Source of the DNA: a bacterium | Lineage (GTDB): Bacteria; Patescibacteriota; Minisyncoccia; Phycocordibacterales; CAIZLB01 | Reading direction: 5' to 3' | Assembly: GCA_031411135.1 (NCBI GenBank) | Contig: JANOAN010000013.1 | Span: 30,581-94,580, forward strand | Length of the DNA: 64,000 bases | In this document: positions 1 through 64,000 of the stretch, piece by piece | Layout: every line of letters begins with the position of its first letter | Numbering within the stretch: position 1 is the first letter of the stretch | The notes under the pieces: generated by a model | The model's database searches: none | Seen by the model: only the letters and a program-made list of their open reading frames with translations | Told to the model about the DNA's origin: nothing | Program-made: the position numbers and the translations under genes

Positions 1-995
1 AAGGTCCAGTAGTTTCAATCGACAAGCGAGGAGTTTTCGTTGATCTTAAACCTTTCGGAACAGGTATTATTTTCGGACGAGAATACATTGCTGCAAGAGA
101 CATCCTACGAAAAGTAAACATCGGTGACAGCATCGCAGCTAAGGTTGTAGACCTTAAAAACGATGAAGGTTACATCGAACTTTCTCTTAAGGAAGCCAAG
201 CAAGCTCTTATTTGGGGCGAAGCAGAAGCTGCTATCAAATCAAAAATTGCCTTTGATGTTCCAGTATTGGAAGCAAACAAGGGAGGCCTACTTATGAACT
301 GGCAAGGTATTCAAGGTTTCCTTCCCGCTTCACAGCTAAAGGCTGATCACTACCCTCGCGTAGAAGACGGTAACAAGGACAGAATTCTAGAAGAGTTAAA
401 GAAACTTGTTGGACAAAAATTATCAGTTGTCGTAATCGCTGCAATTCCTAAGGAAGGAAAACTGATCTTCTCTGAAAAGAGCCCGGAATCTGGTGAAAAA
501 GAAAAGATGATTGGCCAGTACGCCGTAAGCGACGAAGTTGAAGGAACAGTAACAGGTGCAGTTGACTTCGGAGTATTCGTGAAATTACAGGAAGGATTGG
601 AAGGACTTGTTCACATCTCTGAATTGGACTGGGCACTTGTTGAAGACCCTCGAACTCTTTACAAGGTTGGAGACAAAGTAAAAGCTAAAATCATCGAAAT
701 CAAGGATGGTAAAGTTTCTCTTTCTATCAAGGCACTTAAAACTAACCCTTGGAAAGAAGCTGAGAAGAAGTACAAAAAGGATGATGTTGTTACAGGTGTG
801 GTTATCAAGTTCAACAAACACGGAGCGCTTGCTTCAATCGAAGAAGGTGTGGCTGGCTTGGTTCACGTTTCAGAATTCGGTTCAGATGCGAAATTGAGAG
901 AATCATTGGAGCTTGGAAAGAGCTACAAGTTCAAGATCAACATCTTTGATGCCAAGGATCAGAAAATGGCGTTAGGATTTGTGGATAAGAAGTAA
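1..995 (+). CDS. rpsA: 30S ribosomal protein S1, C-terminal portion (5' end lies outside the window)
   Basis: Frame 3 is open from position 3 through the listed ORF 267..995. Repeated S1 OB-fold signatures are present (GxV.G.V.F.G.FV.L..G.EGL.H.SE). Confidence 0.8.
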   Translation, partial: GPVVSIDKRGVFVDLKPFGTGIIFGREYIAARDILRKVNIGDSIAAKVVDLKNDEGYIELSLKEAKQALIWGEAEAAIKSKIAFDVPVLEANKGGLLMNWQGIQGFLPASQLKADHYPRVEDGNKDRILEELKKLVGQKLSVVVIAAIPKEGKLIFSEKSPESGEKEKMIGQYAVSDEVEGTVTGAVDFGVFVKLQEGLEGLVHISELDWALVEDPRTLYKVGDKVKAKIIEIKDGKVSLSIKALKTNPWKEAEKKYKKDDVVTGVVIKFNKHGALASIEEGVAGLVHVSEFGSDAKLRESLELGKSYKFKINIFDAKDQKMALGFVDKK

Positions 996-1011
996 TCTAA
1001 AATAGATTAAA

Positions 1012-1046
1012 GAAAAAACCTCCAGTATGGAGGTTTTTTCTTTTGG
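1012..1046 (+). terminator. rho-independent terminator after rpsA
   Basis: Hairpin aacctcc-agtat-ggaggtt followed by a T-run. Confidence 0.7.
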
Positions 1047-1127
1047 TTGCAATACTTTTTTATGTATGATAAAAAATAATTGCTGATCTTTCACCAGGTG
1101 TACCAACACCGCAACCAATAAAAAAAC

Positions 1128-1307
1128 ATGAGTATTGCACTTGTCCTTGTCGTAATGATCTTTATGACTTTCATCGCGCTTACCAACTCAACAGTTTTGG
1201 GGAAACTGTTTTGCTGGGGAATCATCATTTCGATCATCCTCTACTTCGTCGCCGGTTTTAAGACCGGAGACATGCACATGGAAATTGGTCGAATACGCCC
1301 ATTCTAA
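1128..1307 (+). CDS. small hydrophobic protein (59 aa, 2 predicted TM helices), unknown function
   Basis: Uninterrupted ATG..TAA ORF below the size cutoff of the ORF track. It is bracketed by the rpsA terminator and its own strong terminator. No SD, as with other native genes here. Confidence 0.35.
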   Translation: MSIALVLVVMIFMTFIALTNSTVLGKLFCWGIIISIILYFVAGFKTGDMHMEIGRIRPF

Positions 1308-1346
1308 CCGCTCCGGGGACCGCTTCCCCCGAGCGGTTTTCCTTTT
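1308..1346 (+). terminator. rho-independent terminator
   Basis: GC-rich hairpin ccgctccgggg..ccccgagcgg followed by ttttcctttttt. Confidence 0.65.
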
Positions 1347-1362
1347 TTATATTTTAGATTTA

Positions 1363-1890
1363 TTAGTATTCGACTATTTCACCTTCTCCGTCTGAAGGTA
1401 GTGCGGTTACCTCCAAAATAATGCACTTATCGTCTGAAACCGATTCACAAGATATATTTTTTCTGAAATCTACATACAAAAACGGCGTTTTAATTGATAC
1501 AACGTTTTGATGATAAGTATAAGGTTGAATACTTGCTGTTCCTGTAGCCACTAGATGACCTTTAAAATCAGCTACGAAATTATCCTCATTTGAAGTCATA
1601 TCTATTTTGTAATCATTATTATCCAACCTCTCAATTACAATATTCCACTTTACCGTATTCTGACCAATACTCTGTCTACCACTACCAATTATTTTTTTAT
1701 AAAGCTTGGTATCGTAATCCTTACTAATTTTTTGTATTTCATCTTTAGTATTATTTTCAGCTTTATCATTTTTTACATAATTAATGTTAGATGGTTTAGG
1801 CTTATTTTGTAAATAAACATACGTCGTCCCTACAGCGACAATTGTAACTACCAGCACAGCTACTAAGGTTATAAATCCTTTCCTTTTCAT
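1363..1890 (-). CDS. hypothetical N-terminally anchored protein
   Basis: 175-aa ORF with one N-terminal TM helix (ITLVAVLVVTIVAVG). No recognisable domain. Confidence 0.5.
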   Translation of the reverse strand: MKRKGFITLVAVLVVTIVAVGTTYVYLQNKPKPSNINYVKNDKAENNTKDEIQKISKDYDTKLYKKIIGSGRQSIGQNTVKWNIVIERLDNNDYKIDMTSNEDNFVADFKGHLVATGTASIQPYTYHQNVVSIKTPFLYVDFRKNISCESVSDDKCIILEVTALPSDGEGEIVEY

Positions 1891-1911
1891 ATTTTAAAAC
1901 ATTATATATTT

Positions 1912-2502
1912 TTACCCCTGATTAAACAAACTCATCGCCTTCTCTTTGCTTTCCAAAATAATAGTTTCAATCGCCTCTGCCACATCCTTCGAAGCTTTCT
2001 TAATTAAATCCAATTCAAGCTTTTTAAACTTACCAACAATAAAATCCATAATTTTATCCGACGAAGGTCGGCGCGCCTTTCCTTTTGCTCCAACTGGAGA
2101 AACTCCCACTTTGATTCTTATGAAGGCATCTGTTTTAGTAGCTTTGCGAACAGACTCCACACCTTTATGTCCCCCTGCTCCCCTATTAAATAAAATTTTA
2201 ATTTTTCCTAATGGTAAATCCAAGTCGTCGTGAACAACAATTAAGCTCTCAGCTTTTTTTACACTTGTGATAAATGACTTCAAAGAAGCACCAGACTTAT
2301 TCATAAAAGTATCAGGCAAAATACAAAGCACCTTCTCTTTTTTAAGTGTCCCTTCAGAGATCATTCCTACCGCTTTTTTATTTTCCACGAATTCTGGAAA
2401 GTCATTTTTCTTTGCAAAAACAGAGACCGCAATTCTTCCCGCGTTGTGTCTTGTGTCCGCATATTCCTCTCCGGGATTTCCTAATCCAACTATATAATAC
2501 AT
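1912..2502 (-). CDS. pth: peptidyl-tRNA hydrolase
   Basis: Pth signature YIVGLGNPGEEYADTRHNAGR. The start was chosen at MYYIVGLGN; the listed ORF 1912..2580 carries a non-homologous N-terminal extension. Confidence 0.85.
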   Translation of the reverse strand: MYYIVGLGNPGEEYADTRHNAGRIAVSVFAKKNDFPEFVENKKAVGMISEGTLKKEKVLCILPDTFMNKSGASLKSFITSVKKAESLIVVHDDLDLPLGKIKILFNRGAGGHKGVESVRKATKTDAFIRIKVGVSPVGAKGKARRPSSDKIMDFIVGKFKKLELDLIKKASKDVAEAIETIILESKEKAMSLFNQG

Positions 2503-2528
2503 GCTGGATATTCTAGCATATTTGTAAT

Positions 2529-3152
2529 ATGATGTACCAAATGGAACAAAAACCTCCTTCTCAGAATATCTTAGTCTCACTTTTTATCGGAATCGGCAAG
2601 TTTTTTTCAGGAGTCTTTAACTTTCTCTTTGCCGGACCAATTTTCACGATTTTTTTAGTAGCCATTATCCTTATTCGAATTTTTATCGCAGAACCATTCT
2701 TGGTTTATGGAAGTTCAATGGAGCCCAATTTTGAAACTGGTGACTATTTGATTGTCGACGAGTTGACTTATAAATTTGAAAGTCCTAAACGTGGTGACGT
2801 TGTAGTGTTAAAACCTCCTATGGATGAGGCCAAACACTACATAAAGCGCATAATCGGACTTCCTGGTGAGACTATTTCTGTAAATGGTAGTGTGGTTATA
2901 ATCAAAAATAAAGAACACCCCGAAGGCTTCACTTTAAATGAGCCATACATCACTTTCCAAAGTGATCGTGTTGCTAACTACGATTTGAATAATCACGAAT
3001 ATTTTGTTATGGGAGACAATCGTGCCGTCAGTTCTGATTCTAGAATCTGGGGACCACTCCCTGACAACTTAATTACAGGACGTGCTTTAATAAGAGTACT
3101 ACCTTTGAAAGACATCGGTATTATGCCTGGGAAGGTTAACTTGCCACAATAG
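2529..3152 (+). CDS. lepB: signal peptidase I
   Basis: N-terminal TM anchor, catalytic Ser box GSSMEPN, and the KRIIGLPGE and GDNRxxSxDSR boxes. Confidence 0.85.
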   Translation: MMYQMEQKPPSQNILVSLFIGIGKFFSGVFNFLFAGPIFTIFLVAIILIRIFIAEPFLVYGSSMEPNFETGDYLIVDELTYKFESPKRGDVVVLKPPMDEAKHYIKRIIGLPGETISVNGSVVIIKNKEHPEGFTLNEPYITFQSDRVANYDLNNHEYFVMGDNRAVSSDSRIWGPLPDNLITGRALIRVLPLKDIGIMPGKVNLPQ

Positions 3153-3181
3153 ACATTTACCAGTATTATCGTTGCACATAT

Positions 3182-4453
3182 ATGGCGTCTTATTCTAAAT
3201 CTAACCCTAAAAAGCCTTCAAAGAGCCCAAAACAGGGCCCTAAACAGTCCCCATGCCTGACACATGCCTGTCGTACCGCTGCTCACTTTGGCTTCATAGA
3301 GTACAAGAATCTGGAGGTTGAGAAACAGGATATTGCGAAAGCAAAGAACTTTAAGGATAGTCTTCTTGCGAAGAAGTCTGTGCTCGAAACTAGTGCTCTA
3401 GATTTTGAAGGTTATTTGGAAGAAAAAATTGCAATCATTCGTCACTACATTGAAAAGAAAATGATCGAGCTGAATCAGCCACCAATGATTTTCTACGAAG
3501 GACCAATTTCTGGAAATCCACACATCAAAAAGCGAGAGAAAACATTCAATATCGATATTATTGGAAATGGAAAAAGTATCTCTGATGCAATCATTATTGA
3601 AACCACTTGTGCAATTTTGAAGGATTTAAATCCAGATGCTAGCCTATTGGTTGAAATTAATTCAATTGGCGACAAGGAATCATTCAATCGATTTAGTCGC
3701 GAATTCGTAAACTTTTACAAAAAACATTTAAATGATTTGCCATCGGAGGAACGTCAGATTTTCAAGAAGAATCCTTTTGACCTTTTGGCAAGTACACACG
3801 AAGTTTGCATGCAGTTAAATGCTGAAGCGCCACATCCGATGAATTACCTTTCAGAAGAAAGCCGCGAGCAATTCCGTGAAGTTTTGGAATACATTGAGTC
3901 TCTTAATATCGCATATTCAATCAATCACTGTTTAATTGGAAACGGATCATTCTGCAGTGGAACTATTTTCCGAGTAATGAATATTGTAGACACCGAGGAA
4001 AACGAGGAGCGAGTGGTTTGTGCTATCGGCGAGAGATATAACATTGTTGCTCGAAAAGCTTGGGGAAAGAAAGAAATTCCTGCGATCGGTGCATCAATTA
4101 TTCTAGAAGACAAGACTGCCAAGGGAATATTAAAAGAATCAAAACCTGTTAAAGCCGCGAAACCAAACGACACAAGATTTTTCTTCATACAATTAGGATA
4201 TGACGCCCGCCTTAAGAGTCTTACCATTATTGATATGCTCCGCGGTGCGAATATCCACGTTCACCAATCACTATCGAGAGACAAGATTTCAGCTCAACTT
4301 GCAGCTGCAGAGAAAATCGCAGCGCATTATTTACTCATTGTTGGACAAAAAGAAGCTATTGATAACAGCGTTACCATTCGACACATGAACACATTGGTAC
4401 AAGAAACGGTTGAGATTGCGAGCTTGATAAACTATTTAAAGAAGCTAATGTAG
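3182..4453 (+). CDS. histidyl-tRNA synthetase-like class II aaRS paralogue with divergent catalytic motifs and a Lys/Pro-rich N-terminal tail
   Basis: Class II core with HisRS-like motif 2 (FYEGP..NIDIIGNG) and a degenerate motif 3 (CAIGERYN instead of GGGRYD). C-terminal anticodon-binding-like domain (LLIVGQKE...VTIRHM). Confidence 0.5.
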   Translation: MASYSKSNPKKPSKSPKQGPKQSPCLTHACRTAAHFGFIEYKNLEVEKQDIAKAKNFKDSLLAKKSVLETSALDFEGYLEEKIAIIRHYIEKKMIELNQPPMIFYEGPISGNPHIKKREKTFNIDIIGNGKSISDAIIIETTCAILKDLNPDASLLVEINSIGDKESFNRFSREFVNFYKKHLNDLPSEERQIFKKNPFDLLASTHEVCMQLNAEAPHPMNYLSEESREQFREVLEYIESLNIAYSINHCLIGNGSFCSGTIFRVMNIVDTEENEERVVCAIGERYNIVARKAWGKKEIPAIGASIILEDKTAKGILKESKPVKAAKPNDTRFFFIQLGYDARLKSLTIIDMLRGANIHVHQSLSRDKISAQLAAAEKIAAHYLLIVGQKEAIDNSVTIRHMNTLVQETVEIASLINYLKKLM

Positions 4454-4494
4454 TAGCTTTTTTTAGGGATTTTTACTTTTTTTATACAATCATT

Positions 4495-4740
4495 CTATTT
4501 CTTAGAAGACGTAGCCGTGCTACTTGCTGGAGATTTTGCTGTTGTCGCCTTTTGCGGTTGTGGCGCTTGAGCTGACTGAGCTAATCTAATTTGGTCATTC
4601 AAAAAATTAACAACTTGAGTTAGTACTATATGATCTTCGTTAACTACTGCTCGAAGTTTATAAATTGTGTAAGCCTGGAAGCCAAAAACCGCTACGAATA
4701 TTCCTAATATAAATGGGGTGATAAATGATTTAATTTGCAT
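4495..4740 (-). CDS. hypothetical small membrane-anchored protein with an Ala/Ser/Thr-rich tail
   Basis: 81-aa ORF, one TM helix, low-complexity C-terminus. Confidence 0.4.
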   Translation of the reverse strand: MQIKSFITPFILGIFVAVFGFQAYTIYKLRAVVNEDHIVLTQVVNFLNDQIRLAQSAQAPQPQKATTAKSPASSTATSSKK

Positions 4741-4854
4741 ATGAAAATTATAGCATTTATAAGTAAAATAAAAACAATTTTTGTAAAAATATATGTGGAT
4801 AATTTAGATTTTTACATATTTGCTTTAAATCAAAATATATTGTATTATTTTTCT

Positions 4855-5136
4855 ATGAACTGTTCATTTACGTTTCCAGGGGACATGTCCCCAAATCAAA
4901 CCCTCGTTGCATCTGTGAGGACACCCGACCAAGTTGCGCTTGAAAAAGTCGCGGCTGAGAAGCCGGGCTTCACAAGTTTCACTTACGGGACTATGTCCAA
5001 GAGTACTGATGGCAATGCCATTTTTCCAATCTTTGCAACAGCAAAGGACGATGTGCTAGTCTGATAGCATCACTCGTTTGAGGATTTCAGAATCGCCTCT
5101 CTCCGGCCACAATCGGAGGGAGGCATTTTCTTTTTG
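4855..5136 (+). ncRNA. candidate small RNA of unknown family (alternatively a 70-aa ORF 4855..5064)
   Basis: A ~280-nt GC-rich block lies in an otherwise AT-rich 400-nt gap between two minus-strand genes. An AT-rich promoter-like tract (TTGTAA/TTTACA...TATAAT-like) sits upstream. It ends in a strong plus-strand intrinsic terminator, and no SD precedes the ATG. Internal hairpins are present (ggggacatgtcccc; cggcu-GAGA-agccg). Confidence 0.3.
5096..5136 (+). terminator. plus-strand rho-independent terminator
   Basis: 10-bp stem cctctctccg/cggagggagg with one G·U pair, stable only as plus-strand RNA, followed by cattttctttttg. Confidence 0.55.
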
Positions 5137-5137
5137 T

Positions 5138-5566
5138 CTATTTTGCTTTAGCAACTTCCCTATCCAAAGCCTGGACCATAATACTTCCTGATTTTAATTG
5201 CTCAGAATACAGAATATGATTTCTAGAAATTTCCATGAAATCTTCTGGGTTGTGAATGTTATCTTTAATAGAAACAATATCTATTGAGTCTGCACTCGAT
5301 GATGCATTTTGTTTTAAGTAATGGGTCTTATGAAGTGTAATACTTGATGAAAAAGGAACTGTTACAAATTTACCAAAAAATACTTGATTATTGTCTAGGA
5401 AAACGGCTTTCCATGAATTCATCTTCACAAAAAAGGAAATAATTAACCATAGGATAAATATAATTGCCAAAATAAAAACTCCTAGTTTTACCAAACTAAT
5501 ATTTCTAATTTTTCTGAATGATACTTCACTGGCTGGGTTTAAAATTGTTTTTGCTCTTGGTGCCAT
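5138..5566 (-). CDS. hypothetical N-anchored protein, last gene of the surface-protein operon
   Basis: 142 aa, N-terminal TM helix. Lies 22 nt downstream of the giant gene on the same strand. Confidence 0.5.
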   Translation of the reverse strand: MAPRAKTILNPASEVSFRKIRNISLVKLGVFILAIIFILWLIISFFVKMNSWKAVFLDNNQVFFGKFVTVPFSSSITLHKTHYLKQNASSSADSIDIVSIKDNIHNPEDFMEISRNHILYSEQLKSGSIMVQALDREVAKAK

Positions 5567-5588
5567 ATATTTTAATATTATACACTAA

Positions 5589-8500
5589 CTAGTTATTTGT
5601 TGCTTCTGGTGCCGGTGCAGCTGTTGCTTCTGGTGCTGCAATCACTTCTGGTGCTGGTGTAGGTGCAGTTTCAGTTTGCGGAGCTACAGGTTCAGAAACT
5701 GTAGGAATTACAGATGTTGGTGTTGTTGGCACGGGGTCAATTATAGTTTCAGTAACTGGTGGGGTTGTAACTTCTGGTACCAAAACTGTAGTTGTTCCTA
5801 GATTATTTTCATTAGACGAAACTGGTGTTGAATCCCCTGCACCCCCAACACCTACGGTTGATGTTGCGCCTTCTGATGAAACCCTGTTTTCATCGATAGA
5901 CAAAGTAGTTGATGTTGTTGTGGTTGTTGATGTATTTTGGTTAATATCATCTGTCGTTGTTGATGTATTTGTTGATGAAATAATTGTACTAATTTGATTA
6001 TCAGCATCATCCTTTGATTTGTAAGTTTTTACAAAGAACCAGTCGAATGAAATGCTAGATTGAGCTGGATGAACAATCCTGACCAAGAATCCTTGTCCTG
6101 CTCGCTTTTCAGCTACGAACAATGGTACATCTGTTGCAGAAGTTGGGGTCAGGAATACGTTTGAATTTTGATCAATTTGATTATTTTCAATAAAGACTTC
6201 CATTGTGCTTGTCGCAATGAAACCAACACCCGCAAGCTCGTTAGTGCCCGATGGCACAAAGATACTTCCTCCTGGCAAAATAGCTAGCACTTTGACAAAT
6301 GCTTGTTTTACATTCAATGCAATTACTGTAATTTTGTTTACCACCAGTGATGATATGTTCTGTGCCACTGATGTTATTGACATTGCAATGTCTGAAATAC
6401 TTGTATTTGCTAAGTCTACAATTTTTGACATCAAATCATCTCCTGTTTCAGTAAGCATATCAATAGTAGATGACGCGATGTCCAGTGTAGTGGTTGCATT
6501 GTCCAAATCATTTGAAGAAATTGTCTCCATTCCTATGAACACCATTACTGTTGCAGCTTCTGTCGAGTCACTGCCGTCGTATGCAGACATAGCACGTCCT
6601 ACAACACGTCCCGGATGTGTTGCCTTCGCGGCTTTTCCTGGCTCGGTGCTAGTCATCAAATAATCCCCGATAACAATTGGACCATTTTCAAGAGTGACTT
6701 TTACAGGTACGCGTCCTGCTAGTGCTACAGGGATGGCTGTGGCGCCATCAATTGTGGCATCCTGCTGTGATAATCGTAAGGCAGGATTTTTTGAATATAT
6801 ACCAATAACATTTTTGTCATTTGTGCCTGATGATTTTGTTACCAATCCGTGTTCGTGAACATCAATACTAATTACATCGCCCGCTTCTAAGGTGTCGTCT
6901 CGTGTTGGATAGTCCTCGGCTATGTCATATGCACCAAAAGCGGTATTAATACCATGACTAAACCTGAACACACCAGTGTTTAGATTTCCTGTATTTGCGA
7001 ATGAATTATTGTCTCCAAAAAACTGAATAGTACCTGTATTTAAATTTCCGTTTACTTCACCTCCACCCTGACCAGAGTTTGCATTAAACATAAGGTTATA
7101 GGATTCCTGACCAATAAAGTTATATGAATAGACTTCTGCACCGTTTGCTTTTCCTGTACCGAACCATAGATCTCCGTTATAAATATTTATTGAATAAACT
7201 CCTGTGATAGCATTAGATGCGGCACCTGTGATCACTCCGGCTGTGGTACTTGAAACTCGAGTCCAGTTATTACCAATATCTAATTGATAAACTTCGGCGG
7301 TATTACTTGTGTCTACAGTACCTACATAAAGGTTACCCTTATAAACTCCCATTGCACCAATTGAGTCGATACCCGTTGTTGCTCCCACGTCTTCCGCAAT
7401 AACACCAACTGTTGAACTAGATACCACCTGAAAGACGTTTGTTGCACCGGCTGCTGTTGCGGCGGTACTGTCCCATTTCAATACACGTGCAGTACCAGCA
7501 CCGTCACTGATACCCAGATAAAGTTTACCGTTAAAATTAGACATTGATGTAATAGAGTCTACGGCGGTAATTGCAACACTTTGTCCAGCAAACGTACCAG
7601 CTGTGTTTAAAATAGTGAAACCGTTACCAGGTGTAGCACCCGGGCCATCATATCTATAGAGACCTGCAGCATTCAGCTTGTTTCCTGCAACATACAGGGT
7701 ACCCAGGTAAGTGGCCATAGCACTGATCTTATCGACCAGTGTGGTTGCTCCAATTGTACCGGCGTTAGTTAAATGAGAGACCTTTGTCCAGTTGTTGTTG
7801 TTTCCTGTTCCAACATCATATCTATACACTTCAGCTCCTCCAGTTTTCTGAGTACCGATATATAGAAAACCTCCATTAACAGTCATGGCTGACACAGCAT
7901 CAATTGCAGTTGTTGTTGCAGTACCACCGATTGCCCCAGCAGTACTACTTGAAATCAAACTCCATGTCGTACCACCTCCATATCTGTAAACTTCAGCTGC
8001 ACCAGTTTTACCGGTACCAATATATAATTGTCCGTTGTATACAATCATTGAAGCAATTGAAGTGATCGCTGCCGTTCCTCCACTTGCAATTGTTCCAGCT
8101 GTCGCTTGAGACACCTTTGTCCAGTTACTTGTTCCACTATCAAATCGGTAAATTTCTGCCGCTCCAGAAGAAGATGCGGTTCCTGCATACAGTGATCCAT
8201 TAAAGACAGTCATTACAGTTGTTGAACCAATACCTGTCGTTCCTGCAGAGCGGATTTGGCCAACTGCTGTTGATCGAGTTGTCCAAGTAGCTGTGGTTGA
8301 AGCTTGAGATCCGACTAAAACATTCCCCATCACGGTTAATTTTTCAGAAGGTGATGTTGTACCAATACCTAAACGTTTGTTTGTGTTATCCCAGAAGAAG
8401 TTACTGTCAGCGTTGAATGCACCTGTAGTTGAGAACTGTACATACCCATCTGAACCACTTGGAGTACCCGCACCAACCCCTCCGATTGTTGTCCACGAAC

Positions 8501-11500
8501 CAGCAGAGTTCTTAAACTGCATTGTTCCTGCATTGTCTCTGAATCCATATCCGTTTGTTCCAGTGGCAACTGTTCCGAAGTTTAGATACCTAGACAGTCC
8601 CTCGAGCCAGACGTCACCATTTACGTCAAGTTTAGCGGCGGGAGTAGAAGTTCCCAAGCCCAAATTTCCTGATGCAGTCACTGTAACTAATCTTGTATTA
8701 GAAGATGATGATATCGCTAACAAATCTGTTGTTGGAGTACTCGATGTTCCATAAATATCCAATTTTGCAGATGGAGTGGTTGTTCCGATTCCAACAGTTC
8801 CAGTTGAGGATGCAACATAAACTAAATTTTCCAAACTAAGCGCACCGCTAGTATTTTTTAATGGAATATTTGGCAAGTAAAATCCAGTAGAATCAATACT
8901 GACAGTTTTGTTTGGTTGTTGATACGCATAAACCCCACCCGGTGCACCGTTAACATTGTCCATGTATTGAAGTTCCAACCTACTAGACAGTGATGTTGAT
9001 GAAATGTTTGTTATATAGTTATTAAATCTTCCAGTTGTGTGAGTGTTTTGAGCACTATCTTTTGCTCCAAATGCATAGTGTCCCGCAATATTTCCGTTTG
9101 CTGCGGTTGCTTGGTTGTAAAGTACAAAAATACCACCAGTACTGTAATCAATAACTTGCATTCTACCTGAATTAAACATTTCCAATATTAGTCTATTACT
9201 ACTATCTAATGCTGCAATAGTTCTTGATGTTGTATCAGTTGTACTGCCTGTAACGGTAAATCGTCCGTATTCTGTTGGCGAGGCAATTAATTGACTACCT
9301 GCAAAATATGACTTTGCGGCAGATCCATTATAAATTGAATAATTATTCGTTGTACCAGCACCCCCTGTACCACCATTACCTGTTATGTATAAACCGTAGT
9401 TATTAGTTGTACCTGCACCAGAACCAGAACCTAAAAATATCTGCCCACCGAAGTTATTAACTGTTCCCCCAGAACCCGCAGCAGCTGTGTGTCCTCCAAT
9501 TAAATATCCATAGTTATTGATAGTGCCAGATGTTGTACCATTACCATTTGAAAAACCAGCAGATACAAACCCAGAGTAATTCGTAAAAGGCAAAGTGCCG
9601 GACTGAGTAGGTGCTCCTGCATAAAATCCATATCCACTGGAAATCAATCCTGTATAACTTGCTGCGGTGTCTACTCGACTGTATGTTCCAAACACATTTG
9701 ATATAGGAGCGGAACTGTTGGCAATAGTGGGTAAGTTAATTAGACCGAAAACACTACTCACAGAAGCTCCTGTTGGGGTAATTACCGAACCATTATAAAA
9801 ACCATTGATTTGCCCAGTATTCGAAGAACTGACAGTTCCGGAAAGCTTAAGTAGAGCGTCCCCCCCTGATGTTGTGGTTAAAGTTCCACCTACATCAAGT
9901 TTTGAAGTTGGAGCAGAAACACTCAAACCAATGTTTCCGTTGGCTGCTACTGTAAATATTCTGGAATTTGATGAAGAAGATACTGCAAATATATCAGTTG
10001 TTGGAGCAGTGGATGTTCCATATACATCTAACGTGGCAGTTGGAGAGGTTACTCCAATACCAACTAACCCTGCTGTATTAATTGTAAACTTTGTTGAATT
10101 AAAGTTTGCCTGATTTGTAGATATTTTAAATTTACTGGAATCATTTGAATCAAGCCCCATGGACCAGGCTTGATTATTTGTTTTCAAGAAAGTCAGGAAC
10201 GTTCCAAAAGAATTCGCGGCTGAGTTTTCTAAAACAACTTGAGTTTTTGTTGAGGTTGCGATAAATCTAGCAACATCCTGAACACCAATTCCGGCTACAA
10301 CATCTAGATAAAAAGTAGGAGTTGTTGTTCCAATACCGACATTACCAGAACCAGCAGCAATAGCAATCGCGGCCTTCGAATGTGTTCCGTTTATCAAAAT
10401 CGATCTTTCTGATGTTGAATCATCTTGAATACTTGATGACGCTATACCTCCAATAAATCCACCGGTGTTTTGACCCGTAAAACCTAAACCAACCTGAAAT
10501 TGACGGCCGAAAGCATTTGAAATTAAATGTGCTGCTGCGGTGTTTGCATTTCCAAGAGCGTTACTCCAAATAGCGGTTGGTGAATATCCCGTAGTGTTAT
10601 ACGTTGTTGCAAGTGTCCCATAGTTCGCTGCGTCAATTTCGGCCCCAGTATACTTCCCAGTATCATTATCTCTTCTTCCAAGGAAGAAACCTCCAATTCC
10701 CGCACCCGTACCGGAACCAGTAATCCTACCTACTCCATAAACTCCTAACGCATCATTTTCTCCACCACCACCAGGATTTGATGTCGAATCATTTAAACCA
10801 AAACCAGAAACCCCGACAGGTTGAACTTCTGTACCACTTACACCTTTAGCAATACCCACAATGGCTGAATAGGCTTCAACACCATCACCATTAATGCTGT
10901 TTGCAGTTGCAATTGCATCAGTAATAGAAAGAATTCTTTCAACCTTAAGTCCTGGATTTGTATTTTGATCAGGTGAAGCGGTTGTACCTATTCTAATTCC
11001 CAATTCTTGGGCCGTTGTTGTGTTATACATTTGAACAGCATCACCTGTTCCAATTGAAAGTCGTGACCAAGGCGAGGTTGTTGCAAGACCCAACCTTCCA
11101 TTCGCAGTGACTGTAAATATTCTCGCATTTGATGAAGATGAGACTGCGAACAGATCCGTAGTTGGCGCACTTGATGTGCCGTAAATATCGAGTCTTGCAG
11201 ATGCAGAAGAAGTACCAATTCCAAAACTCGATGAAATTGCTGCCGTAGTATTTCCGAGAATAAATTTGTTTGAACCACTTGTAGCTTCTGAATATAATTT
11301 CCAATTTGGCGCACTATTACTGCTATACCAACTAATAGCATTGTTTTTTGCCAACGCTATTGCAGGAGGTGTTGGATCAGTTGAAGTACTGATTGCATCA
11401 GCAGAGATTATAATACCACTGTTAAAAAGTCCTCCATTTGGAGTAATTTGAATAGCAGCAGTAACACTAGTAAATGTTCCAGGTATAGTACTCGTCCCTG

Positions 11501-13211
11501 AATCAACACGAAGACCAAATGTTCCACCTGGAACATTGTCTAGGTACGGAGTCGTAGAGACAGATGTCCAGTGATTTCCTACGCTAATTTCCGCACCGAA
11601 AGTTTGCAAACCCTGATTCCCTGATGCTTCTGTATCCGCCTCTACATAAATACCCCACGCTGTATGAGCTACAGTCGGATGGTCGTTCACAGCCAAAAAA
11701 TCGGCACCTATTACCGCACTACTTGTTCCTCCAGTATTATCCCTTGCACGTGAAGCAAATACCCCGCCTGCAAGACCGAATGGACTAACTGCGTAAACGC
11801 TGTGCAAAGATGGATACTGAGCACCGCTGAGATAATCTTTTGGCCATGCAGCAGCAGAAGCAGAACCAAAGTATCCATAGTCAGCATAAGCTATACCGCT
11901 TACTGATAGTGGAAATGCAGGACTTGAGCTGCCAATCCCCACATTCCCTTCCGCAGTGATGGTAAACAATCGAATGTTTGTAGAAGAAGCGATAGCAAAA
12001 ATATCTGTCGTAGCACCAGATGTTCCAGTAATAGCGAGTTTTGCTGAAGGTGAGGTGGTGCCGATACCAACGTTTCCGCCAGAGGTGATTCTTAGTCGTT
12101 CAGTTCGTGAGACTGATCCATCAGCTGTAGTGAGGAATCTTAAGTAGGTAGGCAAAGAAGTAGTGCTCACAGTTCCTGAATCTACTATAGCCTCAATACC
12201 TGAGGTATGTCTAAAAGCACTGCCGGCATATCCTCCGAAAATATTAAATCCTAGTCTATCTCCTGCTACCACATCAGTTGGTAAGGCATCAGTACCACGA
12301 GCATATCTTGCCAAAACTCCTCCACCAGCATTAACGTTTGTTCCCCCGTAAGAATCAAGATTTAAGGTCAATGCAACAGTGGCGTTACTTTGAGTCACTT
12401 TAAAGGGTGAGTTTGCTGATGTTGTATAGACATGAAGGAGTGCGGAGGGTGTACTCGTACCAATCCCCACATTCCCCGCTGCGTTCACTGTAAACAACCT
12501 CGCATTTGTAGATGAAGAAATAGCAAATATATCGGCTGACCCAGCGGTGCCATATATATCGAGTTTGGCGGATGGGCTACTTGTCCCAATTCCCACATTT
12601 CCATTCGATAATAAATCCAATGCGATAACACTACTCGTTCCTGTAAATGTAGCTATATGCCCAGTTCCAAGTTGTCTAATATCCAAAAAAGTACTCGCGG
12701 TATTCGTAGAATTAATTGCATCCGCTCTCAAAAACTGATCCGATGAGAGCCCATTTAAATATTGTGATTGAATTGCCGCAGGTACCGCTCCCAATTTTTT
12801 ACGTGGACTCATTTCTCCGTCATACGACGGTGCTCCTGTACCACCAATGTTTACCCCTAAATAAAGCGTCTGATTAAAATCAACTCCGGTAAATGCAGTT
12901 GTACTTCCAAGCATTACTGAAAACAAACCATTTGTTACCTGCACTTTGTTTGCACCAGTATCAGTTTCAGTCCAAACAGGTGTTGTAGTTGAATTGTTTA
13001 CATACAATTTAAATTCAATATTGTACAAACCATCAGCAACTGCAACACCTGCATTATCAGTCAGTTTTCCCTGGTAATTTATTTGTTGGTTAATGGCAGC
13101 ATCTGCCACCAAGACTCTGACCCCCCATATTGCAAATATTAAAACAAAAGTTCCAATTATAAAATTGAAATTTAGTTTGCTCTTATTTTTCTTTAAATGA
13201 AATATACTCAT
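5589..13211 (-). CDS. giant (2540 aa) Gly/Thr/Ser-rich surface protein with an N-terminal signal-anchor, tail-fibre-like repeats, a 7-bladed beta-propeller region and a Thr/Pro-rich C-terminal stalk
   Basis: Single uninterrupted ORF. N-terminal TM/signal (IIGTFVLIFAIWGV). At least 5 copies of a ~45-aa repeat (TDIFAISSSxNxRIFTVxAxGNVGIGTxxPSAKLDxxG). Seven LYxGT..G.AEVYRYD..W..VS blades. The C-terminus is TTPPVTETIIDPVPTTPTS...APAPE. Confidence 0.85.
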   Translation of the reverse strand: MSIFHLKKNKSKLNFNFIIGTFVLIFAIWGVRVLVADAAINQQINYQGKLTDNAGVAVADGLYNIEFKLYVNNSTTTPVWTETDTGANKVQVTNGLFSVMLGSTTAFTGVDFNQTLYLGVNIGGTGAPSYDGEMSPRKKLGAVPAAIQSQYLNGLSSDQFLRADAINSTNTASTFLDIRQLGTGHIATFTGTSSVIALDLLSNGNVGIGTSSPSAKLDIYGTAGSADIFAISSSTNARLFTVNAAGNVGIGTSTPSALLHVYTTSANSPFKVTQSNATVALTLNLDSYGGTNVNAGGGVLARYARGTDALPTDVVAGDRLGFNIFGGYAGSAFRHTSGIEAIVDSGTVSTTSLPTYLRFLTTADGSVSRTERLRITSGGNVGIGTTSPSAKLAITGTSGATTDIFAIASSTNIRLFTITAEGNVGIGSSSPAFPLSVSGIAYADYGYFGSASAAAWPKDYLSGAQYPSLHSVYAVSPFGLAGGVFASRARDNTGGTSSAVIGADFLAVNDHPTVAHTAWGIYVEADTEASGNQGLQTFGAEISVGNHWTSVSTTPYLDNVPGGTFGLRVDSGTSTIPGTFTSVTAAIQITPNGGLFNSGIIISADAISTSTDPTPPAIALAKNNAISWYSSNSAPNWKLYSEATSGSNKFILGNTTAAISSSFGIGTSSASARLDIYGTSSAPTTDLFAVSSSSNARIFTVTANGRLGLATTSPWSRLSIGTGDAVQMYNTTTAQELGIRIGTTASPDQNTNPGLKVERILSITDAIATANSINGDGVEAYSAIVGIAKGVSGTEVQPVGVSGFGLNDSTSNPGGGGENDALGVYGVGRITGSGTGAGIGGFFLGRRDNDTGKYTGAEIDAANYGTLATTYNTTGYSPTAIWSNALGNANTAAAHLISNAFGRQFQVGLGFTGQNTGGFIGGIASSSIQDDSTSERSILINGTHSKAAIAIAAGSGNVGIGTTTPTFYLDVVAGIGVQDVARFIATSTKTQVVLENSAANSFGTFLTFLKTNNQAWSMGLDSNDSSKFKISTNQANFNSTKFTINTAGLVGIGVTSPTATLDVYGTSTAPTTDIFAVSSSSNSRIFTVAANGNIGLSVSAPTSKLDVGGTLTTTSGGDALLKLSGTVSSSNTGQINGFYNGSVITPTGASVSSVFGLINLPTIANSSAPISNVFGTYSRVDTAASYTGLISSGYGFYAGAPTQSGTLPFTNYSGFVSAGFSNGNGTTSGTINNYGYLIGGHTAAAGSGGTVNNFGGQIFLGSGSGAGTTNNYGLYITGNGGTGGAGTTNNYSIYNGSAAKSYFAGSQLIASPTEYGRFTVTGSTTDTTSRTIAALDSSNRLILEMFNSGRMQVIDYSTGGIFVLYNQATAANGNIAGHYAFGAKDSAQNTHTTGRFNNYITNISSTSLSSRLELQYMDNVNGAPGGVYAYQQPNKTVSIDSTGFYLPNIPLKNTSGALSLENLVYVASSTGTVGIGTTTPSAKLDIYGTSSTPTTDLLAISSSSNTRLVTVTASGNLGLGTSTPAAKLDVNGDVWLEGLSRYLNFGTVATGTNGYGFRDNAGTMQFKNSAGSWTTIGGVGAGTPSGSDGYVQFSTTGAFNADSNFFWDNTNKRLGIGTTSPSEKLTVMGNVLVGSQASTTATWTTRSTAVGQIRSAGTTGIGSTTVMTVFNGSLYAGTASSSGAAEIYRFDSGTSNWTKVSQATAGTIASGGTAAITSIASMIVYNGQLYIGTGKTGAAEVYRYGGGTTWSLISSSTAGAIGGTATTTAIDAVSAMTVNGGFLYIGTQKTGGAEVYRYDVGTGNNNNWTKVSHLTNAGTIGATTLVDKISAMATYLGTLYVAGNKLNAAGLYRYDGPGATPGNGFTILNTAGTFAGQSVAITAVDSITSMSNFNGKLYLGISDGAGTARVLKWDSTAATAAGATNVFQVVSSSTVGVIAEDVGATTGIDSIGAMGVYKGNLYVGTVDTSNTAEVYQLDIGNNWTRVSSTTAGVITGAASNAITGVYSINIYNGDLWFGTGKANGAEVYSYNFIGQESYNLMFNANSGQGGGEVNGNLNTGTIQFFGDNNSFANTGNLNTGVFRFSHGINTAFGAYDIAEDYPTRDDTLEAGDVISIDVHEHGLVTKSSGTNDKNVIGIYSKNPALRLSQQDATIDGATAIPVALAGRVPVKVTLENGPIVIGDYLMTSTEPGKAAKATHPGRVVGRAMSAYDGSDSTEAATVMVFIGMETISSNDLDNATTTLDIASSTIDMLTETGDDLMSKIVDLANTSISDIAMSITSVAQNISSLVVNKITVIALNVKQAFVKVLAILPGGSIFVPSGTNELAGVGFIATSTMEVFIENNQIDQNSNVFLTPTSATDVPLFVAEKRAGQGFLVRIVHPAQSSISFDWFFVKTYKSKDDADNQISTIISSTNTSTTTDDINQNTSTTTTTSTTLSIDENRVSSEGATSTVGVGGAGDSTPVSSNENNLGTTTVLVPEVTTPPVTETIIDPVPTTPTSVIPTVSEPVAPQTETAPTPAPEVIAAPEATAAPAPEATNN

Positions 13212-14746
13212 AAGAAGACAAATCTAATCAGGAACAACAGGAACCACAGGGTAATTAAAACTAAAGCCAACTTGGCAACAGGGGGCACGATCGTTGATGC
13301 AAAACTTTTGAGCTTCGAGACAAAACCTTTATCAACAACTTCCCCTTTATTATCAACTGATTTCATAGAAAACAAACCAGTGGCAATAACCGCCTCCTGA
13401 CCACCTAATTCTAGCATCTTTACGTAAAATTTATAGTCACCTTGGTAGGCAAAAGCGGGGACAACTACCCCAAATTTCCTCTCACTGTCGTCTTTATTCA
13501 ATAGATACCCAAATCTTTCATTAAAAATATTTCCATCAACACATAAAACCAATGTCGACCCATCAAATCTAGGATTTTTGTCAAAAGGAATTTCAAGTGT
13601 CATTGGATAACTTGAGTCCAATTGAATATTTGAACCATTTCTATATACAGTTTTTTTATTTTGCAAAAATCTAATATTTGACGCATCCAAATTCAAAGTA
13701 TTTGGGGTCGTCTGAGGATAACCTAAATCATTCTTATTGGTGAATAAATTGTCAGTTATTGAGCAAATATTTGGACGTCCTATATTTTTATTAATAGTAC
13801 CTGTCAAAATTTCACCATCTGAATTAGCTGTAAATATATAAGGTTTTCCATCAACCAATAGTGGATCCTTTGGTTTTGCAGGTACAGAAGTGGTCGCAAT
13901 ATTTGTTGTTGTGTTTTTTGGTTTTTTATAGGTTAATTGCAAAATTGCTGGTCCTGAAAAGTTTCCGCTCTTGTCGCTTGAAAAAAGCGAATAGTAATAC
14001 GTAACACCTTCTCTTACATCCAAATCTGAAACATTTTCCCCTGCTCCCTCATAAATAATTTTTCCTGAAAATTGATCTTTTGGAAAGCTAATGTCAGATC
14101 GAACAAGTTTTACTTTAGAAAAATCCAAATTTTTTGGATTTGTCCATCTTAGAAGAGTAAAGTCAGGTGCCAATGCGTACCTAAATTCAGATGGTGGAGG
14201 TGGCGCATCATTATCAATTGATGCAGTTGTCACAAAATCTCCTTCAAAGTGAAAAACTCTGCTCAAAGTATCAGTTAAAGTTAAGTAATAGTAATAATGC
14301 GTTGATGGTAATAAGTTTTCAACACGAATATTAAATTGTTCATGGTACCAAGATTCTGCCAAAGAGCCTATTTCATATTCTCCTTTATTTCCCCATGATA
14401 ATGTCATGTGGGATGCAAATTTTGTTTTAAAAACGATAACCGCATGGTCTTCTGAAGGTACAACTTCTATTTCGTCCACCAAAAAATCTGCTGTGGTAAA
14501 TGGTGTAGTAGTGGCAGTTGAAGTATTGTTTGTGGAACCTGAACCACTTGGAACAACAGGAGGTGGTGGGCAATCTGCAGCGCAAGTGGCAGTTGTTTCT
14601 CCGATCATGGGTTCACAAACTGTATTAAGATTACAAGACGCAACATTTAAATAAACATTTACTGATCCTGCCAGTGCAACTTTAGACGAAACTAAACCTA
14701 TAAAAATGAGCAAAAATGCGACCTTGCAAAAAAATTTCATGTCCAC
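13208..14746 (-). CDS. type-I membrane protein with signal peptide, Cys-rich module, FN3-like domain and C-terminal TM anchor
   Basis: 512 aa. Signal MDMKFFCKVAFLLIFIGLVSSKVALA. Cys-rich module CNLNTVCEP...CAADCPPPP. FN3-like stretch (PPPSEFRYALAPDFTLLRWTNP...YYYSLFSSD). C-terminal TM LALVLITLWFLLFLIRFVFL. A 4-nt ATGA overlap with the giant gene implies translational coupling. Confidence 0.7.
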   Translation of the reverse strand: MDMKFFCKVAFLLIFIGLVSSKVALAGSVNVYLNVASCNLNTVCEPMIGETTATCAADCPPPPVVPSGSGSTNNTSTATTTPFTTADFLVDEIEVVPSEDHAVIVFKTKFASHMTLSWGNKGEYEIGSLAESWYHEQFNIRVENLLPSTHYYYYLTLTDTLSRVFHFEGDFVTTASIDNDAPPPPSEFRYALAPDFTLLRWTNPKNLDFSKVKLVRSDISFPKDQFSGKIIYEGAGENVSDLDVREGVTYYYSLFSSDKSGNFSGPAILQLTYKKPKNTTTNIATTSVPAKPKDPLLVDGKPYIFTANSDGEILTGTINKNIGRPNICSITDNLFTNKNDLGYPQTTPNTLNLDASNIRFLQNKKTVYRNGSNIQLDSSYPMTLEIPFDKNPRFDGSTLVLCVDGNIFNERFGYLLNKDDSERKFGVVVPAFAYQGDYKFYVKMLELGGQEAVIATGLFSMKSVDNKGEVVDKGFVSKLKSFASTIVPPVAKLALVLITLWFLLFLIRFVFL

Positions 14747-14787
14747 TAATTATACATCAAAAAACTTTTTTTATTAAGGAAAAAAAA

Positions 14788-15558
14788 CTATAAAGTAGTC
14801 GCTGTTACCGTAACCGAAGCCGAGTACCCAGGAGAAGCCTCTTGAATTGTAGCCGATCCAATTTCTACCCTATATTTTATAGTGGTCGTTGCACCTGTTG
14901 TGTTTGGTCCTGATGATTGAGAAATGGTAATTGGGGTTGTTGAAAAACCATCCCAACAAGCATTAGCAGTATCGCTTGTTCCAAAATTACAAGATGCACC
15001 ATTATCTTTGTATCGTTGGACAATATCTGTTCCCTCTGGACTAAATCCAAAATACGCCTGACTACTTGTAACTGTAAACGAATAATCTGGATTAGCTCCT
15101 GATGGTACATAATCAGGGATTGAAGTATTCGCAGATTTCAGAGCCGGACTAGTCGAGGCCACAATAGTTAACTGATAACCCAAGGAATTATTAGTCGTAA
15201 CAACCCAATCACTTGAACTTGTCGCCACACCTCCTGTTAAACCACTGATATTTGGTAATGAGACTCCACTTGGTGAATTAATTGTTATATAGGTAGAACT
15301 TGCTGCAGTATACTGCCAAAATCCAGCGTCATTTAGACGATAATTCGTACTTGATGAGAGTCCCGTAGCAACCTCACCGACTGAATCAGAAACTTTATAA
15401 TTTGTACTATTTGATAAATTTGTACCACCAGCATTAACAGAATCAGAATCTATTCTGTAATTTGAACTACCCATTGTATACGCCATTAGAGATACTGGGA
15501 AAAAATATATCAACACTATAGCGCAAAAAATTTTATGCATATTTTTTTTATCTTTCAT
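14788..15558 (-). CDS. secreted small surface protein, paralogue of 16649..17296 (WxL-like)
   Basis: Signal peptide. Three SNYR(I/L)xD repeats. Shared block DWVVTTNNSLGYQLTIVASTSPA...SGQAYFGFSPEGTD...GYSASVTVTATTL. Confidence 0.65.
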   Translation of the reverse strand: MKDKKNMHKIFCAIVLIYFFPVSLMAYTMGSSNYRIDSDSVNAGGTNLSNSTNYKVSDSVGEVATGLSSSTNYRLNDAGFWQYTAASSTYITINSPSGVSLPNISGLTGGVATSSSDWVVTTNNSLGYQLTIVASTSPALKSANTSIPDYVPSGANPDYSFTVTSSQAYFGFSPEGTDIVQRYKDNGASCNFGTSDTANACWDGFSTTPITISQSSGPNTTGATTTIKYRVEIGSATIQEASPGYSASVTVTATTL

Positions 15559-15623
15559 TTTGCTAAATAAATTGGAACTTTTAAAGAAACTAGTAACAAC
15601 AAGAGTACCCAGACTTTTTTTTA

Positions 15624-16577
15624 CTATCTCTTCTTAAATTCAAACTTTTTAGTAAACAAGTAGATCAAGAAGAATACAACAAACAGAATTGCCAAGACTG
15701 AAACAATATACATCCATGGTAAAACCCAAAAACCTAGGTCCTTTTTATCAATCATATTGGAATATCCTCTATGTAATTCTAAGTGAGCATTGTAATATCC
15801 AAACAAAAATTCTTTTGGCCATGTCACCTGTCTGTACCTTAGTGAATTTGGTAGTGCAAAGTAAGCATCAACTGGTATTTCAGTCACTTTTTGTCCAAAA
15901 ATATTTGTAATTGTTAGCATTCCGTATGGCACAAGGTGAATATTTCCTGAATTTCTAAAAAGCATTTCAAAAGTCAACGGACCATTTTGTAACACTCCAA
16001 ACTTTGGACCAGTCACCCTCATTTCTTCAAGTGAACCTGATTCTTTAACATCTCCATTTATTCGTATAAAAAACAAAACACCAACTCGTGAAATTAACCT
16101 CGTACCCGCTGCCCCTCCATCCGTAGAATTATCAGGAACACTCGACACAATGACGGTTGTATAAAATCCTCCTGGCTGAGCATCCTTTGGAGCAGTAATA
16201 GAAACGGGTATTTCAATTTTTTGACCAAGGTCTAAATTAAAGCTATTTGTGTCTGGTTTAATATTATCCTTGAATGAATACGGGCTTTTATCATTTCCAA
16301 GCAAAATTACTGGGGTTTCTGGATTTTGAGAACCAATAAAATCTTCTGTGCTAACTGTAAACTTTTGCTTTCTATTAATTCTACTAGTTACTGCAATATT
16401 TTTAACAACTGTCTCTCCAGGGTTCATAAATATTTCTATTTTTCCAGGCTCTAGTACGAAATCACCTCGATCGTCTGCTCCGCTGTTAGTTATAGTATAA
16501 GCATCTGCAGTACTACTCATTCCAAATAGTGCTATTCCCAGAATTAACGTGTTTAGTATTGTTTTTTTAGCAACCAT
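15624..16577 (-). CDS. cell-surface protein with N-terminal signal and C-terminal TM anchor (DUF916/DUF3324-like, as in WxL loci)
   Basis: 317 aa. The N-terminal half (FVLEPGKIEIFMNPGETVVKNIAVTS) and the C-terminal half (VLQNGPLTFEMLFRNSGNIHLVPYGMLTI...W...GYYNAHLEL) resemble DUF916 and DUF3324 respectively. Ends with a TM helix and KKFEFKKR. The family assignment is from memory and unverified. Confidence 0.6.
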   Translation of the reverse strand: MVAKKTILNTLILGIALFGMSSTADAYTITNSGADDRGDFVLEPGKIEIFMNPGETVVKNIAVTSRINRKQKFTVSTEDFIGSQNPETPVILLGNDKSPYSFKDNIKPDTNSFNLDLGQKIEIPVSITAPKDAQPGGFYTTVIVSSVPDNSTDGGAAGTRLISRVGVLFFIRINGDVKESGSLEEMRVTGPKFGVLQNGPLTFEMLFRNSGNIHLVPYGMLTITNIFGQKVTEIPVDAYFALPNSLRYRQVTWPKEFLFGYYNAHLELHRGYSNMIDKKDLGFWVLPWMYIVSVLAILFVVFFLIYLFTKKFEFKKR

Positions 16578-16648
16578 GTTGATTGTATTACATTAAGTGT
16601 ATGGTGATAAACCTACCACCAATATCCTATAAAGTAAAATTGGATTTT

Positions 16649-17296
16649 TTATGAGGCAGTTGCTGTAGCTGTAATTGTAGCCTGATAATTACCAGCTGGG
16701 ATGTATGTATTGTTTTGCTCTACTGCGTAGCAAACGACTGAATCAACACCTGATGGAGTCGTTGTAGAAGATCGACTAGCGATTTGCACACCTGACGTTG
16801 TGAATCCCTTGTATTTTAGAGTAGTTGAAGTACCGTTTGGAGTACTGTAACAAAGTGAGCCTGTTCCCCATGTACCTGTTGGTACATCCGTCCCGAAAGA
16901 TGAGTAACCGAAGTATGCCTGTCCTGATGTTGCAACCCAAAGGTTAGGAGCACCTGTCTGGTAATCCGCAATACTGTTTGGAGTTGTTGTTGAATTCATA
17001 GCAGGAGTAGAGGTTGCCTGCACAGTCAGTGTATATCCAGTAGCACTGTTTGTTTTAACATTCCATGTTGTTGTTCCGTTTGCCGAGTTCTGTGCAACAC
17101 CCAGTGCCGTGCTCATGTTTGAGTTTGAAGGACTTGTGATCGATACACCTGATGTTACGTTTAATGTGATAACAACAGAACTACTTGCAGTTGCTGCTCC
17201 GGCAGTAGCGGGTTCAATAATTGAGTAAGCACCTCCTAGTAGGAGTACCGAGACCAGAGAAGCGGCTGTGGATTTTTTTATAAGTGGTAACAACAT
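16649..17296 (-). CDS. secreted small surface protein, paralogue of 14788..15558 (WxL-like), first gene of the operon
   Basis: Signal peptide. TTWNVKTNSATGYTLTVQATSTPA...SGQAYFGYSSFGTD...AGNYQATITATATAS. A 190-nt AT-rich promoter region lies upstream. Confidence 0.65.
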   Translation of the reverse strand: MLLPLIKKSTAASLVSVLLLGGAYSIIEPATAGAATASSSVVITLNVTSGVSITSPSNSNMSTALGVAQNSANGTTTWNVKTNSATGYTLTVQATSTPAMNSTTTPNSIADYQTGAPNLWVATSGQAYFGYSSFGTDVPTGTWGTGSLCYSTPNGTSTTLKYKGFTTSGVQIASRSSTTTPSGVDSVVCYAVEQNNTYIPAGNYQATITATATAS

Positions 17297-17485
17297 TTTT
17301 TTAGATTATTTTTTTATTAAGGTGTTTTTATTTCGGGAGATTTTTAGATTATTTTTTAAAGATTCTAAACAATCAACCCTATGCGTGTAATTATACATTA
17401 AAAAATAAAATATTTTCAATAATAAGTGTGGATAACTAATCTTTGATACTTGAAAAAAAATTATGTAATTCAGAAGCAACTAGAG

Positions 17486-17758
17486 TTAGAGTGCTTTTTC
17501 TTTCATAAGAATTTTTATTTTGTTTGAAGCTCCGCGATTATATCCTCCTGTTTTTCCATCCGAACGTATGACCCGGTGGCATGGAATTTTTGGATCGTAG
17601 TTTTTGTTGAGGATGTTTCCGACGGCACGTACAGCTTTTGGGTTTCCGGCTTTTTTAGCAACTTCTTTGTACGTTAAAGTGTATCCTTTTTTTATTTTTC
17701 TAACTACGTTATAAACTTTTTCAGTAAAGTTTTCTATCATTAGCGATGTTTTTCGCAA
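17486..17758 (-). CDS. methylated-DNA-protein-cysteine methyltransferase DNA-binding/active-site domain protein (minimal MGMT, 90 aa)
   Basis: Active-site PCHRV with the preceding helix-turn-helix (YKEVAKKAGNPKAVRAVGNIL). Confidence 0.75.
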   Translation of the reverse strand: MRKTSLMIENFTEKVYNVVRKIKKGYTLTYKEVAKKAGNPKAVRAVGNILNKNYDPKIPCHRVIRSDGKTGGYNRGASNKIKILMKEKAL

Positions 17759-18168
17759 TTGCAGTTGATGAAGTTATCTATAGAGTACTTACCCGCTCCG
17801 AAAAGGACGATTGCTATTGCTGTCAACATCAACATAAATGGATATTCATAGCCACCATTAGCCAAACTGAATCCCTGAGCAAATAGTACCTTAACAGCAA
17901 CGGCCATAATAATTGCGATCAAAACCGCTGCGGCTCGAGTGAACAAGCCTAACACTAGGGCAACCCCTCCGATAAACTCAGCGTATGCGACAAAGTACGC
18001 CATCCAAGCAGCGAATCCGATTTTTCCAAAAAATCCTATAACCATGTCGATATTGGCAATTTTATTCCAACCTGAAACGATAAAGACTATACCGATAGCA
18101 ATTCGTAAAATTAAATAGCCGACGTCTGGCTTGTGCATTTTTTCAATAGTGTGGTGAATGATTTTCAT
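17740..18168 (-). CDS. DoxX family membrane protein
   Basis: 4-TM DoxX pattern (LILRIAIGIVFIVSGWNKI...). 19-nt overlap with the downstream MGMT gene. Confidence 0.7.
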   Translation of the reverse strand: MKIIHHTIEKMHKPDVGYLILRIAIGIVFIVSGWNKIANIDMVIGFFGKIGFAAWMAYFVAYAEFIGGVALVLGLFTRAAAVLIAIIMAVAVKVLFAQGFSLANGGYEYPFMLMLTAIAIVLFGAGKYSIDNFINCNCEKHR

Positions 18169-18223
18169 TTATTTTAAAGTTTATATTTATATCCGTTAAT
18201 TGTAGCAGACTGGACAGGAGGTG

Positions 18224-18481
18224 TTAAGAACCTTTTTGGACTTTCTTAGAGTAATGAAAGATTAGTTTAAAAAGCTTTTGGACAAATATTGGGTCTATTT
18301 TCTTCTTCTTTGAGATAGACGAGAGTTTTGCAAGCAATTCCTGCTCCCTTTTAGGCTGATTAATGGCTATTTTATTTTGCTTTTTATATATACCGATCTC
18401 CCTTGAGACTTTCTGGCGCTCAGCTAACAAAGTCAGTAGTTGTAAATCAATTTTATTTATTTTACTTCTTAAATTTTGCAT
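18224..18481 (-). CDS. chorismate mutase (AroQ-type) domain protein
   Basis: LRSKINKIDLQLLTLLAERQKVSREIG matches the AroQ helix-1 consensus (R..ID.ID..ll.Ll.eR..l...ig). Confidence 0.6.
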   Translation of the reverse strand: MQNLRSKINKIDLQLLTLLAERQKVSREIGIYKKQNKIAINQPKREQELLAKLSSISKKKKIDPIFVQKLFKLIFHYSKKVQKGS

Positions 18482-18482
18482 A

Positions 18483-19144
18483 CTATTTTATTTCAAGTTC
18501 CGTGCTGGCTTTTTGTCCTGGGCGCTTAATGATTAATTGTGTTTCTGGAATATCAAGTTCCAAATTATCAATAATTTTTTGTGCTACTTCGTCCACATCC
18601 ATAAATTGATCAAAGTTTGCAGGGACGGCTTCGTTAAACAACTCAGTCTTAATACCTCCTGGGTACACTCCGATAATATTTATATGTGAAGGTTTTAATT
18701 CTTCTCTTATCGTGTTAGTAATCCACGCAAAGCGTATTTTGTTGCCACATACATTGCACCACTTGAGCCATTCATACCGTCAAAAGCCGTTGTGGATATT
18801 ATGTTTACAATAGTTCCACTTCCCTGTTTTTTCATTTGACGAACTGCAACGCGGGTGCCATTTATAGTTCCAAATAAATTTATATTGATTAAGTTCCTAG
18901 CTTTTTCCATGTCTAAATTTTCAATCGGCTCTGGCGGGAGCCACACCCCGGCGTTGTTAATCCAGATGTCGATGTGACCGATTTTTTCAGCAAAGGAGGT
19001 TAAGACTTTCTCATCAGTTACATCATAGTTTGCCCTACTGCAGGTGGAGACCTTTGCTCCTTTTGCAATGAGAATTTCAGACATGGCTTTTCCTAGGCCT
19101 TTGGTTCCGCCGGTTATGGCGATGACTTTATTGGAGTGGTTCAT
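18483..19144 (-). pseudogene. short-chain dehydrogenase/reductase (SDR) split by a 1-nt frameshift
   Basis: The N-terminal ORF has TGGTKGLGKA, NNAG and YVATK. The C-terminal continuation (TNTIREELKPSHINIIGVYPGGIKTE) lies in the +1 frame. The shift maps to ggattactaacacg near 18700. Confidence 0.7.
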
Positions 19145-19215
19145 TAGTAGTAATTATACATTAATTTAATAACTTATTTAATTTTTGTTAATGTTGACTT
19201 ATTAATATTTTCTAC

Positions 19216-19734
19216 ATGGAAAAAGTCGATTTACCCATTATTCCTTTTGACACGGAAACAATCAGAGAAAAAATCTACTTTATTCGTGGGAGAAAAGTAA
19301 TGATGGACAAAGATTTAGATATGTTATACGGAGTTCCTACACACAGGCTAAATGAAGCAGTTAAGAGAAATCTAAAGAGATTTCCTGAAGATTTCATGTT
19401 TCAAATCAATAAAAACGAGGCTTTAAACTTGATATCGCAAATTGCGATATCAAGTCATGGAGGAACAAGGAGGCCATCATTCGTATTTACAGAACAAGGT
19501 ATCGCAATGCTTTCGAGCGTCTTGAATAGTGAAAGGGCTATACTGGTAAATATTCAAATAATAAGAATATTTATAAAACTCAGAGACATGATTGAAGCTT
19601 ATAGGGAATTGCGTGAAAAAGTGGAAGAAATGGAGAAAAATAATGAAAGTAGTTTTCAGGAAATATTCCGCATTATTAAACTAATTTTGAGACAAGAGGA
19701 GGAACCTAAAGAGAAAATGGGTTTTAGAGTTTAG
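19216..19734 (+). CDS. ORF6N-domain (KilA-N/antirepressor-related) DNA-binding protein
   Basis: YGVPTHRLNEAVKRNLKRFPEDFMFQI...GGTRRPSFVFTEQGIAMLSSVL matches ORF6N. Confidence 0.65.
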   Translation: MEKVDLPIIPFDTETIREKIYFIRGRKVMMDKDLDMLYGVPTHRLNEAVKRNLKRFPEDFMFQINKNEALNLISQIAISSHGGTRRPSFVFTEQGIAMLSSVLNSERAILVNIQIIRIFIKLRDMIEAYRELREKVEEMEKNNESSFQEIFRIIKLILRQEEEPKEKMGFRV

Positions 19735-19801
19735 TAATGACAAAACAAAATTGGAAGTCGCAATTTGCGACTTCCAATTTTAGCTTTCAAACCTCCCCTT
19801 C

Positions 19802-20641
19802 TTACATAAACATCTCCCTAAACTCCGCAAACGGCATGCCGTAGTTGAACCCAGGCTTCCTCTCCTGCAGGCGTCCACACTTACTCTTGTCGTATTTTGG
19901 AGTTTTCTGAAGCTGCACGAAACACACCGCGGACCAGCGTCCACTTTTGGCAGTTTCTTCAGTCGCCACTACACGATGACAAAGTGCAGTAAGTTTACCC
20001 TCCGATCTCTGCTGCATCTGCATGGAGTTGATGATGAGCGTCGCATCGCCGGAGAACGTAGCACCCTGCCACTCTTGTGCACCCAAAGACAGCGTCTCAA
20101 ATCCCGGAGCACTTTCAGACAAGTGTAGAGTGAAGCCACTCTGGTCTACATGGGCAGAGGCCGTCTCCTCTCCGGCTTTCCTGTCGCCGAAGTAGTGGAT
20201 GAAGCGCACAAAAAATCCAGCTTCGCTGGCTTCGACTTCGTCGGCAAATCCTGGGATGCCAAATTCTCTTTCAACATCTCGAGCGAAACGCATGATGGTC
20301 GGCTTCATCACTGACACCAGGGAGGTTGCACTCGACACAAACTCGCGCGCGACAGGATCTTCAATTCGCGACAGGTTTTCCTTCAGCCAGTCTTGACCGC
20401 CTACAGCGACATCGAGATTTTCCTTTGAATCACCCTTATTACCAGTTCCGTCTTTGAGCTCGTATCCGACGCCGTCAGAGCCGTTGCTGTATGGGAGGCC
20501 TTTCTTAACATCAGCCGGGAGAGCAGTAAACTTTTGCCAGAGCCTCATTGCATCAGCTACCGCTTGCAGCAAATCTGGTGGATAAGGAATTACTACCGCA
20601 CCTTCAGTTCCAAGTTTTTTTATATCGTATGTTTCAATCAT
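19802..20641 (-). CDS. 2-oxoglutarate/Fe(II)-dependent oxygenase (isopenicillin-N-synthase-like family)
   Basis: HxD in AHVDQSGFTLHL and a distal His/Arg in ALCHRV. GC is ~52% against a ~36% background. Confidence 0.7.
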   Translation of the reverse strand: MIETYDIKKLGTEGAVVIPYPPDLLQAVADAMRLWQKFTALPADVKKGLPYSNGSDGVGYELKDGTGNKGDSKENLDVAVGGQDWLKENLSRIEDPVAREFVSSATSLVSVMKPTIMRFARDVEREFGIPGFADEVEASEAGFFVRFIHYFGDRKAGEETASAHVDQSGFTLHLSESAPGFETLSLGAQEWQGATFSGDATLIINSMQMQQRSEGKLTALCHRVVATEETAKSGRWSAVCFVQLQKTPKYDKSKCGRLQERKPGFNYGMPFAEFREMFM

Positions 20642-20724
20642 GGGTTTTTTGGAAGTGTAGGTTGTGCCACTTCTAGAATTAGACTAAATTTTTAAACAAA
20701 AACAACAAGCGAGGACGTCCTCGG

Positions 20725-21459
20725 CTACTTTCCATCAACTAAATCACTCTGGATTTCCTCATTAAAAAATGGTGCCAACTTATCCACCGTCCCCTCTTTA
20801 ATCGCCTTCAACACAATATTAATACTTCTAATCGAATCAAACTCCGCTGATTCATTTTTAATTGCTTCATCAATTGGCACCCACATGTTATGCCCAAAAT
20901 CGCTGTCTATAATCAATTCTCCTTCATAAGAATCCGCATACGCAATCGGAAAAAGTAAATCTGAAAATAATTCTCCAGACTTATACATAATTCTTCGTTC
21001 ATTTCCTACCAACCGAAACTTCGCCTCCAACCCAGTTTCTTGTTTTAATTTTCTAGTCGCTGCGGGCTCGATCAATTCCCCTTTCAAAACTACCCCTCCC
21101 ATCACTCCCACTTTTCCGTAAGAAGGATTCGATTTTCTAATTTGCTGTAAAATTTCTATTTTTCCATTAACCTTTCTAGAAACAATTGTAATGACATTTA
21201 TTTTAAACAAACTGGTGATAGCACTATTTGTTGGATAAGGATCTGCTACGTGTTTAATACCTTTTGGAGCAAGTGAATATCCTTCATCTTCCCTTAGCAA
21301 AAACTCCTTTTTAACCAAATGTTGAAGGTGATAATTAAATAGGTCATTTGGCACTTTATCTGGCCGTAATTCAGCATATCTAATTGACTTGGCGTTCTTA
21401 ACGCGAGAAAGGATGTGGTTTTGTATGGGGGAAGAGACTGCTTGAGAGGTCATCACCAC
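20725..21459 (-). CDS. winged-helix DNA-binding domain fused to a NUDIX hydrolase domain
   Basis: N-terminal wHTH (RYAELRPDKVPNDLFNYHLQHLVKKEFL). Nudix-box-like GELIEPAATRKLKQETGL. Confidence 0.6.
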   Translation of the reverse strand: MVMTSQAVSSPIQNHILSRVKNAKSIRYAELRPDKVPNDLFNYHLQHLVKKEFLLREDEGYSLAPKGIKHVADPYPTNSAITSLFKINVITIVSRKVNGKIEILQQIRKSNPSYGKVGVMGGVVLKGELIEPAATRKLKQETGLEAKFRLVGNERRIMYKSGELFSDLLFPIAYADSYEGELIIDSDFGHNMWVPIDEAIKNESAEFDSIRSINIVLKAIKEGTVDKLAPFFNEEIQSDLVDGK

Positions 21460-21491
21460 ATGATATTCATATATCCAAAGATGGCAAGAAA

Positions 21492-22301
21492 TTACCTTAA
21501 ATCATTCAAAAGTTCGAGCACAAATCCCAACCCCTCATCTTCCAAAATAACCACATCATAAAGTTCCTTATACGCCCCCAATTTCTCATTCTTCCCATTT
21601 AAAAACCCAATTTTAATTACATTATCGTGATCAAGTCCCTTAACCATCAAAACATCTCCCGGACTATCCCCAAGTAAAATCACATTTTTTCGATTCTCGA
21701 TTTCCTTTAGATATTCTTTCCCTCTCAGGTGAGTCTCCGATTTATTATACGAATGGACCACGTCATCTTGAAAACCTGTTGGCTTCCCCTCTTCATCAAA
21801 GACAAAAAAGTTTGAAATAATATGCATATTAGAATAGAGCATCTTACGCAACAAGAAAAATTCTTTGATCACGTCCCCAAGTCCTGCTGATAAGATTAAA
21901 AAAGGGACTTTATTTATATCTGTAAAACGACACAATTCATCCAATTTATTTCTCGGTGTCATTTTTGTATGAAGTAACCCACCATCAATCATTTCCTTGG
22001 TTAATCCATATTTAATCAATGCACCAAGATGGAGTTTCCACCACTCATTCATTTTTTCATTTTTAACTTCAAGAGAAATATTGGGGTCATATTCGATTGG
22101 GAGATAAACTGATTTGTGTTCATCTCGTTCCTTTTTATATTCATCCCCCAACTGACACACCTCCCAAGTTGGCACCGAATGAATATTTGTGAGTGTTAAG
22201 TCGAAATCGGCAATTATATGAAGTGAGCTTAATCCTTGGGATTTTGTTTTAGAAATTTTTTCTTTAAATTCTGTCTCGTTTTTAAAGATTATTTTTTCCA
22301 T
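21492..22301 (-). CDS. HAD-superfamily pyrimidine 5'-nucleotidase (UMPH-1-like)
   Basis: HAD motif I IIADFDLTLT. LILSAGLGD and GDSPGD motifs. Confidence 0.6.
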   Translation of the reverse strand: MEKIIFKNETEFKEKISKTKSQGLSSLHIIADFDLTLTNIHSVPTWEVCQLGDEYKKERDEHKSVYLPIEYDPNISLEVKNEKMNEWWKLHLGALIKYGLTKEMIDGGLLHTKMTPRNKLDELCRFTDINKVPFLILSAGLGDVIKEFFLLRKMLYSNMHIISNFFVFDEEGKPTGFQDDVVHSYNKSETHLRGKEYLKEIENRKNVILLGDSPGDVLMVKGLDHDNVIKIGFLNGKNEKLGAYKELYDVVILEDEGLGFVLELLNDLR

Positions 22302-22324
22302 ATATCCCAGAGTATATCACCCTC

Positions 22325-23041
22325 CTACAACCTCGAGTACAGCAACTTGAAAATCTTCTTCTGAAATTCTGCAATCATAGGATTTTCAATTTTTACCACT
22401 GTTTTTGTCCGATAATCGATAAAAGCCACCTTATCTCCATAAATCACCTGTGTAATATCCAGATCGAACAAGTTCACACCAGGCGGAATAAACTTCATAA
22501 ATTTTCCTAATTTTCTTGATGAAGTTTTTCCCGATTCGTCAGAAATAATATATCTTTCTAATCCCTTTCTGTCTCTCACTTGTCTATAGTCATGTGGAAG
22601 ATATTTTTTTCTCGCCAGAGTTAAAGATGAACTGTATCTGTAATAAACATCATTTTTCTTTAAACTGTGAATCGCGTCAGAAAAGAGATCCTTGATAGAT
22701 TTATCACCTTCTGAAAAAGTAATAGCTGGTTTTCTTCCTCGCGAATCATACGATTCTTGAAGTGCATGAATCTCTACATTAAAATCATCTTCAAGTTCGA
22801 CAAGCAGTTTCTCCAATTTTTGGGGAGATTCTGGAATATATTGTTTATATTTTCCCTTTGGCATAACACTAACAAGTCCGCGATCAATTAAATTTGGAAT
22901 TGCCTGATATACCGTCGGCCTGTGTATTCCTACCTTTCTCACAATATCCGAAATAGAAGATGGGCCGAGTTCTATAAGTGCCAAGTAGATCTGGGCTTGA
23001 TCTTTATTGAATCCTAACTTTTCTAGAATGCTTTTTGTCAT
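22325..23041 (-). CDS. TrmB-family transcriptional regulator
   Basis: N-terminal HTH LGFNKDQAQIYLALIELGPSSISDIVRKVGIHRPTVYQAIPNLIDRGLV. Confidence 0.7.
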   Translation of the reverse strand: MTKSILEKLGFNKDQAQIYLALIELGPSSISDIVRKVGIHRPTVYQAIPNLIDRGLVSVMPKGKYKQYIPESPQKLEKLLVELEDDFNVEIHALQESYDSRGRKPAITFSEGDKSIKDLFSDAIHSLKKNDVYYRYSSSLTLARKKYLPHDYRQVRDRKGLERYIISDESGKTSSRKLGKFMKFIPPGVNLFDLDITQVIYGDKVAFIDYRTKTVVKIENPMIAEFQKKIFKLLYSRL

Positions 23042-23204
23042 AAGTTGTATTAATATATTACAACTTTATATTAGCATATATTCATTATATTGCAACATAT
23101 ATTATTCATAATCACATTTATAGGTACAACTTTGTAATAATTCCAAGCACTAATAATAAAACCATCCTATTCTTAGATCAGAACAGCACACAACAACAAA
23201 ACAT

Positions 23205-24098
23205 ATGAGAAACACAACAATAACAACACAGCTACCCGCAATTCAAACACAAATAATCACAATGGTCGAAAAAGCCATCGAGATTATCCGTGCTAACTGC
23301 GGGAACATGCAGGCCCAAGTCAAAGTCAGCTACGCCGGCAATAACGACGACTGCGTCACCATCGCCGACAAACTGGCTCAGGAAATGTATCTGGAGGAAA
23401 TCCGGAAACACTTCCCTACATTCGGCATCATCGCCGAGGAACAGGAGCTGACTATCCCTTGCACGGACAAAAACTTCGATGTTTACTTCACCATCGACCC
23501 ATTGGACGGTACGAAAGCATTCGCGAGAAAGCAATCACACGGCGTCGGCACAATGCTCGCTCTGATCTCTGATGGAAACATCGTTGCAGTTGCAATCGGC
23601 GACGTGAACACTGGCGAAGTTTATACTTACGCCAACGAAAGCGAACACTGCGAGGTGACAAGGCTTCGCTTCGGGGTTAAGTATCAACTTGAGCCAGAGA
23701 AAAAACCTTTGGCCGAGCAATACGCCTTCCTCTTGGACCATCCAAGGGAACAACCAGAGATCGTGCGCAACATGATTCTGCCAGCACCCAAGGACGGAGG
23801 CTTGTTCAAGGACTTCGAAATCGGCAGCGGCAGTATCGGCCTTCGTTTCGCTCGTCTTTGGAAAGGCGAAGTTGGCGGAATCTTCTTGACGCCGACCTTC
23901 GACACGCCATGGGATTTGATGCCGGTTCTTGGCATCACCAAAAAGCTCGGGTTCAAGTTCCTGAAGATAGATGGTAGGGCGCTCGTAGACTTCGAACCAG
24001 AGATGGTCCGCACAGTCACTCGGATGCCACACAACCTCCTAATCATCCACGAAACACACACAACCGAACTACACCAATGGATGCAAAACCAAAAATAG
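23205..24098 (+). CDS. inositol-monophosphatase / 3'(2'),5'-bisphosphate nucleotidase family protein
   Basis: FGIIAEE and DPLDGT motifs. GC ~52%. The true start is possibly at 23262 (MVEKAIEII), where the GC-rich coding begins. Confidence 0.75.
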   Translation: MRNTTITTQLPAIQTQIITMVEKAIEIIRANCGNMQAQVKVSYAGNNDDCVTIADKLAQEMYLEEIRKHFPTFGIIAEEQELTIPCTDKNFDVYFTIDPLDGTKAFARKQSHGVGTMLALISDGNIVAVAIGDVNTGEVYTYANESEHCEVTRLRFGVKYQLEPEKKPLAEQYAFLLDHPREQPEIVRNMILPAPKDGGLFKDFEIGSGSIGLRFARLWKGEVGGIFLTPTFDTPWDLMPVLGITKKLGFKFLKIDGRALVDFEPEMVRTVTRMPHNLLIIHETHTTELHQWMQNQK

Positions 24099-24526
24099 GC
24101 ATTGACCTTGGCATGACCATCGTCAATACTCGAGATGAAACTCGAAGTGCCTTTCCCGACGCCCTCCGCGTCATCAAGCGACTGGTCGAACACTACACAG
24201 TGTTCATCGTCTCGCGAGTAAACCAGGAACAAATGGTACGAGCCAAAGCTTGGCTCCAACGCATGAAGTTCCACGACGAAACCGGCTTACCAGCCGAAAA
24301 CGTCTTCTTCTGCGCCGAGCGCCATGAGAAAGCTCCTATTTGTCAGCGACTGGGCATCACAGCCTTCGTCGACGACCGACCAGAAGTGCTTTCTCACATG
24401 CAGGGTATCGTCCCGTTACGAATCCTCATCGGTGGCGACGAGGAAGATGTCTTGAAGCACCAAGAAAAGAATCTGGATGTAATCCGGGTAGAGACTTGGG
24501 GAGAAATAGAAAAACTACTCCTCTAG
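24077..24526 (+). CDS. HAD-like 5'(3')-deoxyribonucleotidase (NT5C-family-like)
   Basis: IGIDLGMTIV (DxD-type motif I) and AFVDD. GC-rich. 22-nt overlap with the upstream IMPase gene. Confidence 0.55.
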   Translation: MDAKPKIGIDLGMTIVNTRDETRSAFPDALRVIKRLVEHYTVFIVSRVNQEQMVRAKAWLQRMKFHDETGLPAENVFFCAERHEKAPICQRLGITAFVDDRPEVLSHMQGIVPLRILIGGDEEDVLKHQEKNLDVIRVETWGEIEKLLL

Positions 24527-24537
24527 GAAAATCATCG

Positions 24538-24573
24538 GCCGCGACGCGAATAGCGTCGCGGCCTTTTCTTTTG
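24538..24573 (+). terminator. GC-rich rho-independent terminator
   Basis: Perfect 11-bp stem ggccgcgacgc/gcgtcgcggcc followed by ttttctttt. Confidence 0.75.
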
Positions 24574-24582
24574 ACCCAACCC

Positions 24583-27105
24583 TTAACTACTAAACTTCTT
24601 CGCAAATACAAACCGCTTCATGATTTCAACAACAACAAATCCAAATAGTACCGTACCTACGACTGGTAAGGCATACTTAATGCCATATGGAGTAAGGTGG
24701 AAGGCCTTTTGGAGAAGCGGGACAAACGGCATTAGAACTGTGAATAGAACCACTCCTAGGAAAAAGATAACTGTCTGTCTGCGAAGGGGTGGAGCTTTCC
24801 AGAACCAATCATTAGTACGTAGAGAAACAATCAAGATAAACTCAAAAAGAATGATCTCAATCAGCCATAATGTCCTGAACAAATCTTCAGGTAAGTATGA
24901 GAAAACTTTATAAAACAAAAATTGGACAAAGAGTGTTGCAAAACCCAGATAGACCGAGGCGAAACAAATATCCCGTATATGCTGTTTTACAGGACGACGT
25001 TCTTCGGACTTCGAAATTGGAGAATTTACTACACTGATCATTGGCACATCGGTTAAAATATTTTCAAGCAAAATTTGTGTCGGCAAAAGAGGCAGAGATT
25101 TTGAAATTATTGAAATCAAAGACAGTGAGTACAGACTTCCAAAGTTTCCTGTAAGGGTAATTAGAATGTACTTTCCGATATTATTCATGATTTGCCTGCC
25201 GAGATAAACCGCTTCAACAATTACGGATAAGTCGCGCTGTGTGAGGACAATATCGGCGCTTTCTTTGGCAATATCAGAAGCTTCCTCTACCACCATACCC
25301 ACGTCAGCAATTTTAAGAGCCGGTGCATCATTCACACCCTCTCCAAGAAACATCACCGAGTGCTGGGTAGAAAGGGCTTTGATAATGGCATATTTTTCCT
25401 TTGGGTTAACTCTGGCAAAGATTTTTATGTATTTAAAAGCATTATATCTTTTTTCTTCCTCTATATTTTCTATGTCCGAGCCAATGAAAACTTCTGAAGG
25501 ACTAATGTCCATTCCTACTTTTTGAGCGACATGCAAAGCCACATCAGGAGCGTCCCCAGTCAAAATCTTTATTTGCAATCCCAACTCTTTTGCCCTCTTT
25601 AATGTCTCAGATGTCGTTTCTTTGATTGGATCCTCAAAAACTATTTGACCAACATAAGTCATTCCCCGAACATCATTTTGATCGTATTTATTTTTTTCAT
25701 CTATAGACTTCTCAGCTATGACTAGAACTCGGAGGCCTTTTTCTCCAAGCTCTTTGGTTTGCTTTAAAATATCCGTGCGCTTACTTTCATCCATCACACA
25801 CCTTTCAATGACAGTTTCTGGAGCACCTTTCACTGCTAAAACAAAACTTCCGTCTTTACCAACAGCTGAAAACTGCCACTTCATATCGAAATCAAAAGTA
25901 CTTTCAAATATCCTTTTAAACACCCTTGTACTATTTTGAATACTACTATCTGCATATTTCCACAAAGCCACATCAAAAGACCCAGAGAACATAGTGGCCG
26001 TATCCTGAATCTCCTTGGAAGCCATCAGGGACCTCTGTAAACAGTGATGTTTATTTTCGGCAATCACATCCACCACTGAGATAATATTTTTCGTTAGAGT
26101 TCCTGTCTTGTCTGTACAAATGATTTCAACACCACCCATGTCTTCGATGGAAGACAATCGTTTAATTAATACTCCGCTTTTAACCAAAACTAATGAGGCA
26201 CGAGTCAGTGCAAGGGTTGAAATAAGCGGTAGCATTTCAGGCACAATAGCTATCGCCATCGCAACAGTGAAAAGAAAAATATGATCTAGTCCAAATTCTG
26301 GATGAAAAATTTCAAGGGCAGTAAATAAGACTATGCCAATGAAAACGGTTGATTTAAAAAGAAAATCTGATAACTGATTAATCTGCAGTAAAAATGAACT
26401 GCGTTTTTTTGAATGATGAGTCAGCGCCACAATCTGGCCGAATTCTGTATTTCCTCCAGTGGCAACCACCACCGCTTCACATTGTCCGTCAATAACCAAA
26501 GTGCTGCTAAAAAGCATAGTAGACGGAGTGCTACCTTCTGAAACTTGAACCATGTGACTCTTTGATACCCCGCCCGATTCCCCTGTTAAAATCGATTCGT
26601 CCACAATCACTCCGTTTGTTTTTATAACCCTTGCATCCGCCGGAACGAGCTGTCCGCTATTAAGCAAGATGATATCTCCATATACCAGACTCCTTCGTTC
26701 GACGGTTTGTTCTATGCCATTCCTACGAACACGTACTTTTTGGGGAATGTGCTTTTGTAAAACTTGAGATAACTTTTCTGCTCTATATTCTTGAAAAGTT
26801 CCAAGCGCCCCATTTATAACCAGGATTGTAATAATCACCCACCCATCAATCATTTCCCCAAGTAAAAAAGAAATAATTACACCAAACATCAAGAGAAGCA
26901 TCAAAAAATTTGAATACTGGTCTAGAATTTTTCTTAAAATACTTATCTTATTATGATTAATTTCGTTATAACCACTTTCTTTAATTCTTTCAGATATTTG
27001 GACATCGGAAAGACCAGAGCTGTCTGATCTTAATTTAGAAAAGACTTCAGGAATTTCTATAAATGCATGCTGATTTTTCATTTCTTCCGTTTCATTCTGA
27101 CACAT
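24583..27105 (-). CDS. cation-transporting P-type ATPase (P2/P3-type, MgtA/PMCA-like)
   Basis: ICTDKTGTLT phosphorylation site, TGD, and GEGVNDAPALKIADVGM. About 10 TM segments. Confidence 0.85.
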   Translation of the reverse strand: MCQNETEEMKNQHAFIEIPEVFSKLRSDSSGLSDVQISERIKESGYNEINHNKISILRKILDQYSNFLMLLLMFGVIISFLLGEMIDGWVIITILVINGALGTFQEYRAEKLSQVLQKHIPQKVRVRRNGIEQTVERRSLVYGDIILLNSGQLVPADARVIKTNGVIVDESILTGESGGVSKSHMVQVSEGSTPSTMLFSSTLVIDGQCEAVVVATGGNTEFGQIVALTHHSKKRSSFLLQINQLSDFLFKSTVFIGIVLFTALEIFHPEFGLDHIFLFTVAMAIAIVPEMLPLISTLALTRASLVLVKSGVLIKRLSSIEDMGGVEIICTDKTGTLTKNIISVVDVIAENKHHCLQRSLMASKEIQDTATMFSGSFDVALWKYADSSIQNSTRVFKRIFESTFDFDMKWQFSAVGKDGSFVLAVKGAPETVIERCVMDESKRTDILKQTKELGEKGLRVLVIAEKSIDEKNKYDQNDVRGMTYVGQIVFEDPIKETTSETLKRAKELGLQIKILTGDAPDVALHVAQKVGMDISPSEVFIGSDIENIEEEKRYNAFKYIKIFARVNPKEKYAIIKALSTQHSVMFLGEGVNDAPALKIADVGMVVEEASDIAKESADIVLTQRDLSVIVEAVYLGRQIMNNIGKYILITLTGNFGSLYSLSLISIISKSLPLLPTQILLENILTDVPMISVVNSPISKSEERRPVKQHIRDICFASVYLGFATLFVQFLFYKVFSYLPEDLFRTLWLIEIILFEFILIVSLRTNDWFWKAPPLRRQTVIFFLGVVLFTVLMPFVPLLQKAFHLTPYGIKYALPVVGTVLFGFVVVEIMKRFVFAKKFSS

Positions 27106-27335
27106 CTCAAGGGAAAATCAATGCACCCTCACCTGTTTACCCATCGTATATACATGTATAATGTCACCATTGTGACCTTTAGTTTATTAGATTAATATTA
27201 ATCTCACATGCAAATGTTACAGCTACAGTTATTCGAGATGGGGCGAAGGGTATAGGATACGGAGCCTTTGAAAACATTGGCGGATTCTTTAAACACCTAT
27301 TCGGATTCTAATCGGATCCTAAATTTATTGACTTT

Positions 27336-27365
27336 GAAAACCCACCTAATGGTGGGTTTTCTGTT
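27336..27365. terminator. bidirectional hairpin with U-tracts in a divergent intergenic region
   Basis: aaaacccacc-taat-ggtgggtttt, 30 nt upstream of the PAP2 start codon. Confidence 0.4.
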
Positions 27366-27395
27366 TCAGTTATTTAATCTATACTTGATGAATAC

Positions 27396-28103
27396 GTGTT
27401 AAAAATAATAAAACAAATATTAGCAAATCATAAAAAACTGTGGAAAGACAGCCAATTTCTACTGAGAATAGTTTTGCATACCGCCTTTTTATCTGTAAGT
27501 ATTATTCTAACTTATATCGCTGTTACTTATACCGACGGGTATTCCGGTCTGAACATTGTTCCTGACATACTACTTGATCATATTCCTAAAATGGATGTAG
27601 GGTTAATATTTTTCCAAGGATCTTTTATTTTTATACTTAGCCTACTTGGACTTGCAATTCTTATGCCCGAAGCTATACCTTTTGGTCTGGCGGGAGCAGC
27701 CCTGTTTTTTCTTGTAAGAGCTGGCTTTATGAGCATGACCCACCTTTCCGCCCCGTTTATTGCCCATTACAGCTATATAAATTACGATAGCCTCATTCCT
27801 GAAGTTATATTTAGTATGAACTCTGGTAATGATATGTTTTTCTCTGGACACACCGGATTTCCATTTATGCTTGCAATAATGTTTTGGCAACACAAATATT
27901 TGAAATATTACTTCTTGTTCTGTTCAGTAATTGCTGGGGCGGCAGTTATTGTAGGACACCTGCACTATTCAATCGATGTATTCTCTGCTTTCTTTATTGG
28001 ATACGGAATTTTTGTTATTGCAAAAAGTCTCTTTAAAAAAGAATATGAATTTTTTGAAAACATACCTACGACCGAGATTTCAGTTTCCTTAAAGGTAAGG
28101 TAA
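27396..28103 (+). CDS. PAP2-superfamily (sphingomyelin-synthase-like PAP2_C) membrane protein
   Basis: SGH (FFSGHTGFPF) and HYxxDV (HLHYSIDVF) motifs. Multi-TM. GTG start. Confidence 0.6.
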   Translation: MLKIIKQILANHKKLWKDSQFLLRIVLHTAFLSVSIILTYIAVTYTDGYSGLNIVPDILLDHIPKMDVGLIFFQGSFIFILSLLGLAILMPEAIPFGLAGAALFFLVRAGFMSMTHLSAPFIAHYSYINYDSLIPEVIFSMNSGNDMFFSGHTGFPFMLAIMFWQHKYLKYYFLFCSVIAGAAVIVGHLHYSIDVFSAFFIGYGIFVIAKSLFKKEYEFFENIPTTEISVSLKVR

Positions 28104-28114
28104 AATTAAATTGG

Positions 28115-29665
28115 TTATTTAATTTCGTCCAATAAAGTATTCAGATCCTTGTGTCTAGCTTCTACTTTTTGTCCGTGAATTAGCCAAAAAACGCTTGGTT
28201 CAAAGGCTTCGATAAATTCGTAATCATGACTTACAAGTAAAATAGTGCTCTTTGAAAGCTGACAAGCTTGAAGTAGAACTTCCCAAGTCACTTCATCAAT
28301 ATGGTTTGTCGGCTCATCGAGAATAATAAGGTCAGGCTTCAACCCAAACACAATTGCAAATCGAAGTCGCATTCTCTCTCCCCCAGAAAGACTCTTTACT
28401 TGCTGATTCATTCGATCAGAGTCAAATTTCATTTTTCCGAGAGCGGTTCGAGCATCCTCGTCTGTTGCATTCAATTTTTCCATAACAATTTCAACCGCAC
28501 GGGACTCCGGATCAAACTGTGCATGTTGATCAAAATAAGCCCATTTTACAGCTGGGCGCCATGTCATTTCACCCTTTGCTAGTGGCAATTCTCCTGTTAA
28601 GCATTTTAAGAAAGTAGACTTACCGGAGTCGTTTCGTCCCAGCAAAACAATTTTTTCACCAGAGCGAATTTCTAGATTTGCATTATTAAAAATCTGCGAT
28701 CTTGCCTTTTTACCTACTTTTTCAAAAGCAAAAGCACCATCATCCATCTTGCAAATTAATTTTCCAGAATGAATGGACTGGTCAGTCCCGACCAATTTTA
28801 TTTTAGTCTTTTTATCATCCGGACGAGCGGATTCTTTGTGAGCTTTTTTCAAACCATCCAATTCTTCTTTTGCTCGACGATATGCAGAAATTTCTTTTCC
28901 ACGAAAAGCTTTCTGCTGTAAAATGACAATTGCTGAAGATAATTGCTTGATACGCTTTGATTCAGCATCATACTGGCGTTGTAATCCTCCAATTCTTTCC
29001 ATCTTCATAGCAATATAATCATCGTACCCTCCTTCTGATATATGGATTTTTCCACCTGCAATTTCGCCGATTTTTGTAGCGATTGCATCAATAAGTAGAC
29101 GATCGTGAGAGATAAAAATAATTCCTCCACGAAAATCCTTCAACAATGAGACAAGTTCAATTCGACTTACGATATCCAAATGGTTTTCAGGTTCATCCAT
29201 CAGAAGAAAATCTGGACTAAGTGCAAACGCTACTGACAATGCAACGATTTTTTGCTGTCCTCCCGAAAGACTTCCGCAAATTGCTTCCTTATTTTTTTCA
29301 ATATTAAAACCCAGTTCATTACCATAATTAAAAACTTTTTGTAAAAATTTATCTCCGGCTAATTCTTTTATGTAACCTTCAATACTCACCTCTTTGTATT
29401 TGTGATCAAATTCCTGAGGAACATACACAAATCTAATATGACCTTGCTTGTCGATAATTCCCGAATCGGCCTCGACCTGGCCACATAAAATTTTTAGCAA
29501 TGTAGACTTTCCTGCACCATTTTCGCCAAAAATACACAACCTCTCGTTTTCACTGCATTTGAAAGAAACGCCTTGTAATATAGGTTTTTCGCGGATTGAG
29601 TATTCGATGTTTTTCAGAGATATGTTTTTTTGCACCGTGAAAAACACTCTAACATATTCCATCAT
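28115..29665 (-). CDS. ABC-F family ATPase (tandem ABC domains, no TMD)
   Basis: Two Walker A motifs (GENGAGKST, GRNDSGKST) and two signature motifs (LSGGQQ, LSGGER) in 516 aa. Confidence 0.8.
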   Translation of the reverse strand: MMEYVRVFFTVQKNISLKNIEYSIREKPILQGVSFKCSENERLCIFGENGAGKSTLLKILCGQVEADSGIIDKQGHIRFVYVPQEFDHKYKEVSIEGYIKELAGDKFLQKVFNYGNELGFNIEKNKEAICGSLSGGQQKIVALSVAFALSPDFLLMDEPENHLDIVSRIELVSLLKDFRGGIIFISHDRLLIDAIATKIGEIAGGKIHISEGGYDDYIAMKMERIGGLQRQYDAESKRIKQLSSAIVILQQKAFRGKEISAYRRAKEELDGLKKAHKESARPDDKKTKIKLVGTDQSIHSGKLICKMDDGAFAFEKVGKKARSQIFNNANLEIRSGEKIVLLGRNDSGKSTFLKCLTGELPLAKGEMTWRPAVKWAYFDQHAQFDPESRAVEIVMEKLNATDEDARTALGKMKFDSDRMNQQVKSLSGGERMRLRFAIVFGLKPDLIILDEPTNHIDEVTWEVLLQACQLSKSTILLVSHDYEFIEAFEPSVFWLIHGQKVEARHKDLNTLLDEIK

Positions 29666-29686
29666 AAAGAGATATAATGATAAAAT

Positions 29687-30832
29687 ATGAAAAAACTTTT
29701 ACTTACTCTATCAATTTTTATTCCATTTGTAACAAACGCTGCATCATTAACAATTAGTACAATCTCACCAAACGCAAATGTACCAGCTGGAACAAATATT
29801 ACGTTTCAAATTACTCCCTCAACTTTAAGCAATCCTCGTTATACCGTTAGCGACGATTCACCAGCAAGCACTCTTTCAAATTCTAATATAAACACACTTG
29901 GAAAATTTGACTGGACACCATCAACTTCTGACATTGGCACTCACAATTTAATAATTACAGGAATTGACACAAATGGAAACAGGGACACCCTAAGTCAAAC
30001 CTTAATTGTGGGAACATCTACCCCACTCTCAATACAAGGACTTTCACCAGGTACAAACATTTTACCAAGTAAAAATTTCTCATTAACCCTAGTTGCATCT
30101 GGATACAACAACCCAACTTTTTCTGTAAGTGATTCATTCTATAATTCAACTGCATCAAGCTATAACATTGACAATTCTGGTGTTTTTTCATGGCAACCCA
30201 CAACAAGAGATATCGGGGTGCACAATTTCGGATTTAGAGTAACAACTTCATCTGGAAGAAATGATGTTGTCTACCAAACTGTTACTGTAAACGGAATTTA
30301 TGTTCCAACAACTTCATACAGCGTAAAAGTTGGTAACCCACTTATAATTAATTTTAATCCTTATGGTTTAACCAACGGAAATTACTACCCATCATATAGA
30401 TACATCGACTCAACTCGAAATAATACAATTGATAACGCAAGTGTTAGTGGAAACACATTTACCTGGACACCACAGACACAAGACGCCGGATCACACACAG
30501 TAACAATCAGTACAACTGACCTGAGTGGAACTTATGTAAGTATAGATTTAAATATACAAGTTACATCAAATCAAAATCCAATTATCAACAACCCGATTCC
30601 AGTTATTACTCCTAGCAAGTTCACATTCACTAAATCTTTAAATACTGGTTCAACTGGGGACGAGGTTAAAGAACTTCAAAAATTGCTAAAAGAAAAAAGT
30701 TTTTATTTGGGACCAATTACAGGAACTTTTGGACCATTAACAAAAGCCGCTGTTAAAAAATTCCAAAAAACTCACAAAATTTCACAGCTTGGAAACGTTG
30801 GACCTGCAACAAGAACGGAGTTGAATAAGTAG
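29687..30832 (+). CDS. secreted protein with three Ig-like repeats and a C-terminal peptidoglycan-binding (PG_binding_1) domain
   Basis: Signal peptide. Repeats F(D/S/T)W(T/Q)P...D(I/A)G.H. The C-terminus TGDEVKELQKLLKEKSFYLGPITGTFGPLTKAAVKKFQ fits PGBD. Confidence 0.7.
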   Translation: MKKLLLTLSIFIPFVTNAASLTISTISPNANVPAGTNITFQITPSTLSNPRYTVSDDSPASTLSNSNINTLGKFDWTPSTSDIGTHNLIITGIDTNGNRDTLSQTLIVGTSTPLSIQGLSPGTNILPSKNFSLTLVASGYNNPTFSVSDSFYNSTASSYNIDNSGVFSWQPTTRDIGVHNFGFRVTTSSGRNDVVYQTVTVNGIYVPTTSYSVKVGNPLIINFNPYGLTNGNYYPSYRYIDSTRNNTIDNASVSGNTFTWTPQTQDAGSHTVTISTTDLSGTYVSIDLNIQVTSNQNPIINNPIPVITPSKFTFTKSLNTGSTGDEVKELQKLLKEKSFYLGPITGTFGPLTKAAVKKFQKTHKISQLGNVGPATRTELNK

Positions 30833-30926
30833 AGACGAAAAAACCGCCCAAAAGAGCGGCTTCTTTTCCATGACCATGAAAGTGGTCCCTGCTTGGTAGA
30901 AACTTACCAGGTGTTGGTATCCTTCT

Positions 30927-31787
30927 TTAAGGATTGATCTCGACGAATTCTTTGTTTGCAAGCAAAACGGCGTCCATATCTGCAGCATGCCCAGAGCAAT
31001 GCGAACGCACATTTGCCACAAAGATTCCATCGCGACACAAGAGACTCAATGCCCCGAGAATGTCGAGAGCCCTGTGCCGCACGATCTGGCGCAACAATGC
31101 CTGCTTGTCGTCGTGCAGCTTCGACCAATTGACCGCATTGAAGTGCGGCCACCAGATCTTGCTGCAAATTTGGGCAATCCGGTAACGGAAGCCGGACACG
31201 CCCAGCGTTTTCGCTTGGCATATTTCCACGAAGAGGGCGCTGTTAGGTAGCGAGAACACTTCCTCGTGACGTCCAATCCCAGGGTAGTCAACCGTGACTT
31301 CGATATTCAACCTTCAGTCGGTCGATGGATGGATTTCAGTGCAAGCGCGAACGCCGTTCCGGTCAAAACGATTGGAATACGTTCCACGAACCGACCTCTG
31401 GACCGTGTAGATCTTCAGCGGACTCACGACCTCTCTGGAATTTGATTTCACAAGCTCCCAAAGACCCTTCGAACAACCGTCATAGGGTGGCCATCCCTCT
31501 CCTTCAATCTGCACGCCAACAAGGCCGGCGTAACGGAGAGCCCCAATGTGTTCGAAAACTTCCAAAGTCTGTCCCATGGTACCAATGAGCCTGATCCGAG
31601 ACCGAGTACATTCGCTAAAACTCGGAATGATCGGTATGGGCCTAATACTCTCACTTGGTAACCATGACCATTCACTGTGTGAAGCTGAATGTAGGGTGAT
31701 CGACTTTTGACCTCCCCAAAACCCTCGGCCGCTATACGTAACTGAATTAGTCAGCCTTAAAGGGCTGAATACGTTCTGACTGCTCAT
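30927..31787 (-). pseudogene. LpxC-like deacetylase gene interrupted by an in-frame TGA (GC-rich, foreign-looking)
   Basis: The N-terminal part matches LpxC (GRGFWGGQKSITLHSA; TLEVFEHIGALRYAGLVGVQIEGEG..PPYDGCSKGLWELV versus TVEHLNAALAGLGIDN..PIMDGSAAPF). The C-terminal part matches IVRHRALDILGAL...SGHAADMDAVLLAN (versus FVRHKMLDAIGDL...SGHALNNKLL). Both parts are in the same frame, separated by TGA at 31314-31316. A strong SD ccaGGAGGtaaaaATG precedes the start. GC ~55%. Confidence 0.65.
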
Positions 31788-31874
31788 TTTTACCTCCTGG
31801 TTAATTTTTATGACAAGCAACTTTTACCTGTCTGCGAGAGATATTACAACACAAACTCAGAAGTGACAATATCC

Positions 31875-32123
31875 TTAGAACCCCGCCACACCCTTCTCCT
31901 TCATGTAACTCGCAACTTGATCCTTATCCGAATCAGCCAAAATAAACCCGTCGATATCTAACGTTGGTGTTTTATCCTGTCCAGATTTTTTTACCAACTC
32001 ATCATAATATTCCTTGTTACTTCTTACTTCCCTTTCTTCATATTTAACATTTTTATCCCGCAACAATGTCAAAACTCCTTCGCACCATGGACAACCTGTT
32101 TTTGTGTATAGAATTATATTCAT
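31875..32123 (-). CDS. glutaredoxin-like protein
   Basis: The CPWC active site lies in a thioredoxin-fold-sized 82-aa protein. Confidence 0.75.
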   Translation of the reverse strand: MNIILYTKTGCPWCEGVLTLLRDKNVKYEEREVRSNKEYYDELVKKSGQDKTPTLDIDGFILADSDKDQVASYMKEKGVAGF

Positions 32124-32497
32124 TACATTTTTCTAGTATGAAGTGCAATCGTGTTTCCTTCACTGTCTGTCAACCATCCGATGTAACCATATTCCCCAAT
32201 ATCCTTTTTCTGAAGAATTGTTTTTCCACCGATTTCATCCGCTTTTTTCAACGTCGCCTCAATATCAGGACATGTAAAGTAAATCACCGGCCCCTTACTT
32301 CCTACATCATATCCAGGACCCTTCATAAGTGCACCTGATGCTCCGTAGGTATCGTCTACCATCGGAAACCAAACCATTTCATATTCCATCATATCTTGTC
32401 TTTTCATAGTAATGCCAAAAAGTGCTTCGTAAAATTTCGTCGCTCTATCGATATCATTAACTGGAATCTCAAACCATCCGATTGGATTTTTCATCAT
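32123..32497 (-). CDS. VOC (glyoxalase/bleomycin-resistance) family protein
   Basis: IGWFEIPVNDIDRATKFYEALFG. Typical VOC N-terminal beta-alpha-beta-beta-beta module. Confidence 0.7.
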   Translation of the reverse strand: MMKNPIGWFEIPVNDIDRATKFYEALFGITMKRQDMMEYEMVWFPMVDDTYGASGALMKGPGYDVGSKGPVIYFTCPDIEATLKKADEIGGKTILQKKDIGEYGYIGWLTDSEGNTIALHTRKM

Positions 32498-32859
32498 GCG
32501 TTTTTAATCTTATGGTAAGACTTGTAAGATAGAACAAGAATTATCATAAACACAACTGGCAATACTAGATTTACACCGAAACCTGCAACTGCCCAGATGC
32601 TAATAAATGCAGCGATGAAATCAAATCCAAATCCAGCGTAAGCCCATTCTTTTATATATGCAGGCACCTTTGGAATAATGAGAGCGAGTGATCCTAGCAC
32701 CTTGAAAGCTGCGAGCATCGGCACGAAGTACAGTGGATATCCTAATCCCACAATTCCATTAATTGACATCTCACTGTTCCAAGTGAATGCCACCATAACC
32801 CCCTCCATTAGAAATATAATACCTGTGGTAATCCAAAATGTAATTTTTGCGTTTTTCAT
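32494..32859 (-). CDS. DoxX-like family membrane protein
   Basis: Four TM helices. A 4-nt overlap with the VOC gene indicates an operon. Confidence 0.55.
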   Translation of the reverse strand: MKNAKITFWITTGIIFLMEGVMVAFTWNSEMSINGIVGLGYPLYFVPMLAAFKVLGSLALIIPKVPAYIKEWAYAGFGFDFIAAFISIWAVAGFGVNLVLPVVFMIILVLSYKSYHKIKNA

Positions 32860-32860
32860 A

Positions 32861-33256
32861 TTACTTAAAATAATTAATTATTGAGACAATAATAACACTA
32901 GACAATCCAGTTAAAATAGTTCCCCAAGCCATATCCACAATCGTTACAATTAAAGGCCAATCCCTCAGTGTTGCCTGATTGGTTAAGTCGTAGGCAGCGT
33001 AAGCTATAAAACCGAGAAGTGCCCCTGCCATAAATACATACAGCAATGACTGTCCTTGTTTTAAGGCTGGTGAAATAACAAAGAAGACCAAACCAAATGC
33101 ATAAAATAAATAAAAACAGATAACTGGTAAAAGTTTAAAATCTTCGGCAAACAATGGTTTTAACCAAGCTTTGTATTTTGCACCCATACTGAAAAGCCAT
33201 GTGCTATCTAGAACAACAAGCACAACGAGACTTATAAAGTAATTTAATATATTCAT
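32861..33256 (-). CDS. hypothetical 4-TM membrane protein (DUF2177-like)
   Basis: 131 aa, hydrophobic. First gene of the DoxX-VOC-Grx operon. Confidence 0.4.
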   Translation of the reverse strand: MNILNYFISLVVLVVLDSTWLFSMGAKYKAWLKPLFAEDFKLLPVICFYLFYAFGLVFFVISPALKQGQSLLYVFMAGALLGFIAYAAYDLTNQATLRDWPLIVTIVDMAWGTILTGLSSVIIVSIINYFK

Positions 33257-33282
33257 ACTTAAAATATTACCATAGCATCTGA

Positions 33283-33314
33283 AAACAAAACACCCCTTCC
33301 GGGGTGTTTTGTAG
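33283..33314 (-). terminator. rho-independent terminator (bidirectional hairpin)
   Basis: aaaacacccc-ttcc-ggggtgtttt. Confidence 0.55.
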
Positions 33315-33331
33315 AACCATCAATTTAAGTT

Positions 33332-33619
33332 TTATGAAAGGTGCTTTGAAACCAACTTTGTCATTTCGAACATGTTTACCATCTTTTTGCCGCCGAATAC
33401 CTTTGTAAGGGCTTCGTCACCATTGATATTTCGCTTGTTCTTAGGATCCTGTAGGTCATGCTTCTTGATGTAAACCCAAAGAGCTTTTACAACCTCTGAT
33501 CGAGGCATAGGTCCTTTACCTACTACAGCTGCTAGCTCTGCGCTCACTGTCATTGGTTTCATAAATGCTGAATTTGCTTTTTTTTCTGCCATAAATTTTT
33601 GATTATTTGTTATGTTATC
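33332..33619 (-). CDS. SWIB/MDM2-domain protein
   Basis: MKPMTVSAELAAVVG..PMPRSEVVKALWVYIKKHDLQDP...INGDEALTKVFG. The start was set at MDNITNN to avoid overlap with the upstream gene; the listed ORF extends to 33697. Confidence 0.7.
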   Translation of the reverse strand, partial: DNITNNQKFMAEKKANSAFMKPMTVSAELAAVVGKGPMPRSEVVKALWVYIKKHDLQDPKNKRNINGDEALTKVFGGKKMVNMFEMTKLVSKHLS

Positions 33620-33648
33620 CATTATACCATAGATTTTGGGGTGTGTAG

Positions 33649-34554
33649 CTACTTTCCCAAGCAAGCCATAAGTGAAGCCGTTTCCGTCCACCCACACTGC
33701 CCACTCACCTGCCTCTCACATTTTGCAGTTTTATAGCAGGCATAGCTTTCGGTATATTCGCAAGTTGAAATAACACCCGGCTTATCACTACAAATTTGAC
33801 TAGAACATCCACCGACGTAGCACTTGCCAGTAGTTATTGGAGTAGATTTTTTTGTAACAGTAAATGTAAATCGATAATCAGATGGTGTAATTGTGGCCGT
33901 AGTTTTTTGAGGAAGAACTTCTGTTAACGTAACGACTACATTTTGTGTAGGAAATGCCTCACCTAAAGTAACAACACTCTCGCTTCCATTCACTAGAATT
34001 TTTACTCTGACCCTTCCTGCCCAAATACAGTTTACATTTGCAGGACATCGGCTGTCTTCTTCGACAGAGAGAGGCTTAATTGAAATTGATCCAAAGTTTT
34101 TTATGTCACCAATTTTTTGTCCACCAACAAATGGAGCAGGAGTCGGTTTAATCTCTGGTGGAGCAGGTTCAATTATTTTAGTAACCGTAAATATCCCCTT
34201 TATGTTGTACTTTACCCACTGATCCGTACTGAGTGCTTCTTTAATAACGACGAAACCCTCAGCTGTTATATGTTTTTGGCTTTGAAATTGCTGCATTGAA
34301 TCCCCCGAGGCACCAAAATTTACAGCGTAGTAAACACCATCATCAGTTTTGAGCCCAAAGGCACATTCCATAGTTTGCGGGCCACTGGTATCGGCATGTG
34401 GTAGACAGGTGTATGTTCCAGAAAGTGTTACATTATACGGAGTTGGGTCAAGAGGTGTTACTAATTCTTCTTTAGAAAAAATATTAAAATACCCCACAAC
34501 ACAAACAGTGATAACTGCCAATCCTAAAATTATGTACAGTTTTTTAGTTTTCAT
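33649..34554 (-). CDS. secreted protein with a Cys-rich C-terminus, unknown function
   Basis: Signal peptide/TM. Eight Cys in the last 55 aa (CYVGGCSSQICSD...CEYTESYACYKTAKCERQVSGQCGW). Confidence 0.5.
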   Translation of the reverse strand: MKTKKLYIILGLAVITVCVVGYFNIFSKEELVTPLDPTPYNVTLSGTYTCLPHADTSGPQTMECAFGLKTDDGVYYAVNFGASGDSMQQFQSQKHITAEGFVVIKEALSTDQWVKYNIKGIFTVTKIIEPAPPEIKPTPAPFVGGQKIGDIKNFGSISIKPLSVEEDSRCPANVNCIWAGRVRVKILVNGSESVVTLGEAFPTQNVVVTLTEVLPQKTTATITPSDYRFTFTVTKKSTPITTGKCYVGGCSSQICSDKPGVISTCEYTESYACYKTAKCERQVSGQCGWTETASLMACLGK

Positions 34555-34584
34555 ATTAGATAAGACGTTTAGAGTCTCTCAAAC

Positions 34585-35169
34585 TTACTTGTGCCCTACT
34601 TTCCTTTTAATAAATACTGTCATGACTAAATTTGTACAAATCATCGCAATTGAATGGAACGTAGTCGCGATGTTGTACGCCCCCAAAGAGAACAGGGTTA
34701 GAATATGTCGTGCAACATTCATTTCATACAAAAGTGGTCTTTCTGTTTCTGGATGAGCCCATGTTTTTCGTAAAGTTGGCATAAACGCCACAATGTCGAT
34801 CAAGACTACAATTACAACTGAAACTGTAGGATCATTAGTTAAAGCCCAAGGTATAAGTCCGACAAGTGCAATCACAAGAAAATAGTGGTCAACTTTACGG
34901 ATATGCCCAGTCTTCCTTTTAAAAATATACTTAAGTGAAAAGAGAAAAATAATTATTGTAAATGCTTCTGCAACACCTGTTGGCAAGGCGCCGATTCCAG
35001 CGCCTTTAGCGAGTCCCCCCAAAAAAGTGGTCATGGAAACAATAGACCAGATGAACCATGTGTATGGGTGTGGGTGCACATGGCCTTTAATCACATCTTT
35101 GAGATACGAGATGTTTCCAATGATTGCAAGAATTGCAGCGATGATGGCGATAGCTTCTTTCATGGGCAC
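34585..35169 (-). CDS. hypothetical polytopic membrane protein
   Basis: 194 aa with about 5 TM helices. Begins 14 nt downstream of tRNA-Gln. Confidence 0.45.
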   Translation of the reverse strand: MPMKEAIAIIAAILAIIGNISYLKDVIKGHVHPHPYTWFIWSIVSMTTFLGGLAKGAGIGALPTGVAEAFTIIIFLFSLKYIFKRKTGHIRKVDHYFLVIALVGLIPWALTNDPTVSVVIVVLIDIVAFMPTLRKTWAHPETERPLLYEMNVARHILTLFSLGAYNIATTFHSIAMICTNLVMTVFIKRKVGHK

Positions 35170-35182
35170 ATTCTATCATTTT

Positions 35183-35256
35183 TGGCTGGGGGACAGGGAC
35201 TCGAACCCCGATTAACGGTTCCAGAAACCGCTGTCCTACCTTTAGACGATCCCCCA
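35183..35256 (-). tRNA. tRNA-Gln (anticodon CUG), CCA encoded
   Basis: The cloverleaf was folded by hand. Acceptor UGGGGGA/UCCCCCA with U1-A72 and G73 (GlnRS identity elements). D-stem GUCU/GGAC. Anticodon loop UUCUGGA. T-loop UUCGAGU with G53-C61. Confidence 0.85.
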
Positions 35257-35336
35257 ATGTAGGCACAGATTAACACTTTCACCCCCCAAAATCAAACAAT
35301 GGTATAATTAAGACCAGAGAAAGGAGGACAAAAACA

Positions 35337-35735
35337 ATGTCCAAAAACGAACAAAGTGTAGGTCTAGTTGTCCTAACAGGTGATGAATCCGAAGACATTG
35401 GAGTCCGCGAAGGGATAATCCAAGACATGCGGCTTTGTCACCATAGGGCACACATGACGATCGAGTTCCACAGACCCAAGGCTACGATTCTTATTTTTCG
35501 CTCCAAATTCGACGGTGAATTAGGAACGGAGGCTATGATCGAAGACTTAAGTTCAATCTGCGGAAGCAGGACCCTAAAAAGTCCCGCAAACTACAGAAGT
35601 GAGTACCGCAAGGACATGCCAGCGGAAATTTTCCTTGGCGGACTTACTCACATTTGGACTCCGGTAAACAAGGAGGAGCTCGAAATCGTTCTCGATATAC
35701 TCGGCCTACGAAAAAAAGCTTCTGCTATGTATTGA
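35337..35735 (+). CDS. hypothetical protein (132 aa), foreign-looking
   Basis: It is preceded by TATAAT and a strong SD (aaaGGAGGacaaaaacaATG), which native genes here lack. GC ~47%. It lies adjacent to the tRNA-Gln. Confidence 0.45.
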   Translation: MSKNEQSVGLVVLTGDESEDIGVREGIIQDMRLCHHRAHMTIEFHRPKATILIFRSKFDGELGTEAMIEDLSSICGSRTLKSPANYRSEYRKDMPAEIFLGGLTHIWTPVNKEELEIVLDILGLRKKASAMY

Positions 35736-35824
35736 ACTTCATCCCCTAGAAAGGATAAGTTCGTACCGGCAGAGGCTTTCGTGATTTTGCAAAATCATGT
35801 CGCGCAGTGTCCCTTGGAGCGCGA

Positions 35825-36367
35825 CTAATACTCAATTGTTATTGGAAACGAAACCGACGCGTCATTCTCAGGCATTCCTGATGGATTATCCTTTCTTAAT
35901 ATCAAAGTCGCGGGACCGATAAAATCAGCATGTGCTTTAATCACCACCTTAAACGGAACAAAATTTTCCGTCATCCATTCACCTTGTGCCTGGGCTGGAA
36001 CTTGAACCAGAATTTTTCCATTCATATCAACCAGCTCTACCGGAAAACTTGCTTCAAAATACCAAGTACCCCTTGCCTCTCCTGTAACCGTAAAGGTTTT
36101 ACCTGTCACCGCTCCAGGATATGGATTTGTAACTTTTATTAAATTGGCAGAGGCATTAATGTAAGTTGGATTAACAACAATTTCCTCCGCATACGTTCTG
36201 CCATCGGGCGTTTTACACTGACGAGGGTAACTTTCCATGACTGGATAGACTTTGGCACAATCAGCAAAAGATAGAATTTTAGGCTCTACTTTAGGTGTGT
36301 AAATAACCAAAGCACCAAGGGCTATAATAACTACCAGCAGTATTATCCATATAAAATTTTTATTCAT
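35825..36367 (-). CDS. secreted Ig-like (Gmad2/GerMN-like) domain protein
   Basis: N-terminal anchor, then KTFTVTGEARGTWYFEASFPVELVDMNGKIL, typical of the Gmad2 Ig-like fold. Confidence 0.45.
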   Translation of the reverse strand: MNKNFIWIILLVVIIALGALVIYTPKVEPKILSFADCAKVYPVMESYPRQCKTPDGRTYAEEIVVNPTYINASANLIKVTNPYPGAVTGKTFTVTGEARGTWYFEASFPVELVDMNGKILVQVPAQAQGEWMTENFVPFKVVIKAHADFIGPATLILRKDNPSGMPENDASVSFPITIEY

Positions 36368-36394
36368 ACTTATTAAGACGTTTAAAGTGCTCTT

Positions 36395-38050
36395 TTATTT
36401 CCCTCCCGCTGCCTTAATAAACTCTGTAAACAAAGGATGTGGTGACAATGGTCTCGCTAAAAATTCTGGATGGAACTGTGCCCCCAAGAAGAACGGGTGC
36501 ACTGATTTTGGAAGCTCTGCAATTTCCATTAACTTTCCATTTGGCGAAGTACCTGAAAAAACCAGCCCTGCGTTTTCTAAATCATTTAAATATTCATTAT
36601 TCACCTCGTATCTGTGTCGATGACGTTCTGTGATTGTGTTATTACGTAAACTCTTACCAAGTGCATCGTGGTACGCCGAATACGCCACTGTATCTTTCTT
36701 AAGCTTGCAAGGATACCCTCCTAATCGCATTGATGCGCCATATTTATTTTCTCTCATCGCCTGCTTTTGGTTTTCCATAATGTCGATTATTGGATATTGA
36801 GTGCGTGGTGCGACTTCGGTAGTATTAGCACCTTCTAATTTCAAAACATTTCGTGCGTGTTCTATTACGAGGAGTTGCATCCCGTAGCAAAGTCCAAAAT
36901 ATGGAATTTGTTTCTCTCGGCAATAGCGGATTACATTCAACTTCCCTTCTACTCCATTTTTACCAAAACCTCCTGGAACCAGGACGCCGTCAAACTTTGA
37001 TAAAACTTTAGCTTTATCATAATTCCCTTCAAAATCCTTGGCACCAAGCCATGTAAGGACAGGCTTCAAACCTAATTTGTATGCCGAAAACTTTATAGCT
37101 TCAATTACAGAAACATATGCATCCGCAAACACAAAGTCTCCTGAATCAAAATACTTTCCTACAACCGCAATTTCCACTTCCTTCTTGGTGTTTTTAGCAC
37201 TCTTTACAAAACCAGCCCACTTTTTAAGTTTGATTTTTTTCTTTGGTAAGTTTAACGCTTTCGATAACTGCATACCAAATTTGTCGCGTTCAAAATTTAA
37301 TGGCACATCATAAATACTCGCAATATCCGGTGCTGCAATAACATTCTCAATTGGCACACTGCAAAATTCTGAAATTTTTTCCTTGCGTTTTTGATCAATC
37401 GGAGTAGAACTTCGAGCAATGATAAAATTCGCATGCACTCCGTAGCTGTCCAATTGCTTCACCGCGTTCTGTGTCGGCTTCGACTTCATCTCTCCGATCG
37501 ATCCCGGTGTTGGCAAATAAGTCACCATTACAAAAATGACATCTCCTGGATTTTTCAAATGTAAAAAGCGAGCGGCTTCGATAAACATCAAACTTTCATA
37601 GTCTCCCACTGTTCCCCCGATCTCGATTACCGAAACCGCTGATTTGCTCTGTCGTGCAGACTCTTCAAAACGATTAACAATTTCATCACGAATATGTGGG
37701 ACCATCTGTACACACTTTCCCTTGTAACCCAAAGCTCTCTCCCTTTCAATCACCGATCGATAAACCATTCCGCTAGTTAAATAATCCGCATCGGTCGCAT
37801 TTCGATTTAAGAATCTTTCATAATTTCCCATGTCCTGATCAGTTTCCAATCCCGAGTCCATAACAAAAACCTCACCATGTTCGGTGGGGTTCATTGTTCC
37901 TGCGTCGACGTTCAAGTAGGGGTCGGCTTTTACGATGTTCGTTCTAAAGCCCTGAGACTCTAAAATAGTTCCGATTGAAGAGGTGGTGATTCCCTTGCCC
38001 ACTCCGGACATCACGCCACCCAAAACGAAAATATATTTATGTCGTTTCAC
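36395..38050 (-). CDS. pyrG: CTP synthase
   Basis: N-terminal synthetase domain (GGVMSGVGKGITTSSIG). C-terminal GATase with GLCYGMQL and the HPEF catalytic His. Confidence 0.9.
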   Translation of the reverse strand: MKRHKYIFVLGGVMSGVGKGITTSSIGTILESQGFRTNIVKADPYLNVDAGTMNPTEHGEVFVMDSGLETDQDMGNYERFLNRNATDADYLTSGMVYRSVIERERALGYKGKCVQMVPHIRDEIVNRFEESARQSKSAVSVIEIGGTVGDYESLMFIEAARFLHLKNPGDVIFVMVTYLPTPGSIGEMKSKPTQNAVKQLDSYGVHANFIIARSSTPIDQKRKEKISEFCSVPIENVIAAPDIASIYDVPLNFERDKFGMQLSKALNLPKKKIKLKKWAGFVKSAKNTKKEVEIAVVGKYFDSGDFVFADAYVSVIEAIKFSAYKLGLKPVLTWLGAKDFEGNYDKAKVLSKFDGVLVPGGFGKNGVEGKLNVIRYCREKQIPYFGLCYGMQLLVIEHARNVLKLEGANTTEVAPRTQYPIIDIMENQKQAMRENKYGASMRLGGYPCKLKKDTVAYSAYHDALGKSLRNNTITERHRHRYEVNNEYLNDLENAGLVFSGTSPNGKLMEIAELPKSVHPFFLGAQFHPEFLARPLSPHPLFTEFIKAAGGK

Positions 38051-38072
38051 CCATTAATATTACCAAAACAAA

Positions 38073-38987
38073 CTATATGCGCAAATACCTCTTCACGGCC
38101 AAATAGCTCGAAGTTGCCCCCAAAATGAGGCCAGAAACAATCAGCAAGAATGCCAACTGGAACCAATTCTCCTGGTAGTATTGGTACAAGTTAACAGTCA
38201 CTCCTAATGTGTCAGACAAAAGCCCTAACCAATATGAAATAGGCCACAGGACAAGCATTGTTAGGAGTCCTGAACAAATTCCGTACATTACACCAGATGT
38301 AACAAACGGACCTCTAATATACATTGCGCTCGCGCCTACCAATTGCATCACTGAAATTTCTTCTCGGAAGATAAATATTGCTAAGCGGATTGTATTGAAA
38401 GTAATGAGAACAGAAACAAAGATAAAGAAAGCTATTGCGGCAAAGCCTAATTTTTTTGATGCGACGATAATTTCAGAAAGCTTGTCGATTGCAACTTTAT
38501 TTTCATCGTAGTTAATTCGATCAACTGTTCCATTGTCACCTGAGTTGCTCTTTATAAACTTTACAATGGTCTCGTATTGAGATGGGTCTTTTGCACGCAC
38601 ACTAAGCTTTGCTCCGAGCGGGTTGTCACCCAATTCATCCAATGCTTGGAGTGTCAGCTGATCGTTCTGGTGTCTTAGTCTAAATTCTTTTAATGAATCT
38701 TCTTTATTTGTATAAGTAACATCAGCAACTTCAGGAAGAGCCTTCACTGACTTTACAATTTGATCGATGCCCTCTTGTACGGCATCCTTTGTAAAGTAGA
38801 CGTTAATATCAACTTTTGATTGAATATCCTTTAGTGTTGTATTCAAAACCACTCCGACAAATAAGACGCATGAAATGACAATAAGAGTGATTGTCATGAC
38901 CAAAATAGATGCTAATGACACGGAGCCATTGCGCCAAAAACTGATGAAACCCGATCGTAATGTTCTTTTGAGTTTAGTAAATAACAT
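38073..38987 (-). CDS. ftsX: cell-division permease FtsX
   Basis: FtsX topology (TM, large extracellular loop, three C-terminal TMs). Adjacent to ftsE. Confidence 0.8.
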   Translation of the reverse strand: MLFTKLKRTLRSGFISFWRNGSVSLASILVMTITLIVISCVLFVGVVLNTTLKDIQSKVDINVYFTKDAVQEGIDQIVKSVKALPEVADVTYTNKEDSLKEFRLRHQNDQLTLQALDELGDNPLGAKLSVRAKDPSQYETIVKFIKSNSGDNGTVDRINYDENKVAIDKLSEIIVASKKLGFAAIAFFIFVSVLITFNTIRLAIFIFREEISVMQLVGASAMYIRGPFVTSGVMYGICSGLLTMLVLWPISYWLGLLSDTLGVTVNLYQYYQENWFQLAFLLIVSGLILGATSSYLAVKRYLRI

Positions 38988-38997
38988 GTTGGTCTAA

Positions 38998-39678
38998 TTA
39001 TAATAAATATTTTCCTGACTTGTCATCACGAATAATTTTACCTGCCTCTACTGAAATCACCCGCTTTCCTAAACTGTCGATTACTCCCTTGTTGTGGGTT
39101 GTCAAAATAATAGTAGTACCAAGGTCATTAATTTTTTTCAAGATTTGAATGACTTCGAATGTATTCACTGGATCGAGGTTTCCAGTCGGCTCGTCCGCAA
39201 TAATAATATCAGGTTGATTCACGATAGCTCGAGCGATGGCAACCCTCTGTTTTTCCCCGCCGGACAATTGGTTCGGGAAATTGTGCATTTTCTTTTTCAA
39301 ATCAACCAGTTCTAAAACGTGAGGCACATCCGCTGCAATTTCCTCATCAGTGCGCCCTGCTGCCTCCATAGCAAAGGCAATATTTTCATAAGCAGTCATG
39401 TTAGGGATCAATCTAAAGTCCTGAAAAACCATTCCGATGCGACGACGATAATCGTTCATCTCCGAACGATTCAGGGTGTGTATATCAATATCCTCAAAAA
39501 ACACTTTACCTTTAGTGGGCTTATCTTCAGCTAGAATCATCTTTAACAAAGTAGACTTACCAGCACCAGAATGCCCCACGATAGAGACGAATTCTTTAGG
39601 TTTTATAGTTATACTGACCCCATCGAGAGCAAGGGATCCGTCCTTGTAAATCTTTGAAACATTGTCTAAAAGCAACAT
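38998..39678 (-). CDS. ftsE: cell-division ATP-binding protein FtsE
   Basis: Walker A GHSGAGKST, LSGGEKQRVAIARA, Walker B IIIADEPTGNLD. Confidence 0.85.
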   Translation of the reverse strand: MLLLDNVSKIYKDGSLALDGVSITIKPKEFVSIVGHSGAGKSTLLKMILAEDKPTKGKVFFEDIDIHTLNRSEMNDYRRRIGMVFQDFRLIPNMTAYENIAFAMEAAGRTDEEIAADVPHVLELVDLKKKMHNFPNQLSGGEKQRVAIARAIVNQPDIIIADEPTGNLDPVNTFEVIQILKKINDLGTTIILTTHNKGVIDSLGKRVISVEAGKIIRDDKSGKYLL

Positions 39679-39709
39679 TCCCTTATTCTAGCACAAATTG
39701 GTGAAAAAA

Positions 39710-40600
39710 TTACAAACTTTTCTCCGCTTCGATAAACAAGTCTATTCCCCCGTTTAAAACATCATCTACATTACTAGTCTCGGCATCGGTCCGGTGATCT
39801 TTAACCATTTTGTATGGATGCAGAACATACGAGCGAATTTGATTTCCCCATTCTATATCAGTGGTCTTGCTGATATACATTCCCTTTTCAGTCGCCATAC
39901 GCTCTTTTTCTTTTTGCGCATAAATTTTCCCACGTAAAATATCCATGGCTTTTTCTTTGTTCTGACCTTGAGAACGTTCCGTTGTTATATGAACAGATAA
40001 CTTCGTTGGAAGATGCACAATACGAACTGCAGTTTCTCTTTTGTTAACATTTTGCCCTCCTGGTCCTCCAGCCCTCGCATAAGTGATTTCCAATTCATCC
40101 TCTGGAATCTCAATATCCTGATTTTTTTCAAATTTTGGAATAACTTCTACCATTGAAAAAGAGGTGTGTCTTAACTGTTTGGCATTAAAAGGAGAAATTC
40201 GGACAAGTCGGTGCACACCGGATTCGTTCTTTAAAGTCCCGTAAACATTTTTTCCTTCAATTTCAAAAGTAATATTTCTGTACCCCCCATGATCATTTTG
40301 GTTTTCATGCAATATAAAAGCTTTCCAATTTTTCTTTTGGATATATTTTGAATACATATTAAAAAGCATAGATGAAAAATCTTCAGAATCGTCTCCCCCC
40401 GCACCTGAGAAGATTGTAACAACAGCTCCTAGATTGTCATACTTTCCCCCACCCTCCATTTCAATTTTTAAATCCTGCATCTCCTTTATCATCTCCTGAG
40501 CCTTAGCTGGATTCTGCCAAAAATCAACAGCGTTCATAGCTTCCTCAATCTGAGTAATTCTTGAGCTTATCTTCATCTTTTTTTCATCTCCAGGTGTCAT
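39710..40600 (-). CDS. prfB: peptide chain release factor 2 (short N-terminus, no programmed frameshift detected)
   Basis: GGQNVNK motif plus the RF2-specific SPF tripeptide (RISPFNA). Confidence 0.85.
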   Translation of the reverse strand: MTPGDEKKMKISSRITQIEEAMNAVDFWQNPAKAQEMIKEMQDLKIEMEGGGKYDNLGAVVTIFSGAGGDDSEDFSSMLFNMYSKYIQKKNWKAFILHENQNDHGGYRNITFEIEGKNVYGTLKNESGVHRLVRISPFNAKQLRHTSFSMVEVIPKFEKNQDIEIPEDELEITYARAGGPGGQNVNKRETAVRIVHLPTKLSVHITTERSQGQNKEKAMDILRGKIYAQKEKERMATEKGMYISKTTDIEWGNQIRSYVLHPYKMVKDHRTDAETSNVDDVLNGGIDLFIEAEKSL

Positions 40601-40686
40601 AATATTTCTGTTATGACTAACTTTAGCAAAAACCCATGAATATCACCACTTTTGACAGTCGTAATACTAAGTATATACTAGGTATT

Positions 40687-40962
40687 ATGAAAACCACTAC
40701 TAGCCTAAAGATAGATAAGGACATCAAGGACAAAGCGTCGAAACTGGCTGCTTCCCTTGGGCTTAGCCTTAGTACTGTAATTAATCACAGCTTGAAAAAG
40801 TTTATTGCTGATAAGAAGGTGATTTTTGAAGAACTTTCTTTCAACAAAAATACCTCACGGGAATTAAAACGCGCCCTGGAAGATATAGAAAAAGGCAGAA
40901 ACCTATCCCCTGCATTTGATAATGCCAAAGACGCAATTGCATGGCTTAATCGAAACTCTTAA
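40687..40962 (+). CDS. type II antitoxin, RelB/DinJ family
   Basis: MKTTTSLKIDKDIKDKASKLAASLGLSLSTVINHSLKKF is a DinJ-like ribbon-helix-helix. The listed ORF begins at 40636; start chosen at MKTTTS. Confidence 0.6.
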   Translation: MKTTTSLKIDKDIKDKASKLAASLGLSLSTVINHSLKKFIADKKVIFEELSFNKNTSRELKRALEDIEKGRNLSPAFDNAKDAIAWLNRNS

Positions 40963-41219
40963 TGAAGGTCCTATTTCTTAAGTCCTTTGCAAAAAGGCTT
41001 GGTAAAGTGCCGCAGAAAATTCGAGATAAATTCCGCGCACGCCTAATTATTTTTTTGGAAAACTCAAATCATCCCCTCCTAAACAACCACTCTGTGCACA
41101 AAGTTTTTGCAGGTTGTCGAAGTATTAATATAACGGGAGATTATCGGGCGATTTTTAAAATACAAAGTGGTACCTTCGTTTTTGTGACCGTCGGAACCCA
41201 CTCGGAACTTTATAAATGA
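40962..41219 (+). CDS. type II toxin, YafQ/RelE family mRNA interferase
   Basis: ITGDYRAIFKIQSGTFVFVTVGTHSELY is the RelE/YafQ C-terminal signature. 1-nt overlap with the antitoxin. Confidence 0.65.
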   Translation: MKVLFLKSFAKRLGKVPQKIRDKFRARLIIFLENSNHPLLNNHSVHKVFAGCRSINITGDYRAIFKIQSGTFVFVTVGTHSELYK

Positions 41220-41291
41220 GCCGTTGAACGGGATTGAACCGTCGACCTCGCCATTACCAATGACGTGCTCTACCAGCTGAGCTACAACGGC
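41219..41291 (-). tRNA. tRNA-Thr (anticodon GGU)
   Basis: Folded by hand: acceptor GCCGUUG/CAACGGC, D-arm GCUC-AGCUGGUAGAGC, anticodon loop UUGGUAA, T-loop UUCAAUC. CCA is not encoded. Confidence 0.85.
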
Positions 41292-41330
41292 GAATCATGT
41301 CGCGTTAGCGAACCGCGCGACCTCGATATA

Positions 41331-42131
41331 TTACACTCTCTTTTTTTCTGCGTAAACCGAAACCGTGCGTCGTTTCCACGCTTTGCCGTCTTTAACGTGC
41401 TTGTGAGATTTCATGAACTTATGGATAGTAAAATGTGGTTCCAAATACGCGCGAAGTTCCTCCTCTCCCCATACGTGTTCCGCCACGCCAATTTTGGGGT
41501 GAATGTAAGTTCCCGCTTCTTCTCCTGGATTTTCTTTTAACAATCTTTGCGCGTGCTGATCTTCATCAATGATGAAAGATTTAAAGAAAAACCAACCGAA
41601 AGGTTTCAGAACTCTGACCACCTCAGACAAATACTTTTCACGTTCATCGTGATTCAAGAAATGTGATGTCATCATATCGAGAACCACGTCCGCTTTTTCA
41701 TCTGCAACAGGTAAGACATCTTTGGCGGATTGCACGAAGAAATCAATTCCTAATTTTTTACCACCTGCGGTTCTGCTTGCTTGGTTAACTGCGACTTCTG
41801 AAATATCAAAACCTACGCCACGCATTTTATAGGTTTCAGACATATAAATTACATTGCGTCCGTTTCCGCAACCAACATCTAACACTAGTCCTTGTTTTGG
41901 AAAAGGAAACCACTCGGCATTTCTTTCCGCCCAGTGAGTGAACTTAACCATGTCAGACGACGGTTCATCAGATAAAATCAAATGCTCTGAGGTTTTGTAT
42001 TCCTTATCCCAAAAAGACTTTGAGATTTTGCCTTTTTTGGGGGGATTTTTTTTATTTTTATTCCACATATATTTTAATTTAGAATTAGACCAGGATTGTA
42101 ATAGAAAAGTAATACAACTCCGATAATACAA
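41331..42131 (-). CDS. class I SAM-dependent methyltransferase
   Basis: Motif I LVLDVGCGNGRN and post-I acidic residue (GFDISE). The start is possibly at the internal MWNKNKK (42068). Confidence 0.65.
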   Translation of the reverse strand: MYYRSCITFLLQSWSNSKLKYMWNKNKKNPPKKGKISKSFWDKEYKTSEHLILSDEPSSDMVKFTHWAERNAEWFPFPKQGLVLDVGCGNGRNVIYMSETYKMRGVGFDISEVAVNQASRTAGGKKLGIDFFVQSAKDVLPVADEKADVVLDMMTSHFLNHDEREKYLSEVVRVLKPFGWFFFKSFIIDEDQHAQRLLKENPGEEAGTYIHPKIGVAEHVWGEEELRAYLEPHFTIHKFMKSHKHVKDGKAWKRRTVSVYAEKKRV

Positions 42132-42159
42132 ACCACTATTGATATAATAATTTCTTTTT

Positions 42160-43824
42160 TCATGAAATTTGTTTTAAGCGTGACAACACCCTATCCTTTC
42201 CTAGTACTTTTAATACATAGAACAAGTTCGGTGTTCGATCTCGGCCTGTGACGCCGACTCTGATAGTTTTCATGAAAAGCGCAAAGTCCCCTTTGAACTT
42301 GTCTGGGGCTTCTTTATAAGCTTTTCGATCGACAGCGAAGCCTACCATAGTCGCCAATTTTTTGATATTCTCTACCCAATTTTCAAGCGAGTTTTCAGTA
42401 TAGTAAGAATCATCTGACAAAGTCTGCACTAAATCTTTCATAACCGTGTTAAGTCGATTTTCATCAACAAGATCTGCTACTAAAATTTGTTTTGCCTTTT
42501 TAGCATCGAAATATTCGTCAAAAAAGTAGTTTACTTGTGATACTCCCTGAGACCAGTTCACAATATCCTTTCGAGGATTTTCAGCATCACGTTCAATTGA
42601 GAGAACTTGATTAAAATATTCCAAATTATTCTTTGCTACGTTCGCAAATTCTGGGTCGTTTGATTCTGCCCACGCAATCATTTTCTGAGAAATCACATCT
42701 CCTGACATTTTTGCAATAATATCACCACTGATACTGTCTAGCTTTTTCATATCGAGAAGTGGTCCCCTGCCACCACGCTTTAATTCTTCTATAGAAAAAG
42801 GAAAATCTCTAACAGAAAGTTTTTTATTGCTCAAGTTCTCCGGTGCTTGCCACCAGTCATCAAAAGATGGGTTCGCAAGTCGGTACAAGTAGCCGATGAT
42901 TGCATCCTCCGAATACCCGGTTTTTGCATACATTTCAAAATTAGCTTCGGGGTCTTTACGCTTGCTGATTTTTCTGACAGTAGAACCTTCCTGCTTGTTA
43001 AGTGGCATAACATGACCATAAGCAGGAACTTGCCAGTTAAAAGCTCGCCATAAATCCAAATGCTTTGGTACAGAGGAAAGCCATTCCTCCCCTCTGATTA
43101 CAAAATTAGTTCCCATCAAATAATCATCCACTACGTGAGCAAAGTGATATGTCGGTATCCCATTAGATTTTAAGATTGGAAAGTCTTCGTCATTTTGCGG
43201 AACTTGTAAGTCGCCCAAAAACTCGTCCTTAAAAGGCTGCTTTGTATTTTGATCACCGTTAGATTTAAACCGCAAAACGAAAGGTGTTTTATTTTTTAAG
43301 GCTTCTTCAGTTTTTTCTTTCGGAGCATCACGCCACTTGGCATATTTACCGTAGTAACCAGGGCGAACTTTTTCTGCTTCTTGCTCTTTTCGCATTGCGG
43401 ACAGCTCCTCATGCGTCATAAAACATGGGTAGGCCAAGCCCCTCTTTATTAAGTCCTTTGCAAATGACTGGTAAATATCTACTCTTTCAGATTGAAGATA
43501 CGGACCATAATTTCCAGCAGTAGGGCCTTCGTCAGACTCTAGGCCATATTGCTTTAATCCTTTTATTATAAGCTCTCGCGCACCCGGCACTTCTCTTTCA
43601 TTATCTGTATCTTCGATTCGAAGTATAAAAATACCACCACTATCGCGAGCGATACGCTTGTTTATGAGTCCCATATACAAAGCACCAATATGGAGAAAAC
43701 CTGTAGGGCTTGGAGGGAGCCGAGTGACTTTAGCACCCGCTTTTAAGTCACGAGCTGGATATTTTTTAATCCAAAAATCAATATCGTTCTTAACGTCTGG
43801 TAAGAGAATGTCGGAAAAATCCAT
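42160..43824 (-). CDS. gltX: glutamyl-tRNA synthetase (class I, GluRS-type)
   Basis: HIGH as PSPTGFLHIG. GluRS-specific DGIPTYHFAHVVDD. KMSKS variant KISKRK. Confidence 0.8.
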   Translation of the reverse strand: MDFSDILLPDVKNDIDFWIKKYPARDLKAGAKVTRLPPSPTGFLHIGALYMGLINKRIARDSGGIFILRIEDTDNEREVPGARELIIKGLKQYGLESDEGPTAGNYGPYLQSERVDIYQSFAKDLIKRGLAYPCFMTHEELSAMRKEQEAEKVRPGYYGKYAKWRDAPKEKTEEALKNKTPFVLRFKSNGDQNTKQPFKDEFLGDLQVPQNDEDFPILKSNGIPTYHFAHVVDDYLMGTNFVIRGEEWLSSVPKHLDLWRAFNWQVPAYGHVMPLNKQEGSTVRKISKRKDPEANFEMYAKTGYSEDAIIGYLYRLANPSFDDWWQAPENLSNKKLSVRDFPFSIEELKRGGRGPLLDMKKLDSISGDIIAKMSGDVISQKMIAWAESNDPEFANVAKNNLEYFNQVLSIERDAENPRKDIVNWSQGVSQVNYFFDEYFDAKKAKQILVADLVDENRLNTVMKDLVQTLSDDSYYTENSLENWVENIKKLATMVGFAVDRKAYKEAPDKFKGDFALFMKTIRVGVTGRDRTPNLFYVLKVLGKDRVLSRLKQIS

Positions 43825-43863
43825 AATACGTAAATAGTAGCCTAATAGAGGCTTTTTATCAAT

Positions 43864-44568
43864 TTAACCCGCCAACTCTTCCTTCACTTCACGAGTATAA
43901 TCATCCCAAGCAAGAATCTTCCACATCGTCTTCTTTTTGGGAAAAATCCATCCCAAGAAACCACTGCGGTCCCACACTTCATCAGACTGACACACTGTGA
44001 CAGATGCATTATTAGAAGAATTCAGAAAGCTCATTAAGTTATACTTTTGCGCGGTTAATTTCGGGCCAGAATTGATAACAGCAGCAATCATCTTCAAGAA
44101 AATGCTGTGGGTCACAACTAAAAATTTTTCTTCAGGTCGGTGTGCTAAATAATCGAGAAGTGCCGTGGCGCGATCTCTTAAATCGGTGAAATTTTCTTCA
44201 TCAGAATATCTGAAGTCATCCGAGTGATAAGACTTATCGATAGTATCTACAATTTGTTTTATTTCAGGTAGGTTGGATGACTTACCGATAATTTCAGTCG
44301 GGTTTCTCCGTTCCGCAAGAAGCTCTACATATTCTGGAGGTTTTGGTAAGTTAATATGCTTTGAAATTAAATCGGCCGTCTCTACAGTTCTTTGGAAAGG
44401 ACTTACCAGCATGACATCAAAATACACTCCGGAAAGACGCTCTCCTGTCTTGTTCGCCTGTTCTCTACCTAGGTCACTTAGACTACCCTCTCGACCTTGG
44501 CGAATATGCTTAGCATTCAGAATGCTTTCTCCGTGGCGAATCATGTAGAAAATTTTTCTATTACTCAT
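43864..44568 (-). CDS. histidine-phosphatase superfamily protein (PGM-like branch)
   Basis: MIRHGESILN (RHGE catalytic motif). Confidence 0.6.
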   Translation of the reverse strand: MSNRKIFYMIRHGESILNAKHIRQGREGSLSDLGREQANKTGERLSGVYFDVMLVSPFQRTVETADLISKHINLPKPPEYVELLAERRNPTEIIGKSSNLPEIKQIVDTIDKSYHSDDFRYSDEENFTDLRDRATALLDYLAHRPEEKFLVVTHSIFLKMIAAVINSGPKLTAQKYNLMSFLNSSNNASVTVCQSDEVWDRSGFLGWIFPKKKTMWKILAWDDYTREVKEELAG

Positions 44569-44719
44569 CGGATCTACATTTTAATTATCAGGCCTCGCAC
44601 AGTTTTAGCTGAAAAGTAAACAGCCACTACAACAAACGATTTCCTGACTAGGCTGCCGTAATAGTGACTGGCAGGATTCTTTTTTAATTCGTATTCGTAT
44701 TGTGAGTCTTGATTATTCA

Positions 44720-46489
44720 TTATTTATTTTTCAATTTTGCCTGTAATTCCCTTTCTGCCAAATTGACCAGATGTTCATTTCTAATCTGATCGAAGTCTGA
44801 TAGATTGAAGCCGTGTGCACCGATGAGTTCTGACGCATGCTTCGCACCTAGAAAATGTGGCATGACCACATACGATGCTCCTGCCAAGTACAATTCCTTC
44901 GCATGTCTAATCTCATGTGAAAGTGTAATCACAATACCAGTTGGGTTTTGCTTTCTATAGTATTGAACCAAAAGAAGGTTAGTTTTAAAATCCGGAATTG
45001 AAGAGACTACAAGTTTTGCTTCATGGAACCCAATTTCCTGAAGAAATTCAAGATCCTCAGCATCACCATACCTGAATGGTACCCCCGTCGCTTGCATTTT
45101 TTTAATTGCTTGTGGATCAAAATCAACAACTACATATTTTTCCGTAATATTTTTAGCAGCTTTCACGAAGTCATACCCCACTCGATCGTACCCGAAAATG
45201 AGAACATCGAAACTTTGATCCGATCCCTTTTTCTCGTGCATATGCATTCTTCTAAATTCTAAGAGTCTGATTGGCTTTCGAAGTGACAAATATAATCCAT
45301 CTGCATAAATCACCAAGTAAGTTGAAGCAGAGATGGTGATAATTCCAACCAAAGTCACAAGTGATGCAACTGATTGAGTGATATGCCCTAGTGAAAGTCC
45401 TAGGGTAATTAGGATCAGCGAGAATTCACTAATTTGTGCCACCGTCAAACCGGTAGAGAAAGCAGTTTTTGGACGATACCCCATAAGATTCATCATGATG
45501 AAAACAATTATTGGTTTTACCACGACAACAAAAATTGAAAGCAGTATTGCTGGAATAAGTAGTGCTGAAAAATCACTCAACACCATCTGGGCCCCCAAGA
45601 GAATGAAGAAAAGAATTATGAAAAAATCTCTGAGTGGCTTCATACGAGAACCCATTTCATAAGCAAATGGAGAAACCGACAAAGTCACTCCGGCAACGAG
45701 TGCACCGATTTCGATTGAAAAGCCGAGAAACTGGAAGAGCGACGCTAGCCCTAACCCCCATGCCAGAGAAAAAACGAATAGTACCTCTTGATTTCCAGCA
45801 ATAAAGTTTGCAAGCTTCGGTAGAATATATTTACTAATAAAGTAAAGAGAAACCACCACCATAAAACCTTTAATAATCAGATCCCCAATTTCCGTCCATG
45901 CGGCGCTGTACATCTGAACATCTCCACCTACCGCCTTCGAACCTAATATAGAAATAATAAGAAGCGTAATTGTTGCAATCAAGTCCTGTACCAACAAGAT
46001 ACCGATAGCGATTTTTCCATACAATTTTGTGGTGTCCCCTCGGTCGGCCAGCAACTTTAAAATAATAATGGTGCTGCTGAATGTCAGGGCTGCTGATACA
46101 TACAATGATACTGTTTGATCGTACCCTAGAAGGCGCACAATGTAATATCCACCAAGTTCAGTAAAAAGAACCTGCCCTAAACCGATGACGAGAGACGCCT
46201 TCCCCACTTCTCGGATAATGTCTGGATTCAATCCCAGACCAACGATGAAAAGCAAAATTGAGATTCCGATTTTTGAAAACAATTCAATATCGTCTTTTGA
46301 GTGGAGAACATTTAAAACGTATGGGCCAACGAGAATTCCCGTTGCGATATACCCAACTACCATCGGCTGCTTGAATGCCCGCATAATGAGCGCAATCGCA
46401 GTCGCAAGCACCAATATAATTGATAATTCAGTGAACATTGTCATAAATATATACAAAAAGTATACCACAACAATATACTGACTATCCAC
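44720..46489 (-). CDS. monovalent cation:proton antiporter (CPA2/Kef-type) with a C-terminal RCK/TrkA-N domain
   Basis: About 12 TM helices followed by a Rossmann fold (VLIFGYDRVGYDFV). The start is possibly at MTMFTEL (46444). Confidence 0.8.
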   Translation of the reverse strand: MDSQYIVVVYFLYIFMTMFTELSIILVLATAIALIMRAFKQPMVVGYIATGILVGPYVLNVLHSKDDIELFSKIGISILLFIVGLGLNPDIIREVGKASLVIGLGQVLFTELGGYYIVRLLGYDQTVSLYVSAALTFSSTIIILKLLADRGDTTKLYGKIAIGILLVQDLIATITLLIISILGSKAVGGDVQMYSAAWTEIGDLIIKGFMVVVSLYFISKYILPKLANFIAGNQEVLFVFSLAWGLGLASLFQFLGFSIEIGALVAGVTLSVSPFAYEMGSRMKPLRDFFIILFFILLGAQMVLSDFSALLIPAILLSIFVVVVKPIIVFIMMNLMGYRPKTAFSTGLTVAQISEFSLILITLGLSLGHITQSVASLVTLVGIITISASTYLVIYADGLYLSLRKPIRLLEFRRMHMHEKKGSDQSFDVLIFGYDRVGYDFVKAAKNITEKYVVVDFDPQAIKKMQATGVPFRYGDAEDLEFLQEIGFHEAKLVVSSIPDFKTNLLLVQYYRKQNPTGIVITLSHEIRHAKELYLAGASYVVMPHFLGAKHASELIGAHGFNLSDFDQIRNEHLVNLAERELQAKLKNK

Positions 46490-46505
46490 GTAGCTCTTGG
46501 ATAGA

Positions 46506-46907
46506 TTAGCCTACCAAATCAGTTCTACTTTCTACCTTTGTATATATTAAAGAAAGCGCAAAAGATGCAATTACAAGACCGATATCCCGAACACCGCTTG
46601 CAGTAAAGCCAAAATCAAAAGCAATCAAAATGAGGTGAAGTGCCAGTATAAAAGAAGCGGTACGCACAAAGAACCCCATGGCTAAAATACTAGCAAATAC
46701 GACTTCAAATAATCCATTTGTCATAACTATCATGGCAGGGGGGATGTGAAGAAGATTTACTACCCAGTCTGGAACAATTGAGACCCAGCGGAGACTATCA
46801 ATTAACTGTGAAAATCCGAACCATAGAAATACCGCTGCCAAACCTAACCTAAGCAGTTCTATACCAAATTTCTGTCTCGTCATGATCATATTATTTTGCA
46901 TATGCAC
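46506..46907 (-). CDS. DoxX family membrane protein
   Basis: 4 TM helices. LLRLGLAAVFLWFGFSQL is the DoxX N-terminal pattern. Confidence 0.55.
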   Translation of the reverse strand: MHMQNNMIMTRQKFGIELLRLGLAAVFLWFGFSQLIDSLRWVSIVPDWVVNLLHIPPAMIVMTNGLFEVVFASILAMGFFVRTASFILALHLILIAFDFGFTASGVRDIGLVIASFALSLIYTKVESRTDLVG

Positions 46908-47367
46908 CTATTTTAAATCCACCTAAAACTCTAGCAGTCTTTGAATCACCACCATGCTGACCATTGTAACCACTTGAGCCATCGATACCACAAAGTGAAA
47001 GAATCTTTTTTTCACCCCCTGGATGATTCGGGATCCAACTTGTTAAGTCATAAACGTTTCCATTTATCGCAGACCAGCAACTTGATCGAGAATTATGCTC
47101 TGCAATTTGAGCTAAAGTTATACCACTAGGAGCTGCTATGGTAGTTGTTGTGTTTACAACAGGAGTTGAAATTATTTTGTAATCTTCAACGTCCTCTGGT
47201 TTAGCTATTTTTGCAGGCATCTCCTGAGTACTTGTGCTAACTGTTTGCACTTGGTTTGTATTATTTTCGACGGGCACAACAAAAGGCTTCTTTGTAAAGT
47301 AAACCAATGATCCGACAGCAATTACTAACACCAGACCAACGATAATTTTGATTATTTTTGAATTCAT
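46891..47367 (-). CDS. membrane-anchored cytochrome b5-like heme-binding domain protein
   Basis: N-terminal TM. The HPGG motif lies in LTSWIPNHPGGEKKIL. Overlaps the downstream DoxX gene. Confidence 0.6.
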   Translation of the reverse strand: MNSKIIKIIVGLVLVIAVGSLVYFTKKPFVVPVENNTNQVQTVSTSTQEMPAKIAKPEDVEDYKIISTPVVNTTTTIAAPSGITLAQIAEHNSRSSCWSAINGNVYDLTSWIPNHPGGEKKILSLCGIDGSSGYNGQHGGDSKTARVLGGFKIGAYAK

Positions 47368-47391
47368 TATGTTAATAATAACACAATAAAT

Positions 47392-48210
47392 CTACGGTGA
47401 TAATTTTTGCAAGTGATTAAAAATAACTTTGCCTTCCAAATGTTTTTCGGCTTCTAAGACTATTCTTTCCATAATTACGACAGACTCGACTGGGTAATTT
47501 CCACTAGCAGTTTCCTCTGAGAGCATGACACAATCTGCCCCCTCAAGGATTGCTTCCGCGACGTCAGTTACTTCGGCACGCGTTGGTTCTTGGTTTTTTG
47601 TCATTGAAAGCATCATCTGCGTTGCAACAATTACCGGCTTACCAGCCTTTTTACATTTAGAAATGATGTCGGATTGCACGAACGGTATTTTTTCAATTGG
47701 AATATTATTACCCAAATCACCACGAGCAACCATGACAGCATCCGCTTCTGAAATAATTTTATCCAAGTTTTCCAGTGCGATTGCTCTCTCAATTTTTGCA
47801 ATTACTTTTTGCTTTCCACTATTCTCTTTTATTGTTTCTCGGCACTTTATAATATCTTTTTCTGATGCAACAAATGAAACCGCAATATAGTCCACTGCAT
47901 GTTGTACTCCAAACTTAATCAATTCGATGTCGTGATCGGTTATGGCACTCTCTGAATCATAATTGTATGTATGACCGTTTTCATTTTGAATACGTGGTCC
48001 GGGTAAATCTTGAATTATCGGTAGTAAAATCCCTCTTTCTTTTTCAATCTTTCGAATATTTAAAATATGTTCGGCGTGATTTTCTAATGTGTTCCATGAA
48101 AAATTTAATCTAATTACACCTAACTGTTTTTCACACATCAAATTAATAACTTCATACGAAAAAGAACTTGGGCCAAGGGTTGCGATGATTTGTGCTTTTG
48201 AGGTTGGCAT
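47392..48210 (-). CDS. pyk: pyruvate kinase, short form (barrel domain only, 272 aa)
   Basis: MVARGDLG and TQMMLSM motifs. The C-terminal regulatory domain is missing. Confidence 0.7.
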   Translation of the reverse strand: MPTSKAQIIATLGPSSFSYEVINLMCEKQLGVIRLNFSWNTLENHAEHILNIRKIEKERGILLPIIQDLPGPRIQNENGHTYNYDSESAITDHDIELIKFGVQHAVDYIAVSFVASEKDIIKCRETIKENSGKQKVIAKIERAIALENLDKIISEADAVMVARGDLGNNIPIEKIPFVQSDIISKCKKAGKPVIVATQMMLSMTKNQEPTRAEVTDVAEAILEGADCVMLSEETASGNYPVESVVIMERIVLEAEKHLEGKVIFNHLQKLSP

Positions 48211-48214
48211 TTGT

Positions 48215-48865
48215 TTAAGTATTTACAGTTGACTCTGTCTTTCTAATATCCTTAGAGACCATATGTCCATCTACATCTAGTTCATATACAACTACCGCAC
48301 CAAAAAGCATCTCGATATTTTTGACCTCCTCATCTGATATCTTCTCAATATATTTCATCAAAGCACGGATTGCGTTACCATGCGAAGACATCAGGACATT
48401 TTTACCATTTTTCAAATGCGGCAAGATTGTATCTATAAAAAATGGCACAGTCCTCTCATAAACCATTTTCAAAGTCTCCCCATTTGGAATAGGACAATTC
48501 CATTCACGTCTCACAGCATTCCATCCATCTTCACCCAAAATCTTTTCCATCTCCCATTTATTTTTTGCAGTGTAGTCTCCATAATCTCGTTCATTCAAGG
48601 CCGATGAATGCTCTGTAGGTACATGATACTGCCCCATTGCCTCAAGCATAGAAGATAGCGTCTCGATTGATCTCACCTGCATAGATGCAAATGCGTGATC
48701 TATTTTTATTTCTTTTATCAGACAACCCATCTCTTCGGATTTTTTGAATCCATATTCGGTCAAATGCCTATACCTCATTCCTGTCCAAAGGCCCTTATGA
48801 TTCCAATCTGATTCGTGATGGCGGACGACTATGAATTTTCCCATTTTCTGTTCGGTTGGTTGCAT
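48215..48865 (-). CDS. 2,3-bisphosphoglycerate-dependent phosphoglycerate-mutase-family protein
   Basis: VVRHHESDWN (RHGE-variant) and SSHGNAIRAL (dPGM second His motif). Confidence 0.7.
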   Translation of the reverse strand: MQPTEQKMGKFIVVRHHESDWNHKGLWTGMRYRHLTEYGFKKSEEMGCLIKEIKIDHAFASMQVRSIETLSSMLEAMGQYHVPTEHSSALNERDYGDYTAKNKWEMEKILGEDGWNAVRREWNCPIPNGETLKMVYERTVPFFIDTILPHLKNGKNVLMSSHGNAIRALMKYIEKISDEEVKNIEMLFGAVVVYELDVDGHMVSKDIRKTESTVNT

Positions 48866-48877
48866 ATATAGATTATA

Positions 48878-49282
48878 TTACTTATTTAGAAAAGTTATAG
48901 TCAACTGCAAGCAAGTTGCGAATGTTCCCCATAAGAGATACGGGATATTGACGTAAACTACCCAGCGAAGTTCAGGCACATTGTTCCAGATTGCATAGAA
49001 TGCCCAGATAAGCGTTCCGACAACGAGTAATATATCTATCGACGCTAGGAGATTATTTTTCAGTCCAAATTGAATAGGAGTGAAGATAAGATTAAAAAGT
49101 ACATTCAGCGCAAAAGGCAAGGCAACAATCCACGGAATCTGCTTGGGAAATGCTTTGTAAAATACCGTGCCGAAAGAGACAGCAATAATCGCATAGAGCA
49201 CAGTCCACACTGGTCCAAAAAGCCAGCTAGGTGGAGCCCATGTTGGTTTAATAAGTTGTGAGTACCAGTTGTATGTGTTCAT
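48878..49282 (-). CDS. tspO: TspO/MBR family tryptophan-rich sensory protein
   Basis: WYSQLIKPTWAPPSWLFGPVWTVLY is the TspO N-terminal signature. Confidence 0.65.
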   Translation of the reverse strand: MNTYNWYSQLIKPTWAPPSWLFGPVWTVLYAIIAVSFGTVFYKAFPKQIPWIVALPFALNVLFNLIFTPIQFGLKNNLLASIDILLVVGTLIWAFYAIWNNVPELRWVVYVNIPYLLWGTFATCLQLTITFLNK

Positions 49283-49421
49283 AATTTTATAAATTTAATT
49301 AATAGGACAAGTACTTTTTCCTAGCGCGGCATAGAATCCACACTAGCTAAATATTACTTCAAAGAATGCGAAGGTTTTTCATATACCAATCATACCAGTT
49401 CTACTGTCTAATTAGTATACA

Positions 49422-49451
49422 GAAAAAGACCCTCAATATGAGGATCTTTTT
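49422..49451 (-). terminator. rho-independent terminator (serves mscL)
   Basis: gaccctc-aatat-gaggatc flanked by A- and T-runs. Confidence 0.5.
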
Positions 49452-49492
49452 CAGAATAACCGTATTGTATCCCTTTTTCTAAACCAAAACCT

Positions 49493-49886
49493 TTACCCCA
49501 AAACCTGAGTACAGTGTGAACATCTCTTTGCTTCAAGAGGAACTTCGCTTAGACATTCCTTACACTTCTTAGTTGTAGGATCTGCTGGCGGTTCCTTTCG
49601 TGATTTTGCAATAAGCACGTTCATTGGCTTGACTACAAAGAAGAATACTGACAAGGATGAATGAGATCAAAGCGTTGATAAAGTGACCATACATAAACTG
49701 GCTACCATTCAATGTGAATGAAAGTCCTCCAAAATCAGGAACCTTTGCGATAGCTGCAATTAATGGAGTCAATAGGTCTGCAACCAATGCCGTAACGATT
49801 GTTCCGAAAGCCGCTCCAACCACTACGCCGACTGCCAAATCGACAACATTCCCTCTTAATAAAAACTGTTTGAATTCTTTAAACAT
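49493..49886 (-). CDS. mscL: large-conductance mechanosensitive channel MscL with an apparent 1-nt frameshift near 49600
   Basis: N-terminus FKEFKQFLLRGNVVDLAVGVVVGAAFG. TM2 continues in the +1 frame as SVFFFVVKPMNVLIAKSRKEPP...KKCKECLSE...CSHC, ending about 50 nt before the terminator. The listed ORF 49569..49886 ends in out-of-frame residues. Confidence 0.7.
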
Positions 49887-49907
49887 AAATTTAATATTTC
49901 TTAATAA

Positions 49908-50366
49908 TTAATTTCCCTTTGGTAAGCCCTGACAAGCCACGCCATTTTTGTCACCATCAAGGCGGTTTGTGTCCCCCTTTACCCCACCTGATTTCTCAAA
50001 AAAACTCTGTGCTTCGGGCTGGGTAGCAAAATCATCACAATTGTACTGATCTGTATACTTTGCACCAGCTGTACCCTCTGGAACCACGTTTCCTAGCTTA
50101 TCACGTAAAACTTTAGTAATAAAGTTACCTGAAGAATCTCTTTTTAAGTCACCATTAGCATCCCTTTCGATTTTTGAGTCAGACATTGAGTTACCTGAGA
50201 GAATTGAACCTAGGTCAAAATCTTTATTGCCCATTTCCAACCCAAGGGCTCCCAACAAAACAACGATCACCGCTAGAAGAGCTTTTTTCTTACCTGTGCT
50301 TGGTTTTAAGTTCTCTGTATTTAATTTTTCCTTTACTATATTTCCAATTTGATTTTTTATATCCAT
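49908..50366 (-). CDS. secreted Excalibur (extracellular Ca-binding) domain protein
   Basis: N-terminal TM/signal. C-terminal [13 protein letters not shown] fits DxDxDGxxCE. Confidence 0.6.
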
Positions 50367-50530
50367 AAAATTACCAGAGGTACATTATTACTGCTAAAAC
50401 GATTAAAACCACGATAACGGTTATTCTTAAATTTTTATTTCCACGTATATTGTTCATGAAGATATAATAAAACAATTTTTAGGCATAAACAACGTTCTAA
50501 AAACTATCTTTGGAGACAACCTCCACTTAT

Positions 50531-50626
50531 GTAAAAAACCATATTTTTATGGGTGTTTTTCAATGTTTTCTACCAAACAACCGATGTTAGAACTACGATT
50601 ATGGAGAACAAAGGGTATATTTATAT
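50531..50626 (+). repeat. copy A of a ~95-nt hairpin-plus-conserved-block element (degenerate copy)
   Basis: Imperfect hairpin aaaaaaccat..atgggtgttttt, then agaactacgattatggagaacaaagggtatatttatat. It matches copy B at 36/38 positions. Confidence 0.6.
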
Positions 50627-50633
50627 ACTCAAA

Positions 50634-51209
50634 TTATAAAGGATTTGATAATAACAAATCTTCAGAATCTGGAATCGCATAAGCTTCGGCATTGGTTAAA
50701 TGCCCATCGTGTTGATCAATACGCACCAACTGTTTACCTTCTTTAAACACTAAAATTAAACCGTGTTCGCTATCCCATTCACATTTTAAGACGACTTCGA
50801 AATAAATCATTTTATTATTTTTCATATCCCCACCTTCACGATCTCTGTATTTTATATAAATAAATTTTGGGCTTATAAATTTCCATGCGTCTAAATAATT
50901 TTTTATGTGTAGGGGTTCTATATCTACCAACGTAATAGCTTGTTTGTAGTTCTCATACACCAATCTAGATACTTTTTCCTTATAGATTAAATTCAATTCT
51001 AAAAAAGATTTTACTGCGGTTGAAATTTTATTCTCAAACTCCAGCTCATTCTCATTCCAAAAGGCTTCTCCCCAGTCATCTTTGATCGTTATAGTAAACT
51101 GCACTTTCTTATTATCGAAGAATGGAATCTCTATTTCTTCACTACACATCCAGGCACTGATATCGACATCTGCTTTTAGATTACCTAATCCTTTAATATA
51201 GTTATTCAT
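50634..51209 (-). CDS. hypothetical protein (191 aa)
   Basis: ORF with no recognisable motif. Lies inside the repeat-flanked segment. Confidence 0.5.
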   Translation of the reverse strand: MNNYIKGLGNLKADVDISAWMCSEEIEIPFFDNKKVQFTITIKDDWGEAFWNENELEFENKISTAVKSFLELNLIYKEKVSRLVYENYKQAITLVDIEPLHIKNYLDAWKFISPKFIYIKYRDREGGDMKNNKMIYFEVVLKCEWDSEHGLILVFKEGKQLVRIDQHDGHLTNAEAYAIPDSEDLLLSNPL

Positions 51210-51248
51210 ATTTATATATTATCACTACCCCATAGAAAAACCCATTTT

Positions 51249-52745
51249 TTATTTTTTTAGTATTAGAAAATTATCCAGGAAGTCTTGGGCTTTTTTTGTA
51301 AAACTTCTTCTTTTTTCATCTCTCATTTTTTGATATGTAATACCGATAAAACCGAGTCTCCCCTCTCCTTTCAATTTATTGTAATGGGTGCCAACAAAAT
51401 TCCAAAAAAGAGAATCCCATATATCTGACCATTCACCTTTCTTATAATCACTCATTTTTAAAATATAGTTTGAGCCAGATATGTATGGTTTTGTAGTAAC
51501 TAGCCCACCATCAGCATATAGCGCCATACTGTAGACATTTGGGACCATCACCCAGTCATAGGCGTCTATGTAAAGCTCCATAAACCATTTATACACCTGA
51601 TCTGGATGAAACCCACATAAATTCATAAAATTTCCCATAACCATAAGTCTTTTAATATGGTGAGAATACGCTGTTTGCAAGACCTCATTTATCGTATGAT
51701 CCACAGGGCCAATACTTGTCGTTGCAGCCCAAAAACTTTCTGGAACATTTCTATGAGCATTAAAATAATTTGCATTACGAATCTTTGAGCCATCAAGTAT
51801 ATAGATAGCCCGCATATATTCACGCCAGCCAATTATTTGTCTGATAAATCCTTCAACAGAAGCAAGTGACGTGTGAGGGTTTTCTTTAACATATTCAAGA
51901 GTCTGTTCTATGACATATTGAGGAGTGAGTAAGCCTATATTTAAAACAGGAGAAAGAATGCTGTGAAAAAGTAAACCATTCTCAGTGGTGATAGCATCTT
52001 CATATGGTCCAAATGATTCTAGCTTTTCTTTCAAGAATTTCTTTAGCCAAATATTAGACTCTTGTTTTGTGACTGGATAGAAAAAGTAATCGTCATTGCC
52101 ATAGTTTGTTTTAAAATATTTCTCTACATACTCCTTAGCCTCTAATACATACCTGTTTTTAGAGTGCGGGGGCATTTCTGGAAGTTCTAGTCTTTTTGGC
52201 AACTTCTTTCTATTGTCCGTATCAAAACTCCATTTGCCCCCAGTCGGTTTACCGTCTTTTTCAATTAAAATACCTAATCTTTTGCGTTGCCACTCGTAAA
52301 AGTTTTTCATTAGATATGTGCGCCCGCCTTTTTGATTAGAAAAATAATCAATCAAAATCTTCTTTTCTGTTAAGTATAGAGGTGTATCGATAATCTCATG
52401 TCGAATGTTATGTTTTACAAGAGCCTTGATCAACCTTTTTTCAAGCCAATCATCGACTGGGTCACACATCTGAATTTTCGATATATTATATTTTTTCAAA
52501 ATACTGACCACGTCAGAAGTTTCTTTAAGGTCCTTGAATTCAACATACACGACTTCAAAACCCGAACTCACAAGCTCAGCTTCATAAGCTTTCATGCTTG
52601 CACGGTGTAGAACCAACTTCTGTTTATGGAATTTATATTGTGTAAAAAATAATGGTTCCTCTACAATAAAAACCAATACCCCCTTTTTGAGAATAGGGTT
52701 ATTTTCAAAAAGTTGATGTGGATAAATTAGTACAGCTTCTTTCAT
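51249..52745 (-). CDS. deoxyribodipyrimidine photolyase-related protein (DPRP, cryptochrome/photolyase superfamily)
   Basis: GFIRQIIGWREYMR, HHIKRLMVMGNFMNLCGFHP and YIDAYDWVMVPNV blocks are typical of the DPRP family. Confidence 0.75.
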   Translation of the reverse strand: MKEAVLIYPHQLFENNPILKKGVLVFIVEEPLFFTQYKFHKQKLVLHRASMKAYEAELVSSGFEVVYVEFKDLKETSDVVSILKKYNISKIQMCDPVDDWLEKRLIKALVKHNIRHEIIDTPLYLTEKKILIDYFSNQKGGRTYLMKNFYEWQRKRLGILIEKDGKPTGGKWSFDTDNRKKLPKRLELPEMPPHSKNRYVLEAKEYVEKYFKTNYGNDDYFFYPVTKQESNIWLKKFLKEKLESFGPYEDAITTENGLLFHSILSPVLNIGLLTPQYVIEQTLEYVKENPHTSLASVEGFIRQIIGWREYMRAIYILDGSKIRNANYFNAHRNVPESFWAATTSIGPVDHTINEVLQTAYSHHIKRLMVMGNFMNLCGFHPDQVYKWFMELYIDAYDWVMVPNVYSMALYADGGLVTTKPYISGSNYILKMSDYKKGEWSDIWDSLFWNFVGTHYNKLKGEGRLGFIGITYQKMRDEKRRSFTKKAQDFLDNFLILKK

Positions 52746-52876
52746 ATTATTTTTTTTGTTTGGTTCGACACTTTTTTTATTTTAAAACGGTGTGAGTATT
52801 TTAAACACAGTCTACAATTTATTGTTTGGTGGATATAAGTACATTATACCAGTTCCTCAATACCATTCTCCTACAG

Positions 52877-52970
52877 AAAAACACCCATATAAAATGGGTG
52901 TTTTTCGATTGCGCGCCGTAGTGAACGAAGTGAGAACTGCGATTATGGAGAACAAAGGGTATATTTACAT
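52877..52970 (+). repeat. copy B of the ~95-nt hairpin-plus-conserved-block element (intact copy, encodes a 35-aa ORF)
   Basis: Perfect 10-bp hairpin aaaacaccca-tataaa-atgggtgttt, then agaactgcgattatggagaacaaagggtatatttacat. Plus-strand ORF MGVFRLRAVVNEVRTAIMENKGYIYIPDLQNSTPR. Confidence 0.6.
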
Positions 52971-53025
52971 TCCAGATTTACAGAACTCTACTCCACGGTA
53001 GTTCACACTATATCTCCAAATCAAA

Positions 53026-53733
53026 TTATAATCTCTTGCTTAATCTCTTATATGGAACTCTATTGGTAGTAAGTCTAGGATAAACCGTGTTTAAAACATC
53101 AAACTTATTATTTTCATTATATGTAATCATAATCTCTCCTATATCCTTAATATTAAGCTTTTTTAACTCGTTATGAACATTATGAAAAAAGTTTTCTTCA
53201 ATTTCTCCAGAAGACCCTAGTGTAATGAACAAATTTGTGGATCCGAGATCAAAAGCGTAATGTTCAAGCTTTTTCTTTAAGAAAGACATGAATTCTACAA
53301 TATTACAATTCCCCTTATAACTCTTTAGTTGAAAGGCTCTTAATGCATCTTCGCCAAGCAAACACACGTCTGTATAATGATTTTCTTTAATATTTATCTT
53401 TAAAGATTCCAGAGAGTTTATATTATGTTTAGTTGGATTGAAGCCATCTTTCATAAAGAAACAGACCCTGCTATCTTTTGGAAAAAAGGTCAGCATCATA
53501 TAGGCCACTGTAAATATTTCGACATCATCCTTATCATTCACAAGTGAGTACTGACTAGCAATCTCGTGCATTTTTTCTTTATTTCTTAAAAAATAAGGAA
53601 AATCCCCTTGCAAGAGACTTGTCTCTTCAAATATGCGCTTCGCAAGTTGTTCTCTAGAAGTGGCCTCAAAAATACGTCTGATATCCTGGACATCAAAACA
53701 AACTAGATTTAATTTTTTATGATAATAAATCAT
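53026..53733 (-). CDS. hypothetical protein, last gene of the MTase/helicase operon
   Basis: ORF 53026..53826. Start chosen at MIYYHKK, which gives a 17-nt overlap with the upstream gene. Confidence 0.5.
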   Translation of the reverse strand: MIYYHKKLNLVCFDVQDIRRIFEATSREQLAKRIFEETSLLQGDFPYFLRNKEKMHEIASQYSLVNDKDDVEIFTVAYMMLTFFPKDSRVCFFMKDGFNPTKHNINSLESLKINIKENHYTDVCLLGEDALRAFQLKSYKGNCNIVEFMSFLKKKLEHYAFDLGSTNLFITLGSSGEIEENFFHNVHNELKKLNIKDIGEIMITYNENNKFDVLNTVYPRLTTNRVPYKRLSKRL

Positions 53734-54475
53734 CGGAATACTTTTTAAGTGTTCCGTCCATGAGAGAAGCAAACAGATAAGTTGTGTCAACGATACTCTT
53801 ATAAAGCATAAAACTTTCATCTGCAAACTTGTTTAAAGTCTCATCGAACTTATTTTTGTCTTTCTTAAGTTCGTATAATGCCGCTTCGCCAAATGGACCT
53901 CCATGAACACCAGAAGACATATTTGTATACTCAATCAACCTTTCTAATAAGTACTCTTTTTTGTATCTCTTTATAGTCTCATTTTTCTCGTTATTGTTAT
54001 TTTCTATCAAGTAATGGAAAATCTTCTCAATACGAAAACCTTTGGCAACTTCTCTTATTTCATTATTATGATCACCCTTTGTACTCCATTTAGTTTCTTC
54101 TGGATAAACTATCTTTTTGTAATTAATAACTTTATCTACAGACTCTAAATCTTCATTGGCTCTAAGCGACTGGTAATAGGCTTCACCTGCAGAATCGGTA
54201 TCTTCGTTTAAAGCTTTAACAAATATGTATAAGTGCCTAAAGCTATGCTCAATCAAGGATCTGAATAAAATTGAAGCAGAATAAGGATCGCCACTTTTAC
54301 ATGAAAATAAAATAGTATTTATCAAATAACCACTCTTTGGAACAAAAGAGACCACTGCTTTGCCCGTATATTTAAACTTACTCTTACTTAAAGACTCTAT
54401 GATAAATGGTAGAGATGTCTGAATTTTTTTAGACAAGTTTTCATTTAAGACAAAATTTTCATCAATAGTAGCCAT
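53717..54475 (-). CDS. hypothetical protein (252 aa)
   Basis: ORF in tight operon spacing. No recognisable motif. Confidence 0.5.
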   Translation of the reverse strand: MATIDENFVLNENLSKKIQTSLPFIIESLSKSKFKYTGKAVVSFVPKSGYLINTILFSCKSGDPYSASILFRSLIEHSFRHLYIFVKALNEDTDSAGEAYYQSLRANEDLESVDKVINYKKIVYPEETKWSTKGDHNNEIREVAKGFRIEKIFHYLIENNNNEKNETIKRYKKEYLLERLIEYTNMSSGVHGGPFGEAALYELKKDKNKFDETLNKFADESFMLYKSIVDTTYLFASLMDGTLKKYSDDLLS

Positions 54476-54494
54476 AATTTTGTAGCTTTATATA

Positions 54495-54809
54495 CTAATG
54501 ACTACCCTTAGTTTGCTTTTCAAGCCTATCTATAATTTTGTCCTGGTTTGATTTTATCTCATTCAACAAATCCTTATTTTCATTTAACAAAACAGAACGT
54601 TCTTCAATCCTACTTTCATATTCTTTATACGTAACTGAAGAAAATCTAAAAGAATCGATGATAATTTGAATGAAAACCAATATAACAACTATCAAGACTG
54701 CGTAAATGATAGTCTGGGTAGAATTATATCTTCTGTCGGTATGCTCATTTGCCTTTGCAACAGCCCCGTTATAAACATCCTTGTTATTTTTAAAATTTAT
54801 TGGAGACAT
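54495..54809 (-). CDS. small single-pass membrane protein with a C-terminal coiled coil
   Basis: 104 aa. TM IIYAVLIVVILVFIQIII, then a heptad-like YKEYESRIEERSVLLNENKDLLNEIKSNQDKIIDRLEK. Confidence 0.5.
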   Translation of the reverse strand: MSPINFKNNKDVYNGAVAKANEHTDRRYNSTQTIIYAVLIVVILVFIQIIIDSFRFSSVTYKEYESRIEERSVLLNENKDLLNEIKSNQDKIIDRLEKQTKGSH

Positions 54810-54814
54810 ATATT

Positions 54815-55063
54815 TTATAGTGATAAATCAGGACACACAATTTTAAGAGCAAATTGATGAACTCTACCTGTTTTATTATCGATAACAACGACCATCGGTA
54901 TCCTTGGACCCCCACCTAGAGATATAACATTTGGATCTTGCTGAATGTCTAAAAATACTAAACCATCAACAAGTGTTAGGTCCCCGCTCAAACCAGCTGG
55001 ACCTGCAATCTTTTGTAATCCTTGCTGAATCTTTTCTTTATTGTTTTGAAAAAAATTATTCAT
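54815..55063 (-). CDS. hypothetical small protein (82 aa)
   Basis: ORF 9 nt downstream of the MTase stop. Confidence 0.45.
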   Translation of the reverse strand: MNNFFQNNKEKIQQGLQKIAGPAGLSGDLTLVDGLVFLDIQQDPNVISLGGGPRIPMVVVIDNKTGRVHQFALKIVCPDLSL

Positions 55064-55071
55064 GTATGTAT

Positions 55072-58000
55072 TTAGTTAAATTTTCTGATAATATCCTTTT
55101 CCTCATGGTTTAATTCATACAAATCCATAACCACTTCGTCTATTTCAAGTTCTAGATCTTTTGCATCGTTACTATCAGACTGTTTTAACTCAATAATCTT
55201 TTTAACAATATCAATAATATATTTTTGTTTATTTTCATTCGCGACCACAATAGGAATCTTTTTAATTTCATTACTGTTGATCCTCAAATAACCTCCAGCG
55301 AGCGAGAGCGAACTAAAATAAGTTTTGTACCACCAAGAAATGAGCTTTGAATTTAGAATACCTAGAAGATAGAGAAGATCGATTTTATCATTATCTAGAA
55401 TAATTGTTGTGGATTTTCCTGCTATATATTCTCCATTATCATAAAAAACTTCTAATCTCTTTGACATACCAGCAATAATGAGTTTCCTACCACTACTCTG
55501 CTTAAAACGGTTTGGTAATAGTTCAATTAGCTTTTCATCCAAGGCTATTGGTTTATCATAAGAATCCTTAATATACTGTGTTCTCTTGTTTCCCCACAAA
55601 GAAACGTAAGGGTCTATGGTTCCAGAGTTTATTAATTTTTTAAATTTGTCATCGTCTGTATTTACCTCTTTAATAATTTCTTTTAGTTGATATGCTTCAT
55701 TTACAGTCGCTGCACCCAGAACTAAATTATTAACTTTTTCAAGCGGAGGGTTTTTTGAAATCTTAACAATAACCTCTAATTCTTGAGGTTTAATAAAATA
55801 TCTATCCCAATAGATATCTGCATAAAATAAGGAATGCGGCACTGTATTTATTAAGTCATATTGCTCAATGTCTTTCATTTTTGTCAAAATAACACTCGAG
55901 CCAACATTTATCGAGTTGGACACTTGAAAAACTATAGGGTATACACTAGCCTCTTTAAAGACATTAACATCTGAATAATCCCTTATATATTTTATGTTTT
56001 TTGTTTGCATGTACGATCTAATAGATTCTGAATATTTCGCGGCAATTAATTTATTTGGAACAATATAGGAAAGATTTCCATAATTACTCAAAAACTTTAT
56101 TCCTTGCTCTATAAAAACGACAAATAAGTCCCAATTACCACTTGCACATTTATATTGTGATGTATAAAACTCTCGCAAGGCAGGATCATCTCTTACCATA
56201 GTTTCAGAATCTACATATGGTGGGTTCCCGATGACAACGTCAAACTTTTCTTCCATTCCAAACATCCATTCAGGATCAAACCAAGAATTTGAGTGGTTAC
56301 TGAATGGATCCCAAAGAGTCAATTTTTGAGTCAATTCACCGATATTTGAGCCGAAAGCTGACAAAGCTTTGTTAAGAATACTTTTTTGAGCATTCGTGAA
56401 TTTTAACTTCATTTCATTCTTTCTGTGACTATTACACGAGAAGTAATCTGACATTATTTCAGATAATTCTACTATGCCAGAATGATCATCAAACATGCTA
56501 ATTTTTTCTGATCTAGGTAGACCAATTAAGGTATTTGCACACACAAACTTAAAATCCAAGTTAGGTAAGGGTTCAATTCCCCTATTCGGCTTGTCATCAT
56601 ATATTTCTGATTCAACAACCAAAGTAAGAAAACATCTCAAACGAGATACGTCTACGGCGATAGGCTGAATATCCACCCCGAAGATTGAATTCTTTATAAC
56701 ATCAAGCTTTCTTGTGTAATCAAATGGATTGGAATGGACTTCATTAATTATTTTTTGCTTATATAACTCTGGTACCCCTTTTAATTTATGATTGAGCCAT
56801 AATTTACAATCTGGATCTATAGATTTTAAGATGAAAACAATTTTCTGCAATGCTCCTATTGGGTAGGCTCCAGAACCACAAGCTGGGTCAAGGAGTCTTA
56901 AAGACTCTATCGCATCAACAATCTTTTGCTTCTCGCTATCAGTTAAAGGGTACTCTACATCGTCATTCAAATCATAGCTTACAAGAGCAGATATTTTATT
57001 TATATCAATATCTGTCTTTATCTTAAGATACTCAATGAGAGACTGATCCACCATATATTCTACAATTTGGCGTGGGGTATAAAAACTACCAGTTCTTTTA
57101 CGCTCGCTACCTCCCGTTTCTGGATTAATTTCAGCAAGAAGGTTTTCAAAAATTCTACCAAGCATTTCTGGGTCAACAGAAAGTTCCTGGTCAAACGCTG
57201 TATTTTCATCGATAGTAAAATTGTATGTTTCCAACAACCCAAAGAAATCTCTAAACCAGACATCATTAACTTTGAGAGTATTTATATATTTTGAAGCAAA
57301 GGTTCCACGATCTAACTCATAATAGTCATCTAACTGCGGATTAAAAAGTCCACCATTGAGATAAGGGACCTTATCAAACAAATCATTACGGATATCTCGA
57401 GAATCAATACTAGTGTTTAGTACACCAAAAAATAAAGGCTCCAATATTTCATGGTAGTAATTACTATGAACAACCATTGAGGAAAGAAGTTCATCTGGGA
57501 TTAATTGTCCAGCAACAGACTTCTTTTGCTTCAAAAACCAACAAAACATAATACGACCAATTAGCCTGACGGCAAAACTTTTACGAATATTCTGATCTTC
57601 TTGCGATACTCCAGGGAGACTCAAGTAATTAGCTTGTTTTGAAATAAGTTCATCAAAGTATTTAGCTACCTCGAGATAGAATTGCTTATTAACGACCTCT
57701 ACAGAAAACCTACTCAATAAATCTTCACTGTTTTTTACTTTCCCTTTTTTGATCAACTGTTGCTGTGGTGTGTTAACCTTTGCATTAACACCTAAATAAA
57801 ATGAGTATCTTCTTGCATTAGAATACTTCCTTACCGCTTTATTCTTCTCATTTAGATCTAGAGATATAGTTAAGTAAGATAATCTGTAATTATCTGATTG
57901 GTTTTTGAATACTACCAAAGCTCGATGTATCCAGTGATCGGCAAGGATCTTAAAAGCATCAGTAGCAATAGCAATCCTGGGATCATTTTCTCTCTCGTGA

Positions 58001-58185
58001 TCCATCTCTAAAACATACAAATCCAGCGACTCACAAAAACCCAAGATTTTTGCTTTTGTAATCTCTTTATACCTATCTTTTTTGATTAGAATATCCTCTT
58101 CCTTCTCTACAAAATCTTCTGGTAGGAAGTCCTTTGCGAAGTGAAGAAAATGTTCAGATTGATACTTTTCATTAAATTTCATCAT
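55072..58185 (-). CDS. gamma-class N6-adenine DNA methyltransferase, large (1037 aa), PglX/DrmMI/Eco57I-like
   Basis: Motif X GSFYTP, motif I LDPACGSGAY, motif IV VIGNPPYV, in gamma order. Long helical N-terminal domain and a ~350-aa C-terminal TRD-like region. Confidence 0.85.
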   Translation of the reverse strand: MMKFNEKYQSEHFLHFAKDFLPEDFVEKEEDILIKKDRYKEITKAKILGFCESLDLYVLEMDHERENDPRIAIATDAFKILADHWIHRALVVFKNQSDNYRLSYLTISLDLNEKNKAVRKYSNARRYSFYLGVNAKVNTPQQQLIKKGKVKNSEDLLSRFSVEVVNKQFYLEVAKYFDELISKQANYLSLPGVSQEDQNIRKSFAVRLIGRIMFCWFLKQKKSVAGQLIPDELLSSMVVHSNYYHEILEPLFFGVLNTSIDSRDIRNDLFDKVPYLNGGLFNPQLDDYYELDRGTFASKYINTLKVNDVWFRDFFGLLETYNFTIDENTAFDQELSVDPEMLGRIFENLLAEINPETGGSERKRTGSFYTPRQIVEYMVDQSLIEYLKIKTDIDINKISALVSYDLNDDVEYPLTDSEKQKIVDAIESLRLLDPACGSGAYPIGALQKIVFILKSIDPDCKLWLNHKLKGVPELYKQKIINEVHSNPFDYTRKLDVIKNSIFGVDIQPIAVDVSRLRCFLTLVVESEIYDDKPNRGIEPLPNLDFKFVCANTLIGLPRSEKISMFDDHSGIVELSEIMSDYFSCNSHRKNEMKLKFTNAQKSILNKALSAFGSNIGELTQKLTLWDPFSNHSNSWFDPEWMFGMEEKFDVVIGNPPYVDSETMVRDDPALREFYTSQYKCASGNWDLFVVFIEQGIKFLSNYGNLSYIVPNKLIAAKYSESIRSYMQTKNIKYIRDYSDVNVFKEASVYPIVFQVSNSINVGSSVILTKMKDIEQYDLINTVPHSLFYADIYWDRYFIKPQELEVIVKISKNPPLEKVNNLVLGAATVNEAYQLKEIIKEVNTDDDKFKKLINSGTIDPYVSLWGNKRTQYIKDSYDKPIALDEKLIELLPNRFKQSSGRKLIIAGMSKRLEVFYDNGEYIAGKSTTIILDNDKIDLLYLLGILNSKLISWWYKTYFSSLSLAGGYLRINSNEIKKIPIVVANENKQKYIIDIVKKIIELKQSDSNDAKDLELEIDEVVMDLYELNHEEKDIIRKFN

Positions 58186-61100
58186 GCTATTAATTCTTCG
58201 GACAATACGATTAATTTACCGTGATCGTTCGCCCTATCTGCTGTCTGGAATATACTTTCTAGATATTTATTCGGCACAAGCTCACGGAGGGTCTGTAATG
58301 CACCGTCTGGATTAATTTTATCTATCTTCAAATCAGCCATCTCTTTAAGAACTCCCGTAGGAAAACCGTCTAGGTCTTTAATAACTCTTATAAGATCAAT
58401 GCATAGGTCTTTAGCCTGTGGGTATATTTCAGAGAGTAACTTAACCTTATTAAGGGCATCCTGTCTTCTCTTGCTATCAATTGGTGCTTTAGTATTCTCT
58501 TTAAAAATATGCTCTTTCGCCATCTTGTATATTGGATCGAAATTAATACTTGTAGCAAAAGGTTTCTCATCATCCCTCATATCATCAAAGAGAGGTAATG
58601 CGACCTGTGGAGAAACAATTTTTACAGTTTCTGGAGTCTCACCAAAAGCAAAGACATAATTTCCGCTCTTCTTTGCAAAAGCTACAACACCAGAAATTTT
58701 TCCTTTTCTAGCTATTCTGGATCTATAAGGTATCTCTGCTACCCTCTTCATAATTGCAGTATCATCTTTAATCTTGAGCCAAGTATTTCTATATGGAGCA
58801 TCCCAGGACAGACTCTCATTTTTAGAGTTCTCTTCCTTATACTGCTTCGCAAAATAGTTTTTAAGGTCTTCATCTGACGTAAGCGTCTTTGTATCTTCTC
58901 CCAAAAGAGTGTGAATAAGATCCATCTTTAGAGTGGAGATGGCTTTTGTTCTTGTCTCTTGTTCACCTGTTAGCGTAGGGAAAAAGTTAAAGATATAGAG
59001 TTCATCGAATACCTTTTTGTTGATACGGTTTATACGTCCAACTCTCTGGATGACACGAGTAGGGTTATACGGAATGTCATAGTTAATGATCGTACCAGCA
59101 CGGTGAAGGTTAAATCCTTCCGAAATAGCGTCTGTAGCTATAATGAGATCAAAATCGTCTGATTGCTTTGAAGTATCCAGTCCTGCATCAAAGTTTTTTC
59201 TGATCACCTCCTTATTTGCATCAGAAGCATCCTCGGAGCTGTATTTCAAAACACGCATCATCCCATCTTCACTCAATCTTTCATAGATATAATTAGCGGT
59301 ATCAGAAAATTCAGTAAAGATAATTATTTTTCTTTGTTTATTATTTTTTATAGATTCAGTTATCTTACCCCTCAAGAATTCATACTTTGGATCATTTTCA
59401 TTATTTTTCCATTCTGCCTGGATACCTTTCAATAGTTCAATATCCTTTTTAAGATCTTTTTCAAAATTAACGTCTATCTCTTCTACAGGAATTCGCATAA
59501 GCCCCTTATCTTCAAGTCTAGAGAATAATTCCTCTCTTTCACCATCTTCCATTTCATTAAGATCCTCCACATCTGGAAGCACTCCCTTCTTAAATATTGG
59601 CACCTCTTTTCGATTGACATACCAATCAAGCATTATCTCTGATGAATTGATCATGTTCTTAAGAGAGATGTTGAACGCTCCTACAGAACTCTCAAAACGC
59701 CTAACGAGAAGCCTTCGCATAAACCGAGCAACGTTTGCCTGTCCCTGTGTAATACGTTGAATTTTTTCTCCTATAGACATTCCATCTTCATCATCCTCAC
59801 TTTCGGCAAGCTTCCTTATAAAATCTGAACCCGCACGAATGTAACTTGCTGGTTTGTATCGCGCACCGATAAAGCTCGTGCTTCGATCTTCTGGAGCAAT
59901 CTTCTCTAAAGTATTTACATATAAATCAAACATATCCCCTAGGTCATACTCTAGTAATTCTGGATCTCTGACCTTTGCAAAAGATACACCTTGAGCCTTT
60001 AAGTCGTTTTTATAATCTTCAATTTCCTCGAGATCCAGTCTAGATCTACGAATAATGAGAGGCTCTATCATCTTTCTTAATTCATCAGCAATCGCGTGTA
60101 ATTCAGTCCTAACTTCAATGTTTTCTGCATCTGTTGCTGTACTACTTTTTCTTATTTCCTTTCGGATCGCTTTATATCGCTTAAAGAGCATATGGAATGA
60201 CATACTCAAGTTTTCTACCGTCCTAATTGTCGACTGTCCTGGTGTACTGAATAGCTTTATAAGGGCGTAGATGTCTTTAGGGTCATTGTTAAATGGAGTA
60301 GCAGACAAAGCCATCACATAATTACCAGCACAAAGTTGGTGAAGTATTTTGTAGTTTTCAGTGTCTTCGTTTCGATGTTTGTGAGCTTCATCAAGAATGA
60401 GAAGGAGTTTACCGTCCCTATTTCCATGTCTATCTAGTGCTTCTTGAATTTTTCCAGTTGAATATACAAAACCTTTAAAATCAAACTCTGACATGTAATC
60501 TTTCCATTGAGTTTCAAGGTGTGGAGGTGCAACGATAACAGTAGTCATCCCGAGGTTATGAGCTATAGCAGATGCCACTATACTTTTACCAAGCCCTACC
60601 ACATCAGCAATGATCACCCCACCGAACCTTTTGATACGATCGATACCGAGGTTAATAGCATCCTTTTGATATTTTAGATCTGAAAACTTTCCACCAGTAA
60701 TATGCTTCGGTGTTTTCATATCCTCAATTTCAGTTACGGCAAAATATTCTGCAAGAACTTTGTAGTACATGAGAAGCGGATCTGGTAAAGAGTACAGCCA
60801 AATTCTATTCTTAATCTCTTTGACAAAGTTTTCTGACGACTCAAGATCGGTAATTACAATGTTGTCTGGATTATTCCAGTGATCCTCAAACATTTTTACG
60901 TGATTTTGGTAATAGTGATTTTCCTGGAGGATAATATTATGCTCGCCCTGTCCCTTTAATCCAGAGAAAGTTAGGTTACTTGAACCCATAATGATCATTC
61001 CAGGCGTAATACCGTTTGTAGAAAATTCTTTTTTATTATGAAGTATGTAAAATTTTGAATGATTAGCTTGAGCAGTCTTCTTGATCTGCAAACTCCCATC

Positions 61101-61472
61101 TATTATTTTGTCTAGAAAAATCTTAAAGGCATCTTGTGATTCTTCATTATCAAAATAATCAGTGTCGTTAAATATCTTTGAAAAGTTTTCAATATAATCT
61201 TCCTTCACGCCAGATCTAGAATTAACACGAGTTTCTACAACATGGGAGTCGAAGTTCACATCTTTCATTGTAGAAACCTTATCAATAATTTTCTTATCAA
61301 TATCCATTCCTACCAAGATCCTAATCTCTTTGTCTTTCAGTTCATTATGAAGGTCTTTGAAGCCAGAAAAATAGAAATATCCCACAAGAGCATCTACCCG
61401 ATCACAGTTAGGGAGTATGCTTTTTAGGTTCGATGACAGTGTATTTGTACCTTCATTAGTTATAGACGACAT
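58182..61472 (-). CDS. PLD-family (HKD) nuclease domain fused to an SNF2-family helicase (1096 aa)
   Basis: N-terminal HSKFYIL...GSSNLT (HxK..GSxN). SNF2 motifs GLGKS, DEAH (LILDEAHKHRN) and LSATPFNN. Helicase-C (ATDAISEGFNLH...QRVGRINR). A 4-nt ATGA overlap with the MTase gene. Confidence 0.85.
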   Translation of the reverse strand: MSSITNEGTNTLSSNLKSILPNCDRVDALVGYFYFSGFKDLHNELKDKEIRILVGMDIDKKIIDKVSTMKDVNFDSHVVETRVNSRSGVKEDYIENFSKIFNDTDYFDNEESQDAFKIFLDKIIDGSLQIKKTAQANHSKFYILHNKKEFSTNGITPGMIIMGSSNLTFSGLKGQGEHNIILQENHYYQNHVKMFEDHWNNPDNIVITDLESSENFVKEIKNRIWLYSLPDPLLMYYKVLAEYFAVTEIEDMKTPKHITGGKFSDLKYQKDAINLGIDRIKRFGGVIIADVVGLGKSIVASAIAHNLGMTTVIVAPPHLETQWKDYMSEFDFKGFVYSTGKIQEALDRHGNRDGKLLLILDEAHKHRNEDTENYKILHQLCAGNYVMALSATPFNNDPKDIYALIKLFSTPGQSTIRTVENLSMSFHMLFKRYKAIRKEIRKSSTATDAENIEVRTELHAIADELRKMIEPLIIRRSRLDLEEIEDYKNDLKAQGVSFAKVRDPELLEYDLGDMFDLYVNTLEKIAPEDRSTSFIGARYKPASYIRAGSDFIRKLAESEDDEDGMSIGEKIQRITQGQANVARFMRRLLVRRFESSVGAFNISLKNMINSSEIMLDWYVNRKEVPIFKKGVLPDVEDLNEMEDGEREELFSRLEDKGLMRIPVEEIDVNFEKDLKKDIELLKGIQAEWKNNENDPKYEFLRGKITESIKNNKQRKIIIFTEFSDTANYIYERLSEDGMMRVLKYSSEDASDANKEVIRKNFDAGLDTSKQSDDFDLIIATDAISEGFNLHRAGTIINYDIPYNPTRVIQRVGRINRINKKVFDELYIFNFFPTLTGEQETRTKAISTLKMDLIHTLLGEDTKTLTSDEDLKNYFAKQYKEENSKNESLSWDAPYRNTWLKIKDDTAIMKRVAEIPYRSRIARKGKISGVVAFAKKSGNYVFAFGETPETVKIVSPQVALPLFDDMRDDEKPFATSINFDPIYKMAKEHIFKENTKAPIDSKRRQDALNKVKLLSEIYPQAKDLCIDLIRVIKDLDGFPTGVLKEMADLKIDKINPDGALQTLRELVPNKYLESIFQTADRANDHGKLIVLSEELIA

Positions 61473-61546
61473 TTGGACATTTTAGCACTTTACAGCTCAA
61501 AAATACAGGTTTTTAGCTCGTAAATGAAGACATTCTAGCTATGGGT

Positions 61547-62002
61547 TTACGGGAGGTAATTTCGCAATTTTTGGAGTTTCTTTTGAAGCCAACTCTGGTT
61601 TAGATTTTTTAGTTCATTATAACGAAGAGACACCTGGCAGATTATCCTCCTAATATGCTTATTGTTTGGTATCTTATTTTCTTGATCCGTAGCTCTGAAA
61701 AGCTCAAGTACATAGTCAATCCCCTTATCTGGATTTGCCTCTGCAAAATCAAAAGATGTGTAAATTATTCCCTGGATATAATCAACAAAACCAGTCTCCA
61801 TCCATACCGAGGGTCGATAGGTACCAAACTGTAACTTATGGGTCCTCATTGAGAGGATTAAATCATTGATAAAATTATATGACTCGCCCGCCGATTCCTC
61901 TGGTATATCGCAGTTGGGGCACTTTAGATCCTTTTCATAGGCAATAAAAAATTGTCCACATTTCTTACATTCATATTCTGCTGTGCGGATATGGTAAGTC
62001 AT
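61547..62002 (-). CDS. zinc-ribbon protein (CxxC-x12-CxxC), unknown function
   Basis: 151 aa with CKKCGQFFIAYEKDLKCPNCD. Lies 75 nt upstream of the PLD-SNF2 gene. Confidence 0.5.
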   Translation of the reverse strand: MTYHIRTAEYECKKCGQFFIAYEKDLKCPNCDIPEESAGESYNFINDLILSMRTHKLQFGTYRPSVWMETGFVDYIQGIIYTSFDFAEANPDKGIDYVLELFRATDQENKIPNNKHIRRIICQVSLRYNELKNLNQSWLQKKLQKLRNYLP

Positions 62003-62295
62003 TTATTATTTGTGTGATCTCTAACTCTGTCATTTTTAACAAGCTCATAGATATCTTCATCTAAATCATATTTAAGACTCAAAAACCACCAGATTAGTAT
62101 TGCTACAGGGAGAGTAAGGACAGCCATCAAGATTAATAAGCAAATAAATGATAGAAAATCGGCAAAGGTATGAAACTGATTTCCATAAAGGACCTTTATT
62201 GTTGCAAGCGTCCCTAATAATAATGCACATGAAATAAATCCAAACGCCTGGAGCACATCAACATGTTTCTTTATTTTTTTATTGTTTTCATTCAT
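61999..62295 (-). CDS. small 2-TM membrane protein
   Basis: ORF 61999..62352. Start chosen at MNENNKK to avoid overlap with the upstream gene. A 4-nt overlap with the zinc-ribbon gene. Confidence 0.4.
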   Translation of the reverse strand: MNENNKKIKKHVDVLQAFGFISCALLLGTLATIKVLYGNQFHTFADFLSFICLLILMAVLTLPVAILIWWFLSLKYDLDEDIYELVKNDRVRDHTNNK

Positions 62296-62299
62296 AAAT

Positions 62300-62602
62300 T
62301 TAGTAATCGAGAATATCAAGAACATCTCCGTATTTTTCACGAAATTGTTCATGTGTCATATTCATTTTTTTCCTGTACCCTTCAAGTTTTTCGTAATTAG
62401 AAAATTTCATAGCAATTTTGCCTCCCAATATAAAAATAATGCACACCGATACCAAATCAAAACCTCTATAAAAATTAAAACGAGCATCTTCGTCTCCAAT
62501 ACTAAAAAATAGAACGGCTAAACCAACAATTAGCAAGTACTGGAAAAAGTTCTTCCAAAATACTTTGTCTGTTGTTGGTAATCCTTCTTTTTTGTGTACC
62601 AT
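62300..62602 (-). CDS. small 2-TM membrane protein, first gene of the operon
   Basis: 100 aa, hydrophobic core (YLLIVGLAVLFFSIG...VSVCIIFILGG). Confidence 0.45.
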   Translation of the reverse strand: MVHKKEGLPTTDKVFWKNFFQYLLIVGLAVLFFSIGDEDARFNFYRGFDLVSVCIIFILGGKIAMKFSNYEKLEGYRKKMNMTHEQFREKYGDVLDILDY

Positions 62603-62636
62603 AATTTAAGCAACCAAAAAGCCCATTACATGAGTC

Positions 62637-62719
62637 AGTGACTTTCGTCACTCGTACCAGTTTCCCGATACGGCCGATCAGAGCAAACCCCATATAATGG
62701 GTTCTTTGGCTCTGATCGG
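62637..62719. promoter_or_regulatory. nested inverted repeats in a divergent promoter region (putative operator)
   Basis: gtgac-tttc-gtcac. An 11-bp perfect inverted repeat ccgatcagagc...gctctgatcgg encloses the palindrome cccATATAATggg, a -10-like hexamer. Confidence 0.45.
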
Positions 62720-62850
62720 AGCTTCTTTCACCATGCCACCGATTGCTCGATGGTTTAGGCTACTTTTGGACTTATTTAGTTGTATATCAATGATAGCATG
62801 TTACTCCCCGCCGATAAACACTATTCTTTGTTTTAGGGTAAAATATAACC

Positions 62851-63582
62851 ATGAAGAACCAAGACCTATGTAAAGTACTCCAAAATAAGTCCTTGATAAG
62901 AGATTTCCTGTCTGGCCTAGTTGCCGACTCCCAAGTACACAAGTCATCGGAGTTTATAATCCCTTACCTTACTATAAAAAACCTAGCACCTAAAAAATCA
63001 GAAGTTAAAAGTATCCTTACCCTTCTATCGGGGGAAGGTGTGGTAAATATCATAGGTGTAGCATCCAATATATCGGAAAAAATATTCCCAACTAATTTTC
63101 TCGATATGGAGCTATCTCATGACCTTCATGCTAGCACCATTGAAGCTGTAAAAGTAAAAATAGATAGAAGTAAGATAATTAAAGTGTTAAATGCTGTAGA
63201 GGAAGCCTTGGAGACAAAGAGTACACCAGTAATTTTAAACTTATCTCGACGAGGAAGATTATATAGATTTATTAATAACCAAGAAGAATTCCACTCAATG
63301 ATGCCTCGTAGTCTCGACTACAGAATAATTGAATATTTTGCAAAACATCGATCTGAGCATTTATCTGCCAAAGAACTGGCTAATATCCTGGTAATTAAAA
63401 AGATAGATGAAGATAAGAAAACTCTTCCAGAGAAACGTATCAGTGATAGAATACGTGCAATTAAAAAGATTATCTTAAAAAAGTTCACTGGGATTGATCC
63501 AGACAGCTTCATACCTCACGCTAATGAAAATAATGGATATTGCCTCGGGAAAAATATAAAAATTAAGATTTCAGATTCTTAA
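62851..63582 (+). CDS. hypothetical protein with a possible C-terminal winged-helix (regulator-like)
   Basis: 243 aa. The C-terminal LSAKELANILVIKK...RISDRIRAIKKIILKKF resembles a DNA-binding wing. Transcribed divergently from the operon. Confidence 0.4.
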   Translation: MKNQDLCKVLQNKSLIRDFLSGLVADSQVHKSSEFIIPYLTIKNLAPKKSEVKSILTLLSGEGVVNIIGVASNISEKIFPTNFLDMELSHDLHASTIEAVKVKIDRSKIIKVLNAVEEALETKSTPVILNLSRRGRLYRFINNQEEFHSMMPRSLDYRIIEYFAKHRSEHLSAKELANILVIKKIDEDKKTLPEKRISDRIRAIKKIILKKFTGIDPDSFIPHANENNGYCLGKNIKIKISDS

Positions 63583-63696
63583 AACTCCTACTTGTTTATA
63601 ACTTCCTCCAAAGCCTTATAGTAAGGGCTTTTTTTATGCCAAAAACGTAGACGTTGAGGGTGTTTTGAGCCAGTACTTCCTTAATACAATCTAAGC

Positions 63697-63945
63697 ATGC
63701 TGGGAACAAATAGCCCTAGCAAAAGGTCGAAAGACTCCATCATGCTTACCTATCAACAAATCGAAAAATTTCAACTGATCTACAAAGAAGTGGTCGGTGA
63801 AGAAATATCCAAAGAAGACGCACTACTTCAAGGTGCGAAGCTTGTTCGATTGATGGAGATTATTTATCAACCAAGTAATAACACACAACAATTATCACAA
63901 CCGACAGAAATTAGTAACGAAAAAGAATTATCAAGTAAAAATTAA
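63697..63945 (+). CDS. hypothetical small protein
   Basis: 82-aa ORF. No motif. Confidence 0.35.
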   Translation: MLGTNSPSKRSKDSIMLTYQQIEKFQLIYKEVVGEEISKEDALLQGAKLVRLMEIIYQPSNNTQQLSQPTEISNEKELSSKN

Positions 63946-64000
63946 TCAAATGAATAAGAAGGAAATAGAAAAAATAATCCAGGAGCAGTCAATAAAACTC

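Follow-up and report, generated by a model that had tools for sequence, protein, structure and literature searches.

The 64-kb stretch of bacterial DNA analysed here (the window) carries a gene for an LpxC-fold protein whose reading frame is broken by one in-frame TGA. We consider this probably to be an accessory gene that was gained by horizontal transfer and only very recently disabled by a single nonsense change, and thus a young pseudogene as opposed to a case of recoding.

An interrupted LpxC-like gene in a GC-rich island

The LpxC-like frame lies on the minus strand and runs from an ATG (31787-31785) to a TAA (30929-30927), spanning 286 codons when the one in-frame TGA is counted. This TGA (31316-31314) is codon 158; 157 codons precede it and 128 more follow in unchanged frame before the TAA, with a TTG at 31310, two codons past the TGA and 3 nt after the stop (UGA-AGG-UUG). 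Gene calls in the public data cover only the N-terminal 157-aa ORF (P0001). The initial annotation of this DNA had reported the TGA, which is present on the minus strand, and had placed the gene at 30860-31860; the gene does lie there, but it starts at the above ATG and not near 31860. The features of the locus are as follows.

30927-31787, minus strand: whole interrupted LpxC-like reading frame, supported by translation, Pfam PF03331, an AF2 model and Foldseek
31317-31787, minus strand: N-terminal ORF of 157 aa (P0001), with Glu79 and His80 and without His238, Asp242 and His267
31314-31316, minus strand: codon 158, an in-frame TGA, located in a variable loop at the surface that connects predicted strands 149-153 and 160-168
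30927-31313, minus strand: in-frame continuation of 128 codons plus TAA, with the H-R-x-x-D zinc motif, Gly266-His267 and Asp270
31793-31798, minus strand: Shine-Dalgarno (SD) sequence AGGAGG, 5 nt before the ATG, read from the sequence and in contrast to native genes
31841-31869, minus strand: sigma-70-like promoter match TTGTCA-17-TAATAT (a consensus match only), in the low-GC spacer from the glutaredoxin gene to the LpxC-like gene
30838-30859, no strand assigned: hairpin CCGCTC-TTTT-GGGCGG followed by T6 on the minus strand, the plus strand also being T-rich, read from the sequence
30930-31800, no strand assigned: single-gene GC-rich island, 50-62 % GC in 50-nt windows, with flanks of 30-38 % GC
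29687-30832, plus strand: PG_binding_1 protein, neighbour of the LpxC-like gene
31875-32123, minus strand: glutaredoxin, neighbour of the LpxC-like gene

Two further points of the earlier description were borne out, namely the position of the gene between a cell-wall-binding protein and a glutaredoxin, and a canonical SD unlike those of native genes. The AGGAGG (31798-31793) contrasts with a native SD core of 4 nt or longer upstream of only 5 of the 57 long ORFs in the 64-kb window. A terminator scan flagged a site overlapping the hairpin, which from its sequence likely terminates transcription in both directions, the LpxC-like and PG_binding genes converging on it. The promoter scan returned three sigma-70-like matches versus 1.8 expected.

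The gene is foreign in composition. The LpxC-like ORF has a GC content of 51.4 % and a GC3 of 56.9 %, with 300-nt windows reaching 54 %, whereas the remainder of the window stands at 38.1 %; the GC-rich patch noted previously is real, but the figure of ~55 % given for it was slightly too high. The gene's GC3 of 57 % compares with roughly 24-40 % in most native neighbour genes. At least two further GC-rich islands, each with intact genes, occur within the window, and one of these is syntenic in a relative (L019). A check for mobile elements found no notable direct or inverted repeats flanking the gene, and a scan of viral contigs turned up no sequences related to the gene or to its neighbour, giving no sign of phage carriage.

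Authenticity of the locus

A Logan contig (SRR20217193_245832) is identical to the window over positions 28314-34787 (6,474 bases), the TGA and both junctions of the island included, whilst the Logan run may or may not be the data behind the NCBI assembly and the two assemblies are therefore possibly not independent data. This identity bears on two artefactual explanations. According to the first, which had been raised at the outset, the GC-rich patch is an assembly chimera with a foreign stretch of reads spliced in, as the abrupt switch in composition at both ends of the 0.9-kb patch might suggest. However, the Logan assembly reproduces both junctions exactly, the patch corresponds to exactly one ORF with its SD and terminator, the window holds the other islands with intact genes described above, and the same type of single-gene GC-rich LpxC-like island is found in the related genome L011, which derives from another sample and organism. 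We regard a chimera as very improbable.

According to the second, the TGA arose as an error in the consensus or in base calling, or the assembler fixed a minority variant, and the cells carry GGA or another sense codon and an intact, functional enzyme. Apart from the stop the gene is indistinguishable from intact members of its clade, the TGA is one base removed from the GGA of the nearest homologues, and a 1-nt deletion in an SDR gene elsewhere in the window could point to an error-prone assembly. On the other hand, over 6.5 kb the 238,646-bp NCBI contig does not differ from the Logan contig at any base, the context of the TGA is neither a homopolymer nor of low complexity, and the length of the Logan contig (14 kb) implies accurate reads. 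An error of this kind is in our estimation unlikely.

Fold and active site of the merged protein

Translated through the TGA, the merged protein scores 49.2 bits with the Pfam LpxC family (PF03331; cut-off 27), the match running unbroken across the stop from residue 12 to residue 271. An AF2 model of the merged protein (pLDDT 95.5, pTM 0.93) has the two-domain beta-alpha-alpha-beta fold of LpxC, and the best 50 Foldseek matches in the PDB are all LpxC (TM 0.73-0.79, probability 1.0); the fold is thus common to the window copy and to LpxC (PF03331, TIGR00325; PDB 4MDT, 1P42), and protein length is also similar. A profile of the clade to which the protein belongs matched Aquifex LpxC over its full length (E 1e-16). 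In contrast, identity to LpxC is just 16-19 %, the NCBIfam equivalog TIGR00325 was not passed (23.6 bits versus a cut-off of 187.25) and a single-sequence phmmer search with the merged protein against the PDB matched no LpxC. The initial claim of clear homology to LpxC therefore stands for the fold and superfamily but not for orthology.

The catalytic core is conserved. Both VFEHIGAL, which contains the catalytic E-H pair, and the HKxLD-like IVRHRALDILGAL occur in the merged protein as originally described, but the reported 'SGH..N' motif in fact reads SGHAAD and contains no Asn. The zinc ligands of E. coli LpxC (His79, His238 and Asp242), its general base Glu78, and His265 and Thr191 are all conserved in the window copy, the zinc-site and catalytic positions being occupied here by Glu79, His80, His238, Asp242 and His267, each invariant or present in 88 or more of the 90 clade members. 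Among 90 homologues, Glu79 and His80 are invariant, and His238, Arg239, Asp242, His267 and Asp270 are found in at least 87. Differences from LpxC concern other residues: Asp246, Lys239, Lys143, Lys262 and Asp197 of the E. coli enzyme, which we take to be second-shell and UDP-diphosphate contacts, are replaced by Ala246, Arg239, Ala148, Cys264 and Phe200 in the window copy (clade consensus Ala, Arg, variable, Cys and Trp), and the clade has a new invariant Asp three residues past the catalytic His. The window copy further differs from LpxC in being interrupted by a stop, and the clade in having Patescibacteria as hosts.

The locus probably encodes a divergent LpxC-fold, zinc-dependent amidohydrolase, and probably an N-deacetylase. 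Failure to pass TIGR00325 and replacement of the substrate-contact residues set the clade apart from LpxC proper. The names of its homologues place the host in Patescibacteria. These are generally regarded as being without lipid A, and a Pfam scan of the ~55 ORFs of the 64-kb window identified no lipid-A genes (lpxA, lpxD, lpxB etc.). We infer that the clade is not the lipid-A enzyme LpxC and that it would apply deacetylase chemistry to a non-lipid-A substrate.

A Patescibacteria-associated clade of LpxC-fold proteins

The clade was found by an exhaustive HMM search of 1.84 billion representatives and is defined operationally by alignment A2. It consists of proteins of ~275 aa (265-295 aa), with 354 clusters (50 % identity) matching at E≤1e-3. 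Its signature comprises the motifs E-H, W-P-P, H-R-x-x-D-x-L-G and S-G-H-x-x-D, all four of which are present in the window copy; at P34 and P198, prolines ~93 % conserved in the clade, the window copy has Ser. Where members are named, their sources are a Patescibacteria group bacterium, Parcubacteria DG_72 and a Saccharibacteria MAG, and every clade member with a nameable source organism belongs to Patescibacteria. The initial annotation was fair in calling an LpxC-like enzyme in an LPS-less organism notable, but this is not unique to the present genome, as it extends to a whole Patescibacteria-associated clade.

Proteins already annotated as 'LpxC' or as hypothetical (MBZ9577595.1, Patescibacteria group bacterium; AMJ47_00055, Parcubacteria bacterium DG_72) fall in the same clade as the window copy. 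They have in common with it the E-H, H-R-x-x-D and G-H-x-x-D signature and a length of 265-295 aa, and are likewise encoded by stand-alone genes in variable genomic contexts. The window copy differs from them in its in-frame TGA and its strong SD. It is also far GC-richer than its host, a comparable excess being seen among the sampled members only in L011 (56.5 % versus 39.6 %), with a smaller one in L012 (52 % versus 46 %). The searchable literature contains no experimentally characterised clade member and no report of LpxC-like proteins in Patescibacteria or Saccharibacteria.

A homology search with the merged protein, which had been proposed as a route to the donor lineage, identified no donor, the best match being 45 % identical. 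A word-indexed search of 5.8 billion proteins returned only the protein's own N-terminal half and two 45 %-identical proteins, and nothing closer than 45 % identity emerged from the exhaustive HMM search of the 1.84 billion representatives. JGI metagenome contigs yielded no matches to the A1 patterns or to the neighbouring glyoxalase.

UGA is a stop codon in this host

The 57 long ORFs of the window end in TAA (33), TAG (16) or TGA (8, gltX among them), and an RF2 with SPF and GGQ motifs is encoded at 39710-40600. A search for open segments, each of 90 codons or more, that are joined by a TGA found one other pair in the window, antisense to a GC-rich gene and spurious; the suggested check for other TGA-interrupted genes thus turned up no other genuine case in the window. 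Given the SPF-bearing RF2, the eight TGA stops and the lack of another genuine TGA-bridged gene, the host reads UGA as stop. Host-wide reassignment of UGA (code 4 or 25) was considered and rejected on the presence of RF2, the 8 of 57 stops that are TGA, and the occurrence of only one TGA-bridged gene.

HMM-guided alignment puts the stop opposite F153 in the K-P-Y-N-G-F stretch of E. coli LpxC, in agreement with its earlier placement in the PYNGF region. In the AF2 model this column lies on the surface, in a variable loop that connects two beta strands, and not in the active site. Homologues carry Pro (28), Gly (17), Lys (12), Glu (8) or Arg (7) at this column; Cys and Trp are not what they carry there, and Cys is never conserved. 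The closest homologues read D-G-R at this point with GGA as the Gly codon, so that a single G-to-T change would account for the TGA. No tRNA-UCA was found in the window, no SECIS or other RNA structure lies 3' of the TGA (fold z-score +0.85), and there is no Rfam match at or after it at E≤1.

These observations argue against stop-codon recoding, one of the possibilities first proposed: RF2 has its SPF motif, TGA serves as a terminator, structure and Rfam matches are absent, and homologues have Gly, Pro, Lys or Glu in place of Cys or Trp. The locus resembles code-25 (UGA = Gly) and selenocysteine systems in having an in-frame UGA where relatives have Gly, but differs from them in that the host possesses RF2, ends genes at UGA and has no SECIS, and in that the occurrence is single. 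The proposal that UGA encodes selenocysteine and the LpxC-like gene a selenoprotein has the in-frame UGA as its sole support, and is effectively refuted by the lack of a SECIS-like hairpin or of an Rfam match at E≤1, by a variable loop column (Pro, Gly, Lys, Glu or Arg, never a conserved Cys) and by the location of the UGA away from any active-site position.

A further possibility is that the TGA is a fossil glycine codon, brought in from a code-25 Patescibacteria donor (Gracilibacteria or Absconditabacteria) and unreadable on arrival in a code-11 host. Code 25, in which UGA is Gly, occurs in the Patescibacteria radiation; the clade is Patescibacteria-associated, and Gly occupies precisely this site in the nearest homologues. 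However, the gene has one TGA versus 22 standard Gly codons, and its 51 % GC and GC3 of 57 % are atypical of code-25 lineages, which are low-GC. Nor is Gly opposite the TGA strong evidence, since TGA can be reached by a single base change from GGA, CGA, AGA, TGG, TGY, TCA and TTA alike. No code-25 signature was present in eight sampled clade-bearing genomes: TGA ends ORFs in seven, the exception (L008) having only two long ORFs, and opening TGA raised ORF coverage only slightly, other than in the short contigs L002, L007 and L008, for which the rise was 8-13 points. We hold this origin to be quite improbable; if true, the codon would directly record a horizontal transfer between two genetic codes, with the gene dead on arrival.

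Low-level readthrough by a near-cognate tRNA, or re-initiation at the TTG to give two fragments that reassemble, would allow the interruption to be tolerated, with enough enzyme made for selection on the gene to continue. No stop interrupts the 128 codons downstream, which retain all catalytic residues, the TTG lies 3 nt past the stop, and the host initiates mostly without SD, which makes re-initiation near a stop mechanistically plausible. The stop is also in a variable loop, and since this surface loop joins two beta strands the fragments could reassemble. Against tolerance, the RNA carries no stimulatory structure (z-score +0.85) and no Rfam match, RF2 is present, and a nonsense mutation of very recent date in a sequence of 52 % GC would just as readily leave the downstream frame intact. 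No recurrent natural split at the TGA position was seen among the family members examined; the short representatives (P0149, P0117, P0088 and P0086) neither begin nor end at the TGA site. A tolerated interruption is thus not a likely explanation, albeit slightly more likely than a fossil glycine codon; were it true, the enzyme would still work, as a low-level or two-piece protein.

Probable origin and inactivation of the gene

The gene is absent from the corresponding site in the nearest relative. In L019, L020 and L021, whose ABC-F and SWIB are about 90 % and 93 % identical to those of the window, respectively, this site comprises SWIB, a 209-aa ORF and PG_binding, without the LpxC-like gene. 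The orthologous-site comparison draws on these three only, as L018, whose PyrG falls in the same 90 % cluster, diverges directly after pyrG, and L022, with a 97 %-identical ABC-F, runs away from the orthologous site. In the gene tree, the window copy is placed beside Saccharibacteria-type sequences and not beside copies from syntenic relatives. The island of L011, for its part, lies near an orthologous glyoxalase gene, and on this evidence the LpxC-like gene may be an older resident, in which case 'recent acquisition' would be too simple a description.

Beyond the stop there was no sign of decay, either by HMM score or by deviations at conserved columns. The window copy scored 307.1 bits against a clade HMM built without it, within the leave-one-out range of 90 members (171-350, median 291), and deviates at 2 of 24 highly conserved columns, a number reached or exceeded by 21 % of intact members. 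Elsewhere in the window, the SDR gene at 19144-18483 has a 1-nt deletion (near 18,722) relative to the intact L019 orthologue, which by this comparison is a second case of gene decay in the genome. A recently acquired, decaying pseudogene, as originally suggested, remains the best fit, but 'already decaying' does not apply to a gene with the stop as its sole lesion. A gene with no damage but the stop would look the same if the TGA came from a miscalled base or a minority variant, or if leaky expression were tolerated.

On the preferred reading of a young pseudogene, horizontal transfer would have brought an accessory gene, in the form of a one-gene cassette equipped with SD and terminator, into a Paceibacteria-like genome that is low in GC and largely SD-less (leaderless-type). 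A G-to-T change would then have converted a loop glycine codon from GGA to TGA. As the host stops at UGA, termination there would leave the 157-aa fragment as the main product, and as this fragment lacks the catalytic histidine and all but one of the three zinc ligands, the enzyme would be inactive and the gene a very young pseudogene.

Biological significance

The stop itself is ordinary, being one nonsense mutation in an accessory gene. The finding is of some value for its clade, several hundred clusters of compact LpxC-fold zinc hydrolases with the catalytic core of LpxC and other substrate contacts, for which the public label 'UDP-3-O-acyl-N-acetylglucosamine deacetylase' is probably an over-annotation on sequence grounds. 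The locus also suggests that small Patescibacteria genomes gain single GC-rich genes and quickly lose them again. The real substrate may be an N-acetyl sugar linked to a lipid or a nucleotide, a precursor of the cell wall or a molecule derived from the host, and its identification would enlarge what little is known of envelope biochemistry in epibiotic Patescibacteria.

Structure of the interrupted LpxC-like gene

The LpxC-like gene is open for 157 codons from ATG 31787 to a TGA at 31316-31314 and for 128 further in-frame codons beyond it, ending in TAA. The locus comprised the following features:

29687-30832, plus strand, PG_binding_1 surface protein
30838-30859, terminator (hairpin and T-run) about 70 nt past the LpxC-like stop, the spacer being 48 % GC
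31787-30927, minus strand, LpxC-like frame from ATG 31787 to TAA 30929-30927, translating to a 286-aa merged product
31798-31793, minus strand, Shine-Dalgarno (SD) AGGAGG with a 5-nt spacer to the ATG
31875-32123, minus strand, glutaredoxin

The initial annotation of this locus was correct apart from small corrections. The strong SD, the single in-frame TGA and the position between a surface protein and a glutaredoxin were all borne out, as was the placement of the TGA at the PYNGF region of LpxC, where it aligned with F153 in the E. coli segment K-P-Y-N-G-F. The GC-rich patch coincided with the extent of the ORF, with the SD at its upstream edge; the ORF displayed 51.4 % GC (GC3 56.9 %) against 38.1 % for the remaining window, and the patch measured 51-54 % rather than the 55 % first given. 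The SGH motif was present, but reads SGHAAD and not 'SGH..N'.

Assembly and integrity of the reading frame

The suggestion of a chimeric contig found no support in the separate Logan assembly of SRR20217193, a 14,264-bp contig identical to window 28314-34787 and thus reproducing the TGA and both composition junctions. Because a chimera would, in addition, need six joins for three islands within 12 kb, this explanation is very unlikely.

On a family HMM from which it had been left out, the merged protein reached 307 bits, compared with leave-one-out scores of 171-350 (median 291) for 90 intact members. It was off consensus at two of the 24 columns conserved at ≥90 % (Pro34Ser and Pro198Ser), and two or more such departures occur in 21 % of intact members. 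Of the earlier proposals, that of an acquired, decaying pseudogene fits best, the gene being foreign in composition and broken by a stop, but no decay was detectable beyond that stop. This lack of detectable decay elsewhere in the gene would also fit a wrong or polymorphic base in an intact gene; the NCBI and Logan assemblies agree on the TGA, though they may share source data, and we consider such an error or variant improbable.

The 157-aa product carries Glu79/His80 and is without His238, Asp242 and His267, so this fragment alone is predicted to be incapable of enzyme activity. A TTG start two codons 3' of the TGA lends something to the idea that the interruption is tolerated, with a leaky full-length or two-piece protein still made, which we judge unlikely.

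An SDR gene (18483-19144, minus strand) is also frameshifted, by a 1-nt deletion near 18722 relative to its orthologue in L019, a contig of a relative of the host; the window reads CGTGG-ATTAC where the intact 225-aa orthologue has CGCGGTCTCAC. This is either real decay or an assembly indel; gene inactivation, or else assembly error, is not unique to the LpxC-like locus.

Host lineage and decoding of UGA

The window ABC-F protein shared 58-69 % identity with proteins labelled Candidatus Pacebacteria, Paceibacterota and Taylorbacteria, and RF-ftsE-ftsX-tRNA-Gln synteny was common to the window and Patescibacteria MAG GCA_020148045.1, identifying the host as a Patescibacterium of Paceibacteria/Parcubacteria type. 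Patescibacteria are generally regarded as lacking the lipid-A pathway, and no lipid-A genes were found in approximately 55 scanned window ORFs.

Recoding of the TGA, as raised in the initial annotation, gained no support. The 57 long non-overlapping window ORFs ended in TAA (33), TAG (16) or TGA (eight), the last including gltX and a 1,096-aa helicase. The release factor at 39710-40600 (minus strand) scored 346 bits on prfB versus 222 on prfA and carries GGQ and the RF2-specific tripeptide SPF. This RF2 is N-terminally short (296 aa) and lacks any trace of the programmed +1 frameshift site that is usual for RF2. ARAGORN identified only tRNA-Gln(CUG) and tRNA-Thr(GGU) in the window. The 91-nt stretch beginning at the UGA folded no better than shuffled sequence (z = +0.85), and Rfam had no match in 30700-32000 even at E≤1. 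The UGA falls between predicted strands 149-153 and 160-168, in a loop whose residue at this alignment column varies across the family (Pro 28, Gly 17, Lys 12, Glu 8, Arg 7), and it is not a Cys or Sec site. As for other TGA-interrupted genes, read-through joined two substantial open segments at one further window site only, which was rejected as a recoded gene as it lies antisense to a GC-rich gene. UGA terminates translation in this host, and there is no evidence for any other decoding.

Foreign character of the gene and GC-rich islands

GC3 was 57 % in the LpxC-like gene versus approximately 24-40 % in most neighbouring native genes. Most native window genes have no SD and instead show a TATAAT-like -10 box about 5-15 nt before the start codon (e.g. 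upstream of the ORFs at 5566, 14746, 19144, 29687, 38987 and 48865), which suggests that host mRNAs are predominantly leaderless or very short-leader. In the nearest relative available (contigs L019, L020 and L021; ABC-F ~90 % and SWIB 93 % identical to the window), the SWIB to PG_binding interval held a single 209-aa ORF, where the window has DUF2177-DoxX-glyoxalase-glutaredoxin-LpxC-like. A distance tree placed the window copy with Saccharibacteria-type sequences, apart from the copies of syntenic relatives, although this is weak evidence, given the star-like shape of the family tree at 35-45 % identity. Taken together, GC3, the SD, absence from the site in L019-L021 and the tree favour horizontal acquisition.

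Further islands of 46-51 % GC were present in this 38 % GC genome:

19802-20641, minus strand, 2OG-Fe(II) oxygenase, intact
23205-24098, plus strand, inositol-monophosphatase-family protein, intact
24077-24526, plus strand, HAD/NT5C-like protein, intact
35337-35735, plus strand, 132-aa ORF with an AGGAGG SD and no Pfam match, intact

The IMPase-HAD block (23205-24526) was absent from L019. The oxygenase has a syntenic orthologue there (45 % GC, 51 % in the window), so GC-rich islands can persist. Moreover, L011, a Logan contig (SRR19053155) of a more distant relative (TspO 71 %, glyoxalase 58 % identical to the window), carries an intact LpxC-like gene at 6068-6916, about two genes downstream of the orthologous glyoxalase. 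This gene is a sharply bounded single-gene island (56.5 % GC, GC3 61.5 %, flanks 39.6 %) and only ~40 % identical to the window copy. Island persistence and this recurrence complicate any 'recent' acquisition; the recurrence may point to a hotspot for insertion, or the gene may be a long-standing resident that stays GC-rich.

Origin of the stop codon

The closest homologues, P0002 and P0003 (45 % identical), have Asp-Gly-Arg at the stop site with Gly encoded by GGA, where the window reads GAC-TGA-AGG; a single G-to-T transversion would suffice to produce the TGA. An aligned Gly in a patescibacterial family makes a code-25 donor, in which this UGA would have encoded Gly, an attractive idea. The gene, however, is GC-rich and has 22 standard Gly codons against its single UGA, and no code-25 signature was found in any of the eight sampled family-bearing genomes, seven of which end ORFs with TGA (the exception, L008, offered two long ORFs only). 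We therefore regard a code-25 origin as highly unlikely.

The observation is real, and its best explanation is mundane. An accessory gene of a Patescibacteria-specific family of putative LpxC-fold deacetylases would have been gained by horizontal transfer, and a single, very recent nonsense mutation would have knocked it out. We consider it probable that the gene was acquired and just inactivated in this way, given that UGA is a stop codon for this host.

Other features of the window

A LOOT RNA (Rfam RF03000) was identified at 62637-62761 (minus strand; 91.6 bits, full model). A 2,540-aa ORF (5589-13211, minus strand) had no Pfam match at E≤1e-4, nor did the adjoining 512-aa ORF (13208-14746). 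A pyruvate-kinase-like ORF (47392-48210, minus strand; 272 aa) matched the barrel domain only, in two stretches, and its protein may be truncated or reduced. Two paired defence or restriction genes at 55072-61472 (minus strand, both 33-37 % GC) encode a 1,096-aa protein with PLD-like, SNF2 and helicase-C domains and, after a 4-nt overlap with its end, a 1,037-aa Eco57I-type N6 methylase with a TaqI-like specificity domain. L018 (11700-21656 of a 789,885-bp JGI 3300051785 contig), a relative whose PyrG falls in the 90 %-identity cluster of the window PyrG, keeps synteny with the window as far as pyrG and then carries an antitoxin, integrase (rve), SNF2 helicase, SduA_C and methylase; this divergence marks the segment downstream of pyrG as a variable region in the lineage.

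A distinct family with an LpxC fold

The claimed homology to LpxC stood at the level of fold and Pfam but not of orthology. The merged protein matched Pfam LpxC (PF03331) at 49.2 bits (cut-off 27) in one stretch spanning the stop, yet scored 23.6 bits on the equivalog TIGR00325, below its cut-off of 187, and a single-sequence phmmer search of the PDB recovered no LpxC. The 91-member family profile matched Aquifex LpxC over its whole length (E 1e-16), and an AlphaFold model built on the 91-member alignment (pLDDT 95.5, pTM 0.93) had exclusively LpxC as its best PDB structural matches (TM 0.73-0.79, identity 16-19 %). Searched exhaustively with a profile, 1.84 billion representative proteins yielded 354 clusters at E≤1e-3, including 115 at E≤1e-30, nearly all full-length at 265-295 aa; these form a discrete family, distinct from the canonical LpxCs, which number in the tens of thousands.

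Named members derive from a Patescibacteria group bacterium (MBZ9577595.1), Parcubacteria bacterium DG_72 (AMJ47_00055) and a Candidatus Saccharibacteria MAG. All eight sampled loci lay on contigs of 34-46 % GC with small genes, in mutually unrelated neighbourhoods (e.g. L27/L9, RNR/glyoxalase, Fmt/Mur ligase, copper ATPase), and no pathway-suggesting operon was found at any of the eight.

Mapped to E. coli numbering via the family HMM, Glu78, His79, His238, Asp242 and His265 were invariant or nearly so, and Thr191 was retained in the window copy. In contrast to E. coli LpxC, the family has Arg for Lys239 (87/90), Ala for Asp246 (60/90), Cys for Lys262 (60/90) and Trp for Asp197, does not conserve Lys143, and has its own invariant Asp three residues past the catalytic His. 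The five replaced or unconserved residues are presumably substrate contacts in LpxC. The family thus probably keeps the zinc-hydrolase chemistry of LpxC with a different substrate pocket. Of more interest than the interrupted copy is this by-product, the family itself: it is labelled LpxC in databases, yet belongs to bacteria regarded as having no lipid-A pathway, fails the orthologue test and departs from LpxC at several of these presumed substrate-contact positions.

Follow-up and report, generated by a model that had tools for sequence, protein, structure and literature searches.

The 3' ends of tRNA genes are typical targets of tyrosine integrases and unusual ones for serine integrases, whose normal reaction is confined to the pair attP and attB. 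SCC elements accumulate as tandem arrays at one site, and the known accretion of ICE, IME, and CIME elements involves tyrosine recombinases and att repeats of tens of nucleotides. The mobile elements of CPR bacteria are poorly known.

Archaeal viruses and plasmids encode SSV-type ('suicidal') integrases, in which attP lies within the integrase ORF, a tRNA gene is the target, the gene is split into N- and C-terminal parts, and stubs accumulate as pseudogene relics; these enzymes are tyrosine recombinases and have been described as 'so far restricted to archaea' (PMC7253208). In the mycobacteriophages BPs, Brujita, and Charlie, which exhibit integration-dependent immunity, attP is located in the 3' end of a phage coding gene, and the C-terminus differs between the viral and integrated forms (PMC3694055). 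For serine integrases, the motif bound by the zinc-ribbon domain (ZD) is displaced in attB by 5 bp, toward the site centre (PMC3783163).

Here we analyse two direct repeats in a 64,000-nucleotide stretch of DNA from a CPR bacterium, the whole of which is referred to as the window. A sequence-only reading had proposed several identities for the repeats, and among them the att-like option was of the correct kind, namely attachment-site junctions of site-specific recombination. With a probability of roughly 80%, both repeats are attL-type junction scars of large serine recombinase (LSR) islands that integrate at the 3' end of tRNA-Asp(GTC).

Results

The repeat pair and its relatives

The two repeats, copies A and B, are real and lie where the sequence-only reading had placed them, each with a similar hairpin. 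The block at 50582-50626 matches that at 52926-52970 at 41 of 45 positions, and its central part (50589-50623 against 52933-52967) is identical at 34 of 35 (97% over 35 nt). A 27-mer from this part, with <=3 mismatches allowed, has exactly 2 matches in the 64-kb window and 0 in shuffled sequence, and sensitive blastn found no third copy in the window or in the 4 kb beyond it. The features of the locus are as follows.

50533-50561, no strand assigned: hairpin A, a degenerate terminator hairpin of the tRNA-Asp type and putative B arm of an old attachment site; its left arm is without CAC.
50562-50580, no strand assigned: copy A spacer, read directly from the sequences as unrelated to the copy B spacer.
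50581-50629, plus strand: copy A, probably an old, truncated recombinase stub (nhmmer E=7e-12; alignment; synteny).
50634-51209, minus strand: DUF6985 gene (Pfam PF22481, E=7e-23), between the two putative scars.
51249-52745, minus strand: DPRP gene, cryptochrome/photolyase family (Pfam PF04244, E=6e-56).
52843-52851, minus strand: extended -10 box TGGTATAAT, read from the sequence; putative promoter 3' of the tRNA-Asp terminator.
52876-52904, no strand assigned: hairpin B, a perfect 13-bp stem (z = -6.7); probable original intrinsic terminator of tRNA-Asp and B arm of attL.
52910-52915, no strand assigned: core TGCGCG (CGCGCA on the gene strand), the putative crossover region, common to attL, attR, the empty attB, and the uninterrupted attP.
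52916-53001, plus strand: copy B, P' arm, with the probable last 29 recombinase codons and stop, ending …AVVNEVRTAIMENKGYIYIPDLQNSTPR (in-frame reconstruction; L031/P0129; codon-position pattern).
53002-53017, no strand assigned: conserved tail TTCACACTATATCT, just 3' of the recombinase stop, where the island interior would start.
52916-64000 and on to window-equivalent 68046, no strand assigned: integrated island, 15.1 kb in all.
Island contents in order: a 235-aa gene, a DUF5677 gene, a type IIG restriction-modification gene, an HKD-Snf2 helicase, small ORFs, and LOOT RNA.
Island beyond the window, plus strand: genes of 243, 82, 74, 412, and 197 aa, then the recombinase (66435-68057).

Copy B spans 52876-53017 from hairpin through tail. 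The element of about 95 nt first described is real, and its conserved unit is longer at this copy (52907-53017). The spacer between hairpin and block, given earlier as about 25 nt, measures about 20 nt. The 35-codon ORF MGVFRLRAVVNEVRTAIMENKGYIYIPDLQNSTPR (52894-53001) does begin inside the right arm of hairpin B. Copy A had rightly been called degenerate with respect to its hairpin, and beyond that it retains just 15-16 codons of the unit. These codons, DVRTTIMENKGYIYI, belong to the 'GATGTTAGAAC' variant, while copy B carries GAAGTGAGAAC, and they are cut off 4 nt before the DUF6985 stop codon. The copy A spacer has lost the core TGCGCG and looks like what is left of a 34-nt mini-hairpin insert, TTTGTTTGATTTATCAAACAAG, that the related loci L026, L027, and L016 carry at the orthologous stub.

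An exact 20-mer from the block was too strict a probe, with no match in GTDB genomes, JGI metagenomes, or IMG/VR; a search pattern permitting synonymous codon changes recovered the stubs that it failed to detect. At least 16 stubs are observed in CPR genomes and metagenomes, often in tandem. As the window has just two copies, one might consider chance similarity or what remains of a simple local duplication, and a single-locus duplication without further copies had been named as the refuting outcome. Related copies are present at >=12 CPR loci, the expectation by chance is 0, the two copies carry different variants, and each has relatives elsewhere that are closer to it in flanking sequence than A is to B. 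The related copies and the alignment of copy A with its orthologue refute this explanation, to which we assign a negligible probability.

A recombinase gene probably divided between the island ends

The sequence-only reading had noted the lack of a recombinase in the window. A 540-aa LSR gene is situated just outside the window, 2.4 kb beyond its end, on the plus strand of L007 (13585-15207, window-equivalent 66435-68057), which is 100% identical to the window over the overlap. The protein contains the Pfam domains Resolvase (PF00239, 3e-17), Recombinase (PF07508, 2.5e-7), and Zn_ribbon_recom (PF13408, 7e-11), and its gene occupies one end of the island, where it abuts attR. Its frame reaches the core TGCGCG, reads two codons into tRNA-Asp in antisense, and stops, giving the end …MMRG.

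When the LSR end is joined to copy B at the core, the frame continues and yields …EVLRPMMRAVVNEVRTAIMENKGYIYIPDLQNSTPR before a stop. The restored C-terminus, …LRAVVNEVRTAIMENKGYIYIPDLQNSTPR, runs uninterrupted in a related recombinase fragment. This fragment (L031/P0129) is an unbroken 3' third of a recombinase gene (residues 413-566, 69% identity) with the order P arm, TGCGCG, P' arm and the same 30 residues; at 69% amino-acid identity it represents a homologous attP site and not the circular form of this island itself. Because the LSR end and copy B join in frame at the core and restore this C-terminus, attP appears to lie inside the recombinase gene. The displaced part amounts to 29 of 567 residues, and every recognisable domain is kept in the 540-aa part.

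Full-length members of the 90%-identity recombinase cluster are uniformly of the shorter form: 9/9 are 540 aa and end in P[IM][LM]R[GE] and a stop. A related island, L032, has the same backbone with different cargo, and its recombinase ends at the same core beside a tRNA-Asp of different sequence, which is why its final residue is E and not G. No circular or episomal form with an intact 567-aa recombinase was found; the exact reconstructed sequence was missing from the protein collection searched, and relatives were absent from IMG/VR.

The tRNA-Asp site, occupied and empty

The attR core lies at 68047-68052 and is followed by tRNA-Asp in antisense. The 30 nt after the core at window-equivalent 68047 are 30/30 identical to the tRNA-Asp(GTC) 3' end in L011, L016, and L030; these 30 nt are the whole tRNA flank visible at attR, as the assembly contig ends there. 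On the minus strand, the tRNA-Asp(GTC) 3' end at attR would read …CATCAGCCGCGCA. The contig, from the public Logan collection, ends at 68076, that is, 68047 + 29. This is the unitig break expected for k=31, which we take to be the k value of that assembly, if the population is polymorphic at the core.

An empty attB is observed in L011, L016, and L030, where the hairpin and promoter unit found beside the copy B core comes straight after tRNA-Asp…CGCGCA. The conserved 'B unit', CTGTnGGnGnATGGnAnnGnGGAACnnTGGTATnAT, contains the -10 box and is likewise found 3' of tRNA-Asp in these three loci. In the alignment with L011 and L016, the empty site matches the window attR (30/30) to the left of the short core and copy B to the right of it. 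On the tRNA strand, the core CGCGCA comprises the last acceptor-stem bases, the discriminator base, and two further bases. The reconstructed attP junction reads …CCAATGA TGCGCG CCGTAGTG… (also given as CTTCGTCCAATGA-TGCGCG-CCGTAGTGAACGAAG), and the empty attB junction reads …TTTTTCGAT TGCGCG GCTGATGGG… (also given as GGGTGTTTTTCGAT-TGCGCG-GCTGATGGGTGTTGATCC). The P arm matches the reverse complement of the P' arm at 12/17 positions, as judged by eye, and the distance from hairpin motif to core is about 5 nt shorter in the B arms than in the P arms. The antisense strand of the retained recombinase 3' end forms a 13-14-bp terminator-like hairpin directly after the tRNA. Derivation of the hairpin flank from recombinase coding sequence was considered and rejected, as the local alignments are not significant (z mostly <3), though the hairpin motifs look alike.

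Coding and RNA readings of the repeat

Among the stubs, variability at the three codon positions is 35/15/48, the stop is either TAG or TAA, and the diverged stubs in L027 and L013 are conserved at the amino-acid level only. A coding-like substitution pattern and a conserved stop codon could mark an independent, conserved small-protein gene of 30-35 aa on the plus strand, with several copies in each genome; in the window and in L011 the hairpin contains an in-frame ATG, and NCBI annotates a 69-aa ORF here (P0128). However, no start is conserved. The internal ATG is ATC in L028, upstream in-frame stops occur in L026 and L027, a frameshift occurs in L025, and conservation begins at a CTG or TTG codon. 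The ORF directly adjoins a bidirectional terminator, which leaves no room for a promoter or ribosome-binding site. The sole candidate among 5.8 billion protein clusters is the window's own annotated ORF, a Pfam search of the peptide gave no match, and the same residues form the recombinase C-terminus in L031. An independent small-protein gene is therefore very improbable. The in-frame reconstruction, L031, and the codon pattern argue instead that the 'peptide' consists of the displaced C-terminal 29 codons of the recombinase family.

The resemblance of 'MENKGYIYI' to the N-terminus of GIY-YIG/T5orf172 proteins was pursued and dismissed. Nine matches in Clostridia (MENKGYIYILTNPSF…) are such proteins, and they share nothing with the element past the nine codons set by the search pattern; since only these codons are common, the match is a pattern coincidence.

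The element might also be viewed as a minus-strand small RNA or 3'-UTR module, in which a conserved RNA of about 105 nt lies between a TATAGT promoter and a terminator. In 12/12 loci examined it is co-oriented with the flanking genes, the terminator follows it on the minus strand, and a -10-like motif, TATAGTGT, is kept in 8/13 copies. Such an RNA is nonetheless extremely improbable: across 11 sequences RNAalifold gives -2.5 kcal/mol with 0 compensatory or covarying pairs, so a conserved structure is lacking, and the diverged copies keep amino acids and not nucleotides. No Rfam family matched, the matches below the gathering and E-value thresholds being terminator-driven, and the tRNA-Asp context accounts for both orientation and terminator.

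The MITE-like option fails, as there are no terminal inverted repeats around the 95-nt unit and no target-site duplication at the repeats, the flanks of which are not duplicated. Several other identities were also rejected. An integron attC site requires R''/R' boxes (RYYYAAC … GTTRRRY) that fold as single strands, together with an IntI tyrosine recombinase; here there is no overall palindrome, a hairpin exists at one end only, the conserved part is coding sequence, and IntI is missing. A riboswitch or attenuator was excluded because, past the terminator, the downstream gene is served by a separate promoter. No switch of GC skew or gene orientation supports a dif/Xer site, and ARAGORN found no tmRNA or permuted tmRNA, the C-terminus not being tag-like.

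The island, the DPRP–DUF6985 segment, and tandem stubs

The island carries defence genes as cargo, and GC content falls to 0.30-0.35 across the region. A PHROGs search of the island ORFs gave no match and thus no evidence of a phage. None of the homologues of the neighbouring 235-aa gene is followed by the block, and LOOT RNA has no description in the main text of the paper expected to cover it.

The two repeats had also been viewed as the ends of one mobilised cassette. Copy B, however, is the left end of the 15.1-kb island, which runs to the right, away from DPRP–DUF6985, and copy A is probably an older scar from a different sequence variant. DPRP–DUF6985 is not part of the present island; the tRNA-Asp terminator-and-promoter unit is situated immediately upstream of DPRP. 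A mobile two-gene cassette with the repeats as working ends would involve loop-out and re-insertion between directly repeated stub-plus-hairpin units, via RecA or a recombinase acting in trans, and would resemble cis-mobilisable elements or phage promoter–stem-loop cassettes. The arrangement of hairpin unit, gene or genes, and stub does recur, with genes of 293/297 aa (L011, L016), 226 aa (L015), 410 aa (L027), and 204 aa (L028), and with DPRP–DUF6985 in the window. Moreover, the order in L011 (tRNA-Asp, core, hairpin unit, gene, stub, core, hairpin unit) is the product expected of the insertion of an attL-type circle, and DPRP adjoins a different tRNA (tRNA-Gln) in relatives, which indicates that it has moved. 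Yet copies A and B are of different variants, copy A is without the core and therefore could not be used by the recombinase, and the identity left between the copies is just 35-45 nt plus 13 nt. Neither a circle nor an empty-cassette haplotype was seen, and successive integrations followed by decay explain the arrangement equally well. We regard a working cassette as quite unlikely.

Alignment and synteny identify copy A as the orthologue of stub 1 in L026/L027, a close relative. The L027 locus has the same architecture as the window: tRNA-Asp, the core, a 45-nt remnant of a recombinase 3' end, two genes, and a stub are followed by the hairpin-and-promoter unit, one gene, a second stub, a second unit, and TspO. 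In L011, L016, and L015, an apparently empty attB and a stub are 0.9 kb apart, and the nearest 6 kb contain no recombinase. Extra steps are needed for these three loci, such as deletion, circle recombination, or an old tRNA duplication. Tandem stub arrays in which each stub has its own hairpin unit go beyond canonical chemistry, since serine integrases are normally confined to attP × attB.

Discussion

We propose that, in this island family, the recombinase ORF contains attP near its 3' end, about 90 nt short of the stop. The sequences suggest that attP and attB recombine at the core TGCGCG and that the LSR catalyses this reaction. Because attP sits within the ORF and the crossover would fall at the core, integration would split the recombinase gene. 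The gene body would remain at the attR end and encode the 540-aa protein ending in …MMRG, while the last 29 codons would pass to the attL end and become fused to the original terminator hairpin of the tRNA. The antisense hairpin in the retained recombinase 3' end presumably acts as a terminator, replacing the one displaced from the tRNA by integration. Copy B would then be the intact attL of the present 15.1-kb defence island, and copy A what is left of a previous integration at this locus, its core and both flanks since deleted, a history drawn from one related locus. DPRP–DUF6985 would be what now separates the tRNA-Asp terminator-and-promoter unit from the old scar. Tandem units may have accumulated by successive integrations and decay, with an old attR perhaps converted into a new attB by a deletion of about 5 bp.

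It is conceivable, though doubtful, that attP in the recombinase ORF serves as a built-in, integration-dependent switch, with a circular 567-aa form and an integrated 540-aa form that differ in activity, stability, or directionality. Only the circular element would then make the 567-aa enzyme with its conserved LRAVV…GYIYIPDL…TPR tail, while the integrated, tail-less form might excise or be inactive, thereby allowing for control of directionality without a separate directionality factor. If true, the archaeal SSV-type self-splitting integrases would have here their first counterpart in bacteria and among serine recombinases, and the stub arrays at tRNA-Asp would be the fossil record of this counterpart. 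Since serine integrases are genome-engineering tools, a natural pair of tailed and tail-less enzymes is directly testable for directionality.

As junction scars, the repeats bear on annotation. Start-less short ORFs beside a terminator near tRNA-Asp in CPR genomes are probably recombinase tails and not peptide genes or small RNAs; NCBI calls its 69-aa protein at such a tail. The stubs could also mark where islands end and where integration occurred in the past. Patescibacteria would thereby have a defined family of serine-recombinase islands that target tRNA-Asp and in which defence cargo is swapped, as the type IIG restriction-modification gene and HKD-Snf2 helicase here are contrasted with an OLD/UvrD pair in a relative.

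Comparison with known systems

A serine recombinase with attP in its own gene and a tRNA target is unusual. The placement of attP in the recombinase 3' end, together with an antisense terminator for the tRNA, would be an economical design; among described systems, archaeal tyrosine integrases and mycobacteriophage repressors come closest to it. As in the serine integrases (phiC31, Bxb1, A118, SPbeta, and SCC with CcrAB), one end of the element encodes a protein with Resolvase, Recombinase, and zinc-ribbon recombinase domains, and the short att sites have just 6 bp of core in common and lack a long duplication of the target. The B-arm motif, about 5 nt nearer the core than the P-arm motif, may reflect the ZD motif shift reported for that group (PMC3783163). 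In contrast to these systems, attP here appears to lie within the recombinase's own 3' coding region, so that integration would change the recombinase C-terminus; the islands insert at a tRNA gene 3' end; and the replacement tRNA terminator is probably encoded antisense within the recombinase ORF.

The SSV-type integrases share with this locus an attP within the recombinase ORF, a gene split to the two ends of the element, a tRNA target, and relic stubs. Unlike them, the enzyme here has the domain set of a serine and not a tyrosine recombinase, and whereas the split inactivates the SSV enzyme, here 29 of 567 residues are displaced and all Pfam domains stay in the 540-aa part. Mycobacteriophage immunity is comparable in that attP occupies the 3' end of a gene and the C-terminus would differ between two forms. 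In that system, however, a repressor gene is affected, the integrase belongs to the tyrosine recombinases, and the lost tail serves as a degradation tag, whereas the gene here is the recombinase itself. Finally, as in ICE/IME/CIME accretion, generations of elements and remnants lie side by side at one tRNA-linked site with att-derived repeats between them, and decayed units keep att sites when the recombinase is gone, as in the first unit of L027. Unlike in that accretion, the repeat here would consist of a recombinase C-terminal stub and a tRNA terminator.

The two repeat copies and their surroundings

Both repeats were found where the sequence-only reading had placed them, and their blocks at 50582-50626 (copy A) and 52926-52970 (copy B) are identical at 41/45 positions, with 34/35 matching in a 35-nt core of the block. 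Searched for with up to 3 mismatches, a 27-mer taken from this core has two matches in the window and 0 in shuffled sequence. By sensitive blastn, neither the window nor the adjoining 4 kb contains a further copy. Hairpin B is a perfect 13-bp stem, CAC is missing from the left arm of hairpin A, and the 35-codon ORF of copy B spans 52894-53001. The hairpin-block spacer of roughly 20 nt is unrelated between the copies, a difference that simple duplication would not yield. A third bidirectional terminator of the same stem type, ACAAAACACCCC-TTCC-GGGGTGTTTTGT, lies after a SWIB-domain gene at 33285-33312; the stem type is therefore not unique to att units.

All genes around both repeats are encoded on the minus strand. 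Past roughly 50.3 kb, GC content drops to 0.30-0.35, from ~0.39 before.

Features in order of transcription (minus strand)
Upstream: type IIG restriction-modification gene and HKD-Snf2 helicase gene
235-aa ORF
Block B, then hairpin B (52876-52904)
TGGTATAAT promoter
DPRP (cryptochrome/photolyase-family gene)
DUF6985 gene
Block A, starting 8 nt past the DUF6985 stop codon, then hairpin A (50533-50561)
28-34-aa membrane ORF
Excalibur-domain gene
MscL gene
Further downstream: TspO gene and His_Phos_1 gene

The repeat block as a sequence family

An exact 20-mer from the block had zero matches in GTDB genomes, JGI metagenomes, and IMG/VR. The search that succeeded used a pattern permitting synonymous codon changes, which matched five genomes of the candidate phyla radiation (CPR), including one Doudnabacteria, one Taylorbacteria, and one Parcubacteria, and a related pattern matched seven metagenome loci. 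Nine Clostridia proteins of GIY-YIG type also matched and are unrelated pattern coincidences. All CPR members share a unit of ~105 nt, TGCGCG-CCGTAGTGGACGAAGTGAGAACTGCGATC-ATGGAGAAYAAAGGGTATATTTACATTCCAGAT…TAG-TTCACACTATATCT, which in most copies is directly preceded by a terminator hairpin of variable sequence. By nhmmer, copy B is a full family member (52907-53017, E=1e-32) and copy A is a 49-nt fragment (50581-50629, E=7e-12). Three other loci (L013, L027, and L028) hold a diverged second copy 0.8-1.4 kb from the first. Upstream of the hairpin at L022 (5146-5200), L028 (874-930), and L029 (stub upstream region), in stub orientation, lies CCGSC(T)TTCAAGTCCC, which resembles a tRNA T-arm and may be a fragment of another tRNA; neither ARAGORN nor Rfam called a tRNA there.

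A recombinase beyond the window edge

A public Logan contig (L007) matches window positions 50347-64000 at 100% identity and extends as far as window-equivalent 68076. At window-equivalent 66435-68057 it encodes a large serine recombinase (LSR) of 540 aa with the domains Resolvase, Recombinase, and Zn_ribbon_recom. The C-terminus reads …EVLRPMMRG*, where the DNA is CCAATGA-TGCGCG-GCTGATGGGTG…, and splicing this end to copy B (…CGAT-TGCGCG-CCGTAGTG…) at the core, TGCGCG, is in frame and yields …EVLRPMMRAVVNEVRTAIMENKGYIYIPDLQNSTPR*. When 1.84 billion representative proteins were searched without a profile, the search recovered P0129, a protein of locus L031, whose first 80 residues are homologous to the window LSR end (…KTKFEDP…ALGWNY…RLELE…QNT…VL.P) and which runs straight on past the LSR-like part into …VLRAVVNEVRTAIMENKGYIYIPDLQNSTPH*. 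The L031 DNA matches LSR residues 413-566 at 69% identity, uninterrupted through TGCGCG. Judged from these alignments, the repeat block encodes the C-terminus of the recombinase itself. All full-length members of the 90% LSR cluster (9/9) are 540 aa long and end in P[IM][LM]R[GE]*.

The displaced 3' piece of the LSR gene, hereafter the stub, is coding sequence and not an independent gene. Its variability by codon position is 35/15/48 outside the searched pattern, TAG and TAA exchange at its stop position, diverged stubs keep amino acids and not nucleotides (LRGLVNEVRTAIQQHNGYLYTSNL* and WLGTVNNVRTVIMAQTGYINIPNL…), and the opposite strand has many stop codons. An RNA element was considered, and the stubs contain no conserved RNA structure (RNAalifold -2.5 kcal/mol, no compensatory pair), nor does the repeat element match Rfam. 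As for a small gene in its own right, the stubs have no conserved start codon: an internal ATG is replaced by ATC in L028, an in-frame stop lies upstream in L026/L027, and L025 is frameshifted. A protein search returned only the window's own annotated 69-aa ORF.

The tRNA-Asp target and the extent of the island

Past the core at the LSR end, the next 30 nt match the tRNA-Asp(GTC) 3' terminus of three loci, L011, L016, and L030, without a difference. There, the tRNA (…CATCAGCCGCGCA) is directly followed by AAAAACACCCAT…ATGGGTGTTTTT and then CTGTGG.GTGATGGGA..GTGGAACTGTGGTATTAT, and this hairpin-and-promoter unit is the one that follows the core in copy B. When the empty site is aligned with the window junctions, the match switches exactly at CGCGCA, the core on the tRNA strand, from window attR on the left to copy B on the right. 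This exchange identifies copy B as attL, in which the tRNA terminator forms the B arm and the recombinase tail the P' arm; the island runs from 52916 to about 68046 (15.1 kb). Three further observations agree with it: the common ending of the 90% LSR cluster, a related island, and the end of the Logan contig. The related island, L032, has the same backbone, and its cargo is an OLD-family nuclease with a UvrD helicase. The L032 LSR stops at this core too, but the tRNA-Asp next to it has another sequence, for which reason the last LSR residue differs.

The Logan contig ends at 68047 + 29, and we infer that this is the unitig break expected for k=31, which we take to be the Logan assembly value, in a population with polymorphism at the core. 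The contig's left end, 50347, implies that the population also varies at ~50377, where the 28-34-aa ORF has its stop codon, ~160 nt outside copy A; no att-like sequence occurs at ~50377. The T-loop of this tRNA-Asp(GTC) is unusual, GGGATCAACACCC, with A in place of the near-universal T54 (L011 5339-5411, L016 1556-1628, L030 61-133; window-equivalent 68047-68076), and L015 and L032 have the usual GGGTTCAAGTCCC in their tRNA-Asp.

On the tRNA strand, the retained LSR 3' end forms a 13-14-bp hairpin with a U-rich run directly 3' of the tRNA (folding z-scores -5.8 to -7.3). The stem is CACCTC/GAGGTG in L007/L032 versus CACCC/GGGTG in L031/L027, with pairing kept. By inference, this embedded antisense hairpin replaces the displaced tRNA terminator. 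A hairpin-like motif lies ~5 nt nearer the core in B arms than in P arms, which fits the known displacement, by 5 bp, of the zinc-ribbon-domain (ZD) binding motif in attB relative to attP of serine integrases (PMC3783163). The offset is also compatible with a possible origin of the hairpin units as former P arms of earlier islands; local alignments of the hairpin flank with recombinase coding sequence were not significant.

Defence cargo differs between the related islands.

Window, 55072-61472 (-): HKD(PLD)-Snf2 helicase of 1096 aa, whose gene overlaps that of a 1037-aa type IIG restriction-modification enzyme
L032, 2309-4934: OLD-family ATPase/TOPRIM protein and UvrD-like helicase, a pair resembling the Gabija system

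Within the island, the minus-strand gene arm is headed by a full-length LOOT RNA at 62637-62761 (-), which scores 91.6 bits with Rfam RF03000 (gathering score 46.4). Since this region is kept in L032 (5890-6116 versus L007 9750-9979, ~74% identity), LOOT appears to belong to the backbone of the LSR island family.

DPRP–DUF6985 and the proposed history of copy A

The DPRP–DUF6985 pair is outside the island. The names given to DPRP homologues are Parcubacteria, Paceibacterota, and Minisyncoccia, which places the source bacterium in the CPR/Patescibacteria. In the closest relative found through DPRP, L003/L004 (78% identity), the gene directly follows tRNA-Gln (L003 9704-10001, L004 2-299). Next to the window tRNA-Gln (35183-35256), the following gene is an unrelated 194-aa ORF, while DPRP is found 16 kb off, at the tRNA-Asp locus; DPRP has thus moved in the window genome. 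Downstream of the tRNA-Asp terminator, the promoters belong to the extended -10 type, TGGTATTAT / TGTGATAT (L011 5440-5480; L016 1660-1700; window 52843-52851). Only ~7-8 nt separate the -10 box from the next gene's ATG in L011 and L016, a short distance that suggests leaderless mRNAs.

A close relative, L026/L027 (TspO 92% identical, His_Phos_1 protein 86%, next gene 80%), has the same architecture as the window, where the intact island occupies the first position and DPRP–DUF6985 the second.

L026/L027 locus, gene strand
tRNA-Asp, core, 45-nt remnant of the recombinase 3' end
169-aa and 174-aa genes, diverged stub 2, hairpin unit
410-aa gene, stub 1, second hairpin unit, 385-aa ORF, TspO

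Copy A and L026 stub 1 share the GATGTTAGAAC variant and traces of a 34-nt mini-hairpin insert, which argues that copy A is an older scar orthologous to stub 1; in copy B the variant is GAAGTGAGAAC. Copy A now lacks its core and both ends. The repeats are scars and not a functional element.

The mini-hairpin, ACTTTGTTTGATTTATCAAACAAGAAGTGCACTTGT, sits between two TGCGCG cores just upstream of the stub in several genomes (L026 10230-10290; L027 1400-1434; L016 stub region; remnant at window 50562-50580); it may represent a tiny insertion that duplicated its target, or else an island that collapsed. For the origin of the second-position units, the possibilities are successive integrations regenerating attB, insertion of circles with an attL-type site, or ancient tRNA duplication. 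At L011, L016, and L015 a stub lies 0.9 kb from an apparently empty attB, an arrangement unexplained by canonical serine-integrase chemistry.

Comparison with known systems

A search of the open-access literature, of incomplete coverage, found no paper joining Patescibacteria, serine recombinase, integrative, and tRNA, nor any described serine recombinase with attP in its own gene. Among the integrases of archaea, the SSV-type tyrosine enzymes have attP within their own ORF, which integration splits, a feature 'so far restricted to archaea' (PMC7253208). In some mycobacteriophages attP lies at the 3' end of the repressor gene, and the protein is trimmed by integration (PMC3694055). On the sequence comparisons, the repeats are best filed as serine-integrase att junctions of a system that has its attP within the recombinase gene, targets a tRNA, and carries a predicted terminator on the antisense strand.

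Follow-up and report, generated by a model that had tools for sequence, protein, structure and literature searches.

A candidate minimal restriction-modification module, formed by an HKD-SNF2 gene and an overlapping adenine methylase gene, as cargo of a mobile element in a CPR bacterium

In a 64,000-nt stretch of DNA from a CPR (Patescibacteria) bacterium, hereafter the window, two large overlapping genes code for an HKD nuclease fused to a SNF2 ATPase and for an N6-adenine methylase, and together look like a minimal ATP-dependent restriction-modification system, with an inferred logic of the Type III, ISP or MANTIS kind. In the explanation that we favour, to which as a whole we give a probability of about 0.6, the functional unit is this translationally coupled two-gene module, and the small genes around it are swappable cargo. 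The pair itself is cargo on a large-serine-recombinase integrative element, which is prophage-like in relatives.

The operon and its two large proteins

A first-pass annotation of the window described nine minus-strand genes between 62602 and 53026, all of which exist at those coordinates, and its view of them as a defence-type operon based on methylation is supported here. The features of the region are as follows.

62851 to 63945, plus strand: divergent mobile-element genes (243 aa and 82 aa), leading towards the genes past the window end
62637 to 62761, minus strand: LOOT RNA (Rfam RF03000), in the leader/divergent intergenic region ahead of the operon; full-length cmscan match
62300 to 62602, minus strand: 2-TM protein, 100 aa, first operon gene; from translation
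61999 to 62352, minus strand: membrane protein, 117 aa, at least 2 TM segments; from translation
61547 to 62002, minus strand: zinc-ribbon protein (CxxC...CxxC), 151 aa, directly upstream of the core pair; from translation
58182 to 61472, minus strand: HKD-SNF2 protein, 1096 aa, core gene 1; from Pfam, PADLOC and motifs
55072 to 58185, minus strand: gamma-class N6-adenine methylase, 1037 aa, core gene 2; from Pfam and motifs
54815 to 55063, minus strand: soluble 82-aa protein, opening the variable downstream slot; from translation
54495 to 54809, minus strand: single-pass membrane and coiled-coil protein, 104 aa, partner of the 82-aa gene; from translation
53717 to 54475, minus strand: DUF5677 protein, 252 aa, all-alpha; from Pfam
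53026 to 53733, minus strand: protein of an unannotated family, 235 aa from an ATG start, last operon gene
52876 to 52909, minus strand: intrinsic-terminator hairpin, 13-bp stem plus trailing U run, operon end; from sequence and a fold z-score of -4.2

The ATGA overlap reported for the two large genes holds, whereas a packing of 4–19 nt throughout is only roughly right: the zinc-ribbon gene lies 74 nt from the HKD-SNF2 gene, the first two operon genes overlap by 26–53 nt and the last two by 17 nt, and the remaining gaps are 5, 8 and 19 nt. Two gene products vary with the start chosen, with 108 aa in a public gene call versus 117 aa for the gene at 61999 to 62352, and 266 aa from a TTG-start ORF versus 235 aa from ATG for the last gene. 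The translations bear out a zinc ribbon (C-x2-C...C-x2-C), two 2-TM proteins and a single-pass coiled-coil protein, as announced for the small genes. The terminator hairpin belongs to a repeat of ~95 nt, for which repeat detection found a second copy at 50533–50626.

Pfam matches to PLDc_2, SNF2-rel_dom and Helicase_C bear out the domains originally read in the 1096-aa protein, where an N-terminal single-HKD nuclease of the phospholipase-D fold is followed by a complete SNF2/SF2 ATPase and a conserved C-terminal region of ~230 aa. The PADLOC 'HKD+Snf2' model matches residues 3–837 (E 5.5e-30), and the catalytic motifs are all intact: H138-x-K140, GSSN163-166, GLGKS293, DEAH361, SATP390 and QRVGRINR809 show little or no variation across 28 homologues. 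Its relatives form more than 120 clusters of 66–81% identity across CPR phyla. The protein is presumed to be the motor-nuclease ('Res-like') subunit.

The 1037-aa protein likewise keeps the domains first assigned to it, with Eco57I, N6_Mtase and TaqI_C matches. It contains the intact motifs DPACGSGA and NPPY, and belongs to the gamma class because motif I precedes motif IV and the target-recognition domain (TRD) is located at the C-terminus. A degenerate REase-like N-terminal domain (~1–135) precedes an HsdM-N/MmeI-like helical domain (~140–330), the core (~340–750) and a TRD of the TaqI_C type (~760–1037); the N-terminal two-thirds are conserved across homologues, and the TRD is hypervariable. 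It is presumed to be the modification and specificity subunit. Among the families of which it had been called typical, the Type IIG/IIL (MmeI/Eco57I-like) enzymes are the closest, and PglX and DrmMI drop out.

The two genes might instead represent independent systems that travel together, namely a self-sufficient Type IIG/IIL enzyme with an N-terminal nuclease and a SauUSI-like PLD-helicase, perhaps of Type IV, an alternative that we regard as improbable. A Type IIG model aligns to the methylase only from residue 155, leaving residues 1–154 uncovered, and no conserved D...(D/E)xK triad was seen in the N-terminal domain among 30 sequences; the E-M-D of this protein is E-V-K in a Parabacteroides homologue, and the domain could be an unusual active nuclease. 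Similarly, an MmeI-family partner encoded on Pseudarthrobacter pACHL02 gives no match on its N-terminal ~180 residues, the nuclease region of MmeI. As for the HKD-SNF2 protein, Pfam detects no DUF3427/SRA-type reader in it, while its C-terminal 230 aa could be a DNA or modification reader of its own; moreover, a Type IV enzyme beside an m6A methylase would have to ignore m6A. Finally, the obligatory ATGA overlap and a co-occurrence in 29 of 29 loci speak for a single unit.

Co-inheritance of the pair and exchange of its neighbours

Starting from the HKD-SNF2 gene, the methylase gene adjoins it in 26 of 26 informative genome loci, a figure that covers close relatives (66–81% identity) only, because the loci, nearly all from CPR metagenome-assembled genomes, were found via six peptide patterns. 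In the reverse direction, starting from the methylase, the HKD-SNF2 gene is adjacent in 3 of 3 contigs, and besides these 29 informative CPR loci the pair occurs on two IMG/VR viral contigs. The overlap of the core genes is about -4 nt (ATGA) in nearly all CPR loci and, together with co-occurrence, supports the functional coupling originally proposed. From locus to locus, helicase identity does not follow methylase identity (69%/77% in L023 versus 77%/45% in L009), and module shuffling is therefore indicated.

Beyond the pair, clustering of all ORFs in 28 loci gave mobile-element families only (serine recombinase in 11 loci, XRE HTH, ParB-methylase, terminase and a LexA-like protein), with no third conserved gene alongside the two. 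Of the neighbours whose constancy beside the fusion the first pass had proposed to check, the methylase is confirmed and the set of small genes is not. In this regard, the nine genes had been viewed as one integrated novel defence system, in which the small proteins would serve as indispensable sensors or effectors in place of DrmA/DrmB or BrxC/PglZ. Such a system would agree with the tight one-strand packing and the single terminator, with the recurrence, once, of the 82- and 104-aa genes directly behind a related methylase, and with the presence of DUF5677 proteins close to helicase/methylase modules on pACHL02 and in L035. It is nonetheless very improbable, since the neighbourhood analysis found the genes not to be co-conserved: of the seven small genes, just one zinc-ribbon homologue appears across at least 26 related loci, members of the DUF5677 and 235-aa families turn up in unrelated surroundings, at least 10 unrelated gene types fill the downstream slot, and the pair can adjoin a recombinase gene with nothing between. 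This last arrangement is seen in L003, L012 and L013, where the pair, by itself or together with an XRE regulator, directly abuts the recombinase gene, which comes after the methylase.

Upstream of the pair, the zinc-ribbon gene occupies a variable slot, held elsewhere by an XRE-type HTH regulator gene that ends 2–5 nt before the HKD-SNF2 gene (L003, L011, L012, L013, L027 and L050). Its 151-aa product has sub-threshold Pfam matches only, and it is the sole small gene that recurs among 27 genome loci, once, in L001 (41% identity, same position). The 117-aa protein has no family match and no tblastn match at any other locus, and the 100-aa 2-TM protein is not conserved with the core pair at other loci. 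Ahead of these genes, the LOOT RNA scores 91.6 bits against a gathering threshold of 46.4 (E 8.7e-17); it is also present in L001, L004/L045, L009, L010 and L018, mostly adjoining a serine recombinase gene, and belongs to the mobile element.

The downstream slot, empty in some loci, elsewhere contains an ABC/SMC-like ATPase, DUF2779, AbiJ_NTD4, PDDEXK_1, NERD, SNase, HEPN_Swt1/DUF4145, NYN or genes without a known family. In the window its first gene, for the 82-aa protein, has no family matches and is absent from all loci but the metagenome contig L044, where a homologue (77% identity) is located directly after a methylase C-terminus and before a serine recombinase gene, adjoining a homologue of the 104-aa gene (67% identity). 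The abortive-infection-type effector role that the first pass had seen as fitting the 104-aa membrane protein gained no support. The four downstream proteins had been described as free of recognisable motifs, which does not apply to the 252-aa one, a DUF5677 member (Pfam 29.2 bits, cut-off 27.1) that bears the invariant motif R72-x4-H77 and is loosely linked cargo, possibly a HEPN-like auxiliary effector. On the other hand, the 235-aa gene is independent, stand-alone cargo, from a family of 139 cluster representatives without annotation whose neighbourhoods elsewhere are an OLD-ATPase operon, a Bro-N cluster and the interval between aspS and dnaE. Some of the cargo may modulate the core, given the shared recurrence in L044 and the DUF5677 genes near other helicase/methylase modules.

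The element itself can be followed on Logan contig L028, which is identical to the window, runs ~4 kb further and encodes a P-loop protein (412 aa) and a large serine recombinase (540 aa) past the window end. Across loci, the pair rides on elements with serine recombinase and terminase genes, next to tRNA genes, and it is present on the two viral contigs. These settings, and a very high identity across many CPR phyla that implies frequent horizontal transfer, would suit a module that chiefly serves the mobile element, either by methylating element or co-resident DNA against restriction or as an addiction or exclusion device against competitors or element-free cells. We hold this to be unlikely as the main role: it is compatible with a restriction-modification function, classical systems doing likewise, and the conserved nuclease and motor motifs point to real cleavage rather than to a protective orphan methylase.

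Relationship to known systems

The pair resembles class 1 DISARM and BREX in combining a SNF2-type helicase with a large adenine methylase from the wider superfamily related to Eco57I, and a PLD nuclease (DrmC) can be part of DISARM as well. An identity with either was rejected, as the first pass had held, since DrmA, DrmB (DUF1998), BrxC/PglY and PglZ are absent from the region, an absence already recorded then for DrmA, DrmB, BrxC and PglZ. Against the models of DrmD, PglX and DrmMI, the proteins score far under the curated cut-offs (149 versus 610 bits; 78 versus 500 bits).

MANTIS/Gao_RL (BR type 2, MtsA-D), overlooked at that stage, is the nearest multi-gene relative that has been characterised, with an HKD(PLD)-SF2 fusion, N-terminal HKD and presumed effector, beside a large N6-adenine methylase, and with an ATP-dependent, restriction-modification-like logic that in the pair would be similar. 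The MANTIS methylase guides modification as well as restriction but needs the AAA+ loader MtsA to bind DNA, and MtsD (HKD-SF2), whose nuclease activity is not yet reconstituted, is a dimer with one PLD site that resembles SauUSI (bioRxiv 10.64898/2026.09.23.753747). In contrast, the pair lacks the DUF499 AAA+ loader (MtsA) and the DUF3780 protein (MtsB), both needed there for methylation and restriction, its methylase belongs to the MmeI/Eco57I (Type IIG-like) group and has conserved REase-like and helical domains of its own at the N-terminus, and its two overlapping genes are the whole conserved unit. An identity with MANTIS/BR type 2 was also rejected, since the partners that define it are lacking and the scores fall short of the curated model cut-offs. 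A decayed or split version relying on DUF499 AAA+ loader and DUF3780 genes at another site of the genome could be argued from the full-length PADLOC 'HKD+Snf2' match and from the N-terminal HKD that defines the BR type-2 helicase (PMC12839542). It is scarcely credible: neither family is found in the operon, among the L028 genes past the window end or conserved beside 31 loci, a compact unit moving between phyla on small elements is hard to square with a requirement in trans, and the related Pin17FIII methylates without any partner.

Type IIG/IIL enzymes consist of an N-terminal domain, a helical spacer, a gamma-class methylase and a C-terminal TRD. The methylase of the pair shares its family, this domain order and swappable TRDs with MmeI, DrdV, Eco57I, BpuSI and REBASE Pin17FIII, but differs in having no detectable N-terminal PD-(D/E)XK triad and an obligatorily attached HKD-SNF2 gene. 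Pin17FIII of Prevotella intermedia, which has a SNF2 helicase upstream, methylates asymmetric GGYGAB when expressed alone (PMC5608340), and a PLD+SNF CDS next to a Type IIG-like CDS has already been noted (PMC9881135). Distant versions of the pair are found in Bacteroidota, Actinomycetota and Deinococcota. A Parabacteroides locus (43%/34% identity) contains HTH, a Schlafen/AlbA_2-domain gene annotated as RNA-binding, SNF2 and methylase genes; in Prevotella nigrescens, HTH, helicase and methylase genes are accompanied by inverted gene fragments with Eco57I domains, which resemble silent TRD cassettes; pACHL02 combines PLD-SNF2 with a nuclease-less MmeI-family methylase (MmeI_hel, MmeI_Mtase and MmeI_TRD matches); and Thermus carries the same architecture.

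Type III (Mod and Res) and Type ISP (LlaGI/LlaBIII) systems also join a specificity-giving methylase with TRD to an SF2 motor fused to a nuclease, and asymmetric sites with hemimethylation would be expected in common. However, Mod is beta-class and Res has a C-terminal PD-ExK with a Rad25-like helicase, against the gamma class and the N-terminal HKD with SNF2 motor of the pair, and Type ISP enzymes are single polypeptides with an Mrr-like nuclease. SauUSI (Type IV) and CglI/NgoAVII share the PLD/HKD nuclease with SF2 ATPase, a single HKD per chain implying a dimeric site; SauUSI differs in its own C-terminal reader domain, its modified-DNA target and the lack of a methylase partner, and CglI in a nuclease and helicase split into R and H subunits and in a C5 methylase.

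Proposed mechanism of the two-gene module

In the favoured two-gene reading, the MmeI/Eco57I-type methylase would read a short asymmetric site via its TRD and place m6A on one strand, marking self. At unmethylated sites it would recruit or license the HKD-SNF2 protein, probably through its conserved degenerate REase-like N-terminal and helical domains. Two HKD-SNF2 protomers would join their single HKD motifs in a shared active site, as BfiI, SauUSI and MtsD do, translocate on dsDNA with ATP and cut foreign DNA. We infer restriction, site recognition, hemimethylation and the physical interaction of the pair, and because the MANTIS methylase depends on its loader, a loader-free version is not guaranteed to work like MANTIS. 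The three upstream and four downstream genes would be element-specific passengers and not required parts, perhaps a regulator substitute, a HEPN-like backup effector (DUF5677), the rare 82- and 104-aa pair and the stand-alone 235-aa gene. Mentioned only in passing in its Prevotella version, Pin17FIII included, and without a name of its own, the HKD-SNF2 and methylase pair is an uncharacterised module that is widespread.

A two-gene core within the operon

The nine minus-strand ORFs described in the first-pass annotation are all present in the sequence and its translations, and they are tightly packed, although not with the uniform spacing of 4–19 nt claimed there, since the HKD-SNF2 gene is preceded by a gap of 74 nt, and overlaps measuring 17 nt and 26–53 nt are also found. 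As stated there, the HKD-SNF2 and methylase genes overlap in ATGA. A strong hairpin terminator lies 3′ of the last operon gene. The features on which the argument turns are the following:

53026–62602, minus strand: operon of nine genes
58182–61472, minus strand: gene for the 1096-aa HKD-SNF2 protein
55072–58185, minus strand: gene for the 1037-aa methylase
53717–54475, minus strand: gene for the 252-aa protein, one of four small genes downstream of the methylase (82, 104, 252 and 235 aa); the three upstream encode proteins of 100, 117 and 151 aa, the last a zinc ribbon

Among the seven small proteins, that of 252 aa is a member of DUF5677 (Pfam), and the other six have no family match in Pfam, NCBIfam, PADLOC or PHROGs; apart from this Pfam assignment, nothing usable was obtained from PHROGs, PADLOC or NCBIfam for the small proteins or for the genes of the element beyond the window. 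When the 9.7-kb region was compared by megablast with collections of phages and plasmids, no match was obtained.

Relatives of the HKD-SNF2 protein number in the thousands. The 120 best clusters among them are 66–81% identical over the full length and come from Moranbacteria, Paceibacteria, Nomurabacteria, Kaiserbacteria, Roizmanbacteria, Doudnabacteria, Falkowbacteria and other CPR groups, with one Bacillota MAG and some sequences deposited as Saccharibacteria among them. In all 26 genome loci where the contig continues (27 loci compared), the methylase gene directly follows, and the three contigs picked from the methylase side all carry an HKD-SNF2 gene upstream; the pair is also found on two IMG/VR contigs. 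In almost every CPR locus, both genes are inferred to join through a 4-nt overlap, and the identities of helicase and methylase are uncoupled between loci. All-against-all clustering of the ORFs of 28 loci revealed no third conserved gene, the next commonest families being a large serine recombinase (11 loci), an XRE-type HTH protein, a ParB-methylase, the small and large terminase and a LexA-like repressor. Where present, the XRE-type HTH gene ends 2–5 nt before the HKD-SNF2 gene. Proteins of ~300 aa encoded after related pairs at several loci were considered as a hidden conserved third component and ruled out, their pairwise similarity being nil.

The small genes are missing from the 27 genome loci with a single exception, a zinc-ribbon homologue (41% identity) at the same position of locus L001, and in three other loci (L003, L012 and L013) the recombinase gene abuts that of the methylase. 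Since no third gene is conserved, the small genes are absent and the recombinase can lie directly against the methylase, the conserved unit is a gene pair, frequently accompanied upstream by a small regulator. The sequence observations of the first-pass annotation largely stand, but its interpretation of the nine genes as one novel defence system is not borne out.

Anatomy of the core proteins and their relatives

The 1096-aa protein comprises PLDc_2, SNF2-rel_dom and Helicase_C domains (Pfam), with the PLDc_2 match spanning residues 48–199, the HxK and GSSN motifs at 138–140 and 163–166, and the SNF2 core at 280–870; it also matches the PADLOC model ‘HKD+Snf2’ (E 5.5e-30). The single HxK...GSSN signature and the SF2 motifs I, II, III and VI are invariant in 28 HKD-SNF2 sequences, where the C-terminal 230 aa are conserved as well. 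In BfiI, SauUSI and MtsD, single-HKD chains dimerise to form one active site, and the presence of one HKD per chain implies a similar dimerisation of HKD-SNF2 into a single active site. When compared with PDB sequences (phmmer), the helicase gave generic SNF2/RapA matches only, SauUSI and MtsD being out of sequence reach.

The 1037-aa protein contains Eco57I, N6_Mtase and TaqI_C domains, along with weak matches to MmeI_hel and MmeI_Mtase (Pfam), and a phmmer search of PDB sequences returned TaqI alone, with MmeI out of sequence reach. Its N-terminal 550 aa are kept at 65–88% column identity, and the C-terminus is hypervariable at ~25%, a pattern characteristic of target-recognition domain (TRD) swapping. 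The N-terminal domain is read here as a degenerate nuclease domain kept as a scaffold, for which residual activity is possible.

Searches of plasmids by tblastn showed the same architecture at lower identity in other phyla. Parabacteroides distasonis carries an HTH gene, a Schlafen/AlbA_2-domain gene (annotated as RNA-binding), SNF2 and methylase (43%/34% identity), Prevotella nigrescens has HTH, helicase and methylase genes with partial Eco57I-domain genes on the opposite strand, and Thermus oshimai shares the architecture. In Pseudarthrobacter pACHL02, a PLD-SNF2 protein accompanies an MmeI-family methylase whose N-terminal ~180 residues have no family match, and the nuclease of MmeI is located in the N-terminal region that corresponds to those residues. 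HxK and GSSN are retained in all four relatives and lost in a DISARM-like locus of Bacillus cereus. The partial ‘Eco57I methylase domain’ genes of P. nigrescens (L047, 14020–16523) lie downstream of the HTH-helicase-methylase trio and resemble silent TRD cassettes that would switch specificity by inversion; the window has no silent TRD cassettes or long inverted repeats. In Prevotella intermedia, m6A at GGYGAB was assigned to Pin17FIII expressed alone, and an SNF2 helicase is found upstream (PMC5608340).

Comparison with known defence systems

The kinship with DISARM and BREX suggested by the enzymes was examined through partners and scores. As had been pointed out, DrmA (YprA-type helicase) and DrmB (DUF1998) are absent, no such domain being found by Pfam, PADLOC or NCBIfam in the operon or neighbouring ORFs, and neither a BrxC/PglY ATPase nor a PglZ phosphatase occurs in the operon and its flanks. 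The helicase is not an equivalog of the class 1 DISARM DrmD, since it reaches 149 bits against a cut-off of 610 (NCBIfam DISARM_DrmD) through its C-terminal helicase lobe only, and the methylase matches the PADLOC model of DrmMI with an E-value of 1e-15 in comparison with 2e-82 for REase_MTase_IIG. Likewise, the match to PglX/BrxX is confined to the NPPY region, with 77.8 bits versus a cut-off of 500 (NCBIfam BREX_1_MTaseX). Membership of DISARM and of BREX thus fails on both the defining partners and the curated score cut-offs.

The closest characterised system is MANTIS, also known as Gao_RL, which corresponds to BR type 2 (PMC12839542). It is composed of a DUF499 AAA+ loader, a DUF3780 protein, an N6-methylase governing methylation as well as restriction, and a dimeric, SauUSI-like HKD-SF2 effector (bioRxiv 10.64898/2026.09.23.753747). 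Like MANTIS, the pair combines an N-terminal HKD endonuclease, which replaces the TUDOR domain in the helicase, with an adjacent N6-methylase. However, the DUF499 ATPase (MtsA) was found neither among the operon proteins nor in the two genes below nor among the element genes of L028, a public contig identical to the window that runs past its end, and no large third gene is conserved in related loci. Stand-alone DUF3780 (MtsB), present in 98% of type-2 loci, has no match among the seven small proteins.

With the Type IIG/IIL enzymes (MmeI/Eco57I), the methylase shares a gamma-class N6-adenine core, a helical spacer and a C-terminal TRD in one chain. Those enzymes also have an active PD-(D/E)XK endonuclease at the N-terminus, of which the presumably degenerate domain of the methylase may keep some activity. 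The Mod subunit of Type III restriction-modification (R-M) is instead beta-class with an internal TRD, and Res joins a Rad25-like helicase to a C-terminal PD-ExK, in contrast with the SNF2 motor and N-terminal HKD found here; Type III enzymes need ATP and a pair of unmethylated sites in inverse orientation to cut. The Type IV enzyme SauUSI also carries PLD and SF2 in one chain, but it has a C-terminal modified-base reader (DUF3427) and no cognate methylase, whereas the pair has no DUF3427 match and always an overlapping methylase gene; SauUSI in the PDB gives no sequence-level match to HKD-SNF2. A literature search for a named or tested two-gene form retrieved passing mentions only.

Mobile setting, associated RNA and passenger genes

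The DNA of the window is chromosomal, from a bacterium of the CPR/Patescibacteria type, and not phage. A long run of genes on one strand, tRNAs (two in the window) and a 2540-aa protein could have favoured a phage reading, which is ruled out by the housekeeping genes pth, lepB, hisS, pyrG, ftsEX, prfB and gltX; ribosomal protein S1 is encoded as well. The 2540-aa protein (5589–13211, minus strand), secreted, repeat-rich and rich in Thr, Ser and Gly, is followed by several signal-peptide proteins (13208–14746 and 14788–17296), probably forming a giant surface/adhesion cluster unrelated to the pair. From ~50 kb to the window end, G+C falls from ~0.39–0.42 to 0.30–0.37. Contig L028 runs ~4 kb beyond position 64000 and there carries small genes, the gene for a 412-aa P-loop protein and, closing the region, that for an XisF/Ccr-like large serine recombinase of 540 aa with Resolvase, Recombinase and Zn_ribbon_recom domains. 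This terminal recombinase places the pair inside an integrative mobile element. Further features of this setting are:

62637–62761, minus strand: full-length LOOT RNA (Rfam RF03000; 91.6 bits versus a gathering threshold of 46.4), in the divergent intergenic region ahead of the operon
50533–50626 and 52876–52970: the two window copies of a ~95-nt direct repeat (terminator hairpin plus 45-nt box, 91% identical)
51249–52745: DPRP photolyase-related gene
50634–51209: DUF6985 gene

Several pair-carrying elements have tRNA genes at their edges (L003 9607–9677, L012 9607–9677, L013 4604–4674, L027 9581–9651, L007 6412–6483 and L014 6275–6345), a position compatible with integration next to tRNA genes by the serine recombinase. 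These genes lie ~60 nt before the XRE-HKD-SNF2 genes or abut the recombinase gene. Group I introns (RF00028, 82–91 bits) adjoin or overlap the 3′ end of serine recombinase genes at L001 1265–1541, with a tRNA gene nearby, and at L020 4253–4540, and a DUF3800-II RNA (RF02961, 65 bits) maps ~6 kb downstream of the pair at L002 22874–22935.

LOOT RNA also occurs in five related CPR loci (L001 6540–6661, L004/L045 983–1119, L009 4141–4276, L010 7560–7689 and L018 3278–3408), three of which have it immediately next to the gene for the large serine recombinase, and this suggests that it is a component of these integrative elements. To our knowledge, the motif came previously from metagenomes only and had no assigned function. 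Concerning the direct repeat, just below the operon, it was checked as att site of the island and encloses instead the DPRP and DUF6985 genes, the far end of the island being outside the available sequence. Its two copies indicate that the defence operon and this gene pair finish with the same 3′ module, which may represent a 3′ UTR element common to both, or the scar of a recombination or insertion.

The slot 3′ of the methylase is occupied by unrelated genes that differ by locus, including those for an ABC/SMC-like ATPase, DUF2779, an AbiJ_NTD4 protein, PDDEXK_1 nucleases, NERD, SNase, HEPN_Swt1/DUF4145, NYN and RhuM/Fic proteins, and many unknowns. The downstream genes of the window fit this pattern. 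The 82- and 104-aa pair was found once more, directly flanked by a related methylase C-terminus and a serine recombinase gene on a metagenome contig of 1.3 kb, and is a rare accessory; the unannotated family of the 235-aa protein (~139 cluster representatives) has members in unrelated neighbourhoods. An R-x4-H motif, typical of HEPN RNases, is invariant in DUF5677 proteins, which are encoded in the window, L035 (5001–5762) and L052 (14588–15415). DUF5677 genes repeatedly adjoin helicase/methylase restriction-like genes in CPR and in an Actinomycetota plasmid, there beside a TIR protein, and the family may be an unrecognised auxiliary defence effector.

Altogether, we infer that the pair is best described as a minimal ATP-dependent R-M module, in which a Type IIL-like methylase and an HKD-SNF2 motor follow a logic like that of Type III, ISP and MANTIS systems. 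The methylase would bind a short asymmetric site and place m6A on one strand as a self mark; at an unmodified site, it would recruit the HKD-SNF2 dimer, which would then translocate with ATP and cleave the DNA. Known here from sequence, the pair is a real and widespread two-gene variant of known methylation-based defence, located on a mobile element with interchangeable passengers. A more ambitious reading, to which we give roughly one chance in three, is that HKD-SNF2 and a nuclease-less methylase of the MmeI/Eco57I type make up a class of ATP-dependent R-M in its own right that needs no loader, a minimal relative of MANTIS where the conserved but degenerate REase-like N-terminal domain of the methylase replaces the AAA+ loader as the coupling to the motor-nuclease. 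Among the helicase-linked R-M systems of CPR, this class would be dominant; it would be dispersed by serine-recombinase elements that also bear LOOT RNA, and its downstream slot would dock swappable backup effectors (HEPN-like DUF5677, PDDEXK, AbiJ, membrane pairs).

For annotation, labels such as ‘Type IIG’ on the methylase, and ‘DrmD’ or ‘SNF2 helicase’ on its partner, overlook the two-gene unit. If the pair works alone, no simpler member is known in the BREX-related/MANTIS branch of methylation-based immunity, and the case would show that a PLD-SF2 motor-nuclease can be guided by a Type IIL-like methylase in the absence of an AAA+ loader; such a loader-free pair would help to tell the role of the loader from that of the motor in BREX and MANTIS. 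Moreover, its swappable TRDs could be a source of new programmable m6A specificities. In the CPR/Patescibacteria, with their tiny genomes and few known defences, the pair is among the most conserved and mobile defence cargoes.
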